The notes under the pieces: generated by a model
What the model was told of the DNA's origin: nothing
Database searches by the model: none
Seen by the model: only the letters and a program-made list of their open reading frames with translations
DNA from: Girardia tigrina
Lineage: Eukaryota
Direction of reading: 5' to 3'
DNA length: 56,313 nucleotides
NCBI GenBank assembly: GCA_001938485.1
Contig: MQRK01191162.1
Coordinates: forward strand, 1 to 56,313
Shown here: in pieces, positions 1 to 56,313 of the stretch
Layout of the letters: each line of letters starts with the position of its first letter
How positions within the stretch are numbered: position 1 is the stretch's first letter
Made by a program: the position numbers and the translations under genes

Positions 1-41
<41 letters not shown>
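1..41. repeat. (AT)n microsatellite abutting the 3' end of a Penelope-like element
   Basis: Pure AT dinucleotide run; the same junction recurs at 21692-21737. Confidence 0.95.
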
Positions 42-44
<3 letters not shown>

Positions 45-613
45 TCTTGTGAACTCAAGTTTAATATTTCGAAAATATAATTTGATGAAGGCTTTTTTTA
101 TATAATTATTGGACATGTTTCGATGTTTACATACATCATCATCAGCAATTTTCAGATGTTTAGTATATGAATATTGAATTGTTTGAAAAATACAATTTTA
201 AAAGATAAATTTACTCTAAAAGGTAACGAAGAAATTAATTAATATTATTTATCAAAGTATTATTGGGTAATAATGGCAAAAAAATATTTTAATTAAAAAT
301 TTTAAGTATTGAAATAACCTTACTCTGCCCATTCGGAATGTTAATTGATGGGTTGTAGTGTCTTATTAGTAGAGATTCACAAAACTGTCGTTCGTAATGT
401 GAATCAAAACCCTTTTGTAGAACAGAAAACTCATCTTTTGAAATNNNNNNNNNNNNNNNNNNNNNNNNNNNNNNNNNNNNNNNNNNNNNNNNNNTTTGAA
501 ATGGATGAGGTTCTATCCTTACAACATAACCAATGATCAAGAACCTTACTCGATCGACTCATTTGCGAGTGCTCCCTAATCCGGGTTTTGAGATGACGAT
601 TTGTCTCTCCGAT
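42..613 (-). mobile_element. Penelope-like element, 3' part (C-terminal GIY-YIG endonuclease and 3' UTR/pLTR)
   Basis: Minus strand reads IGETNRHLKTRIREHSQMSRSSKVLDHWLCC...FSVLQKG...RQFCESLLIRHYNPSIN, the typical PLE GIY-YIG C-half (R and E catalytic motifs, P-x-I/L-N end). Confidence 0.9.
108..149 (-). ncRNA. Minimal type I hammerhead ribozyme in the Penelope 3' region
   Basis: Minus strand ATTG-CTGATGA-T-GATGT-ATGTAA-ACATC-GAAAC-AT-GTC-CAAT. Intact CUGAUGA/GAAA/GUC core, stem I ATTG/CAAT, stem II GATGT/ACATC and palindromic ACATGT in place of stem III, as known for PLE minimal hammerheads. Confidence 0.8.
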
Positions 614-3600
614 TTGGGCCTCCCATCTCTGTAATGGTATTGAGCCTAAGGCTCTTTAGAGGGTCCACCCAAACTAAAGTCCTTAAGAGCCCTCCGATAG
701 GCCTCCTACGGGGTCAGTGGCCTTCCGCCTCTGAGAAGTCGGCTTGCCAGTAACGAACGACCAACCATGGAACTTGGTACCATGGCCGTACATGCCGTTG
801 GCTGTTACGGTGNNNNNNNNNNNNNNNNNNNNNNNNNNNNNNNNNNNNNNNNNNNNNNNNNNNNNNNNNNNNNNNNNNNNNNNNNNNNNNNNNNNNNNNN
901 NNNNNNNNNNNNNNNNNNNNNNNNNNNNNNNNNNNNNNNNNNNNNNNNNNNNNNNNNNNNNNNNNNNNNNNNNNNNNNNNNNNNNNNNNNNNNNNNNNNN
1001 NNNNNNNNNNNNNNNNNNNNNNNNNNNNNNNNNNNNNNNNNTGAATATGAATCCTTAGGAAACCAGCGACCTTGTATTCCCTCGGACAGTGTTGACATTG
1101 ATATTTTCCTTTCTTCTGACGTGGCTGGGCTTTCTTCTCTCTTTGTTTTCGCGGAATTGGGCCTGCTCCATTGTGATCTCTTCTGTGATGCCTGTTCAAT
1201 TCCTTCACTTTTGAATAATGTCTATGACAGGCATCCATCGGGCAGCTGTGTTCTTTCAGACGAGGTAGCACCAGTCTTAGTGTTTGCTCGTCCCCGCTTC
1301 TTTGGATTCTCTTCAGTCGGAATACTTTCTCGATCTTTCCATCCATCTTCAGTAAGTTTTCCTGCAGAACGNNNNNNNNNNNNNNNNNNNNNNTGTACTC
1401 GGCTCCAAAGAGCCAGTGAGCATCCACTCTGAGATATTCTACCAGATGTTGCTTTCTCCGACCGCTGATCTTCTTTCCTCCGATGAGTTCGCATCCACTG
1501 ATCTGCTTGACGTTGTCCGGACATTCTCCTAAATTGACCTTGGTATTGTGTACGATTCTTCTCCGTGCGATGATATCCATTGGGCTTTGAAGTCCAATTG
1601 ATATCTCATCCATCCTGATCCTTTCGGCTTTCGAAATCCCCAAAGTTCGCCGAGTGCATAGATTGTGAAATGCTTTTAGCTTTTTCGCGTGTACTTCATT
1701 TGTCCTCCAATTTTCACAGCTGTAGTAAACCACCGAGAATACACAGCGGCTAATTATGTTCTTCTTATTCCAGAGAGACAATTTGTTGTTCTTCAACACT
1801 GGTCTGATCGTCCGTAATTTCGCTGCTCCTTTCTGAATTCTGGCTTTGATGTCCGTACCTGAGCTTCCTCCACTTTCAATTATCGAACCCAGGTAGCAGA
1901 ATTCGTCCACCCATTCTATTCCGGCATTCAGCTCATCTCTTGCCGCAATGTACTTCGCTCCATTGAGATTCAGGATCTTTGTTTTCCCAATGTTGATTTT
2001 CAGCCCCATATTCAAGAAAGCAGTGTTGAGACACTTGAGATTCCGTTCGATATTTCCATAGTCTTCGTCCAGTAATCACAGGTCGTCTGCATAAGCAAGT
2101 CTGTTCACGGTCAGCTCTTCCCCATTGTATTTTAGCTTCACACCACCTGATAGTCCTTCTTTGATCGAGGTCTTAATTACATGATCAAAGACAAGGTTGA
2201 ATAGTAGAGGACCCAATACGCAACCCTGACGGACTCCTTTGTCCATACTGAATTTATACTTTCCAATGCTTCCCGTGAAACCTTCATGAAATTTCATGAT
2301 GATACTTAGCATTCAATCCTGTATTCCAATTCCTTGAAGGCAATCCCAGAGAACTTTCCTGGTTCCGCTGTCAAATGCCTTTTCAAGGTCGATAAAAATA
2401 GCAAATACGTTTATGTTCCGGTATCTGGCCTCTTCTTGTATCTTTCGTAAGATACCAATCGCGTGCGCTGTGCTTCTGTTTGGTCTGAAACCAAATTATC
2501 AGTCGTCCAGTATCCTTTCAAGATGTGGCAGTAATCTATTTGCAATGATTCGGGCCATGATCTTTCCTCCTACATCAAGTAGGAATATACCTCTATAATT
2601 ATTCAATTCCTTCTTGGAACCCTTTCCTTTGTATAGGATCATGACTTTCGCCGTTTGCCAAGCCTCCGGGAATTCTGCTCTTTCCTCCCATATGTCCACG
2701 AAACATTGCTGTATCTTCTTAGTCAACTGGAGACCGCCCCATTTATATAGCTCTGGAATGNNNNNNNNNNNNNNNNNNNNNNNNNNNNNNNNNNNNNNNN
2801 NNNNNNNNNNNNNNNNNNNNNNNNNNNNNNNNNNNNNNNNNNNNNNNNNNNNNNNNNNNNNNNNNNNNNNNNNNNNNNNNNNNNNNNNNNNNNNNNNNNN
2901 NNNNNNNNNNNNNNNNNNNNNNNNNNNNNNNNNTCCTTCACACTGCTTTGTACAGTACAGAGAGAGGATTCCTTCGTTTCACTATTGCAGAGTACTCTGA
3001 GCTCCGTGTATAACTCAGAAGTCTTGCCCATACATTCTCTGTTGAGAATTCCTTCTATTTCTTGTCCAATTCCCTCAATCCTCTCTCTTTTCCATTTCCT
3101 GAGATGCCGCAAGATGTTCAGTCTTGCAGCCTTCCACGTCGAATATGTTCTTTCACATCTATTCTGAATGTATTCTTTCCTTCGCTTCCATTTCTCCTGC
3201 AGTAGGGGTTTCAGCTCTTCTAGGTGTCCGTTTAGCCACCTCTGATTGAGCGGGACTTTTTTCTTTCTGTATCTTTCTGACGTCTTCAAAATGACCTTCT
3301 CCACATCATCCCAGCTCACAACATTCGGACAATCCTGTCCTATGTCACTACTGATGACCACTTTGTTGTTCTGCAAGGAAAATCTGTCAATTTTTCCTTT
3401 TCTTTTCTTTCTTCTATCATTCGCCAACTTGAGTACCTCATTGTTGTTGATGATCCATATCGTTAACACGACTAAGTCTTGGTCAGAGCCGCAGTCAAAA
3501 TTCGGGTAGCTTTTGACATTGCTTATCCTGTTGCATCTGCTTTTTTGCGACAGGAATAAGTCGAGTAGTAGTCTTTTTCTCGTTGCCGGGTGTGTCCAGC

Positions 3601-4444
3601 TAGTTCTCTGCGCCAACTTATGTTTGTAGAAGGTGTTCTCTACTCGTAAGTTGCACGCGTCAGAAAGATCTATCAAAAGATCTCTGTTTTCTGATGTTAC
3701 TGTTGAACTAGTGTAACACCCGACAGTCTTTCCGATTTCCTCCATCCGATTAAGTCGACAGTTGAAGTCGCCTCAAACTATCAGTTCGTGTTTCCTCTTT
3801 TCAGCCTCAGTCGTCGCCCTTTCGACATGTTCTTGCAGTAATGCGAAGAACTCTTCTTTTTCCTCACTTGAGTGTCCGCTGTCAGTCGGAACGTATACCC
3901 CCACCACTGTGATCGACCTTTGGGGTATATGACAGAGGAACATTCTCTCACTGATCGCTTCGAATTCGATGTTCATTGAATCCCCAGATTTTACCATCAT
4001 GGCTACGCCTTTTTCCCTTATGCTACTCGTGCTGCCACTATGATGGATCCTCCAATCCCCGAAAGAGGCAATGTCGGTTNCGATCCAGTGCGTCTCTGTG
4101 AGTATACACATATCAATTTTCAGTTTTTCGAAGATACTGACGATGTTTAGTATCTTTTCATCGGTTAAGCCTCGAACATTCCAAGTTCCAACCCTCAGTC
4201 CACTGCACGTGGAATCCTTAACGAGGGATCCCCCTCTCGGGAGCTTAATGACTTCGGGTCCTTCCAGACCCCTTGTTTGAGTTTTAAAAGCTATGTCTTA
4301 GCGAAGGATAGGGTTGCTAGCCCCGTGGATCCGTCCACTCATTTAGCCTAGGTCATGGGGCCCCCTTTCTATTTCTAGAAAGGGAGGAGACCCTCTTTCT
4401 AGTTCCCAGGATACACCACGGGGAGGCGAGCGACATTGTATCCC
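614..4444 (-). mobile_element. Full-length RTE-like non-LTR retrotransposon (APE + RT + C-terminal C2H2 fingers), decayed
   Basis: APE (LRVGTWNVRG, CILTETHW, VYVPT, GSDQDLV), RT (YRGIFLL, KGVRQGCVLGPLLFNL, LAYADDL, KINIGKTK, FCYLGSII) and C2H2 fingers. Flanked by the 9-bp direct repeat CTCTCCGAT at 605-613 and 4445-4453. Several stops and frameshifts. Confidence 0.9.
4335..4444 (-). ncRNA. HDV-like self-cleaving ribozyme forming the 5' end of the LINE
   Basis: Minus strand: P1 GGGATAC/GTATCCT (G1-U wobble), P2 TCGCTC/GAGTGG, P3 GCC/GGT, L3 TCCCCGT, GG for P1.1, long P4 with CCCTTTCTA-GAAA-TAGAAAGGG, J4/2 GCTAAAT. G1 is the first base inside the TSD. Confidence 0.88.
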
Positions 4445-4905
4445 CTCTCCGATGTACGAGTTTTGACACCCGTGACAATTAAATTTATATACCAGATTAG
4501 CTTGCAAATCACAANCTCTCCGATGTACGAGTTTTGACACCCGTGACAATTAAATTTATATACCAGATTAGCTTGCAAATCACAAACTGTTTTCGATTTG
4601 TTTGAGAGGAAACTTTGAACTTTGGATGTGACAGAGACTACTTTGGTACTACTTATTGTTCTACAAATACTCTTCTTAAACGCTCTAAATCCTTTAGAAT
4701 ATGGAATTTTAATGATTTGTTTGTATTCTTCAGTATTTTCTTCTTTTAATTGTTTTTTAACTCGTGCATCTGTACATAATTCGTCTAGTGTTACCCTAAT
4801 ATTGTGTTCTATTTGCTTGTTTGTATACATATTGTCCCTCAAGCGCCTTCTAAGAATATTTAAACCCTGATTTGCAATTTCAAAACTGAGCAACAAATTA
4901 TTTTT
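4445..4905 (-). mobile_element. Penelope-like element, upstream part (RT thumb/linker and N-half of GIY-YIG), 5'-truncated
   Basis: ORF 4399-4896: ...IKIPYSKG...NLVYKFNCHGCQNSYIGE. Joins in frame to TNRHLKTRIREH at 604 once the LINE and one TSD copy are removed. Confidence 0.88.
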
Positions 4906-5671
4906 TACCGAAGAGCTTCTCGAATCTCTTCACAAGCGCATTTTAAAACAGCGGTACAATGAAGCATCAGTTGTGCTTCAATATTTGTACAACCCGCAAG
5001 CACAGTTATTAAAAAAGGATATGGTTAAAAGATTTTTGCATAAAACTAATGATGCATCTTAAACCATTGAAACAAGAAGAAAATGGTGAAATAAATGGAA
5101 GTGAATACTGACATTTCTCAGAGTTTAAAAGAACGAAATGAGTCATCACCATAGAATGACCATCTTACAACTGAGTACATACTCCAATAAGTTATTGCGT
5201 CTGTCTTATCAAACTGAATTACAATACCTAAAACAAATCCGGCAACCTATTCAAGTTTGATTAATTATGAGATTAATATTGCAGTCCAGTCAGGCAAACG
5301 AGGGCCCCATTTAGAGAGTGTATATCAATATTTACTGACAATTTCTCCTACGTCTGTGGAATCGGAATGAGTCTTCTTTCCGGTGTATACCCATACAATA
5401 AGATCCACTCCAATTTGAATGATAACACTCTTGAAAAATTATCTTTTTCTTCGCTTAAATCTTTCGCGATTATTCCTGTGTCACAAATAGATGTTATTTA
5501 TTCGATTTATTATTTAATTATAAATTTATTATTTTTCGCTTGAATATTTTTATATTATTTGTTTGTTTTTTATTGTAAAAATAAAATTATCAGAATGATA
5601 TCTGATCCCAGGATTGTAATGTAATCCCGAAATCCCGGGATTGTAAATATGCTCCGGGATTGTAATCCCTA
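4906..5671 (+). mobile_element. hAT transposon remnant (transposase C-terminus and right end)
   Basis: GKRGPHLESVYQYLLTISPTSVESE*VF...LNDNTLEKL resembles the hAT dimerisation motif (PTSVxxERxFS). Subterminal (C)GGGATTG repeats end in ...TGTAATCCCTA. Confidence 0.7.
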
Positions 5672-7720
5672 ATTGTAACTTAATACCAAATTCTATCGTC
5701 TTCACGTATTTTACAATAAATTTCTATTTTTAGCTTTTATAATTTAATATTAATTTTAAATGTTTTTTATCTTTAATTCAAAAATTTAAGTTTCCCAAAA
5801 TCCTCAGACACTAATGTACAAAATTCTTGTCATTTATTTGTTCCGGAATGCGTTCCGAATCCTACTTTTTAAAAATAATAGCAATAAAGATTTCTTACAT
5901 ACTGCTATTTTCATAATATTTTCATAAATATTCATCTTCCTACATATTCATCTTCTCCAAATTTTGCACATTTACTCATTTTCGATGACAATAAATGATA
6001 ATGTGAAAATTTGATCAAAAAAGTTAATTGAGGTAACTAAATTTCAATTTTTAATTCTCCATACATTTTACAATGGACGAGAGGTGTATTTGTTAGTATT
6101 TTCACGAATTTTGTAGGCCAAGTAGAGTTCTGTTAGCATAAAGCAGGTATAAAAACATTTTTTTGATTTACTAGTTTCTGACTCAGTGTTATAAAACCAC
6201 ATTAAATAATATTTTAAATCTTATTTTGAAAACACGTACATTCTCATCATTTCAGTGAGTATCACACATAAAATTTCACTCACTGGTGATCAATTAATTC
6301 ATTTCTATAATTCTACCATTCTCTACAGTCTCTTAAGCAAGACTTCTACTAATCATATTCAGATATTTTAACCTCACTATGAACTATATTTATCACTATA
6401 TATAGTGATCACTATTTATCACTATATATATATATATATATCACTAGAACTATCACTATATTTATTCAAAAGATCCAAAAATTTTATTTTTGTTTTTGAA
6501 AATGGTCATTGGATTTTCTATCAGTTATTAAATTAATACTTTTTTAAACTGTCAGAAAGTAACGAGAATTATGATCTATGAAAGAATGCATATATAATAA
6601 TATTTACTAAGTTACTACGGCGTTATCATATAAGGATGGAGCTATTACAGGGTTTCCTATAAATATATATTATGATCCTAAAAATTAATATTTTCTTACC
6701 AACTATAAATATAGTTGTAGTGATCCGATTATCGACAAAAATACTTTTGTTTGTTTGTATTAAATTATGAAAAACTGGAAAAAAATCAAATAAAAAGAAT
6801 GTCGCGCAAATAAAGGGAAATAAAGAAATTATTGTCGTTCTTTCCTTCATTATTTCTCATCTAATCACGTCATGAAAATGTGGAGTCCACCAATTCACGT
6901 TATGAAATGGTGGACCGCACCGATTCGGCCGAAATAGACGTCGCCACATCTCAAACCGCGATGCACTAGGAGCACAATGTATCCCACTGACGGGGCGAGC
7001 CGGTATCGTGTGTAGGGATCGAACGCACCGCCTACCCTTCCCAGTGAAACCGGCGGTCACTGGGCCAGTAACACGGTACGGGAAGCTGCGGCTGAATGAA
7101 TTGGGGTTCATTACTCAGCAATGCACCTGCTGGGGGTCACTCGGTCCGACCGGTTACCGGTGTCCACCGAACTGGCCGATCAATTCCTCCATCCGGTATC
7201 TTTCCGCACAATTAAGAGGTGATGGCCGCCGCCACTCGGTCCGGCAGGCGGCATATCGATAGTGTCCCAAATTAAATAACCCGTATAGTTTTTGTGAGCG
7301 CCGATCCCGGCCAGTTCATCATCGTCCGACATCAATAAAATAGCTTCACTTAAAAAAAGAATAATTCGATGATAACGGTTCCAAACTTTATTTTAAAAAA
7401 ATCACTCCACAATATTCGAAAATTTAAACAAAAATATTTTTTTGTTGTTCATATATTTTTTAGAACCCGTTGATTAATTTTCTTAATTTTCGACATAACG
7501 ATTTTAGTATATAAATATTATTATGTTGTAAATATTGATATTGATTTTATGTGTTATTTATTTACGGATTATTTTACTTCAAGACATTTTTTATTATTAA
7601 AAAATGAAGATTTTAAAATAATTCTATTTTAAATAATTCACAGTCTTCCTCTCAGAATATGGTTTGTTTATAAGGACCAGTTTTATCATACAAATTCAAC
7701 AAGTTATTTTCCTTCATGAT

Positions 7721-8080
7721 TGTTAGGAATTAAAAATGTTAGGAAATTTTTTGAAAGAAAGTTATATTAAATATGTATAAATTAAAATTTTTATATAATT
7801 AAATATGTAACATTCGAAAAAAGAAAGTTATATTAAATATGTACAAATTAAAATTTTATATAATTAAATACGTAACATTCGAAAAAATAAAATTACTAAA
7901 ATTAAGATCAATTAAATTGCTAATAAAATTTTTTGAGAGTTTTAATATAATATAAAAAGTAAAAAAAAAGTGTATAATTTTTATGTGAAACGATTTTAAA
8001 AAAGTAATAAAATGAAACGATTAAATATTTTAAAGTGTTATCGTAATTTAAAAGTGATTATAGAAGTAATAAAAAAAAGC
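7721..8080 (+). repeat. AT-rich interspersed repeat beginning TGTTAGGAAT (probable LTR fragment); inverted copy at 40381-40667
   Basis: Reverse complement of 40381-40667 matches closely. This copy has an internal ~65-bp tandem duplication. Confidence 0.7.
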
Positions 8081-8717
8081 AAATATGAATATTTATATGT
8101 ATTTTTATCTATATCGGTTTAAGATTTATAAAACAAATAGTTTCTCAAAAAAATTAAATTTGTTTAAATATTAGATTTAAACATTTTTTGTGGTATAATA
8201 AAAGTTTTAATGTCTGATACTAATAATTCTGACGATTTTCCAAGAACCACTAATAATGATTATCAAGAACATTAATTGAGTTTTCACTACATTAATTTGA
8301 ATCACAATTTGAATTGCCACTAGAACAATTCTTCGTAAAACTTGCGTAACTTGTCATCGTTCTTGATTGATAATTTTTTAATAATATTCTTTAACGTCTT
8401 ATTATTCAAACAAATTTAAATTACAATTTATTTATTGCAAAAATAATTTATACTTTAAATTAAAAACAAACTTTATTTATTTTAAGAAAATTATTATTAA
8501 AATATTATTTATGAAATATTAATTTAATTTTAAATTGATTGTTTAAATTTTAATAATTGATTAAATAATCCGACGTTTTAAAATATCAATCTTCCATCTG
8601 GATGGGAGAACATCATCCTAAAACAACATAAAAAACAACATACAATACACATCATTCAAAAATATTCCTCACAATGATTATATAGAAATTAATCTTATGA
8701 TTTTCATTAATCAGATA

Positions 8718-11700
8718 TGTTACGGTCCAATACCAATTTAAAACATAACCATAAAACAATTAACAAGAAGAATTAAACAAGACTTTAAAAGATAATACAT
8801 ATATTGAAAATGCATCACAAATGTAGGAGCCCATACAAGGAATTGAGAATTTCGAGGAGGGTTGTGGGCCCTGAAAAAAGAAAGAATCAATTAGAAGTAA
8901 GCCCGGAATCAATAAAGTTACCTGTAGGACTACCCTTTATAGTTACGTGGCCAACCGACCCCCATGCGTAGCCCCGTAGATAATAAATCCAGGAGTGGAG
9001 CTTGAGAGACCGCGAAATGTTCCGAAGAAAAGATATACTCCTGTAAAGAATCAGAAATTAATTAACCAAAACAAAGACTAATTAAAAACTTACCATGAAT
9101 CACCCGAAAAGTCCAAAATTAGAAGTCGGCTGACAATTTTTCTGAGTCATTGATGACTCGGCCGCATGCAAACTCCGAAAATATTCAGAGTGTGCCACGA
9201 CACACAGGCAAGGTTCCTATAATATAAGAAAAATTTTTAAAATTTAAAAATTTTTACGAAGACACACCTACCCGAATCGACCAATCCGCGTGAAGGAAAA
9301 GTTCAGACACTTGCCTGGCAGAAATCAATTGGCCCGCGAGGATTAGTAGGGTGTCTCACAAACCCTATAAATACGTTAATCACTTTATCATTATGACACA
9401 ATATTAAAACGCACCTTGCAATAGCAACAATTTTAAAAACAATTTTTGCGAATACCAAATCTCTTACGACATTTTGAACGAGTTTCAATCCGACGCCGTA
9501 ATTACCGAAGAATCTCAAGCGACGTACTAGCAGTCCGACGAATTAGGAGCGCAAATGAGCTTGTCCAACTTATCGACGAGAAATTCACAGGCGTTTCGAC
9601 CCGAACGACGCGCCGACGAGCGAAGCACTATACACAACTTACCAAGAGCGACTTACAGAACGGACCTCCGGACGCCTGCATCATCATTGTAAATTTAATT
9701 TTTATATTTTATCTCAGTCTAATTATGTTATCAATAGTTCAATTATTTATCAATGATTAAAATAAATGTATTCGAATTTATATTTTGTTAATTAGTTTAC
9801 AGAGTTTTAGTAACATTTCAGTCTAAGTCGTAAAATTTTCCACTAACAGTCGTCGCCGCCGATCACTGTCCTCAATATGACCTCCAGGGTAGTAGAACAA
9901 CTCGTTGAATATTTTGAGAGCGTTCTAGAAATCTTCCACGAGCCCGAAGTAGATAACAATGCTCTCCGGGACGAACCTAAGTTAGTTATTATCGACGGGA
10001 GGTCGATATCGTGGAGCGAGATTCTCGAGACACGCGAGTATGACGGCCCGATCCCGCAGAGCGAAAGTTGGTAATCGCGGTTGTAATCGAGCGGATAAAA
10101 AAAAATATATTTTTTTGTAAATAAGAGTTTATTTTCATTTTAGTTCTTTAGAATTTGTCTGATGTATAACTTATCTTAGTTTTAGCCTTGTTTATAGTTC
10201 GACAGATTAAGATTTATTTAATGATAACTTAATTTTAGTGGATTTAATTATTTTGTGATCGATAAATGAGTACTTAAGGTGATTGAGAAACATCTCAGTA
10301 GTCGTATGGCATAAAATTAACCGTTTGAAGGGTAGGGATACATGGACTTATGTTAAGATGGTAATCTTTTAGAGGCGTCTACATGTATTTTCGCTGCTAT
10401 AAGTTCGTAAAAAGAAAATACGTTTAACAGTTCTGTCTCGAATTTATGAAAAATTTTGTTGAGGAAAATCCCGTGGAACCAAGTTCTGAATTTATCATAA
10501 TCGTTCATAGTTTTACGCTCCTGAGTTAGCTAGTAACCGTTATGATCTATTTTGACCTCATGCCCGCCGATGTTAAATAACTAATTGTTTACGACTGACT
10601 AACAAATTTCGTATCACCTTGGTCACTATTGAATTTAATCGATGTAAATATTTTGATCGATCGGATAGAGTTAAAATTCACGAAAACATTATAGATAAAA
10701 AACGGGTTCAGTAAAGAAAATAATTAAGGCTAATTAATCGAGTTAGTTGTCGGCATTCTCTCGATTTAATAACGCGATTTGAATTTCGATTCCGTGCTGC
10801 AAATCAAAGGTCTAATTCCGAAAATTCAAACAAACGTTTTTTTTGTTTATTTATTCGTTTATAATTATTGATTTACTTTTAACTTATTTTTATACGTTTA
10901 TTATTTATGACCGAATTTAACTGATTCTACTGAAAAATTCCGAATTTGATTTTTATAAACATAGTTTTATTTTAAAAGAAATCGTTTTATTCTTAAATCA
11001 CCAATTTACTAAGCGGGAATTGATTTGGAGAAATCAAGGTTTAAGAGAAATTTATTGATATGAAATAAGTAAATGTAATAGTAAAAAATCTAATAGTTTA
11101 TGATTTAAATTAGATTGTCATTTAATGATTTAATGATATTTAGAATTTAATAACAATAATAAGAACCTAATTTAATAACAATATTCGAATTTAATGCTAT
11201 ATAGAATTTAACTTAAGTTTTATAGGCATGTTAGCGAATAGTTTATTTTGCAATTAGAATTTGGAGATTTAAAACAACCTATTTTACCGGTAGTAATTTT
11301 ATAGATTAAGCGATCAATTGAAAAGGAATATTCCCAACAAATGAACCTGAATGTTTCATTATTTGTTTGGACTTCGATATGGAAGCGAACCAGTTGAAGT
11401 AAAATTTATAAGGTAAATTTTTAAAGGAATGATTTACGACCGAATTATAGATAGTCCGTCGAGACATTAATAAATTGGATTGAGTTGACACTGATCGAAA
11501 TAAATCTTAGGAGTATAACGAACATCTACACGAATAGACTAGTACCAAATCGGATCGATATGAGTAGGGCTATAATACGTGTAAAATGGGAATATCAGAA
11601 GTTATTATAGATTGTCGTTTCTTTAGTGTTGCGATAGTATTCGACATGTAAACAAAAATTTTTCGTGATACAATAAAGTTAATAAGTATAGTTTAAAATC

Positions 11701-11939
11701 ATCCCCGAGCGACGCTCAGCTAGGTGGGGGGCCCATAGCCCATCCCGTCTTAATCGGAACCCGAAGGTCCTTCAAACTCGGCACTACCAGGCAGATGTCG
11801 AGCGAGAAGAGACGTCCGACCCGACATATAGGTAGAAATAAGTAAACCGTATAATCGATGTTGGGTTGTGGCTGACCCTTAATAGCCACTGTGGGCTCAA
11901 GAGCTTTCAAAAATGTTTGTGCTCAAATGGGTCGTGACA
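8718..11939 (+). mobile_element. Putative very long (~3.2 kb) 5' LTR
   Basis: Begins TGTTACGGTCC and ends GGGTCGTGACA (imperfect inverted ends). Internal TATA-like CTATAAATA at ~9365; followed by a PBS. The left boundary is inferred. Confidence 0.55.
9877..10074 (+). CDS. Small acidic ORF of unknown function inside the putative LTR
   Basis: 65-aa ATG ORF in a GC-richer patch, 28 nt after a branch/acceptor-like CACTAACAG (9841-9849). Confidence 0.35.
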   Translation: MTSRVVEQLVEYFESVLEIFHEPEVDNNALRDEPKLVIIDGRSISWSEILETREYDGPIPQSESW

Positions 11940-11942
11940 TTT

Positions 11943-11959
11943 TGGGGGCTCAGGCGGGA
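11943..11959 (+). promoter_or_regulatory. Primer-binding site, tRNA-Pro type
   Basis: TGGGGGCTCAGGCGGGA 3 nt after ...GTGACA; 14/17 match to the canonical Pro PBS TGGGGGCTCGTCCGGGA. Confidence 0.8.
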
Positions 11960-12074
11960 AAGGCGATTTCCTCGCCCCGAACAACATAAAATTCGAAGTA
12001 AAATGATGAAATATTAAAATATATAAACTAGAGTGCTAAATAAAGTATTATTATATCGATAATGAAATTTTAGT

Positions 12075-12386
12075 ATGGCAACCAGAAAGGAAAAACTAGT
12101 CGCCATCGTAAGACCTATGGAACGCGACCCGGAAGTAGTCGAATTGGAGGAAAAGGTTCGCACCCTTGCCAGATTAATAATGCAGAGAAAAGAAAATCAA
12201 CGACAAATGGAAAATCTGCAGTACAGATGGGAGACGTGCAGTCTGGGAAACGCAATGAGACCAGAATTGGATGCACTAAACAGGCATATAAAAGAGAAAA
12301 TGGACGATTTTTGGCTACGCTTGCGACGGATCGACCCCGAAACAAAAAATACCGTGACTTCCGAGCGTGTTACCAAGAATTTCTGA
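12075..12386 (+). CDS. Short coiled-coil-like ORF 1 of LTR-element cargo
   Basis: 103 aa, E/K/R/L/Q-rich helical; TTTTAG-T-ATG start context. Confidence 0.5.
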   Translation: MATRKEKLVAIVRPMERDPEVVELEEKVRTLARLIMQRKENQRQMENLQYRWETCSLGNAMRPELDALNRHIKEKMDDFWLRLRRIDPETKNTVTSERVTKNF

Positions 12387-12566
12387 CAATGCAACTACAG
12401 GATGAAGCAAGAAGCAGCCTTGAGCGCATGCAATATCTTGAATTAGACATAGACAATCAGTTTACTTACGTTTAAATTTGAAATAAATTTTTCGGTGTAT
12501 TAGAATGATTTATATATTCATAAAATAATCTCAATATAAGAAATTGATATTATGACACATTTATAT

Positions 12567-13024
12567 ATGGACACGGAATCAAGGCGACATATATTGAGGA
12601 GTTGTTCGCCGACGCGGATAAACTCAAAGCAGCAATTCAGAAGGAAGAGGAGGCGCTGCAGCAAAAACGGCAGAGACACGACGAGCGGGACACACAAATC
12701 AAAGACTTAGAAGCCGCAGAAGCCCAGCGAGGAAAAATTCAAATTTATAAGGAATTAAAGAGGAAAATATTCGTCGGCATCCGAATCTCCCAATTCCATC
12801 TCTCTCAACTGCATAGACAACAGTCCAAATGCCTGGACGAGCTACGAGCAATGTTGCTAGGCGAGCAGGATGGACTGAATAAGTTGAAAAAATATGCCAA
12901 GATCACAAGATCCCTAAGCGAAGAGACACAAAGATACGTGGAGCTCAACGACGAGCTGATCCGAAGTCAGAAAAGGCACCTCACTGCGGAGGGTGAAATT
13001 AGTGACGAACTAGTATATCGATAA
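12567..13024 (+). pseudogene. Short coiled-coil-like ORF 2 (ATG at 12567 one frameshift away from the 140-aa frame)
   Basis: ADADKLKAAIQKEEEALQQKRQRHDERDTQIKDLEAAEAQ... heptad-like; GC-richer block between AT-rich spacers. Confidence 0.5.
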
Positions 13025-13188
13025 TAATTGTTAAATAATGTAATATATGTGTTTAAAATAGTTTACTTGGTAACATGAAATTAAAATAACATGAAATTAA
13101 AATAATATGAAATTTGATAACATAGAATTAAAATTTAATATGAAGTAATAAGAATTAACAGAAAAATAACTGTAATTATTAATCAGAG

Positions 13189-13510
13189 ATGGAAACACCA
13201 AACCACAGTGCACCAGGGCCGATCCTATAAGAGCTGTACGACTGGCACAACAGATTGGTAGCGGAGCTACAGGACAACTATGAAAGGTTGGGAGAATTAA
13301 TGATGACCCAGAGTAGCCACGACCGCTGGATTGAACTGGAAGACGGGCGAGTAATGAGCAGACGACAAGACCCGTACCCTCGAGCACATTGGGAAGAGTA
13401 TAACGATGTGAGTCGGCGAATAAGGAGGAAGAAAAGGGATCTTGCTAAATATGCCGAGCAAATTCAAAGCCTGATTACCGAAAGAAGACAAAACCGCAAT
13501 ATACGACAAT
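13189..13510 (+). pseudogene. Short coiled-coil-like ORF 3 (one in-frame TAA; ends in an (AT)n run and gap)
   Basis: METPNHSAPGPIL*ELYDWHNRLVAELQDNYERLGELMM...; TAATCAG-AG-ATG start context. Confidence 0.45.
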
Positions 13511-13572
13511 ATATATATATATNNNNNNNNNNNNNNNNNNNNNNNNNNNNNNNNNNNNNNNNNNNNNNNNNN

Positions 13573-13617
<45 letters not shown>

Positions 13618-13735
13618 TTTGTCTAGTTGTTAATGTTAAATATATGTTTTCTCTGTGCATAGTTTTATGAATTATCTCGTAAATAGTAGATAAAACTAAT
13701 AGCAGATAAAACTAATAGCAGATATTTGTTATAGA

Positions 13736-14043
13736 ATGAATCGAGGATGGAGGATAGCAAATTGCAGAAGAACTTACGGAAGGCCGAGAGCAAAAAGATG
13801 AACCGGCTAATAAAATTACACTTCTAACTGATGGAACTGACAGAGAGCATAGAGGCCAGCGAACAAGAAATAATGCGAAGGAGAACAGAAATACTGGTCA
13901 TCAACGTTGACATCCAAATCGATCCAGGAGTGTCGCAGCGAATTAAAGAGCGACGGGCTTACGACATCCAAACTCGGGAGAACCGAATCCGAGATTTGAC
14001 GAAAAGATTAGACGACGACGCCGGAAAAGGGGAAAAGTATTGA
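13736..14043 (+). pseudogene. Short coiled-coil-like ORF 4 (one in-frame stop)
   Basis: MEDSKLQKNLRKAESKKMNRLIKLHF*LMELTESIEASEQEIMRRR... (ATG 13747); TTATAG acceptor at 13729-13734. Confidence 0.45.
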
Positions 14044-14521
14044 GCCGATACGTAATCGAAGCCTTTCAACACAGAGGCCTCTGGATTCTCAGTGGAAAAC
14101 GAATCAACGATGACCGAATAGAATTTAGTTATAACCGTGAACACTATAGTGTGAGAGACCTCATCGCTAGTTACCGAAAATCATCGGGTGTATAATTTAA
14201 TAAATGTATTAATCTAGTATCTTTGTTGATTGCATTAAACATTAAAATAACAATGGATATTAAGTATGATAATTTCAGATAAATGAATCAGGCCGATATC
14301 AAAACCCAACTACAAGCTAGTTTCCGAGAAGCGGAAGAAACAAAACTAACAAGGGCCGCACGAACCATAAAATTAATGAGAATTACAACATTATTATTTT
14401 ATTACTTACTAATGATAATTGTAAAATAATGAATTATAATAGTCTATGAATTAAGAATTTTTTAAATAACATCCTTGTTTTATTTCAGTAGCGAGAATTA
14501 ACACTGCATATAAAATACAAC

Positions 14522-15544
14522 TCATCCTGAAACGCGCACACTCTCACACATACACGAAGCACAGTAAAGGAAAAATTGTTGGAATTTCTCTCGTAATTTG
14601 TTGTAATGTTCGTCGGTTTCTTGGGGATGATACTTATCATGTAATTTCGTCAGAATCGCTTCACAATCCTGCCATTTTGATTGATTTGTATTGAGAATGT
14701 GCAGAAAAATCACATATTTTTTTTTATCGTTGAGCAAAAGTGCCCGGTTGGAACATAAATAAATTCGCCGCATGCATCGGCCCGAAGGCGTCCTCTGCAC
14801 CGGCCCTGGTTGCCACAGGGGTTCTTTCACTAGCGGCCTCCCCCCGCGGCCTCTTTCAAAATCTATCCATGTGCCACACATAAAACTGATGTAAAATCGA
14901 GTCTCGGTTTCTTGCTCCAAACTCACGATTTATCGCCCGACTTGATTCATCGATCTTCTCCAAATCAAACGGTAAGCCAACGAGCGCTTGTTCCATCACC
15001 ATTTTCACAGTCTCATTCAAATTCTCCTTGATATTATCTCTAAGAAACCGCCTAAATCTCGACAAATACTCGTGAAATTGCAGATAATCTTGACTTGACG
15101 CGATTCGCATACCCGCTTTAATCGATTTCATCATTATCAGAGGTTTATTCTTTTCTCGTATACTGCAAACGCGAGACACTGACAATCAATATTGCCCGGG
15201 GACAAAGTCAATAACGGCTGGAGAAATCGGATTGCCTATTTAAGGGCCGCCTGTGTTCGGACTAATTTTCCACCGTCGATCTTTTCTTCAACGGCTTCCT
15301 GTTCTTCATTCTTCTCTTTGGTTTTCATTTTCTGGATTTGTTCCCTCTTGTCCTGCTTTTGCTGTTTTTTAATCGCCTCATTTTCCGCTTTCCTCTTCTG
15401 TCTCCTCTGCTCACTCTTTAACTTCTTCGCCTCTCCGATCGATAAATTCTCCAAATTTATCTCCTCCTCTCCGGTCTCTTTATCGATCGGGTGTTCAAAT
15501 AAATAAAATTCAAATGATTGCGGGTAATTTATTTTATAAATCAA
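14522..15544 (-). pseudogene. Antisense ~330-codon gene of unknown function, broken by stops and frameshifts
   Basis: Three successive minus-strand ORFs (15236-15544, 14856-15185, 14522-14926) with protein-like composition: K/E-rich N-terminus, globular-looking C-terminus. Confidence 0.5.
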
Positions 15545-15983
15545 AGTTTTTAATTAATTAATTTTTTTAAGGATTTCAAAAGGTTCTCTAAGCGTTTTTC
15601 GGGTAAATTCGAGACTAGGGTCGGCCTATTCTGGGTGGACTACAACGGGTTCAATTTTCAGGCCCTTAACGCTATCGGGTGAGTTTTTAGGACCTTTTCG
15701 GAAATTTCGACTTTAATTAATTCATTTTTTAGCTCACGATTAATCTGAAAGATTTTTTCTTGACGAACCAAAGGGAATAATGGACTCTCCAATCTCGTCC
15801 GTCATTCCACATGATCGGGGACCTACTTACAACTATTGGTTTATATTCGAGCCAGACTATATCCAACTTTACCTTCTCTCAAAGGTTCCTGGCGTGCGAG
15901 GTGGTGGGGTTATTGGGTAGTTGAGGATCTCAAACGTAACAACAGCGTAACAAACACTACCCACATATTAACCGACAATACGT

Positions 15984-16229
15984 AAAATCATCCCCTATTG
16001 ATACTGAACTAGGCGGGGGGCCCATAGCCCGTCCTGTCTTTAGTCGAACCCGAAGGCCCTTCGAGCTTGGCACTACTAGCCAGATGTCAAGTAAAAAGAG
16101 GCGTCCGACCCGTCTACAGACAAATTCATAAACACACTTATAAAATGACCTTAGGTTGTGGTTGACCCTTAATAACCACTGGGGGCTCTTGAGCTTGCAA
16201 AAATGTTTTAGCTCAAGAGGGTCGTGACA
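15984..16229 (+). repeat. Diverged direct repeat of the LTR 3' end (11695-11939)
   Basis: Colinear similarity from AAAATCATCCCC to GGGTCGTGACA. Confidence 0.85.
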
Positions 16230-16937
16230 GTATGCCTTCGCTAATTTTGATGTTATATTGAAGTTTAGGGTCTATATCAGTGTCGAGCAACCGTTGCGCC
16301 GTAAAAAATTCTGGGGTCGCCACGAAAATTTTTGTAAAATATTTTAAATAGTTAGAGTAATTGAACTTAATATTGAACAAGTTATTGAAGTATTGCTGTA
16401 GCTATATTAGTCCTATTTTTGCATCGTTGTAAAACACACAGTAATTGTAATTACCTTCGAGAAAATTTATAGTGAGTCACACAGGTGCGCTGCGAAAACA
16501 ATATTTTAGATTTATTGCACCCCGAAAAAAAGTTTTCAGCTTAGTGCACCGCAACTCGAAAAAGGTTGCCCGACACTGGTCTATATATTGTATATTGATT
16601 AATAAAAATCTTTTAAAAATCTAGCATCATATAACAAATTACGTAACAAAGTTTTTCAAAAATCTTTGGTAAAAACAAGTTAAATAATGACTCATTTTAT
16701 AAATTATTCAATTTTGAACAACTTTTTTGGAGTAAACATATGCCCTAAAATGAACATTAACAAAGTTATTCAATAAATTATAACTTTTAAAAATTTTGAT
16801 TTATCGATATTTAAATTAATTTCATCGATTACAACAATAAATCGATCAATTTGTACTTAAAACATTTTATTAGTCAATATAAAATATATAGACCCTATAC
16901 TTCAATTTAACATCAAAATTAGCGAAGGCATACCCTG
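16230..16937. mobile_element. Tc1/mariner-type MITE, left TIR clipped by the LTR end
   Basis: GTATGCCTTCGCTAATTTTGATGTT...AGGGTCTATAT is inverted at ~16886-16937, ending ...GCATACCCTG followed by TA. Confidence 0.8.
16278..16578. mobile_element. hAT-type MITE nested in the mariner MITE
   Basis: TIRs CAGTGTCGAGCAACC / GGTTGCCCGACACTG with a perfect 8-bp TSD GTCTATAT (16270-16277, 16579-16586). Confidence 0.9.
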
Positions 16938-18708
16938 TACTTGCTCTCTTAACTAATTTTTTAAGGTCAAAAAAAGTCAAAATCTAGGAAAAATAAAGCC
17001 AAAATTTTAATTTTTAGGTCAAAAAATTACCCGCCATAATCATAACCAAACAAAAAATAATTAAATTTTAATTAAAATATCAGTTTCTGGTAATAATAAA
17101 ATAATATTCGCGTCCAAACGTTCTACTTCATGAAAAATTATTTGATTGCAAATCAATTAAATCGCACCTTTGAACAAGATAATACTCTAGAGTATTTTTG
17201 AGGCCGTCTTGTTATTATGATTTAGAAAGATGCGTAACGCCAATCATGTTGCGTGATCTTTTCAAGAGTGGTTCCACTACTAATCCTGATTTTTTTGGTA
17301 TTTTAGCCGTTGGGCCGTGGGTGCACCTACCTATGCACAAGCCTATGCACAAGGTTTTGTGTTTTGCATATTTTTTTAATGTCTCAATGGGAAAATAACC
17401 TGACGGCGCCTTTCTCCTCTCCAGGTATGGATGGCAATTCGTTCTAAGGAGGTCATCCTCCCTTTGGGAAATACTGATAGTCGATTAATATTTTTAACAT
17501 TCTGATTTTCTAATATAGTTTTACTATAATCTAATCTCTAACTTTAAAGCTATTTTTTTAGTAAAATAAAATTTCAGAAATTCAAAATTTCAAAATTTCA
17601 AAAATTTAAATAAAAAAGAAATGACATTGAAAATATAATATAAAATCTAGGAGAATTGTGAATAATATTTATTAATATAGTAAAAACTATCTTGATAATT
17701 TTAACAATTATATTAAATGAACAAATATTAAATTATTTATACTATTTAAATGATTGGTCAGTCATTCTAAAACAGGAAAAAAATCATTAAACTTCTTAAT
17801 GAAATTTGTACTGTCATACTCTAAATTCTTGAAATATTGATCATTAAAGATCCTTCTTGAATATATTATACTTAAAGTTATTATTAACTTAGTGATAGAA
17901 TAAAAGCAATTATCTGACTTTGAAGGATAAGTTATGATTCTCTTGAAAAATGAGGAGCTTATTGAAGTGTCTAAAGATGTTTCCGGATTTTTTGGAAACA
18001 TAAAGAAACATCAATTTACATATTTTAGCGAAATCTTAAAAAGTATTTAGTAAAGTATTTAGCTTCATCACTCTTTTGTATTTGAGGTATTGTGAGAAAG
18101 CACTTAAACCAACGAAAAATCTATAGAGATATGTGTGACGAATATTTGGAATGTTTGATGTTTTGTGTTTGAATGTTGTATGTTGATTTGTAATTGTGTC
18201 TCTCCTACCCAGATGGCTGATTAAGATTTTGATTCTTATTATCTGGAAATATGTAATATTTAAATGTTTTTCTAAATTAAAATAATTGTAAAATTTTAAA
18301 TAAATTTATTAATTTTATTTACAATTTTTAAATAAATAAATTTAATTAATATTTTTAAATAATTAATTTTCACTTTTATTTTGAACCAATAAAATTTGGA
18401 ATAAGTATTTTAACAATTTATACAATGTCCATATACTCAGATAAAAAGAGTCTTTAATTAATTAGGAATGTGATCTTACGACAGTTTGGACAAAGAAAGA
18501 AAAGTTATATTGGTGTTATATTGGTATTATAAGGAAGTATCAAAACGTCAATTTTTAATATTCTTAAGCAACATAAACTAAAGTGCTATCGAAGAAATAA
18601 GTGTGATTTTCTCACTCCACAATATCAATTAATGCTTACGAAAACTTTCATTGTACATGTTAATCGAAGTAAAGTTTCCTTTGCAGTCATTTTTTATTTT
18701 CTAATCCA

Positions 18709-19349
18709 CGGGTTCGTTCGCATAATACGTAACGCGAAAAAATCATTTTTAGACCCCCTCCCTCCCTGTAACATACCGTAACAAATCCTTGGAGCCTCCA
18801 CCACCCTCCAGATGTAACGTAACAAATTTTTTCCATATAAAATCATAGGTTAAACTTATTATATTAAAAATGGTCGGCAAAGTTCCATAATCACAAGTTG
18901 GTGGCCTAATAATAAAATTAGAAAATAAAACTCCCAATAAAATTTATTAAAGATAAAAAATCATATTTTAAAAAATTTATTATACATTCTGCCAAGGGCA
19001 TTCAATGTGCTTTTTATTTGGTATTGAATATAAAATTGAATATAAAATATTGAAAAGACGAAACAATATTAAAGAAATAAATATTTTATTTATAGTTTGA
19101 GAATTAATTTCAAAAGATTTTCAAATAACTTTAAATTAGGTGACTTTTTATTAGGTGAATTAACAGAAAAAATTAAAGTGTAGCCATCCTAAATGTGACA
19201 CTTATCTAAAAGTCTTCCAAGTGCCATGAATATGAATTAAATGTTATGTAACAAAATCTCGCCCCCATTCCCCCTCCCTGTAACAAAACGTAACAAAATC
19301 TTTGACTCCTCCCCCCCCTTTTTGCGTTACGTAATATGAGAACAAGCCT
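18709..19349. mobile_element. Non-autonomous DNA transposon (MITE)
   Basis: Imperfect TIRs GGGTTCGTTCGCATAATACGTAACGC / GCGTTACGTAATATGAGAACAAGCCT; internal C-rich and GTAACA subrepeats. Superfamily not assigned. Confidence 0.7.
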
Positions 19350-19539
19350 CAGAGTTTAATGTCACTGATGAAGATCCGTTTGTTTAATATGGCGGTTGAG
19401 AACTATGTGTAATTTGTTATGTTTTAGTGTTCTTTAATATCAAACAGAACTGAGATTAGTTGAAGTTTTCTCTTCGGATTAAAAGTGTCGTCCTCGATAC
19501 AGATGAAAAAAACTATAAATTAAAATGTTTATATTTAAG

Positions 19540-19905
19540 ATATCTACTATTTTGAGATGTAGAGAATGTGATGGAAGATGAAGCCTGGACATGGCACGAA
19601 TATGGTATAAGAGCCGACACTGCCAAGGTTACGGTTGACTTTCTTTAAAATGCTACACCGAATTTCATGGAACTTGAACATGGCCCATCAAAAACTCCAA
19701 ATCTGAATATGATAGATTGTTGTATCAGTAGTTTGCGACGGACACAAAAAATCGTGACAAGATAAACCAAATTGATAAAGCGAAATTCACCTTACTACAC
19801 GTCTGGAATATTCTTATTTTAATAATACTTTTAGCTTCTACAGAATCTTGGATTCCACGATAACGACGTTGTCATAAAGTACCATGAAGTCATTTTAAAC
19901 ATATG
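19540..19905 (+). pseudogene. Tc1/mariner transposase C-terminal remnant
   Basis: WTWHEYGIRADTAKVTVDFL*NATPNF...PSKTPNLNMIDCCI resembles decayed QQDGAPAHTA...WPPNSPDLNPLDY. Confidence 0.6.
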
Positions 19906-20469
19906 TGATATTTATCTGATGTGTTATAAATGTAATCTAACAAAAATATTTAAATTTTCCAGTTTTCTACGGCCTCTCTATATTTTTAAAATAAACCTTT
20001 AGAACTCGTTTTCTTGTTCCCTCCAGAAAAACAAGCATTTAAAAAATAATATAAATCAGATACGTTTTTACTTTTTGTTTGCTTGATGGAACACAATATG
20101 TAATAAAATTTAACTAAATTAAGTAATCTGTTCATCTGGAAATATATATCATAATCCCACATAAAACATGAAGATAATTGATTTGTTTTGATAACTTGTA
20201 CAACTTTGTATTACGGAGCCGAGTTATCCGCTCTGTATCTCGCCTGTAGTACTACTTGGATATTGGAACACAGTTAAATTAAAAATTGGTTCGTCCTTTA
20301 CTGTGTGATGCAAGTGAAGGGAAATGAACTTATTAGGAGAGATTTAATAGGAAGATTTATGAATTTATGTGCATGCAGATCTAAAACGTGTAGATATAGA
20401 AATGTGTATTCGGGTAGATATCTCCTTTTTATCCGCTATCAACCAGTGAAAATCGACAATTATAACTAA

Positions 20470-21000
20470 CCCTTATATGATCCTTAAGAAAGTCACTATT
20501 GAGATATGTACGGAACTTGTATTAAGATTCGGATTAGTTTCGAAAGAAATGAAAATTCATATCCAAATACTGAAAACTATTTTTTTTAAAAATTCTGTTG
20601 CGGAATTGTACAAATTACATAATTTAAAATCATCTGTGGGGGAAATTCTACCTGATAATCGTATATGAGTTAACTATATATGCAATCAAATTCCTATCGG
20701 TCATACCTCTGTTTATAGGATCTTGTTAACAGACCTACACTTATAAGATTAAGGTGATGCACAAATTGTTGCCGGCTGATAAAGTTTCCCGGAACCACTT
20801 TTTGAGAATAATTGACTAATAATGATTTATTTCAATATCTGATAGCGTTCGATGAAGCACATTCTTTCTTTCAGGTTACGTTAATAAGCTTAACTGCAGC
20901 TTCTGGTGTGATATAAACTCACATTGCATTCATAAAATCCCTTTGCATAGTTACAAAGTAACTATATTGTGGAATACAATATATGGAACGTTATCGGACT
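20470..21000 (+). pseudogene. Tc1/mariner (rosa/DD41D-like) transposase remnant
   Basis: YKIKVMHKLLPADKVSR...IAFDEAH..SGYVNKLNCSFWCDINSHCIHKIPLHSYKVT resembles FSDEAHFxLxGxVNKQNCRxW...PLHSxKVTVW. Confidence 0.7.
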
Positions 21001-21129
21001 ATAACCTCTAAAAGGAAGAGCTCGTAGTGGTTTAGAGCTATTTGAAAAAAACACTCATTTGGATCATTTCCAGGTACAATTGCGTTTTAAATGCTTCTGT
21101 TGGTGTCATTTGTTTTGTATTTATCCTTA

Positions 21130-21390
21130 CAGGAAATATAAGAACAGCGAGTTGCGTTTGAAAAAACATTCAAAATGTTAACCAGCGTTGCAGTCTCTGG
21201 ATGCAGCATGGTTATGTTTGAATCAACTTTCTCCATCTTAACTCGCGTCAACAGGCCTCAAAGACAGTAGATAACACACGCTTACCAGTCCGATTTGGTA
21301 TATATAGCTTTTGAATCAAATCTAACTTAATGTATCTATATGGAAAAATTTCTCCATAGATTTAACTCAAAAACCGAAATTATAATTTTA
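21130..21390 (+). pseudogene. hAT transposase dimerisation-domain remnant
   Basis: KMLTSVAVSGCSMVMFESTFSILTRVNRPQRQ*ITHAYQSDLVYIAFE. Confidence 0.55.
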
Positions 21391-21688
21391 CTGATCATAC
21401 TTTGTGTTATATTGTCATACAAACTGAATGAATGAAACTGTAAATTTTGTTTCAGTCATTCGTAATCAGTGTTAGAAGCGGGAGGCTCGACCTCTGATTT
21501 CAAAAACGAATCCATATTTTTCCAAAAATTTATTAATACTACAAATAATTTTATTGCTCCAAAATCCCGAGAAATAATACCACTCCCACTCCCAATGTTC
21601 GACTTCGTTAAAAAAATAATTCCGTTTTTTTCACAAATAATTGTTTTTTTACTTATAAGTAAAAAAATAATTAAAAAATAAAAATAAA

Positions 21689-21691
<3 letters not shown>

Positions 21692-21739
<48 letters not shown>

Positions 21740-22770
21740 GTCTTGTGAACGCAAGTTTAGTATTTCGAAAATGTAATTTGAATAAAGCTTTTTTTATATA
21801 ATTATTGGACATGTTTCGATGTTTACATACATCATCATTAGCAATTTTCGGATGTTTAATATATGAATATTGAATTGTTTGAATAATACAATTTTAACAG
21901 ATATATTTACTTTAAAAGGTATCGAATAAATTAATTATTATTATTTATCAAAGTATTATTGGGTAATAATGGCAAAAAGAATATTTTAATTAAAAATTTT
22001 AAGTATTGTAATAACCTTAATTTGCCCATTCTGAATGTTAATTGATGGGTTGTAGTGTCTTATTAGTAGAGATTCACAAAACTGTCGTTCGTAATGTGTA
22101 TCAAAACCCTTTTGTAGAACAGAAAACTCATCTTTTAAAATGGATGAGGATCTATCCTTACAACATAACCAATGATCAAGAACCTTACTCGATCGACTCA
22201 TTTGCGAGTGCTCGCTAATCCGGGTTTTGAGATGACGATTTGTCTCTCCGATTTGGGCCTCCCATCTCTGTAATGGTATTGAGCCTAAGGCTCTTTAGAG
22301 GGTCCACTCAAACTAAAGTCCTTAAGGGCCCCCGATAGGCCTCCTACGGGGTCAGTGGCCTTCCGTCTCTGAGCAGTCGGCTTGCCAGTAACGAACGACC
22401 TACTATGGAACTTGGTACCATGGCCGTACATGCCATTGGCTGTTACAGTGGACGCGTAACAACCGCGAAATGGGCACTTAAATTGTCCTCTTGCAGTCTT
22501 GTAATCGGCTGGCAGTCGGTATTGTAGGTGCGTCTCTTCGGTATCGTCATCCGGCTGTATCCTCGGCATACTCACAGTTGCGTCCGGCAACTGAGAATTG
22601 GATTGGTTTGATGTCGGCTCTTCCTCGTTCTCTTCTTCCAAGTTTTCTTTTCTCTTGGCGTTAGATGTTGGTGTTTCTTGATGATTCTTCTAAATATGAA
22701 TCCTAAGGAAACCAGCGGCCTTGTATTCCCCCGGACAGTGTTGACATTGATATTTTCCTTTCTTCTGACG
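21692..22770 (-). mobile_element. Second copy of the (AT)n + Penelope 3' end + LINE 3' end composite
   Basis: Near-identical to 1-~1120, including the Penelope/LINE junction TTGTCTCTCCGAT-TTGGGCC. It supplies the sequence missing in gap 813-1041 (third finger CPFRGCYASTVTANGMYGHGTKFH). Hammerhead core mutated to CTAATGA. Confidence 0.92.
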
Positions 22771-23634
22771 TTGATTCCAAAAATAAAATAATGTGGCGGA
22801 GCGTCACTAGTCGAAAGTATTTCATATCCATTCTTACGACTGACATGATATTATGTCGATGGAAGTTCTGCCAAATGGACAAATCATCACGATTAATGTT
22901 TATTTTTATCAACTTAACACATTTTTTATCGGTCACGAATTTACTCATTTGCATTAGCTATTTAAATTTATGAAATCCCGTGTTTAGAAGTGTCCCTTTT
23001 ATTATAAAAGTTTATTTATATTGTTTCACTTCGGCATTGAATTACGAAATAACAGCCAGTTACTGTTATATATATCTAATAATGATAAAATCAATAAAAG
23101 TTGAAAAAGATTAATATTATAAAAAACATATTATTTAAACAAATTTAAATTGTTTTTACATATTTTCAGTTTTTTTTAATTTTTTAAAATATATTATCAT
23201 AAATGATAATATAACAGTTACGTGAGATAGATTCAGATGAAAATTGTCAGTCAACAAATTGTTAATCATCTTGTTTTTGTTATAAAAGAAAAACAAAATC
23301 AACTGTTTCATAGTAGCTTTCAGTAATTACAATAAATCAATGAAAATAAAAAGCTGCATACAGCTCAAGTTAACTTTGAGAAATTTCTTTTGAAATATGA
23401 TTTGCTGGTGACAATCTCAGACACTTAGCAGATGATGAAAATTAGGGAATTATGTTTTTTGTAATACATCTTGAAATCAGATAAAACTTTCTTTCAAACT
23501 CTGTATAAAAATTCAATCTTAATTGGAATTGAATATATAGTTATTTATGAAAGTATATTAAATTTTCAGAAAATTATATAAAAAAGTAGTAATGTGTTAT
23601 TTTTTATGTCAACAGCTGAAGTCTGAATTATGGA

Positions 23635-23850
23635 TTGTCCAAGGATTATCAAAATAAAAATAATAAAAATTATAGTCAAGGTATGAGTTTTCATAACATG
23701 ACAACTCAACGCCACGTGACTCCAAAACTTTCAGGGTCAGAGACATTTGATGGATCCGAACACAAGTTAGAGGAATTCCTGATAAGTTTTAACAGGCACT
23801 CAAAGATCTTTCGATTATCAGAAGAGCTGACAATTCTACTGGGAACACCG
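23635..23850 (+). pseudogene. Gag-like N-terminal fragment
   Basis: ETFDGSEHKLEEFLISFNRHSKIF resembles the FDG...F..F start of Ty3/Gypsy capsids. Confidence 0.4.
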
Positions 23851-24600
23851 TACTCGACTCCAAATACAATTATGAAATACGGGAAAGCAAAAAACGTTTT
23901 TGCGAAGAAAAGCCTGCTATTGGCATTTTCAGAAGAAAAATATTTTTTAGATTTCAGAGAGCTTACAGTGTGTTATACTTTTTTTTAAAGTTTTTAGATT
24001 ATTTAAATTTTGATCAGCAAATGAAAATTAACTAACTACTTGTTGCGGAATTTCGAACAAAAATTCTTATTTAAAATTTTAGTATCTTTCTTTATATCCA
24101 AGAGTCCCCCTTTCCTTTTCCAAGGATAGTCTTTCAATTCGAGTCAAATTGTTTTATGAATGACAATATCGTTGAATTGTTTTAGCTTTAATATAGACAT
24201 TAATATGTATATATGTGTATGATTAAATATTAAATAAATAAAATTAAATAAAAGAGAGAAATTATATTACATAATAAATAATAAAGAGTGACATTTTGGA
24301 TTTAAATTCAAATCCAGACAAAGAACTCTTTGTCTGGATTCGGGGGATTATCGAGTGTGCCGTAATTATTTGATTACCGAGTCATTGAGCATGTGTGCCA
24401 GGGAGAGAGATTTCGAATAGGTTAACTCGCTCTGATTGTATAACCTTTTTTAAATGATAAAAATGAAATCAAGTAAGAATAAAATATACAGATATGGGGA
24501 GTATAGGGAGAGATATTTAATTTATTCCAGATTTATTTAATAACTTAACAATCAAAATCTGTAGATAACAAACATTATCAATAAGATAATATTTATATCT

Positions 24601-27600
24601 TGTGAGAGGTGGTTGCAACATCAATATCCGAATTCATTTTTTAACACCAAACTTTATTTTTTTAGTTTTAAAATATTGAATAAGCATATTAACATTAAAA
24701 TATTTTACCTTTTAAAAAAATAATAAATTTTTCTGACGAGATAAAAATTTAAATTAACCCCTCATATCCCCTTTCGTTATGAATTTTCTCAATTTTTTTA
24801 TGTCTCGATCTAAAATTCTTCCATCTTCATTTATTAGTTTATACCTTCTGTCGTGTGATTTCTCTATCACTTTATACGGTCCTTCATATTTATCTTTACT
24901 CTTTATCCCCGTTTCCACCTTGACTAGTACTTCATCTCCAATTTCGAAATTTCTTCTGGTTGTTGTGTCTTCTTTTTCTTGCTGTACCTTTATGTCTTGA
25001 CTATGCCATCTTTCTCTGTATATTTTCTTACCGAATATAATTTCTACTGGGCTCTTCCCTATTGTTTTCTGAAAAGTTGCGTTAATTGTGAATTCTATTT
25101 CCGGTAGTAGTTCCTCCAAGTCTAATCTTTTCTTTGTACGTAACGATGCGTTTAAATATTCTCTAATCGTCCGAAATTGTCTTTCTACTATTCCATTCGT
25201 ATTATGATGGTACGGACTCGAGTAACACATTTTTATATTCATTGATTCTGCCATGTTTTTGATTACTTTTACTTCGAATGTCTTGCCAAAATCTGTATGA
25301 ATTTCCTTCGGTGCTCCAAATGTCAAGATTCATTTGGTCATTATCGTGTCTTTTATGGTTATTTCATCCTGCTTGCTAATGGCTGTCAAAGATATGTACC
25401 TACTAAACTGATCTATAATTGCAACAATATACTTTTTTCTTCTCTAAGTCTCTTTTAGTGGTCCGCATATGTCTATGTACACTTTCTCAAATGGTTCATT
25501 TGCGACCAGTGTCACCCGTTTTTCCTTTGTAGCGGTCGTTAATGTTTTACTTTTTTGGCATGCTTCACATTGTCCAATTACTTCCTTTATTATTTCATTC
25601 CGATTGATCATGTCATAATTTTCTGAGATGTATTTCGTTACTTTCACTGCGCCCGCGTGCGACAATAGTGTATGTATTTGTATGATCATTTCTTCTCTTT
25701 TTGACTTTGGTATCCAAATCTTCCCCATGTTTGTTCTTATTATGCCATCTTCGGTGGTACGCTTTCTGTCTTTACCTGAACTTGGGTCTCTTTTAATTTC
25801 TTCTATTTCTTCTTGTTGATATTTGAATATCTGCGATGTGTCCAGCACGTTGATTCTTCGAGTCTTTATCTTCATGAGCCATCAAGCATTGTGTACATGT
25901 ATCACATGTATTCCGAGACAACATATCCGCGTTGGAATTATCTGTTCCTTTTCTGTATTCTAAGTGTATGTCCAGGCTTGATAAATAATTTATCCATGTC
26001 TGAAATTGCGCCGTTATTGGTTTTTTTGTTTTAACCATAAACGTAATTACCTTATGATCCGTTCTCAAAGTGAATCGCTTTCCGTATAAATAATGATAAA
26101 AATGCTGACAGAAGTAATACATTGCCAACAGCTCTATCCTAGTAATGCAGTATTCTTTTTCATGATTATTCATGGAGTGTGAACGATATGCAAAACTCTC
26201 TCACGTCCGTCCTCGTCTCTTTGGTATAATACTGCTCCAATCGTGTCGAAACTGGCATCAGTGTCCAGTATAAATTCTTTCTAGAAGTCTGGGAATCCTA
26301 GAATCGGTGGTGTTGTTAAAGCCTCTTTCATCTCTGTAAATGCTTCATCACATGCGTCAGTCCATAACAATTTCTTCTTGTTCAATCCACACAGTTGTTC
26401 CAATGTCTTGGTTTTTGTTGCGTAGTCCTTAATAAATCGTCCGTAATAATTGCAAATTCCAAGGAAACTTCTTAGATTCTTTACACATTTCGGTTTTTCA
26501 AATGTCTTTATGGCTTCTAATTTAGATGGGTCCGTCTGTATATCTTTTTTCATTAATTACATGTCCCAAAAATTTAACTTCCGTTTTTAAGATGTGGCAC
26601 TTTTCCGGATTGATTCTTAAACCTGCTTTCCCGGTTTGATCCAATACTTTATCCAAAGTTTCGTAATATTGTTCCAACGATTTTGAAAATATAAGAATGT
26701 CATCTAAATATACCACTGTCTGTTCTATGTCTCCGAGCACCTTTGTCATGAGTTCCTGAAACGTTTCCGGTGCCACTGCTATACCAAACGGCATTCTATT
26801 GAAACAAAATTGACCTAGCTTTGTGGAAAATGCTGTTTTCAACTTTGAATCTTCCTCTAGTTCGACCTGGTAGTATGCATTACCTAAATCAATTGATGTG
26901 AAATATCTTGATCCATACAGTCTGTCCATCATTTATATCATATTTGGCATAGGAAATGCCTGTCTCTCCGTGACTAGATTTAGCTGTCTAAAATCCAAGC
27001 AAATTCTAACATCATTCTTCTCTTTCTTCCATACACAAATCATCGGTTTATTCCATGGTGAATTACTTTTCTTAATAATGTTGTTTTCCCACAAATTCTT
27101 AATAGTCTCATCGATCTTTTCTTCCAGATTAACTGGTTGCCTATGTGGTCTAAGGTTAATTGGAGGTCCTTTCGTGTCTATTCTATGTTTAATCATCGTC
27201 GTACATCCGATATTCCATTTATCCGCCATAAAAACTCCTTGATGTTTTTTAACAATATCTACAATCTTTGGTTTATCTGCAATTTTCATAATTTCCATGG
27301 CTCTTTTGAATCTTTCCTCGTTTGAAACCTTAAGTCCAAATTTGGCTTCTAAGTTACATACTTGATAAAATTGTTCGTTCACACCATTTTCTTTCTTTTT
27401 CCAATGTAACTCGATTCCAAACGTCATCTGCAAAGTTATTCCTCCTATAATGTCTGGTTTTATGTCATTTACTACAATGAACGTTATATTTCTCCGTTTT
27501 TCTTTAATTTCTACGTCCACTGAAATTTTACCCATACAATCTAGCTGACTACTGCCCACACAGTTTAATTTAATATCAGCCTTTTCTAATTTTACGTTCG

Positions 27601-29174
27601 TTAGTTTCTCAAAAATCTTTCTATGGATTACATTTACTCTTGCACCTATGTCTAATAAACAATCTTCTACGTTACCTTGTATCATCAACTTTATACTCGG
27701 TCGGCCTTGCATTCTATCATACGATATACTTTCTGCTTTCCATTCATCTATTGACAAAATGCTGATAATTTCTTCTGTGTTCTTTTCTTCAATTGTTCCC
27801 ACTAAACATCGTCCAAGCTTGTCCTCAAAAGTTTCATTCTTTATAAATTTCCGTACTTTATCATTTACTCTTGCTTCGCTTATCTCAACATTCCTTTCAT
27901 CGTTTTGGGAGTCGCTGGTATCCTTTAATTTATTGCCCCGACTGGCTCCACTTCTGTCGAGGTGTTGCCTTTTGAATGTTCACTTCCTGTAACCGATTCT
28001 TCATATTCCTCTTCAATGTTATTCACGAATCTTCGATTATCTCCTAGTCTTCTGTCTTCTCTCTCTCTATATCTTTGTTGATTGTAGCCCGATCATCGAT
28101 AGTTATTGTCCCCTGTATTTTGCTGTCTTCTTCTGCCATTAAGGTTTGTATAACATTCACTTTCACTGTGATATTTATCTTGAAATCTTTTGCATTCGAT
28201 GTTTGGACAGTTTCTTCTTACATGTCCCCGTTGTCCACAACTATAACATTTTATTGGTCTCCTTTCCGAACAATTTCTTATCATGTGTCCTTCTTTTCCA
28301 CATCCGAAACACTTGATTGGTTTTCTTTGTCTATACGTTTCACTTGTGTGACCTACTTTTTCACAATTTCTACATTTAACCACTTTCATGCCTTGAGCGT
28401 ATTCTGTAGTATTTCTACCAACCCCTGTCTGATTTTGTCCGTATTTACTCTCTCCTGTTACTGCTTCTCTGTAACTCCGGGGTCTGTTTTGCATCCCCTG
28501 GTCTCTTACTACATACACGTCTTCTGTCACACTTTTGACATCATGTACAGCCTTTATCTTTTCTTTTATCTCATCTATTCCTTTCACTTTGTTAAGTCTC
28601 ACTTCCTTTTTTATGTCCACATCATCACAACAATGTAACAATAATGCTTCCGTGAGGGCCTCTTTTGACAAGTCATGTTTCAAGATCTTGGCTGCGATTT
28701 TTTCTACTTTCTCAAAAAATACTTCCGGTATATCTTCCTTCATCCTGTACCGGCATGCCTCAGTCAGGTCTTTGAGGAAGTTCGAGAGAATGCCTTTCTC
28801 AATCGGTCTTATCTACCGCTTTGTATCGATCTTTCAGATCTCTCACCAACAAACAAACGACTATTGTCTCTTGTTTGGCCTTCGTTATTCCTGCAAAATT
28901 AAAGAATGTTTCCCATTCTTCAACAAATGTCTCCACATTATCGCATTTCCTGTACTTTTCAGGTAACAGTTGATCCGTGAAGATATTCATTGCAGCGTTA
29001 GTCACCATGTGAGAGGTGGTTGCAACGTCGATATCCGAATTCATTTTTAGAACACCAAACTTTATTTTTTTAATTTTAAAATATTGAATAAGCATATTAA
29101 CATTAAAATATTTTACCCTTTAAAAAAATAATAAATTATTCTGGCGAGATAAAAATTTAAATTAACCCCTCATA
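24601..29174 (-). mobile_element. Compact full-length Ty3/Gypsy LTR retrotransposon (gag-PR-RT-RH-IN), decayed
   Basis: LTRs 29008-29174 and 24601-24766 (~165 bp), PBS-like TGGTGAC, PPT GAAAGGGGA. Gag with CCHC knuckles, PR LLDIGA, RT YLDDILI, RH LDTDAS...ELLA...TDHK, IN H-H-C-C, IDICGP, HTDFG, NGIVER, GPY. Candidate TSD TATCT/TATTT. Confidence 0.95.
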
Positions 29175-31119
29175 TATTTAATAACAAACATAGAGATATG
29201 TATGTGTATAACCCATTTTATTTTCGAGTGTTCGATCGTGTACTTTGCTTGGGTTTGTTTGAAATGTGTAATAAGTGTAAATACGTGTTATTTTTTTTAT
29301 TATTTTTGAACAATTTTTTTCTGGTCAAAGAATAAAAAAGAGAAGATGAAGAGACAACAAATAGAAATAGACAAGCATCAAAAATTGTCATTTATTAGTC
29401 AATCGAATTATTTAAAAATTAAAAAGTCAAGAACTGAAAGACTAAAGAGTACGAAATTTGGTTTACTGAATTCGTGATAATTATCAAAATGTAATAAAAA
29501 TTAAAATTAGAAATTTTAAATTAAAAAATCAATAGAAAATTAATATTGCCATAAACGGCAGAATTTAACATTTCTGATTTCAATATATTCGTCTTGATAT
29601 ATTTGTCTTCTCAATAGAAAAAATTTATAACCAAGTTGCTGATTACTTTTGGGACACTGTTGATTAGTAAAATCAGAGAGGAATTTCCTGACAGAATTGT
29701 AATTTGACTGACGAAAGTCAAAACTATAATTTGCCAGACAATAATAGAAAATAATACATATAATAATTTGACAATAATCGATATAATTATATCTGATATC
29801 CATGAGACAATTTATCCAAGCAATACTGTTATATTTCGTGAGTAAATTTTTTATTCGAATTAAAGTTCATAGTTAAATCGAAATTTGTAATTTTTTTATT
29901 TTATCGTTGACTCCATCTCTATCAATAATCACACCTAAACAGGTGCGCCAAATAATATCTAGTTTGGTTAGCTTGGTTAGTTTTCCTCTCAATAGTAAAA
30001 AAATAACGGATTCACATCCTCCCAGATAGGAGAATGAGATTTGTTTTTTTATACAGTATGTAAAGAAAAATTATTAATCACACAGAATAAAAATTAGATT
30101 TGAAAAACACACCCTTAGTAATACCTAATTTTACTTTAAAGAATAGGTTCTTTTCCGATACCTTTAATCTTATGGATATGGTTACTCAAAAAGATAGAGA
30201 TAAATAAACAATAATATCAGTTTAATAGAAATTTATTTACAAATATTTATGAATGATTTTAAAAATACATAAATAATTATAATTTTACTGTTATGGAATA
30301 TAATTTCGGATGAAACTCAATTGTTGTAATTCTCGTTCTTCAACAATTCTCGGGTTCTCTCCTCGAAAATCACTTTGATCATTGATTTTTCTGTGCGCTG
30401 GAAATAATAATTTGCTCCAAAAAAACTTGTTTTTTTTTGTTTTTTTACAGTATTCAAATGCGAAATTGAAACTTTCCTCATAGCTAGTGTGGATTAAAAA
30501 GTCAGTTATCATTTTTATGCTTCTGATATTTATACTAAAATTTATGTATTTGGGCGTTAACCAACTCTTCTAATTTTATAGTTTTTTTTTTAAATTTAAA
30601 CTTCTTTTCGCTACCATGGGCGTGATCTTTAATTTTAATTTCTTTTAGATTTCTTTATTATATCTTATTTCTCTCATTTCTGTCTTATTTTCTTTTTTAT
30701 TATAAATTAGAATATAATCTTTAATTTATAGGTAATAATATAGCGCAATAAATAAATAATACCTTCGTATTATTTAGTGTTGTCAAAAAACTTATTTACA
30801 AAATTTATATAAGAAAATAATAATATAAACATTTCCCCAACAAATTTGTGTCATAAAGAAATTTTTAATTTGCTTGTTGGACTGAAAGAATTTAATTGAT
30901 TTTTAGGATAATACAAGGAATTTAATTGCAATATAAAAACATATACAAAACAAAAAATTTTAAATACTTTTAAGAAATACTTATTTTAAAAGGTTAATAA
31001 CGTCAGAATCAATTTTGTTGGATGTACCGTCATATTCTACAAATAATCCAGAGACACAAAAGACAGAAAAGTGTTAGTAATAGTGCGAACATAGAAAGAT
31101 CTGTTTAAGAATTAAAGTA

Positions 31120-31329
31120 CCGTAAATTCTGGACTATAAGCCGCACTTAAAAACCTGAAATGAGTCATAATTTAAGAGTTGCGGCTTATACGATTTTATA
31201 ATGTTTTTATTTGTTTTATAATGTTTATAATGTTTTTTTATATAATGTCATAGCTTATAATGTTTTTCTTGGGAAAAGCAGGCAATGTGGACTTATAATA
31301 CGGTGCGCCTTATAGTGCGGAAATTACGG
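31120..31329. mobile_element. pogo/Tc2-like MITE
   Basis: TA-CCGTAAATTCTGGACTATAAGCCGCAC ... GTGCGCCTTATAGTGCGGAAATTACGG-TA: TIRs with TA TSD. Confidence 0.85.
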
Positions 31330-31599
31330 TAATTTTAAAATTCTTTTGACAATTCGATAATAACGGCGGATGTTTTATCTTATCTTTTTTTAACTTTATT
31401 GAAAATATTATATCCTATTCGTTATTACATAAGAAATTACGTGAAAATAACTTTGTTAAATAAACACCGAATTCGGACTGTTTAATTGAAAATTAAATAT
31501 TCATTGAAAAATTATGTTGTTTAATCAAAAATCACTAACCCAAAGACTGAATATTTTCTATTAACCATGGGTCGGTGGAAATTTGATCTGATACCTTCG

Positions 31600-32160
31600 T
31601 ACATTCAATTGCATAAATTTCCTGACAACATTTTGTCAGTCACCATCATCTCCAATTAAAACCAACTTTATCTATATAGATACATTCGAAATCTTCTATC
31701 CAGATCTTAAATAATTGACTGCGTATTCTTTTCACAGTGATTTTTCTCGATCAAAGTTTTTTGTCGGAACATATTTTCTAACCTTTAGGATTTTGAATTT
31801 TTGTTGCATCAAATCATCCATTGTTGATGGAAAGCATTTAGAGTTGCAAGAATCGACATATCTCTACTAACGTTGAGTATGGGAATTCTTCAAGAAATTC
31901 GAAGATTTTATTTCCTATTTTCTCTGTAAAAATGGAAGGTCTACGACATCCCTGTTTCTTTGCAACAACAAATCCAGTTTTCTTGTATTGGAGGTTGGGA
32001 TCTGGATAATTCAGATACAGTTGACACAAATTCTCCGGATACGGTGCTCTCAGCTCTCTCAAACAAATCGTCATTCACCATGTGATCGGTTATCTGGATT
32101 TATCCTTTCTCTTCAAGTCATTATATCATTCTCAAAAAAGCGGTTAAAACATTTTGAATA
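31600..32160 (-). pseudogene. IS630/Tc1-like transposase remnant (probable target of the boule-carrying element)
   Basis: YKKTGFVVAKKQGCRRPSIFT...FLEEFPYSTLVEI (HTH region) and CIYIDKVGFN (first catalytic D motif). Confidence 0.6.
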
Positions 32161-32165
32161 CTTTT

Positions 32166-34179
32166 TGTGAAGAACCGAAAGTGTCTTCACTTTTTAAAAT
32201 AAAAAAAACGAGAATAATATTTCCAAAATATATTTCCAACGTCTAACAACTTAACATTTCATTTTGTCAATTTGTTAATCGATTTAATTATATTATAGGA
32301 ATTAAATCATTACACAAGCCCCCCTTTTGTAAGTGGAGCGTTACGTTATTTCAAACAATTTGAAAATTATGTTCGAATCTTGATTTGATTTTGTTACGGA
32401 ATTCGTTATTTAAATGTGTGAAATCAATTTCCTCAAATGGTTTTTTTGCACAAAATCTGATTCGTTTCTGATTTACAATNNNNNNNNNNNNNNNNNNNNN
32501 NNNNNNNNNNNNNNNNNNNNNNNNNNNNNNNNNNNNNNNNNNNNNNNNNNNNNNNNNNNNNNNNNNNNNNNNNNNNNNNNNNNNNNNNNNNNNNNNNNNN
32601 NNNNNNNNNNNNNNNNNNNNNNNNNNNNNNNNNNNNNNNNNNNNNNNNNNNNNNNNNNNNNNNNNNNNNNNNNNNNNNNNNNNNNNNNNNNNNTTTTTTA
32701 TAAATGGATGATATTCCTTTTGATAATCGTGTTTTATGCAACTGTCGATGTCTGTGGTGAAAACCGTCTCTTGATTTGAAATATGAAGATTTGTTTGGTT
32801 AAGAACAAGATTTTTTTTTCATTTCTTCGTGTTGCGAGTAATTGTCCTTGTGGGTTCTGGATGATAGGTTTTCAGTCGAAGTGGTCTGTACTGTCTTGTT
32901 CTGATATGTTTTGTTAAAAGTTTTAACGTCATTTTGAGAAATATGTAGAATTTCGTGTCTTGGAGTCATTGGACTCAACAAATGTGTTGTGGTAGGTGTT
33001 ACATTAGGAGGAGAAAGATTCTGGGATTTTGTAGTAGACANNNNNNNNNNNNNNNNNNNNNNCGTATTAGAACTATTATTACTAGAAGATTGCAAAGGAG
33101 ATTGAGGAGCTGCTGTTAATCCAGCTAATGTAACACATGGTGTTGCAGTGGTCGAATCAGTAGACTTCGGTCTAGTTTGTAGAGATGCACTTGTTGTGCA
33201 TAATTAGGGTTAGGAATTACGGCAGCAGGAATTTGATGAACGTACTGAGGTTGCGGTAAATACATCGTTGTGGTCGATTGAGGTAACATCATAGCTGCAT
33301 ATTGTGGAGGCATCACTGTTAAAGCTGAATAATGTTGCACAGGAACCTGACATAAAAATGATTCATTTTGCAAAGCATATGGAACTGGTCTATTATATGA
33401 AACTGTTCCAGAAATTTCTTGTCGAGGATATAAATGTTTCTTTCTTACAGCTTGTTTAATGTTTAATTTTCTCTCTTTAAAGATCAATGTTTCAGATTCA
33501 TTCTTGGTGAGATTTTCAGCAATTTCTTCATTTTCAAAAGTCACAAATCCATAGCTTCTTTTCGATAATCCNGTACGATCATTTATTATATTTGCGTATT
33601 TAATTGGACCATAATTCGAAAAGAAAATTTTTAATTCGTCCTCAGTTGTATTTGATGTGAGTCCATCCACAAAAATTCTGTTTGGTATAAGTGTACAAAT
33701 TTTAGGTATTGATACGTGAGAAAAAGAATTGAGCTGATTTCTTTGATTGATCTTGTTATGCTTCACTTTCTTTATAGTTTTAGAAATTCCCAATGCCAAT
33801 AAAGAGTATTCAACATTTTTTTGTACATCGAAAAGCAGTCTTTCCATAGCGTTTAATAGAAAATTGTATTTTATGTTCAACTGCGATAAATTATCTTGTT
33901 GATCTTGATATGTGGATAATGCTTCCTGGATTAACTGATTGAAATTTCTTTTTGAAGAACTTTTCTTTTTTAATGGAGGCATCTTCTTTTTTTCTTTTTT
34001 TTCTTCTGACACCAATTGTGAAGAACCGAAAGTGTCTTCACTTTAAAATAAAAAAACCGAGAATAATATTTCCAAAATATATTTCCAACGTCTAACAACT
34101 TAACATTTCATTTTGCCAATTTGTTAATCGATTTAATTATATTATAGGAATTAAATCGTATATAAATTAAATCATTACA
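32166..34179 (-). mobile_element. Non-autonomous short-LTR retrotransposon carrying a boule/DAZ-family gene
   Basis: LTRs 34017-34179 (5') and 32166-32314 (3'), TG...CA, near identical. PBS TGGTGTCAGAAG (34003-34014, tRNA-Leu(CAA) type); PPT AAAAGGGGGG (~32319-32328); perfect TSD CTTTT (32161-32165, 34180-34184). No RT/IN in the sequenced part. Confidence 0.93.
33125..33982 (-). CDS. boule: Boule/DAZ-family RRM RNA-binding protein, intronless, with an extra N-terminal helical region
   Basis: TLIPNRIFVDGL...TTEDELKIFFSNYGPIKYANIINDRxGLSKRSYGFVTFENEEIAENL...ETLIFKERKLNIKQAVRKK parallels the BOULE RRM (GTVIPNRIFVGG...DRAGVSKGYGFVTFE...KKLNIGPAIRK). Followed by a P/Q/Y-rich tail. ATG at 33982. 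Confidence 0.88.
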   Translation of the reverse strand: MPPLKKKSSSKRNFNQLIQEALSTYQDQQDNLSQLNIKYNFLLNAMERLLFDVQKNVEYSLLALGISKTIKKVKHNKINQRNQLNSFSHVSIPKICTLIPNRIFVDGLTSNTTEDELKIFFSNYGPIKYANIINDRXGLSKRSYGFVTFENEEIAENLTKNESETLIFKERKLNIKQAVRKKHLYPRQEISGTVSYNRPVPYALQNESFLCQVPVQHYSALTVMPPQYAAMMLPQSTTTMYLPQPQYVHQIPAAVIPNPNYAQQVHLYKLDRSLLIRPLQHHVLH

Positions 34180-34669
34180 CTTTTGATTAATATTGACAAC
34201 TGTTCCACATTTTGTAATAAATACACGGGAAAATATTTGTGACATGAAAATTTGGTCTTAAATTATTGTTCGATTTTTAAACTTTCTGAAATCGCCAATC
34301 TAAACTCAAAAAATCGCAGAAATTAGCATCTGCAAAATTACATTCAAAATCCATAAAAAATGAAAACATATCGACAGTATCAAATTCAATTCAAAATCAA
34401 AAAATCGGAGTCAAAACACAAAAGAATTTCATTTAAACATTAAAAGTCCGTACTCACGCAAAACATAATGATGTGTTTAAATAACACCAAAGGTAAAAAG
34501 ATATTTTTACAAAATACAGATTTTTCTTTTTTACAAAACAATATTCACAAAAAAACAAATTTTTCATCTACACAAAAATTCATAGAATATAAACATATTT
34601 GTATTTGATTTTAAAAATTTTATTCTTAAAAAATTTCAAATTTTGATCCGAACATACCACTCCCGTCTC

Positions 34670-35195
34670 AGAACCAATGCAAACTTCATCCCATCAATTC
34701 TTCCTCTTGTGCACCGACACAACAAATCATTTCGTCGGAAAATAGCAGTGAACTGCTTACTCTTCTGCCCGAATAACTTTTGAACTGCTTTACTATTTCC
34801 GATAAACGTCATCAAAATCCTCTTTTCCCTCGATGGAACGACCAAATCAACCAACTCTGTACCTTCGATATAATGTCCTTTGACACCATCGTTTCCATCT
34901 GTGCATTTCCAAATGCAATATTGTACTTCCGGAGAGTTTTAAAAAACGATCTAAATCTAATTGAAGTTATTGTTATAAGTTCTAGGCCGACTCGAACTTC
35001 ACACGAGACACATCTTCCAAAGGAGGACTCCTTATAAAGGAAATTAACGTACTTCAACTGGAGATCAGAATCTCTCTGATATGTTTGGGTCAGATCTAAA
35101 ATTCCCATAAAACTCAAAATACTGTTTCTCTCTATCAAATAATTCGAACTGAAGTTATTTGAAAACACCTACAGCATTTTCTTTGTAGTGATCCT
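34670..35195 (-). pseudogene. Highly decayed, internally deleted beta-tubulin pseudogene
   Basis: DLTQTYQRDSDLQLKYVNFLYKE...KGHYIEGTELVDLV resembles the beta-tubulin N-terminus. It is fused to TFIGNSKAVQKLFGQKSKQFTAIFRRNDLL, resembling [30 protein letters not shown]. Confidence 0.85.
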
Positions 35196-35227
35196 TCCCA
35201 TAATTCTCTTCCTTCTAAACTTCCAAC

Positions 35228-38200
35228 TTGATACACCGACTGTCCACACTTACGGCATATTGCAAATATGCGTTTACCTCATCTCACCGCTGCCCTCCCG
35301 TTAGAACAGTTGCGTGCAAGACACAAGCAACTGCTGACAATACCAGGGCAAGCCCAACCATGCGAAAAATTGTGCCAATGACTTTTGAAAGCACACACAC
35401 TCCATCATTTGAGCAGTATTTTAGGGTTCAATCAATGGGGACCATGGCATCTACCCCATCCTACAAAAAATAGCTGCTTATCTCAACAGCATCAATCCAG
35501 CCATAATCGCCAACGATACGGACGAGCACACACTACGCTGGTTCTTTTTACAGGCACTTCCGGTTTCACACTGAGCAATCCTAGCCGCATCCGACAATCT
35601 GCCGCAGAACAAACTTGCCATAATATAATAATAATGACGGGCCAATATAATATAGGCCACATTGCAGACACAGACGAACACAACGCGGATCACTGTTGCC
35701 TGCTCACGCCAAAACAGGTTAACGCTCGTCACAGGACAGCCCTGAATACTTAAGCAGATTTACATTTTGCCGAGCTAGTGGCGCTCGTGGAGCAAATAGC
35801 GATTCTCCAGCCTAGTTTGGCTGAAATCACTCGTAATATATTTTCCACGACGATAGCAAAGCACCCCCAGTGCGGCATTTCGGGGAACACTGTCTCATAC
35901 AAATGTGCTATTGTCAACCGGTCAACACGGGGGGACATTAACCCCACCCGTCGGTCTTTCTGCCAAAGCCACCATCCTGTCTTACTTTTATCTTCGGTTT
36001 GGTTAATCGGCCAGAAAATGCCAGCCGGGATTCACCTTCCCTTTCAACCGTTCAGCACTGCAGACAACCGAAATATATATCTGGCACGCACAGTTGGGCC
36101 GACGCGAAGGCCTACGCCCCAGAATGCGTGCACCACGAGCAAACAACTAGTGCCATCCCTCGTAATTGCGGCAAATGAGGCAAGTGAGGACAACTGCTGC
36201 GGTATCTTCAGAAGGCTGCGAGAGACCCGATCAACAGCTCTCACTGTTTCTTTGTCTTTATCTTACTACTCACCTTCATGTCGCATCTCAAACGGCACAC
36301 TCGACACCTTACTACCACCAACGAATGTTCACACTTAAGGCACATTGCAAAAACATAGACATTTACCGTGACGAGTGTCACTCAACTAATTCTATGGGTC
36401 GATTTCGTAGAACATTTCCGAATCCTATTAGATTGTAGTACCTTAACATTAATGCTCAAAGGTGTCATCATATTGACAACAACCATGAAATCAGTGACAA
36501 ACTCGCAATTCATCCGAAACAATGATCATGACTATAAACCAATCTGATGTACTCTCAGTTGTCCTACACTGAGCGTACAATCAACACACTTGAATCCGAC
36601 ATTGCCAAACAAATACGTGAACAGTTTTCAAATCTACTCGATGATAGGAATGCCGAAAAACCAACAGCTTGCGTCTTGACGAACTTGATTGTAACCAACA
36701 CCTGTGTCCCAGTTCATCAGCAGCGTCTAGAACTTTCAAAAGAAGTCCGGTCACAAGCCGCAGACGAATCACTTCAGGTGGAGACATCTAGGGTCATTCG
36801 GCATTCCTTCTCTCCGTTGACCACTCCACTTAAAATAGTTCAGAAAAAGGATTAGTCGCTCCGGATCTTCGATGATTAAAGGAGAGTAAAGAAGGTCACT
36901 GTGCCAGAATTCTACCCCATGTCACTTATAAAAGACATACTTCAGCATTTCACAGGTTGCACTGTATTCTCGTCACCTGATCTAAGCAAGGACTATCACC
37001 AGATTCCAATAAATGAGGCTTTTATGTTGTTCAGGTTATACGAGTACCTCCGAATCCCATTTGAATTGCAAAACGACCCACAGACGTTCCAGAAGCCCAT
37101 TAATATTGTCCTGAACGGTCTCAACAACGTCGCCACATACATCGACGACATCATCTTTGCTTCGGGGAACCACGAGGAATACGAAAAACACCTACTCGAA
37201 GCCTTGACTAGATTACATGATCACAACCTTCTCATCAAGCTTGAAAATGTCAATTTTTCCAGTCAACCGTAGAGTTCCTCGACCACAACATATTCAGAGA
37301 CGGGGTCCGATCTCTTGACAGCAGGGTAAAAGTCATTATAGATTTTTCTCGGCCAGAGACGTTTACGGCTTTGCGATGCTTTTTTTGAATGGTTAACTAT
37401 ATCAAAAGCTTCATGCCAAACCTGTCCGAACACGTGCCCCACTCACCACGCTTTCTGCTGTACCAAAACAATCTAGAATAACCTAGTCACAGGAAAACGC
37501 CTCTGCGTTTCAATAAGTCAAAGATGACCTGCTTACTTTAAGCTCACTATACTTCCCCGACATCAATCTTCGACTAATGCTGACAACTGCTACATCGAAC
37601 ATTGCCATCGGTGCAGTGCTCATACCGAGTTGTTGGGCACGACCGGAGGGGATAGAATTCTTTTCACACAAATTATCACCAGCACGGACGAGATACTTAG
37701 CCTTCAGCCGTGAACTGTTAGAACTGTACTTCTTGGTTCGACTCTTCGAACACTTCAACATCGCCAAGCCGACCACCATCTGTACAAAACATAAGCCACT
37801 GATGTTTTACCTCACGATGAAAAATCGGTAATCGAGAAAGTAGCATCAAATCAATGTTCAACATCAACAGGAACACCTGGTGATTTGAGGCAATCCAAAT
37901 CCGAACACTTTCCACAGATAACATCCATGAGATATGCATGAATCTCTGATTTTCACAGTACAGTATTCGAAAAAGGATCAATACAGACCAAGGATGACAG
38001 TTCGAATCGGAGAGACCTCATCAAACGGCTGGACATTCAGAAAATAAGAACTGCAACATATTACCTGCAAACCAACGGACTCATCACATCCTAAAAAACT
38101 TGTTCCGAACATCAGCACATTCATACGACTGAGTGTGAAAGTTACAATTCATCCTGTTAGGATGGAGGAATATTCTCCCCAGCAGACACGGGACCTCACT

Positions 38201-38900
38201 GGCCCAATTGCTTTTCGGGACGACCACCTCACTCAACAACGAGTTAGTATTCAATGAGGCACCAAAGAATGACGACATGTTCGCAGTGGCATTCGAGAAC
38301 TTTCTGCAAGGCAACAGAACCCCACCAATTTCAGATGAACAGCGTATCTTCGTCGCCAGAGAACTTACAACCTCCCAAATCGTGTGGATACAAAAAGAAA
38401 ACAGGAACTTTCTCGAAAGTCGCTACACCAGTCATACAAGCTCATAAACTATTGCGATGAATAACAACACCGCTAAAACATTTGTCCATGGCAAGGAACT
38501 CACTGTAAATAGTAGCAACTTAAAGTCATGTCTACTATTGAAGGATGTCACCCTCCAACAACTCTAATCAAAACAAGATTCAAACGTCTCACAACAAAAA
38601 AAACGCAACTTCTATGATTCCACCTGCTGCGAACACCACAATGACTCTATCTCAGAGAAACTTCGTCCCCCTAGCACAATTCCATGATAGCACCTTCAGA
38701 ACCAAGACTGCACAGGGTCCAACCGTAACTATAACACCCAGTCACAGTACAAAACACACATATAAAACAACACACAGCAGACACATTGAGATACAACTCA
38801 TCTGCGTTTCTACAGATTAACCATTCACTACAGCTCTCCAGATGTCCAATTCCACCAGAACAATCATACTTCTACTATACTTCGCATTCTTTAGCAAGGC
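35228..38900 (+). mobile_element. Old, heavily mutated Ty3/Gypsy element
   Basis: RT YPMSLIKDIL...FSSPDLSKDYHQIPI...YIDDIIFAS; RH TATSNIAIGAVL...FFSHKLSPARTRYLAFSRELL. Boundaries approximate. Confidence 0.8.
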
Positions 38901-39484
38901 TTGTGTGATGCTCCGGTCAATATCAAAAAGTTCCGAAAAAAATACAAAAAAAACTTTACTAAAAATGTTTTTTGTTTAAAAGTGTAAATATATTGTGTCA
39001 GATTTATAATAATAAAACATTGATTGTACCATTTTGCTTCTTATTCACCTTTTTTCTACACGAACGATGAAAAGTAAAAAACCTAACGCCAAGGCTCCAT
39101 ACCGTGCAGGGTGGTCGAAGAGGCGTCCCCTGGGACATCGTTCCAGGCTGTGTCTTTTAGCATACCGTACTAACATATCATACGTACTGTGAGAGTACGA
39201 GCTGTAGATCCCAACTGACGAATCGCCATCCAAGTCAAAATAGAGCGGCTCACGGTTTTCGACTCAAAGCAGGGAAGCTCGTGGGACAAAGCTGGACCAT
39301 GGGATCAAGGTCACTTTCCTGTGCCGACAGGATATCCGATCGAGAGCATTGAGCATTAGTTTTCTCCACAGTCAAGGGGTCCCGGTTACAACGGCCCTAA
39401 ATGGGAACTCCTATCCCAGTTTGGAATTGACAACATACAAGAAATGCACATACTTGTGAGTTCAGTATCATTAGCCTATATTTC

Positions 39485-39700
39485 CTACGTTTTCTTGATG
39501 ACTTCTGTACGTGTTAATTCACTCCAATATCGATGCGCCTTATTCTTTAACAAAGACCAAATGTTTTCAATGAAATTGGCATCCGGCGCATTAGCCGGCT
39601 CAATACAGAAAATAAAATGATACAACGCAGTGCTCCCTGCACTTAGATAGGCTGACCATCTGTCGACAAATGGAATTATCACAAACATGCACACTTTATA
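39485..39700 (-). pseudogene. Tc1-like transposase C-terminal remnant
   Basis: PANAPDANFIENIWSLLKNK resembles PPxSPDLNPIENxWxxLK. Confidence 0.55.
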
Positions 39701-39920
39701 AAACATACAGTAACTCATCCATATGCAAAGTGACAAACTCTTTTCTACTGTACACAAAGACCAAAGTTCAACACAGTATTACTCCTTTCTGTTTCTCATG
39801 AATTATAATACATTTTAACATTTGTAATCTATTATATTATAAGTGGAATTAATAATTTGGCTGACCCTGTGTAAATAATGGTAAAAAAAATAAGCATACC
39901 AACAAATTCTTTAAACAAAC

Positions 39921-41581
39921 TGTGAGATAGAATTGGAATTTAATGTGAAAATTAAATTCCTTTGTTTGAATGTGTGGTTGACGCGGATTATTATTAATTC
40001 AAATATAGAACTGAGCGAGGTCAATTTTTATTTTAATTTTCATTACAAGCTATCGCGGCATGAAGCGTAGACGCGGTCCAAATGTTCGATGGACATGGTG
40101 ACTTTTGGATCTAGTGCCGAAAATTCGAAGCCGCGGCGTAAGAATGTGAAGTGGACAAGATGGTGGCTGTATCGATGCTTCTGCAACGGAGAGCCTTTGA
40201 TTTATTTGCAGGACTAACTAACGAGGACCAAAAGAACTACGAATCAGTAAAGGCCACACTGTGAGCGGCGTATGAGCCCAGCTCTCAGGAGGCATTTGAG
40301 GAATTCAGGTCGAGAAGTCTTCGAGGAATTTATGACAACCCTGCAACGACTCGTAACGGTAAACTGCGTGGGGTGGGAACCTTTTTTTATTATTTCTATA
40401 ATTACGATAATACTTTAAAATATTTAATTGTTTCATTTAATTTTATTACTTTTTTTTTAAAATCGTTTCACATAAAAATTATACACTTTTTTACTTTTTA
40501 TATTATATTAAAACTCTCAAAAATTTTTATTAGCAATTTAATTGATCTTAATTTTAGTAATTTTATTTTTTCGAATGTTACATATTTAATTATATAAAAA
40601 TTTTAATTTATACATATTTAATATAACTTTCTTTCAAAAATTTTCCTAACATTTTTAATTCCTAACAGGCCCATTATTGACTCCAAGACCAAGAGCGTGC
40701 TTCATAAGCGCACACCGGATCACTTCTTTGTGGCATACCCTCAACAAAAATTCAAATCGGGAAAAATCAACAGGCCCTCTCTCCTGCACGGGGAGGGAAC
40801 CAGTGAACTTCCATGCGCATTTACCCGTGATCGACGTCCAAGTTGGGTTGCGGTGCGTAAGGGCACTGGTCGACACTGGATCCTCTCTAAGAATGATGAA
40901 GCAGCAACTCGTGTCGCTGTATCAACTGCAGCAAGCATCCCCAAATACTGATGACGTCACACCGACATAGACTATATTCGCTCAAAAACGGAGGCTGCTC
41001 CTTCCGAAAGCGATCAACCTGATAGGTCCCGGTCCGGAAAGCGAGGTTCAAACAAGGGAATTAAAAGTCAGCGAAAAATAATTTGTAAAACCAGAACCTC
41101 CGTATTCATGTATGTCTCGATGGAGACGAGCAACAAACACCGGTTTACATCTGTCGCATCAAGTGCAGGTGGATGGTAGGCCCTATCACATCAGCCATCT
41201 GTAACGGAGTTGATCAACCGGGAGATAGAGGACCGGCACAGTTGCGAGAAGCAAGTGACAACAGTATCTGCAGAAGTTCGGGAACTAGTGAGATCGATGT
41301 ACAGGAGCAGGAAGAGTTGCAATCGGAACGTCTACGGAAGCTCATTTGGCCCCAGTAAGATTGGCAGATTACGTCTGTGAAAGAACTTCAGTTTGTTATG
41401 ACAGTCGAGTGCCCCCTGCTCCGAAGGCGTCTGTTTGTGTGCCTTGAGGGCAGGGAGCGTGTGAGATAGAATTAGAATTTAATAGGATAATTAAATTCCT
41501 TTGTTTGAATGTGTGGTTGACGCAGATTATTATTAATTCAAATAAAGAATTGTGCGTGGTCGAATTTTAATTTTCATTACA
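39921..41581 (+). mobile_element. Non-autonomous short-LTR element with decayed gag-protease only
   Basis: LTRs 39921-40047 and 41460-41581 (TG...CA), PPT GAGGGCAGGGAG, perfect TSD CAAAC. Gag (MFDGHGDF...KFE...YESVKATL), knuckle remnant, protease ALVDTGSS. Interrupted by the repeat at 40381-40667. Confidence 0.88.
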
Positions 41582-41717
41582 CAAACGATTCCACTTAATA
41601 AGAGTAAATGGATGTGTTGTACTTTTCTATTAACAGTAAAAATATCAACTCGATTAATAATTGATAAAACAAATGATTAAAAAATAAATTTTGTTTGAAA
41701 ACAAAAATCGAATAGTA

Positions 41718-42400
41718 ACCAAGACAATATCAAAAATACTTTATTGAGTTTTTTTTTCGGTAAATATAAAAAAACGTTCTTTTTACAAACAAAATATATA
41801 ATGTAATAGAGATACAAAGTGTGCGTGAGTGAATGAATGAGTGTGTCACAACCTCTCTCACACACAACAACAATTTGGTTATCCCAATCGATCAAATATT
41901 TAAATCCATTTTGATACAGTTGGGGTTTGAGTTTTTCTTCTGTAAATTAATGAAACTAAAGAATTGATCGGTGATATTGGAATTATTCTCTTTATATGCG
42001 GACAATAGTAATACAAATGAGTCGAGACTGATAACCGTACGAGCGAGTCAATACCGCTGATAAATATCAATCGATTTACAATTATTATTATTATTGATAT
42101 TACAACTGGTATTATTATAATTATTAGTGATACCAAATTATGAATCAATCGATTATGCGTCGGAAAGCCGCGACACAATGTGACCGAAATCCGCAATGTC
42201 AACACAAATTGAACGATTGAAAATGAGTCGACAAACACTCCCGGATTCGACACAATTCATCGGCAACCGATACGATCCAATGGCCAATCGATCGGTTGAT
42301 TCGTCGATGCATTGAGCAAATTTTTTGATGATTTTCTCCGGCTGATTCGCGAACGATGTGAACGAATAATCGACTAACGAGATATCCGACGCGATATTAC
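41718..42400 (-). pseudogene. Diverged partial copy of the zinc-finger gene (3' half and 3' UTR)
   Basis: IGSYRLPMNCVE, HNRLIHN and HLYYYCPH motifs; the 3' UTR matches 48072-48150. Confidence 0.85.
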
Positions 42401-45288
42401 ACAATAAAGTATATTTTCCTTTTTCGATAAATTTGTAAATTTGCAAAACTTTGAACAGTGAAAAAAACGTTGAACCCAAAAATGTATCGAGAAACATTCC
42501 GTTATTTCATATATACTACACTGTGTTTACGCCTGTTTAAATTTAAGTAGACCCATTTTACATTTAATTATACATATAAATTATATAGTTACTGTAGTGA
42601 TCTACTCAATCAACCAAAAAAATCGGATTAGAAATAAAAGGCCCGGATAAATCAAAAATAATAAAAACAATAACCTTATGAAAATTATTATGTTGTTGTT
42701 TAATCGTATTAAGTTAAAAAATAAATATATTGCACAACATGGTCTCTTGTTCAATTTGATTCAATACTAAACACTCTGCTATTTTTAAACAACATTACCA
42801 CCGCGGGCGTGAGTTTACCGCACGGTCCATCTCACTAGACGTCGCTCCACTTCACGGTCACTGTCTACTGCGATCCCACCGGTCCATTCGCCGGGTCTGA
42901 CTGTTCGTCTCAGAAGACAGGTCGGTCCCTACCGATATTCAGACTTCGCACCGGGTCTGCGCGCTCCGTCCCTGGTGGGATCGCCGAATCCCCCAGAACG
43001 CTACCCTCGACAATCGGTATCGATTCAGTCGATGCGCTGTCGGGGAGTAAGAACCCCACCCAACAGTCGACAGGAGGATCGATCGATGGTCCGGTTGATC
43101 CTGACAGTGGGGCCGATCGACCGAACGAACCGATGATGGACTGGCTGTACCAACGACTCGTGTCGACCGACAAGATGCTGGTTGGTGCAGCGTTGCTTCT
43201 CACGTTTGTGGCTGAGAGTCCGGCCACTTCCGTTGGATGCCAGACCCACAGTTACAAATAAAAACAGATATTCAAAACCTTCCAATCGAAATTCACTGAT
43301 TTTACATTATAATAGGGAATAAAAATTCGCGAGGAGCAGTACAAGAAATGGTAAACAATAAACACCGACAAAATTTTTGAAACAACTGTGAGGGAAAATT
43401 TAATGAGATTAATGTTTAAATACTAATTAATTAAAAGTTTTATAATTATAAATTTTAATATTTTTAGTAAACGATTTAAATTATTGAATTAAATATTATT
43501 TAAAAACTAATGGTTATTTACAAAAATACTTAATGCATTCTTATACAATAAAATTTTGAGAAATTAAAAGTTAATATTTTTGTCATCTCATTTACTAGAG
43601 TGCGGCATGTACGGGCAAGGGCCGATTTTTGGCATTATCCATAATTCAAGAAATTACAACAATCTAGTAATTGCGCAAAAATTCCAAAGCCTGTAAAATA
43701 AAATTCGAAGCTAGTAAGAAAAACAGGTGTATTTTGATTAAAAGATTCTTTTCATGGGAAACAAAACGTTTCCCTCCATCAGTGGCCAACAACTCCCCTT
43801 TTCCATGTCGGTTTTCAAAAAATTACTTTTTCATATTTGTGGCAATTTTTTTATTTCACTTTGAACAACATTACACGAAATTTACATTACGATTATTTAT
43901 TTTTCATATATTAATGCCCTTTTAAAATGAATATGTTATATCAAATTGAAAAAAATGGTTGAATTTCATTGGTCAGTTAGTATTTATATGGTTAGTTTTT
44001 TAAATCTTATGTATAGAGTGCCCTATTTAAGTGGCATAGTGCCATATCAAGACGAAAACGGGTGTTAGAAAGTTATAACTAAAAATAGATTAGAGCGTGG
44101 GGCGTGAGAGGCTGCACTTGACGCGCGGACGTACGCCCTGAACCACGCTGTTTTTTCTGCCAAAATGGGGGGACAGAACCGGCTCCAATAAAAATCAACT
44201 TACCGGCTTTGGATGGCGCATCTTGAAGTACAATAGGGCCGCCATCATGACCTCGCGCGATGCGGTTGGAATCACCGCAGTCGACAAATGAAACATCACG
44301 AGTCGAGCGCGTTCGAATTCGATAAATCGTTCCAATCTCACTCGGAACGCAAGTGAATACAATTCAGAATAATTCATTCCAATGTTTTCTAAGAATCGCG
44401 TTTACAAAATTCGGGAAGAAAAAAAGTGGTTTCGAATTGCAAGTCTTATGTATAAAGTGCTAAATTTTGTTTGAAATTTTTTGTTTGATCATTAATATTT
44501 TTCATATATTAATGCCCTTTTAAAATGAATATGTTATATCAAATTGAAAAATTCTTTCGAATTCGATAAATCGTTCCAATCTCACTCGGAACGCAAGTGA
44601 ATACAATTCAGAATAATTCATTCCAATGTTTTCTAAGAATCGCGTTTACAAAATTCGGGAAGAAAAAAAGTGGTTTCGAATTGCAAGTCTGTTCTGAGAC
44701 AAAAATGAGAATTTTTATCCGATTATTGTTTTGCGTAAATAAAATCGAAAGTACGCAATTTTTTAATTAATTTATTTCGTTTAAACAAAAACACAATTTT
44801 TTTTAAACCATTTACAATGATCTTGGTATTAATAACAGTCAAATAAAAAATCCAGTAATATTTACAGACAAAACATTCTTGCTAAATCATAGATCATTGC
44901 CTACCTCTTATCCCAACGGGCAGTTTCACAAATAATTTATTATCTGTACAAGAAACGAAAAAAAACCAAATTAATTCCGGTGATGTTTTGCAATCAAATA
45001 AATTTGTTGAAGATTTCAAATTTGATCTCTCAAATTCAAATAAGGAAAATTTTGTAATGTTTTTGATTTATTTTTTTTCTGTTTAAGGATCATGCGAACT
45101 CAAATCGTCCACAATTTAACGAAGACTAGCTTCTTTCATTGATAATTCATATAGTATCGGAACTAAAATCACCAAATTTATTCCGATTTCGAATTGGGGG
45201 GAATTTTTGGTCACTACATAGATATTAAAAAAACGTTGCAATCAAAATTGACTGACTTTGCATTATAATAGGACATAAACATTCTAGA

Positions 45289-46591
45289 GGATGAGGCGAC
45301 TTTACCGCGGCTACTTTATCGCGGGCGACTTTACCGCGGACGACTTTACCGCAAGTGACTTTACAGCGGGCGACTTTACCGCGGATTTTTTTCAGATTTT
45401 TAATTAAGATATTTTTTGCCATTATTACCGAATAATGCTTTATTAAAATATAATAATTATAATAAAATTTTCCATTTACGTTTAAAAATATATCTTAAAA
45501 TATTATAAATTTCTTAAAATTTTTCTCTCATTGTTTTTTCAGCATGAATCTTCAATTCTTTACTTCAAAATCTGGAAATCCGATTGTTGCGTATGCAGGT
45601 TATTCTTATCGCTTTGATTATGATTTAAAATCCCTAGATGGAAAATTCTGGCGCTGTGTTGCTTATGAATAACATAAATGTAAAGGAAAAATTCGTACTT
45701 CAAACAACAACGAGGCATCTATTATTTTAGGTCACCCTTCTGAGCATAATCATGCTCCTGAGCCAGGTAAAGTTGTCGCTAGGCACATTGCTCATGGGGT
45801 TGCAACTCGTGCATCGCAGACAGTAGAGGCCCCGAGGCAAATTATTCAGAAATCTAAGACTTGGATTCCACTTAACGTTGCAATATTTCTTCCAAGTTAT
45901 CACTCTAGTCAACGTACAATTCAACGAAAAAGAAAACAAGAGAATGCTCCTTGGCCAAATCCAAATCATCTTTCAGAAATAAATGTTCCTGAAAATTTGA
46001 GGTTTACAACTAAAAATGAATCTTTTTTGATACTCGATTCTGGATCTAATGATGCCAACTGGATAATGCTCTTCAGTACAACTGCAAACATAAATCTGAT
46101 GACTTCTTATGAAAATTGATTTATGGATGGGACATTCTTTTAAGACAACAACCAAATTTAAATCTACAAACTATTATGATGGATTTTGAAAAAGGAGCAA
46201 TGAACGCTGTATCCACTGTATTTTGTAATGCTACTGTTAAAGGCTATTTTTTTTCATCTGAACCAATCAATTTAGAAAAAAATAAAAGAAACAATTTAAT
46301 GTTTTTGTATCTTTCTTCAGTTTCCACATCACATTTTTTGGGTTATTTGAATTTTTAAAATTAGGAATTTACTAATTTTTCGTATGTTGTTTGTTTATTT
46401 TTTTTATAAAAAAGAATAATTAAATGTCATGTCCATCTGAAATTTTCTATCCATTATGTTTTCAAATTAAAACCTTATTATGATTCATTGTTTTATCATT
46501 ACATAATTAACATTTTTTATATATATTTTAGATGACATTGTTTACTTTTTGACAATTTTGTTGTAAATTTTCCGCAGTAAAGTCGGCGTAC
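45289..46591 (+). mobile_element. Internally deleted MULE (Mutator-like) element with FLYWCH-type transposase
   Basis: 9-bp TSD CATTCTAGA (45280-45288, 46592-46600); TIR-associated ~15-bp repeats GGCGACTTTACCGCG. ORF from 45544: GYSYR...WRC...CKG...HNH, MDGTF, MMDFEKGAMNAV, with stops. Confidence 0.9.
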
Positions 46592-47142
46592 CATTCTAGA
46601 GTAGCACTATATAGAAATGGTTGAAAAAAAACACACCCACATATTTTTAAAGAAAGGACTCCACTAAATCCACTACTGGAGTTATCTTTAAAATATTTAC
46701 TACTTCTATCTATAGATTCGTACTAAAAACAATTAAAACTAACTTTTTAGACATCAGAAGCAAAATATCAGCAAAAAACATTTTTTTTTGGATCATTGGA
46801 TGTAGAAATTCTAACGTCAACAACTTCAATAAAAATTAAAAAAAACTAGAGATATCCAAATGGGACTTGTGGTTAATAATCGTAAGTGGGTATTTATGTG
46901 CCTTTTTACCACGTTTTTATTAGCTTGCTTTCTTGTCTGGAACAAATCTTGCGATTGATTTTTCGACCACTTTCTTCAATTTCCACATCACATTTTTGGG
47001 GTTATTTGAATTTTTTAAATTAGGAATTTACTAATTTTTCGTATGTTGTTTGTTTATTTTTTTTATTAAAAAGAATAATTAAATGTCATGTCCATCTGAA
47101 ATGTTCTATCCATTCATGTTTTCAAATTAAAACCTTATTATT

Positions 47143-47417
47143 AAGTACCGTATGAGTGAATGAGAATGAGTGTCAGAACCTCTCTCAAACACAAATCGAT
47201 CAAATATTTAATTCCATTCTGATACAGTCGGGTTTTGAGTTCTTCTTCTGCAAATTAACGAAACCAAAGAATTGATCGGTGGCAGTGGAATTACAATTGG
47301 TCGAGGTAATGTCGTTGTCGTGATCCTCATCGTCGATAATTCTCGACCGAGTAACACACGTTTTATGCGGACAATAATAGTACAAGTGAGACGCCATCGA
47401 GTCGCCATGCATCGACT
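47143..47417 (-). pseudogene. Near-identical short copy of the 3' end of the zinc-finger gene
   Basis: QSMHGDSMASHLYYYCPHKTCVTRSRIIDDEDH...PDCIRMELNI duplicates ~48204-48494. Confidence 0.9.
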
Positions 47418-48260
47418 GTTTAGTTAGTTTTAAAAACAATTAAAACTAACTTTTTAGACATCAGAAGCAAAATATCAGCAAAAAACATTTTTTTTGGATC
47501 ATTGGATGTAGAAATTCTAACGTCAACAACTTCAATAAAAATTAAAAAAAAACTAGAGATATCCAAATGGGACTTGCGGTTAATAATCGTAAGTGGGTAT
47601 TTATGTGCCTTTTTACCACGTTTTTATTAGCTTGCTTTCTTGTCTGGAACAAATCTTGCGATTGATTTTTCGACCACTTTCAGTCATCCAATTGAGCTGA
47701 ATTTTTTTATACAGGCTTGCTTCCGATGACAATACAATATTTTAAAACATTTACGGCTCTACATAAACCACATATACTATAATTTAACTTTATGAAAAAA
47801 ATCAATAATATTAATTAATACGTACAAAAAAATTATTTTGAAATAAAACTTTGTTATTAGAAATCAATCGAAATATTTGAATTCCTAAATGATAACTAAA
47901 AATAGTAAAATAATATTATTAATAAAAAATGAATTTTTTTATAAAAACAACCACGTTTTTCAAGCATTACCAATGCACTAAAAAGAGGAAAATAAATAAA
48001 TAATCCGCCCCACGTTTTGGGGGTTTTTTTTTCACAGTTGTTATCCCAAATCGAATAAGAACAACAAATAAGAACCAAGACGATATCAAAAATACTTTAT
48101 TGAGTTTTTTTTTCGGTAAATATAAAAAACGTTCTTTTTACAAACAAAATATATGGAGTAATAGAGGGAGAGAGAGAGAGAGAGACAAAGTGCGCGTGTG
48201 GATAAGTACCGTATGAGTGAATGAGAATGAGTGTCAGAACCTCTCACAAACACAAATCGA

Positions 48261-49742
48261 TCAAATATTTAAATCCATTCTGATACAGTCGGGTTTTGAG
48301 TTCTTCTTCTGCAAATTAACGAAACCAAAGAATTGATCGGTGGCAGAGGAATTACAATTGGTCGAGGTAATGTCGTTGTTGTCGTCGTCGTCGTCGTGAT
48401 CCTCATCGTCGATAATCCTCGACCGAGTAACACACGTTTTATGCGGACAATAATAGTACAAGTGAGACGCCATCGAGTCGCCATGCATCGACTGATAACC
48501 GCACGAGCAAATCAATACGCCCCGCTGATAAATATCGATCGATTTGCAGTTACTATTGTTGCTGCCGCTGCTGCTGGTGTGATTGTGATTGTTATTGTTG
48601 GCGTTGCAAGCGGCGTTATTCGAGTTATTGGCGACACCGATCGCGACTGATTGATTGACATTGGAATCCGATTGAAAGTTATGAATCAATCGATTGTGCC
48701 GGCGGAACGCCGCGACGCAATACGACCGGAATCCGCAATGCGAGCACAAATTGAACGATTGGAAATGCGTGGCGAGATTCGTCGACAAATACTCGCGACA
48801 CTCGACGCAATTCATCGGCAGCCGGTACGACCCGATCGTCAATCGAGCGATATCGATCGGTTGATTGGTCGATGCGTTGAGCGATTTTTTGATGATTTTC
48901 TGCGGCTGGTTCGCGGACGACGCGACAGAACCGACCGACGAGAGATCGGACGCGACCGGCAGCGGTTTGCCGTCGTGGTAGACGGTCTTGTGGAAGATGA
49001 GCGCGAGTTTGGTGGTGAATTTGAGCACGCATTTGTCGCACGCGAACTGTTTCTTGGACAGATGCTTCTCGATATGTGTGAGGAACGCCGTGGCGTCGAG
49101 ACAGCACGACGACGACGACGACGAGGACGACTGAGACAGCTCGAACGATTGGATACAGAACGGACAAATGAGATATTCGGTCGATTTGTGGTTGTCGTGG
49201 AAATGCTGCTTCAATTGCGACAGAATCGACGTGCGATAGAAATTGCACACGAAGCACACGTACGGCATGTCCTGGTAGACGTGCTTGGACTCCAGGTGCT
49301 GGCCGAGACCGATTATCGATCGGAAATCCAGGCAACAGATCTCGCAGCGATAACAATTGCGTTGATTATCGATTGCTGTCGATTGGTTGGTGTCGTTGAA
49401 AATCGTGTTTGAGAGCGCTTGGAGCTTCGGGGACAAGAGCGAGTCGAGTGTGGAATAATCGGATTTGTAGTGGTCGATGATGTGATTGACGAAATGGCAA
49501 TTGAGGAACGATTGGTGACATTTGGGACAATCGATTGAATATTGTGGTTTGACGAATTTCCGGTTGATTGGATGTTGGATCGAGAGATACTTCTGGGAAA
49601 GATCTTCGACTCCGTAGAAGAAATGGAAAATATCGTTGTTTGTATCGGTGTTTGAGTCGTGATTGAAATCGTGATCGGTGGAGTTTTTTTTCACGAAAAT
49701 TATTTCCTCTTCTTCCGAGAGTGTCAGATCGATGCAATTCAT
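48261..49742 (-). CDS. Multi-C2H2 zinc-finger protein, ZNF280/POGZ-like, 493 aa, intronless
   Basis: CEICCLDF...QHLESKHVYQDMPYVCFVCNFYRTS...HFHDNHKSTEYLICPFC...CDKCVLKF...HKTVYH...CVEC...THF...CSHCGFRSYC follows the ZNF280/POGZ finger order (HM..H..GEMPYVCQVC.YRSS...HF...H..T..LLCPFC). Open ATG to TAA. Confidence 0.85.
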   Translation of the reverse strand: MNCIDLTLSEEEEIIFVKKNSTDHDFNHDSNTDTNNDIFHFFYGVEDLSQKYLSIQHPINRKFVKPQYSIDCPKCHQSFLNCHFVNHIIDHYKSDYSTLDSLLSPKLQALSNTIFNDTNQSTAIDNQRNCYRCEICCLDFRSIIGLGQHLESKHVYQDMPYVCFVCNFYRTSILSQLKQHFHDNHKSTEYLICPFCIQSFELSQSSSSSSSSCCLDATAFLTHIEKHLSKKQFACDKCVLKFTTKLALIFHKTVYHDGKPLPVASDLSSVGSVASSANQPQKIIKKSLNASTNQPIDIARLTIGSYRLPMNCVECREYLSTNLATHFQSFNLCSHCGFRSYCVAAFRRHNRLIHNFQSDSNVNQSVAIGVANNSNNAACNANNNNHNHTSSSGSNNSNCKSIDIYQRGVLICSCGYQSMHGDSMASHLYYYCPHKTCVTRSRIIDDEDHDDDDDNNDITSTNCNSSATDQFFGFVNLQKKNSKPDCIRMDLNI

Positions 49743-51306
49743 TGAGTTCGGGTTTTGTTGACGTTATTCTTATGGGAATTTCAATTTTATGAAGAAATAA
49801 TTTGTCACTTGGAGATTTTAGATTTGAGTAATCTATATTAATTAAATTGGTATATTAAAACAAATTTGTTTTATATTTTTGGATTTATTTAATGTCATAG
49901 AAAAAGAATTATTATTATTACTATAAACTAGTAAATCAAAAAACATTTTTTTATATACATGCATTATGCGGACAAAACTCTACTTTATTATTTTTTTTGT
50001 TATCTTTTATAAATATCAAAATTACTATAAAATTTTGATACATATATGGGTAGCAAGCAAATATAAAGGATGGAAAAAAACACAATTCATGTATTTAATG
50101 ATAATATATATATTTCGACGGATCACCTTTTATCATCAGGTTGCAATTTGATTGTTGATAATTGATTTGTCGAAATAAATGTTGTCATTAAATATATATT
50201 TTTAAATGACTGAATTTTGTTTTGATCATTAAAAAATTCTCATCCGAATTGAAAATTTAAAATAATATTATTATTATTTCAATTTTTTATTGCTATTATT
50301 TCGTAACAAAATATAAAAACTAAATTGTAATTTTTAAAATTACGAAATGATTTCGAATTTTAATTGCAAAAAAATTTACTTTCAAGAATGTAATTTTCGG
50401 AAATAATTTGTATTTACTTGGATTTTTGTCTGTTTTGTAAGGTATAGAATTATTTGGGTGTTGGGAATTATTTTTTTATTTTTACAATTATGTTAAGACT
50501 TGGGGAATATTTTGGCTATAATTCCCCTGATTATCGGATGAAGACTGGTTTGATAACATGCTCAACTTACCCTTCCCTACTATGTCATCTATAAACATAA
50601 AAGCTAAATTGTCATTTTGAAATTACAAAATGATTTGTAATTTCGATTATAAAAAAAATAAAAATGTAATAAAAGAATTACCTGCAAAAATGAAATTTTC
50701 GAATTGGATTTTCATTTGTGGATAATAATTTTTAATTGCTTGGATATATGTTTGTTTTGGTAAAAAAATAGAATTTTTGAGTAAGGGGCATTATTTTTTA
50801 TTTTAACAATTATTTTCATCCCCTTTATTAATTTATTTAAAGCTAGTCGGACTGAAATTCTAAGGAATTACAATCTCAATAGCTCATGGAGTCGTATGAA
50901 ATCCAACTCAACAAAAAGAGAATTTAATATTTTCTATATTCAATATTATATAAATTTAACAACAACCAACAAAAAATTTATTAAAATTTTTATTTTATAT
51001 TAACAAGTGTTCAGTTTCTAATTTTTTTAGTTAAAGTAAAATTTAAATTAAAAATATTTAAATATATATATATATATGTAATTAACCTTGGTAGAAATGT
51101 TAAAAATAATGGTATCTTTCTTTTTAAACATTAGGCCTTGCATTTCATCATTTTGTTTTAATTTTGCAACAATAAACACTGAGAATTACATAAATTAAAA
51201 TTTTCAATGTTTATAAAATTACAGATTATCTGCTTTTCTTAAAGAAATAAGAACACAATACTATAAATAACTATAGATATTTTTTACTACGACATAAATG
51301 TATACA

Positions 51307-52291
51307 CTAGTATTTAGTTTGCGAACCTTTGGCGAGAAGAACGGATTTCAATCGTCTTGGAATGGAATCATACATATGTTCTGAGGTTGAAATATTCTCC
51401 CATTCTTCCTGTATATAAGTCCATAAATCATTAGCTGATTGTTGATTACGCCTGCCAACATTTCTTTTAATGGTAGACCAGATATTCTCTATAATATTCA
51501 AATCCGGCGACTGTGGGGGTCAACCTGACATAACATATACTTTTTCTTTTTCAAAGTATTTTAATGTAGACTTCGACGTATGACATGTCGCACAATCTTG
51601 AATAAATACAGATGTAGTATCGTAAATCTTTAACAAGCCTTCTTTAAAAACAGCTTGATATCCCAAAGATTCCATTCTTTTAGTGAACTTTACAATGACT
51701 TTAGTACCATCACCTTTATTGGTACCCAATACCATTATGGATAATGGATGTTTAACCGTCTTGCAAACGTAGCAGTTACAAAACCTTGAATCTTTGGGTC
51801 GTCGGACATATTGCCGACGTGAACTTAACATTTCAATAATTGTCTCATCTGAATAAATCATCTTCTTCCATGTACTAATGTCTAATGCTGAATATGCCTT
51901 GGCCCAAGCAACTCTCTTTTTCATATTAATTTTGTTAATAAATGGTTTTTTGCTGCAATACGTCCGCAAAGACCTCCTCTACTTAAATATCTTTTAACTG
52001 TAGCCTTGGATAACTCTGTTGGGCCATTTGTGAGTCTATACACCTCGGCGGCTGAAAGAAACTGGTTTCTTTTGGAGGTACGACAAAGATTTCTTCTTTC
52101 TGGCAAGGTTGCTTTTATAGGTCTACCAGTCCTTTTACCGTCAGTAGTGCTTCCAAATTTTAGGTACTTTTTCCAATATAATCTGATGTTGATTGTCCTA
52201 GCATCAGATCTTCAGCAAACTCGATCTGCTCATAACCGGCTTTCATTTTTTTCACAATCAAATCTGTTATTTAGTCACTGATCCTAGGCAT
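51307..52291 (-). mobile_element. Tc1-family transposase pseudogene (near full length)
   Basis: RTGRP, AAKKPFI, IYSDET, FIQDCATCHTSK, PPQSPDLNIIENIW, SIPRRLKSVLLAKGSQTKY; stops and frameshifts. Confidence 0.93.
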
Positions 52292-52526
52292 TTCTAAAAT
52301 CAATATCTAAGATTAAACATTTAAAAACTATACAAAACATTAATTATAAGTTTAAAATAAAATAATAATATAAATAAAATAATTCCTATGTCTTAAACGT
52401 CATTGTTAACAAAAATATAAAAACTAGTAAAATTATGAATATGGCGTACTTTTATGATAAATCGTTAGATTATTAAAAAAATGATGAAATGTTTTATAAA
52501 TGTTTTAAATGTTTTAAAAGAAAGAT

Positions 52527-52570
<44 letters not shown>

Positions 52571-52761
52571 CTAGAACTGATAATGGCATTTTTAATAATA
52601 ATGAAAACAAAGGCCATTTTTTAATATTAAATTTTTTTGCAATACATACGCGTTTCACCATTTCGGCATCTTTAGTGCAATGATTTTGGTGTTTAACGAT
52701 GTTTCCAAGTGTTTCAAACGTTTTTCCAGAAAGCCCATCGATGATCCCTGAATAAACTGGG

Positions 52762-53514
52762 TTGTTTTGCGTACCTGTCTTACCTGGTTTTGATTGTTTT
52801 CCTAGGTCTCCAGCTGCTCCTGCCGGATTGCACTCTGCCCTACAGAAGCCCAATGACTTCCGCCCGGATGTCCAGAGTACCAGAAACAGTCGACCGGAGC
52901 CCAGAATGACTCAAACTTACCCGGGCCCTGCCTCGGGATCTGTCGGACAAACTTACCTGGGACCGGCTCCTAGGGATGGGAACCAAACTTACCTGGGACC
53001 GGCTCCGGGAAATGGGAACCTAACTTACCTGGGACCTGAGTGTAATGCTCACTCTGGAGTTTGGAACGAAACTTACCCGAGACCAGAACAGCAAGATGTC
53101 CGAGAGAGTGCGACCCGGAAGCCAGCAGACCGTTTAGATTCTCAGCGCCAGCAATGGCACCCTCTTCAGAGCGTGTTAAATCCCAGTGCTGGTGCTGCAG
53201 ATCCTCTGAGTGGAATCGATGGATCGGCTGGAGACCAGGAAGGAGACAACGGGCGCAAAAAAACCGGAAGTGATTTTAATATGAACGGTATTTCGCCATC
53301 GTATTATATAAAGTGTAATTTAGAGCTGCGACAATGAATTGAAGAAGCGCGGAATGGCAGGCTAACCAGATATCCATGCAAGTACCTCCTGCCACATCCT
53401 TTGAATAGATGCCCTCAAGCGATCGAGGTACACAGGGAGAATCTCCGGCTGGTAGGATGCGTAGACCAGCTGGTGGCCACGGCACGCAGAGGTGGGGGAT
53501 ATGCTGGGCAGTAG
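52762..53514 (+). other. GC-rich unknown ORF with 36-bp (12-aa) tandem repeats, between two TA-rich microsatellites
   Basis: Four copies of QTY(P/L)GP(A) plus one diverged copy; the frame continues 58 codons past a TGA at 53335-53337. Confidence 0.4.
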
Positions 53515-53721
53515 GAAGTAAATATTCTAATAATAAGATAGATGATAATGTTGGGGATGTGCCTTTGTTTTATCTATTTCATGCCTTTGTTTTATTTATT
53601 TTATTATAACCTGTTTATTTTGTTTTTGCAAATTTTATTTCATTATGTCTGTTTATTGTAAATAAAGACAATTTATAAATAATACGACGATATTATATAT
53701 TATATATTATATATTATATAT

Positions 53722-53783
<62 letters not shown>

Positions 53784-53837
53784 TAGAATTCATATTTAGT
53801 TGAAAATATTATATCTATTATAAATAATTTAATAGAA

Positions 53838-54843
53838 TGTTATATTTATTATTTGAACTTATTAAAAAATTATATTTATTTGAACTTACTAAAATATTAT
53901 ATTTATTAAGTTTATTTATTAAGATCAAGCGCAGAACAGATCAGGCGTAGATAGCTACGCAGTTTAAAATTATAAAAAATTATTATTATATGAATATATT
54001 CCTTCTTATGAACGTAGCCACGCAAGCTACGCAAAACAAAATAGTATAAATAGGAAATAAAAATGATAAAAAATCAGAAAATTAAATTCAGTTTAGGTAA
54101 GAACTTTATAGTTAAAACTAGAAAAATTAAATTCAGTTTAGAAACCGCAACGCGCAACCGTGCCTATTCGGAGAATGTTATTGATTTAGAAGAAGTTGAG
54201 AAATTTCGATACCAGTGGAATACCGATTGATTACCAAGAAGAAAATTATACCAAAGAAAATTATACCAGTTAAATATTGATTGATTCGTCAAAAGAAATT
54301 TATACCGATTGATTTGTCAAGAAGAAAATTATATCAAAGAAAAATTATACCAAAGAAATTTATACCGGATATCATTTTGGTTGAAGAAGTTGTCAGTTGA
54401 GAAGGATCGCTGAGGAGAAAATTATTTACTTAATCGGTGAGGATAACAAAGTTACTTATGATTATTATTATTATTAAACTTCAATATTATAAAATCAATA
54501 ATTTATATTATATATATCAATTCATAAAATCTTAATCCTTATTTACTAAAATCCTATTATCGTGGTCTGCAGTCGATGTACTGTGACCACCTCCAAAATC
54601 TCACATTACACATTGAGGACATTTGAATTACGTTGTAAAATCTTATTTGTAATTATTGTATATTTTAATAAATTTATTTGAAAAAAATTTCTTGTGTTGT
54701 CATTAAGTTATTAAATCCTATAATCTAGTTTAATCATTTATAAACTTTAGTGGAATGTTTAATTTATCTAAATTATATCTTCCTTTTCTGATATATTTCT
54801 ACGGAGGTTGAAAGTATTATCAAATCCCCCTCGAGACGTATCA
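53838..54843 (+). mobile_element. Putative 5' LTR of a Gypsy element
   Basis: TATA-like GTATAAATA at ~54044, internal GAAAATTATACC repeats, ends ...CGTATCA before a PBS. Left boundary uncertain. Confidence 0.5.
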
Positions 54844-54849
54844 GAATTT

Positions 54850-54867
54850 TGGTGCCGCGAACCGGGA
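54850..54867 (+). promoter_or_regulatory. Primer-binding site
   Basis: TGGTGCCGCGAACCGGGA, tRNA-3'-end-like (Phe/His-type start), upstream of gag. Confidence 0.75.
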
Positions 54868-55186
54868 CGAAAAATTCCTTGGTCGCGCATTTAATAAATC
54901 AATAAGTTTAAAACCTGATAATAAAATCAAAATCGAATTAATCTAATAAAGAGAGAATATTAATACTTATAACCAACTTGGGCTAGGTCCTTTGAGAATT
55001 AACCTTTGTTAACTTTCAGAGTACAAATTGAGATAAGTTTTTATTTAGATCGGATTCCGAAAGCAACAGAAGAATATTTTGTTAATTATTACTGAGTTTT
55101 AAATTTTTGAATCAATTTTCGTTGCTTTTTTTTAAGTTTCTTTTGATTTGAACCTTGTTAAACAACCACATACACATATACACATA

Positions 55187-56083
55187 ATGGATCACAAGAA
55201 AAGACAAAAGAACCAAGAAATCGTAGAGAATGGTTCTATGGTAGGAACCCCTACATTAAACAGAAAAATAAATAAAAGCTTCGACTACATTCCGATAGAC
55301 CCCTATGACGGAAAACCCGAACACTTCGATAAATATTTCGAAAATTACAAGAATCTTGCCAGCGCGTGCAATTGGACGGAAGCTGAGATGATCCAAAGGA
55401 TGCCTTTGTACCTAAAGGGTTATACGCTTCAAGCGTTTCTCAATATAAAAAGAGATAACATAAAGTCAATCAACGAATTGATTAAAATACTCAGAGGAAT
55501 CATAGTTGTCGATACCGAGCTAGCGAAATTGTACACACGAGCCTTTATGAATCTCACACAGCAACAAAAAGAAAATATAGTTGAATATATTTTCGCAGTG
55601 AGGGAATTAGTAGATAAGGCATCTGGAGAAAATACTCAGGTCAATAACATAATATTGGACCAATTTCAAAGCGGAGTACATGATTACATAAAGAGTGCAT
55701 TAGCATTAGTCGATTTCACTGATTTAAATGATTTGGTACAAAAAGCTAGGCGTATTGAAGCCAGCTATGTGAGTAGGGAAAAGCATAACCTAGAGTTATG
55801 TGCTTTTAACCCCTCACAAAATAAAAGAAATAATGGTGATAGAAATTCACCAAAAAATGCACTGAATCAACGAGGATTCAATACACGAGGTGGAACTGTT
55901 CGAAGAAACAGACCCACAAGTAATTACAGAAATAACTATCAGAATGATAGTTACGATCAGAACAATGATAATAATAGAAATAGCGGATATAGAGGTAATA
56001 ATTACAGAAGAAACGGTAGAAACAACTATAATAGAAATTATCAGGAAAAATACAACAATAGAAATTGTGAAGGACTCATGTGA
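55187..56083 (+). CDS. Ty3/Gypsy Gag (capsid plus N/R/Y-rich region), probably cut by an insertion at ~56066
   Basis: PYDGKPEHFDKYFENY...NWTE...LYLKG...LTQQQKENIVEY...QFQSGV...ARRIE. Abrupt switch to AT-rich sequence starting TGTGAAGG. Confidence 0.85.
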   Translation: MDHKKRQKNQEIVENGSMVGTPTLNRKINKSFDYIPIDPYDGKPEHFDKYFENYKNLASACNWTEAEMIQRMPLYLKGYTLQAFLNIKRDNIKSINELIKILRGIIVVDTELAKLYTRAFMNLTQQQKENIVEYIFAVRELVDKASGENTQVNNIILDQFQSGVHDYIKSALALVDFTDLNDLVQKARRIEASYVSREKHNLELCAFNPSQNKRNNGDRNSPKNALNQRGFNTRGGTVRRNRPTSNYRNNYQNDSYDQNNDNNRNSGYRGNNYRRNGRNNYNRNYQEKYNNRNCEGLM

Positions 56084-56313
56084 AAAGTTAATCCTTTAAA
56101 TTTTTGAATAAATAATTTTTTATAATATTTGAAATAAGTAAATATTTAAAATCAAAAGTTTTCTAAACTTTTCTAAATTAAAATCAAAAGTTTATCTAAT
56201 AATATAAAAAATATCGTAATTAATTTTAAAAAGTTATTTTCGAGAATAATCGAATTTTATTTGTAGTAAAAAAAACTTAAAATGAAATTAATTGGGAAAT
56301 AATGGATTTTTAA

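Follow-up and report, generated by a model that had tools for sequence, protein, structure and literature searches.

A Burro-like, env-bearing Gypsy element of Girardia tigrina carries an array of selected accessory genes with their own processing signals, possibly expressed as a spliced-leader-resolved operon

INTRODUCTION

The systems closest to the element reported here are the Burro (GYPSM1) elements of planarians, which have been described with an internal region of up to 25 kb between their long terminal repeats (LTRs) and for which a review names one accessory open reading frame (ORF) upstream of gag, of the MATH/TRAF type, while remaining silent on how accessory ORFs are expressed (PMC6431247). 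In a stem-cell model animal, Burro elements occur in large numbers and are active (PMC8532177, in part). Operons resolved by spliced-leader (SL) trans-splicing offer a further point of comparison. Those of S. mansoni have a median intercistronic distance of 99 bp, with a threshold of 300 bp (PMC12582326), and SL trans-splicing is reported in Schmidtea planarians. The corresponding distances in M. lignano have their peak close to 100 bp, and in this species an acceptor needs no donor upstream of it to receive an SL (PMC8629364, in part). Finally, the C. elegans element Cer1 makes an SL1-spliced subgenomic RNA as well as a genomic RNA that bypasses consensus sites and stays unspliced (PMC3315495, in part).

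Here, we analyze a 56,313-nt stretch of G. tigrina DNA (contig MQRK01191162.1 of assembly GCA_001938485.1, positions 1 to 56,313; "the window"), in which a first-pass annotation, made from the letters alone, had described an array of short coiled-coil ORFs, most with their own splice acceptor. The element type and one upstream accessory ORF were known already; selection on each ORF, positioned AATAAA hexamers, a failed search for a splice donor, and paralogy among the ORFs are new. We found no description of this module layout or of its expression in the literature searched, a search outside which lay the original Burro genome paper, the planarian SL3 paper, and supplements.

RESULTS

In the window lies a Gypsy element of the Burro-like, env-bearing type, represented by its 5' part and broken off at position 14390. 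Its features are as follows:

8853..11939, + strand: 5' LTR, at least about 3 kb long, terminating ...GTGACA
11700..11939, + strand: conserved structured 3' end of the LTR, likely R-U5, from the alignment of copies
11943..11959, + strand: tRNA-Pro-like primer binding site (PBS), directly after the LTR end
11998..11999, + strand: GT of the donor proposed in the first-pass annotation, poorly kept among copies
12075..12475, + strand: ORF1, acceptor AG at 12072-12073, frameshift near 12347; 132 aa in open copies
12482..12487, + strand: AATAAA, 85 nt upstream of the ORF2 start
12567..13024, + strand: ORF2, about 151 aa, acceptor lost in the window copy, frameshift near 12592
13189..13522, + strand: ORF3, about 110 aa, acceptor AG at 13185-13186, in-frame stop at 13228
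13736..14195, + strand: ORF4, 153 aa, acceptor AG at 13733-13734, broken near 13759, 13825, and 14025
14199..14204, + strand: AATAAA, 84 nt upstream of the ORF5 start
14283..14390, + strand: first 36 codons of ORF5, acceptor AG at 14277-14278, cut at 14390; 148 aa in open copies
14393..16229, + strand: foreign sequence past the break, comprising pieces of a younger high-copy repeat and a second LTR end

An LTR copy in contig C227798 matches window positions 8853-9375 and 11681-11939, and the LTR end at 11939 is common to the aligned family copies. A PBS, which we take to be that of tRNA-Pro, follows the LTR end in 12 of 20 family stretches by the motif used. Much of what the first-pass annotation had read from the letters was borne out: the five blocks are indeed richer in GC (40 to 48%) than the spacers (16 to 23%), their ATGs lie at 12075, 12567, 13189, 13736, and 14283, and a YAG stands 1 to 4 nt upstream of four of the five. 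The acceptor of block 2, guessed to be mutated, is lost in the window copy and kept in its six closest sister copies. Block 5, previously read as a short ORF with its end near 14430, is the first 36 codons of a 148-codon gene, since similarity to the family ceases at 14390; the remainder of ORF5, ORF6 to ORF8, and gag-pol are absent from this copy. The 3' end of ORF3 enters a TA repeat and then an assembly gap. All five ORFs are damaged. Frameshifts lie near 12347, 12592, 13759, and 14025, stops interrupt the reading frame at 13228 and 13825, and judged by these lesions the window copy is dead.

The repeat that follows position 14390 is about 95% identical among its own copies, and the second LTR end (15983-16229) is 78% identical to the first. 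Pieces of this young high-copy repeat (6682 first-look candidates) occupy 14393-15941 and include two short minus-strand ORFs at 14856-15553. At 16230-16933 there is a 700-nt element, likely a MITE, with 48-nt inverted ends (96% complementary), which begins exactly at the LTR end. Judged by eye from translations, the rest of the window includes a broken LINE (714-4929, minus strand), a broken ordinary Gypsy element (24754-29119, minus), another RT remnant (35382-38820, plus), a single-exon RRM gene (33125-34042, minus), and a C2H2 zinc-finger gene (48261-49763, minus).

The last 245 nt of the LTR (window 11700-11939 and 15989-16229) form a conserved RNA structure, with compensatory change in 5 of 50 predicted pairs, and the sharp conservation boundary suggests that transcription likely starts near 11700. 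A possible pseudoknot near 11863-11889 is 98% paired, with one invariant helix and a covariation score that was reached by 13 of 500 shuffles. Comparison of the structured end with Rfam returned no family and a single chance row. In most copies, the LTR 3' end also holds an inner repeat of the PBS start. Short ORFs lie inside the LTR at 9877-10074 and 9461-9692; the former carries a branch-point-like CTAAC and an AG 27 nt upstream of its ATG, and it has homologues in three other copies.

A search of the element's own genome gave 285 candidates, 40 of which were scored; 60 stretches were taken and 48 analyzed, with two near-identical duplicates (L026 and L083) dropped. Longer copies read LTR, PBS, ORF1 through ORF7 in order, a non-coding stretch, ORF8, and gag, whereas five copies (L033, L034, L035, L044, and L046) have the alternative gene order 1-2-X-3-5-6-7-8. 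The first-pass annotation had the array standing in place of gag, with no gag or pol. This does not hold for the family, since other copies have gag-pol downstream of the array, and gag is missing from the window because of a deletion in that copy. The gag-env-pol region starts about 6.5 kb downstream of the PBS, behind eight accessory ORFs, and its polyprotein runs in the order Ty3 capsid/gag, CCHC, ubiquitin-like, weak BCL2-like, fusion glycoprotein, protease, dUTPase, RT, and RNase H. In copy C200761, the polyprotein start matches Ty3_capsid (E 4e-7), Retrotrans_gag (E 2e-5), and zf-CCHC (E 2e-5). A single open frame of 1097 aa combines a match to Monjiviricetes_fusion (E 3e-82) with matches to protease and dUTPase. 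The ubiquitin-like match (E 7e-4) falls under the curated cut-off, and the BCL2-like stretch has Bcl-xL as its best solved-structure match, a weak one (E 0.076). No MATH/TRAF, BIR, or ankyrin match was found in the pieces scanned, a scan outside which lay ORF7 and parts of the broken polyprotein. Copy C250484 holds, in order, RVP, dUTPase (E 5e-4), RVT_1, and RT_RNaseH between two LTR ends 24.8 kb apart; these ends are only 69% alike and may not bound one whole element.

The same genome contains a distant sister family, with an ORF1 homologue about 40% identical and partly different genes, in which the acceptor-ORF layout is repeated in the 8 loci inspected of 12. A YAG lies 0 to 2 nt before the ATG in 9 of the 17 ORFs listed for it, and 6 of these 9 have an AATAAA 78 to 117 nt upstream. 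This second Burro-type family (L109, L112, L113, and L116 to L119) has its own accessory genes, whose acceptors directly abut the ATG, and a branch-point-like motif, CTAAT. A look-alike stretch, sought by position in the other genomes compared, was not found.

We compared selection on each ORF in its own frame and in the alternative frames. Sense-frame dN/dS was 0.15 to 0.36 for pairs less than 12% apart and 0.07 to 0.27 for pairs at least 18% apart, in all nine ORF types (7 to 33 copies each), while shifted sense frames gave 0.61 to 1.86; the antisense frame that shares third positions gave 0.19 to 0.45, the expected shadow. Each ORF is thus under purifying selection in its own frame. Stops are kept in 30 of 30 copies of ORF1, 32 of 33 of ORF2, 6 of 7 of ORFX, 26 of 34 of ORF3, 30 of 31 of ORF5, 25 of 25 of ORF6, 23 of 23 of ORF7, and 11 of 12 of ORF8, and ORF4 is 153 aa long in 15 of 17 open copies. 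Given own-frame selection and kept stops, the ORFs are not exons of one protein. We therefore agree with the first-pass annotation that they are separate genes: the copies do not join into one continuous ORF, and acceptors and ORFs are conserved among them. Its further statement that most blocks end in their own stop stands for the family, but some of the stops in the window copy are lesions.

Several of the accessory genes are related to one another. ORF1 and ORFX are paralogues (profile probability 98.5%), as are ORF4, ORF5, and ORF6 (95.6 to 97.8%), from which it follows that the array grew by module duplication. In structure prediction, ORF1 gives a three-helix bundle (pLDDT 84.1) and ORF4 a long antiparallel helical hairpin (pLDDT 80.7), so that "coiled-coil," as the ORFs had been called, is a fair word for predicted helical models even though the fold matches are generic. 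The best ORF1 match was the STAT2 coiled-coil domain (Z 11.5, rmsd 3.6, 118 aligned), with syntaxin Habc at 10 to 11; the best ORF4 match (Z 10.8, rmsd 2.8, 121 aligned) was tied with many unrelated hairpins, and PspA (Z 10.0) and CHMP4B (Z 8.9) also appeared. These generic helical matches speak neither for nor against ESCRT-III or SNARE mimicry, and a fold search for viral matches at E 0.001 or better gave none. In sequence searches, the ORFs scanned had no Pfam match beyond the curated cut-off and no match to solved structures below E 0.025; the relatives found (three each for ORF1, ORF4-6, and ORF3, and four for ORF2) are all unnamed. By these models and searches, the accessory proteins appear to be orphan helical bundles.

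A conserved acceptor-type signal accompanies each ORF, as the first-pass annotation had proposed for most of the window's blocks: of 232 family starts, 219 have a YAG no more than 6 nt away, compared to 93 of 568 non-start spacer ATGs, and 6 of the 13 starts that lack it are ORF2 copies scored at the second of two close methionines. When we recounted without demanding a pyrimidine, leaving the window's own ORF2 (no AG) unscored and dropping seven rows without a usable start, AG was present in 222 of 225 starts and was preceded by a pyrimidine in 208. In pairwise comparisons, the AG of an acceptor is retained at a rate of 0.84, and other spacer AGs at 0.54. The AG-to-ATG distance ranges from 0 to 6 nt within and between ORFs and among subfamilies while the YAG is constant; the signal is therefore tied to the AG and not to the ATG, a pattern that points to splicing rather than start context. 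The gag gene has its own acceptor in all 10 copies that reach it.

The gag frame behind this acceptor (L031:9495-9985 and nine other copies) opens at CTG in six copies and TTG in four, and it runs for 143 codons without an ATG. This extension is under purifying selection, with a dN/dS of 0.36 against 0.73 and 0.84 in the other frames, and gag thus likely has a non-AUG start.

The spacers also contain positioned AATAAA hexamers, which are new here and absent from the first-pass annotation. In six of nine junction types, an AATAAA lies upstream of the next start, mostly by 80 to 100 nt: 24 of 27 copies at spacer 1-2, 6 of 7 at 2-X, 5 of 5 at X-3, 25 of 25 at 4-5, 26 of 26 at 5-6, and 22 of 23 at 6-7, where shuffling leads one to expect 0.28 to 0.63 (0.36 at 1-2 and 0.32 at 4-5). 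The remaining three types do not conserve it (ORF2-3, 10/18, with a shuffle value of 0.50; ORF3-4, 1/22; ORF3-5, 0/5). When copies were compared in pairs, an AATAAA positioned 60 to 125 nt ahead of the following start was retained 1480 times out of 1683 (0.88; the copies are related and the pairs not independent). The corresponding fractions were 0.36 for A/T hexamers of other sequence, 0.09 for AATAAA at other positions, and 0.15 for TTTATT; at the 4-5 junction, AATAAA was retained in 410 of 410 comparisons. Median spacers are 96 to 166 nt across the nine junction types, which places the co-oriented genes of the array within the 300-nt operon threshold.

The first-pass annotation had proposed a splice donor, AA/GTAAAA, at 11998. 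This candidate fails: the nearest alignment column has GT in only 12 of 20 copies and GC in 2, and it is missing in whole subfamilies. Among the 20 aligned copies, no donor is conserved within 440 nt of ORF1, and nothing shared was found in the next 330 nt upstream or, by motif listing, out to about 3 kb. Other candidates were rejected as well: a GTAAGT in U3 belongs to a motif that occurs repeatedly, and other copies fail to retain its G at the corresponding position, while a GCGAGT after the PBS and an AG|GTGGGG in an LTR stem either fail conservation or sit in stems. Several GT columns are kept in 17 to 20 of the 20 copies, but they lie in RNA stems or lack donor context. Weak or subfamily-specific donors are possible.

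A search of public runs listed eight, three of which held 0.07 to 0.34 of the words, one of these being only guessed to be RNA. Our RNA check used assembled contigs of four public runs, placed on sister copies L084 and L073. None of the 8 joints and 11 joints in these contigs was a donor-to-acceptor junction, and no SL-bearing RNA appeared among the minority of loose ends that were listed; it is among loose ends that an SL would be seen. Since contigs drop rare forms, the missing junctions are no proof of absence. Several contigs cross spacers unspliced, which fits genomic RNA or DNA carry-over. One 185-nt contig that seemed to start exactly at the ORF1 acceptor was rejected as a candidate message end, as it aligned through the acceptor on another copy. 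Two patterns were used to look for spliced or processed genomic copies in which the ORF2 or ORF5 acceptor is fused to foreign sequence; one gave no hits and the other gave 10, all of another repeat.

DISCUSSION

Having a single promoter and a single capped RNA is regarded as a limit on retroelements. The family described here has eight selected genes and gag, each with processing signals, which shows a way round that limit. Judging from these signals and by analogy with flatworm operons, we think it a little short of an even chance that the array works as an operon, with one LTR-driven transcript that is cut at polyadenylation signals and trans-spliced gene by gene. The long RNA would be cleaved at the AATAAA sites, and host SL trans-splicing would re-cap the message of each gene, gag included, at its acceptor; the SL RNA would serve as the donor, and genomic RNA would arise when processing is skipped. 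The array may gain or swap genes as whole acceptor-ORF modules. The small helical proteins may act as protein-binding adaptors or decoys, and one of them could conceivably protect or export unspliced RNA. The fuller proposal, that an env-bearing retroelement, likely an endogenous virus, expresses eight accessory genes and gag-env-pol as an SL-resolved operon and swaps acceptor-ORF-polyA cassettes, is one we hold tentatively and as falling short of probable.

The first-pass annotation had left open whether its polycistronic cassette was resolved in cis or by SL addition. Its separate genes with acceptors stand, and the positioned AATAAA together with the lack of a conserved donor modestly favors trans-splicing over cis-splicing, while no junction was seen in the RNA contigs. 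Flatworm SLs end in AUG, and the distances from AG to ATG are not biased toward placing an SL-borne AUG in frame. Cis-splicing from a common leader, in which each message would consist of a short LTR leader joined to a single acceptor and would end at that gene's polyadenylation signal, would resemble the strategy of complex retroviruses or the adenovirus late unit. We regard it as a serious contender, if a rather doubtful one. The same acceptor and AATAAA data fit it, and in several subfamilies a GTAAGT precedes the conserved LTR end by 30 to 130 nt. Furthermore, LTR elements typically use spliced messages to express their extra ORFs (PMC5408684, in part), and a weak upstream GT can outcompete the SL in flatworms (PMC4558846, in part). 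However, that GTAAGT is the repeated motif that loses its G elsewhere, and the donor at 11998 is unconserved. Neither a junction among the contigs nor a genomic copy with foreign sequence at the ORF2 or ORF5 acceptor came to light, and a chain of strongly kept polyadenylation signals would presumably cut the supply of gag-pol unless the downstream RNA were rescued.

Two further explanations seem improbable to us. Each module could be its own transcription unit, with promoters in the AT-rich spacers and an acceptor that trims a short outron or intron, which would suit the freedom with which modules duplicate and swap (ORF1 with ORFX; ORF4 with ORF5 and ORF6; two gene orders) and the TATAAA right after the gag acceptor; yet the spacers are only 96 to 166 nt long and already filled with a stop, an AATAAA, and an acceptor. 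Alternatively, unspliced RNA could be translated by reinitiation, leaky scanning, or shunting, with the AG as start-codon context. The contigs seen are all unspliced, as this would predict, but the motif conforms to the acceptor pattern (T)TNYAG and its distance from the ATG varies between 0 and 6 nt, two to four upstream ATGs lie between the PBS and ORF1, and the gag acceptor is far from any ATG. Moreover, because gag sits behind eight ORFs, scanning from the cap presumably cannot serve it, and we consider translation of unspliced RNA an unlikely account. All of these mechanisms need a way to spare full-length RNA.

The layout offers a testable reason for the size of Burro elements and for their gene gain. 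If SL-resolved operon expression is the correct reading, it would explain how Burro elements became giant, and dependence on the SL would bind the element to hosts and cell types that use an SL. If the array is instead expressed by plain cis-splicing, this is still an unusually complex LTR element.

The element shares with Burro/GYPSM1 its long LTR, the polyprotein order of gag, CCHC knuckle, env in frame before the protease, dUTPase, RT, and RNase H, and accessory ORFs upstream of gag (PMC6431247), with the weaker ubiquitin-like and BCL2-like matches as possible further points of likeness; it differs in having eight orphan helical ORFs, each with an acceptor and mostly with an AATAAA. Bdelloid Vesta, Juno, and TelKA elements and Terminons likewise carry extra ORFs, some of them coiled-coil, that are said to be expressed from spliced messages (PMC5408684, PMC6431247, both in part), but in Vesta-type elements ORF3 is single and downstream of pol (PMC5408684, in part), and Terminons are Penelope-like and not LTR elements (PMC6431247, in part). 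Cer1 is a Gypsy element and a one-site precedent for SL trans-splicing, although it has one SL site and one extra protein and no tandem array (PMC3315495, in part). The SL-resolved operons of flatworms and C. elegans have in common with the array co-oriented genes about 100 nt apart, up to eight or nine genes, and, at six of the array's nine junction types, a polyadenylation signal followed by an acceptor (PMC12582326, PMC8629364, both in part). Those operons, however, consist of host genes, whereas the array belongs to a retroelement that also needs full-length genomic RNA and for which SL addition is proposed here.

What the first reader, a model, noticed from the sequence alone, without database searches (positions are those of the whole stretch)
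32166..34179. LTR retroelement whose cargo is a captured germline regulator (boule/DAZ) instead of gag-pol
Seen: two near-identical ~150-160-bp LTRs, a tRNA-Leu PBS, a PPT and a perfect 5-bp TSD (CTTTT), which indicates the unit integrated as a whole. Between the LTRs, in sense and starting ~20 nt after the PBS, is an intronless 285-codon open frame containing a Boule-type RRM. Known: Boule/DAZ/DAZL proteins bind U-rich 3' UTR motifs and promote translation in germ cells and at meiotic entry; LTR elements can transduce host mRNAs. Inference: this is a mobile, trans-mobilised boule retrogene driven by the LTR promoter. It could boost translation of element RNA in germ cells, skew germ-cell fate or transmission, or act as a dominant variant of host Boule. 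I know of no described boule-carrying LTR family, but cannot check.
Basis: partly seen in the sequence, partly recalled or inferred. Interest (0 to 1): 0.93.

Follow-up and report, generated by a model that had tools for sequence, protein, structure and literature searches.

The report
Retroelement carrying a captured boule gene
A 2-kb LTR retroelement in a flatworm genome has most of its own gene replaced by an intron-free copy of the germ-cell regulator boule, fused in frame to the start of the element's own protein; this kind of capture is known, the cargo is new, and this copy is already damaged.

Summary
At 32166-34179, on the minus strand, lies a complete small LTR element. It has LTRs of 163 and 149 nt, TG..CA ends, a 5-bp CTTTT duplication, a 12-nt primer site matching tRNA-Leu(CAA), and a purine tract. 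Between these is a 285-codon open frame with a Boule-type RRM. The two long N stretches lie outside that frame.

Three things are new. The first 89 codons are not boule: they are the start of the element family's own protein, as seen in parent-type contigs, so the gene is an element-Boule fusion. Two further contigs carry the identical junction, which points to one capture followed by copying. All three copies have lost frame at least once. The RRM nevertheless shows few amino-acid changes between copies.

The nearest named relative of the cargo is Schmidtea mediterranea Boule1 (79% identity). A flatworm boule gene has an intron inside the RRM; the cargo has none.

This matches LTR-mediated retroposition by template switching (Tan et al. 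2016). It is a new member of a known kind. No autonomous partner, expression evidence or function was shown. The germ-line "driver" ideas remain speculation.

The parts
32161..32165 (.). Target-site duplication, left copy (CTTTT on the + strand)
32166..32314 (-). 3' LTR, 149 nt, TG..CA ends
   Evidence: 145 of 147 aligned nt identical to the 5' LTR, with two indels
32319..32328 (-). Polypurine tract AAAAGGGGGG, 4 nt before the 3' LTR
   Evidence: This tract and about 17 nt before it are shared with the parent-type contig L002.
32329..32798 (-). Stretch between the end of the boule-like reading and the PPT. It holds the 214-N run 32480-32693. Its origin is unknown (boule 3' UTR or other), and the 3' junction with element sequence lies somewhere inside it.
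   Evidence: Clear similarity to L002 is limited to roughly the last 30-45 nt next to the PPT.
32799..33982 (-). Fusion gene, given as one part: 89 element-derived codons followed by boule-derived coding sequence. It is broken by at least one frameshift, with no stop inside the matched stretches. It is open for 285 codons from its ATG. It holds the 22-N run 33041-33062 and a single n at 33573.
33716..33982 (-). Element-derived N-terminal module, 89 codons. It is shared at about 94% with the ORF of the parent-type elements L002 and L003 (protein P0009), which then continue differently.
33491..33676 (-). RRM (Pfam RRM_1, residues 103-164 of the frame), Boule type
34003..34014 (-). Primer-binding site TGGTGTCAGAAG, complementary to the 3' end of tRNA-Leu(CAA)
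   Evidence: PMC7997516; PMC8905726
34017..34179 (-). 5' LTR, 163 nt
34180..34184 (.). Target-site duplication, right copy (CTTTT)

Best explanation
This is a chimeric, non-autonomous LTR retroelement made by LTR-mediated retroposition.

Origin (inferred). While the RNA of a small tRNA-Leu-primed LTR element was being reverse-transcribed, the enzyme of an unidentified autonomous relative switched from the element RNA to a co-packaged, spliced boule1-like mRNA. The switch left the element 89 codons into its own ORF. The enzyme switched back close to the polypurine tract. The product is LTR - PBS - 89 element codons - boule cDNA (from just before the RRM onward) - PPT - LTR.

Spread (partly shown). 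The chimera kept every cis signal needed for copying, so it could be copied again. At least three copies carry the identical junction.

This copy (shown). It inserted as a unit and made a 5-bp duplication. Since then it has gained 2 substitutions and 2 indels between its LTRs, at least one frameshift in the fusion gene, and a change in the RNP2 motif. It is most likely a decaying copy.

Family level (weak evidence). The RRM appears to have been kept under purifying selection for some time. This suggests the fusion protein once bound RNA usefully for something.

Shown: the anatomy, the fusion, the shared junction, the absence of introns, and the breaks. Inferred: template switching, trans-copying, and any function.
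For: - Anatomy of LTR/TSD/PBS/PPT; PBS identity.
- Fusion: P0009 (444 aa, contig L002) matches only the N-terminal module at 94% and then continues into a different protein with a CWYH..C..PC knuckle. L002 starts at the same PBS and ends with a homologous PPT and LTR start, so it is the internal region of a related element.
- More distant relatives (P0123, P0125) also combine an N-terminal region with the knuckle, so the module is native to the element protein.
- Same junction in the window, L001 and L005. L001 also carries the LTR end and the PBS.
- Boule identity.
- Processed origin: the Hymenolepis boule gene has 3 introns, one of them inside the RRM. S. mediterranea gene models carry short extra inserts at three places in or just after the RRM, one of them at that same place. 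The cargo is uninterrupted.
- RRM constraint: dN/dS is 0.08-0.14 in the two comparisons involving L001, against about 0.6-1.9 after the RRM. For window versus L001, 7 of 11 differences are synonymous, binomial p = 0.002.
- The mechanism and its hallmarks are described in PMC5131818.
Against: - No host boule mRNA or gene from this genome was available, so microsimilarity at the switch points, the hallmark of template switching, is untested.
- The 3' junction is not placed and may lie in or near the 214-N run.
- No autonomous partner was found. The Ty3/gypsy-type element 3 kb away shares neither the LTR nor the protein.
- L001 and L005 come from metagenome samples of unknown organism. They could be orthologous or allelic copies rather than new insertions, and neither shows a target site.
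- L005 has unrelated sequence where the LTR and PBS should be.
- The dN/dS values rest on 3-16 differences per class.
- Pfam does not recognise the parent ORF as Gag.
Confidence: 0.72

Rival explanations
1. A working 'selfish' gene. The element-Boule fusion protein is expressed from the LTR in germ cells and helps the element or alters germ-cell fate. Intact copies would exist elsewhere in the genome, and the family would be maintained by selection on the protein.
For: Low dN/dS in the RRM between copies. The fusion is in frame, and the junction is kept in three copies. The RRM and the conserved stretch after it lie inside the open frame.
Against: All three copies seen are frame-broken. This copy has a G-to-D change in RNP2, at a position that is G in all seven other sequences aligned. 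The part after the RRM evolves neutrally. There are no expression data. The constraint signal rests on few sites and could date from early in the family's history.
Confidence: 0.15
2. Capture by read-through and splicing, as with retroviral oncogenes. An element inserted upstream of or inside boule, a read-through transcript joined element and boule sequence, and a single later template switch restored the 3' end.
For: In-frame fusions of an N-terminal element protein with a host gene are the classic result of that route (established knowledge of acutely transforming retroviruses). A second host gene model (P0124, CUT domain) is fused to the same module about four residues earlier. That could point to a preferred break or donor site.
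Against: In the cestode boule gene the residues at the junction lie inside exon 1, not at an exon border. The parent-type sequence shows no GT at the junction. The host gene of this species has not been seen.
Confidence: 0.12
3. Assembly or scaffolding chimera. The LTRs and the boule sequence do not belong together.
For: Two N runs lie inside the element, and the 3' LTR is tied to the cargo only across them.
Against: 5' LTR, PBS and the whole open frame form one uninterrupted stretch (33063-34179). The independent contig L001 shows the same LTR end, PBS and fusion. The TSD matches on both sides. The flanks of the 22-N run are collinear with L001.
Confidence: 0.03
4. An ordinary host boule paralogue that happens to lie between two solo LTRs or two separate insertions.
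For: None beyond the presence of many retroelements in the window.
Against: PBS and PPT abut the LTRs on the inner sides. A single TSD flanks the whole unit. The N-terminal module, PBS and PPT are shared with parent-type elements.
Confidence: 0.03

Closest known systems
LTR-mediated retrocopies of metazoans (Tan et al. 2016, PMC5131818)
   Same: An intron-free, partial copy of a host mRNA replaces part of the element's ORF and is flanked by the two ends of one LTR element. Such chimeras can behave as non-autonomous elements and be copied again with the same switch points.
   Different: This one is in a flatworm, its cargo is boule, and the fusion with the element's ORF is in frame. Microsimilarity at the fusion points could not be tested.
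Maize Bs1 (Elrouby and Bureau, as summarised in PMC5131818)
   Same: An LTR element carrying host gene sequence. It has a few copies, all with the same switch points.
   Different: Bs1 is in a plant and combines pieces of three genes. No relation in sequence.
Gag-Onc fusions of acutely transforming retroviruses (established knowledge)
   Same: The N-terminal part of the element's own protein is fused in frame to a processed host regulator. The element has lost its enzymes and depends on a helper.
   Different: There is no sign of an infectious virus, no env, and no evidence of any effect on the host. This is a likeness in design only.
Steamer and Steamer-like LTR elements of bivalves (PMC8905726)
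   Same: An identical 12-nt tRNA-Leu primer site, and LTRs starting TGTAA.
   Different: Those elements are autonomous gag-pol elements. No protein or LTR similarity to them was shown or tested here. Using the same primer does not show kinship.
Boule1 of Schmidtea mediterranea (UniProt A0A172RVQ0, P0130)
   Same: 79% identity over the RRM region. It is the closest named protein.
   Different: The host protein has its own N-terminus. The host gene appears to have introns, judging from inserts in gene models. The cargo carries shared derived changes in all three copies.
TRIM/LARD-type non-autonomous LTR elements (established knowledge)
   Same: Short LTRs, PBS and PPT, no reverse transcriptase, dependence on a partner.
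   Different: Those classes typically lack a meaningful ORF. This element and its parent type each carry one long ORF.

Membership tests
LTR retrotransposon (structural definition) | Two direct long terminal repeats with TG..CA ends | tested here: met
LTR retrotransposon (structural definition) | Target-site duplication of 4-6 bp | tested here: met
   CTTTT on both sides
LTR retrotransposon (structural definition) | tRNA primer-binding site next to the 5' LTR and polypurine tract next to the 3' LTR | tested here: met
LTR retrotransposon (structural definition) | gag and pol genes (autonomy) | tested here: not met
   Pfam finds only an RRM in the open frame. The element is therefore non-autonomous.
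LTR-mediated retrocopy (Tan et al. 2016) | Internal host-derived sequence that replaces part of the element ORF, with element sequence on both sides | tested here: met
LTR-mediated retrocopy (Tan et al. 2016) | No introns where the parental gene has them | tested here: met
   A cestode boule gene has an intron inside the RRM. Planarian gene models have an insert at the same point. The parental gene of this genome itself was not seen.
LTR-mediated retrocopy (Tan et al. 2016) | Microsimilarity between element and mRNA at the switch points | not testable with these tools
   No host boule mRNA or DNA could be obtained.
LTR-mediated retrocopy (Tan et al. 2016) | Secondary copies sharing the same switch points | tested here: inconclusive
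   Three copies have the same 5' junction. Their genomic sites and species are unknown.
Boule/DAZ family | Single RRM whose closest relatives are Boule/DAZL | tested here: met
Boule/DAZ family | DAZ motif after the RRM | tested here: inconclusive
   A stretch after the RRM aligns with the other flatworm Boule proteins. No Pfam DAZ model matched.
Steamer-like (Mag lineage of Ty3/gypsy) | Kinship of gag-pol proteins | not tested
   Only the PBS is the same. The parent ORF has no Pfam or PDB match. The element is not filed under this family.

The most novel reading that the evidence does not exclude
The element belongs to a planarian lineage of small LTR elements whose N-terminal module is fused again and again to host regulators: Boule here, and a CUT-domain transcription factor in model P0124. 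On this reading the element-Boule protein is, or recently was, a working RNA-binding protein carried and spread by a mobile element in an animal whose germ line is remade from stem cells.
Probability: 0.12. Interest if true: 0.8.

Novelty: new member of a known kind. Interest (0 to 1): 0.5.

Why it matters
Clear cases of LTR elements capturing host genes are few in animals. This one has every landmark still readable: LTRs, TSD, PBS, PPT, an exact 5' junction, and parent-type relatives. It shows an in-frame element-host fusion that was copied after capture. The cargo is a conserved germ-cell translation regulator. If any copy is expressed, that is worth a look in planarian germ-line biology. 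As it stands, this is a tidy example of a known way of making new chimeric genes, not a new system.

Tried and rejected
- Scan of metagenome contigs with the protein: none of the pattern matches was confirmed as a relative.
- Scan of metagenome contigs with a 19-nt junction pattern: two matches, both bare chance matches with no further similarity.
- Look-ups of host boule DNA for P0130, P0069 and P0002, and of the contig for P0124: not on record.
- Exact look-up of five window ORFs to name the species: none is in the collection.
- Search for relatives of the parent ORF: few hits, no Pfam or PDB match. Calling it 'Gag' is therefore an inference from its position and a Cys/His knuckle.
- Possible integrase-tail (GPY) likeness of its C-end: one 9-residue match to the neighbouring gypsy-type element, E = 0.023. 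This is too weak to use.
- The neighbouring Ty3/gypsy-type element as partner: rejected, because it shares neither the LTR nor the protein.
- JGI sample numbers in the literature: nothing found.
- tRNA and Rfam scans of the window: empty.

Full report
**1. What is there**

The unit at 32166-34179 reads 5' to 3' on the minus strand.
- The two repeats are 163 nt (34017-34179, the 5' LTR) and 149 nt (32166-32314, the 3' LTR).
- They differ by 2 mismatches in 147 aligned nt and by 2 indels, of 16 and 2 nt. Both start TGTAATG and end TTCACA.
- The repeat occurs nowhere else in the 56-kb window.
- CTTTT flanks the unit on both sides, at 32161-32165 and 34180-34184. The chance of such a recurrence at this base composition is about 0.0016.
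- Two nt after the 5' LTR comes TGGTGTCAGAAG (34003-34014), the only such site in the window. A published oligo probe for tRNA-Leu(CAA) begins with these same 12 letters (PMC7997516). It is also the 12-bp primer site reported for the clam element Steamer, described there as complementary to a Leu tRNA (PMC8905726).
- Four nt before the 3' LTR lies AAAAGGGGGG (32319-32328).
- Twenty nt after the primer site an ATG (33982) opens a 285-codon frame. It has a Pfam RRM_1 match at residues 103-164, E = 1.5e-15.

**2. The N stretches (tested first, as asked)**

- Both long runs lie 3' of the open frame.
- One single n (33573) gives an X inside the RRM. Relatives align on both sides of it without a shift.
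- The flanks of the 22-N run are collinear with another copy, L001, in which they are also 22 nt apart. I counted only the spacing. I took, used and report no letters. L001 was printed whole before I knew that it covers this stretch.
- No sequence I hold spans the 214-N run.
- The 5' LTR, the primer site and the whole open frame form one uninterrupted stretch. The tie between the 3' LTR and the cargo rests on the scaffold and on the matching duplication.

**3. The cargo is Boule**

- Among 5.8 billion proteins the best hits are almost all named Boule, and flatworm proteins come first.
- With a shorter query the best named hit is Boule1 of Schmidtea mediterranea, at 79% identity.
- Among solved structures the best single-domain match is the DAZL RRM: 51.7 bits over residues 97-185. 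Single domains of hnRNP A2/B1 and Hrp1 score 34.1 and 32.3 bits.
- The window is thus from a flatworm, most likely a planarian. I could not name the species.

**4. The frame is a fusion**

- Protein P0009 (444 aa, contig L002) matches only the first part of the frame, at 94%. It then continues into a different protein with a CWYH..C..PC knuckle.
- L002 begins with the same primer site and ends with a homologous purine tract and LTR start. It is therefore the inside of a related small LTR element. L003 is a second such contig.
- More distant relatives (P0123, P0125) also join an N-terminal region to that knuckle. The module therefore belongs to the element's own protein.
- DNA alignment places the junction after codon 89 (33716|33715).
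- I call the parent protein Gag-like only from its position and its knuckle. Pfam and the PDB do not recognise it.

**5. A family with one junction**

- Contigs L001 and L005 carry the same junction letter for letter.
- L001 also has the LTR end and the primer site.
- L005 is 97.5% identical to the window in the boule part. It has unrelated, G+C-richer sequence where the LTR and primer site should be. This is unexplained.
- A scan of metagenome contigs with the protein confirmed no relative. A scan with the junction gave only two chance matches.

**6. Processed origin**

- A cestode boule gene (L004) has three introns, one of them inside the RRM.
- Gene models of planarian boule1 (P0069, P0008) carry short extra inserts at three places in or just after the RRM. 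One is at that same place.
- The cargo has no interruption.

**7. State of the genes (counts only)**

- In each of the three copies the homology to the parent and to Boule proteins is spread over two frames. That means at least one frameshift per copy. There are no stops inside the matched stretches.
- The window copy also has D at an RNP2 position that is G in all seven other sequences aligned.
- Between copies the RRM shows dN/dS of 0.08-0.14 in the two comparisons involving L001. In the window-L005 pair only three differences separate the RRMs. The part after the RRM gives 0.6-1.9.
- In window versus L001, 7 of 11 RRM differences are synonymous, binomial p = 0.002. The counts are small.
- L005 is close to the window in the boule part but not in the N-terminal module. 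This suggests exchange between family members.

**8. Mechanism**

The anatomy fits LTR-mediated retroposition. Reverse transcriptase switches from element RNA to a co-packaged mRNA and back. The result is a partial, intron-free gene copy inside a discontinuous LTR element, and the chimera can be copied again as a non-autonomous element (PMC5131818).
- The 5' switch lies after codon 89.
- The 3' switch lies somewhere between the end of the boule-like reading and about 30-45 nt before the purine tract. The 214-N run falls in that stretch.
- Microsimilarity at the switch points could not be tested, because no host boule DNA was obtainable.
- A read-through-and-splice route is less likely. In the cestode gene the junction residues lie inside exon 1.

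**9. What was not found**

- No autonomous partner was found. The Ty3/gypsy-type element at about 24.6-29.2 kb is unrelated.
- There is no evidence of expression and none of function.
- I found no paper on a boule-carrying LTR element.

**10. Verdict**

This is a real, well-preserved, non-autonomous LTR element carrying an element-Boule fusion. It is a new member of a known kind, and this copy is decaying.

Noticed in passing
window 24601-29175, minus strand: A separate Ty3/gypsy-type LTR element. Its LTR pair lies at about 24601-24767 and 29008-29175. It has a zf-CCHC gag ORF, an RVT_1 ORF and an Integrase_H2C2 ORF. The coding region is split over several ORFs, so it is broken. It shares neither the LTR nor the protein with the finding.
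   Followed up: partly
protein P0124 (UniParc UPI000608E5E5; no contig on record): A 704-aa CUT-domain model starts with the same element N-terminal module (81% identity over 43 residues). It leaves the module about four residues before the boule junction. It is either a second host gene fused to this module or a gene-model artefact.
   Followed up: partly
L005:1-205: This copy of the fusion has unrelated sequence, 38-51% G+C, where the LTR and primer site should be. The sequence has no match in the window. It could be a 5'-truncated copy, a chimeric transcript or an assembly join.
   Followed up: partly
window 34017-34179 versus 32166-32314: The 5' LTR carries 16 extra nt near its start. These look like a local duplication of neighbouring letters.
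   Followed up: no
window 51523-51969, minus strand: An ORF with weak DDE_3 and Tc3-type transposase matches: a fragment of a Tc1/mariner-like DNA transposon.
   Followed up: no
window 48264-49742, minus strand: A 493-aa ORF with a POGZ-like double zinc finger, the longest ORF in the window. It is either a host exon or transposon-derived.
   Followed up: no
window 55148-56080, plus strand: A 311-aa ORF with a weak Retrotrans_gag match (20.3 bits, below the curated cut-off of 24.1). It is probably part of a further retroelement that runs off the window.
   Followed up: no
L002 and L003 (JGI contigs): The parent-type element is itself non-autonomous. Between its primer site and purine tract lies one 444-aa ORF with no reverse transcriptase. 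The ORF has a low-complexity middle and a weak GPY-like C-end.
   Followed up: partly
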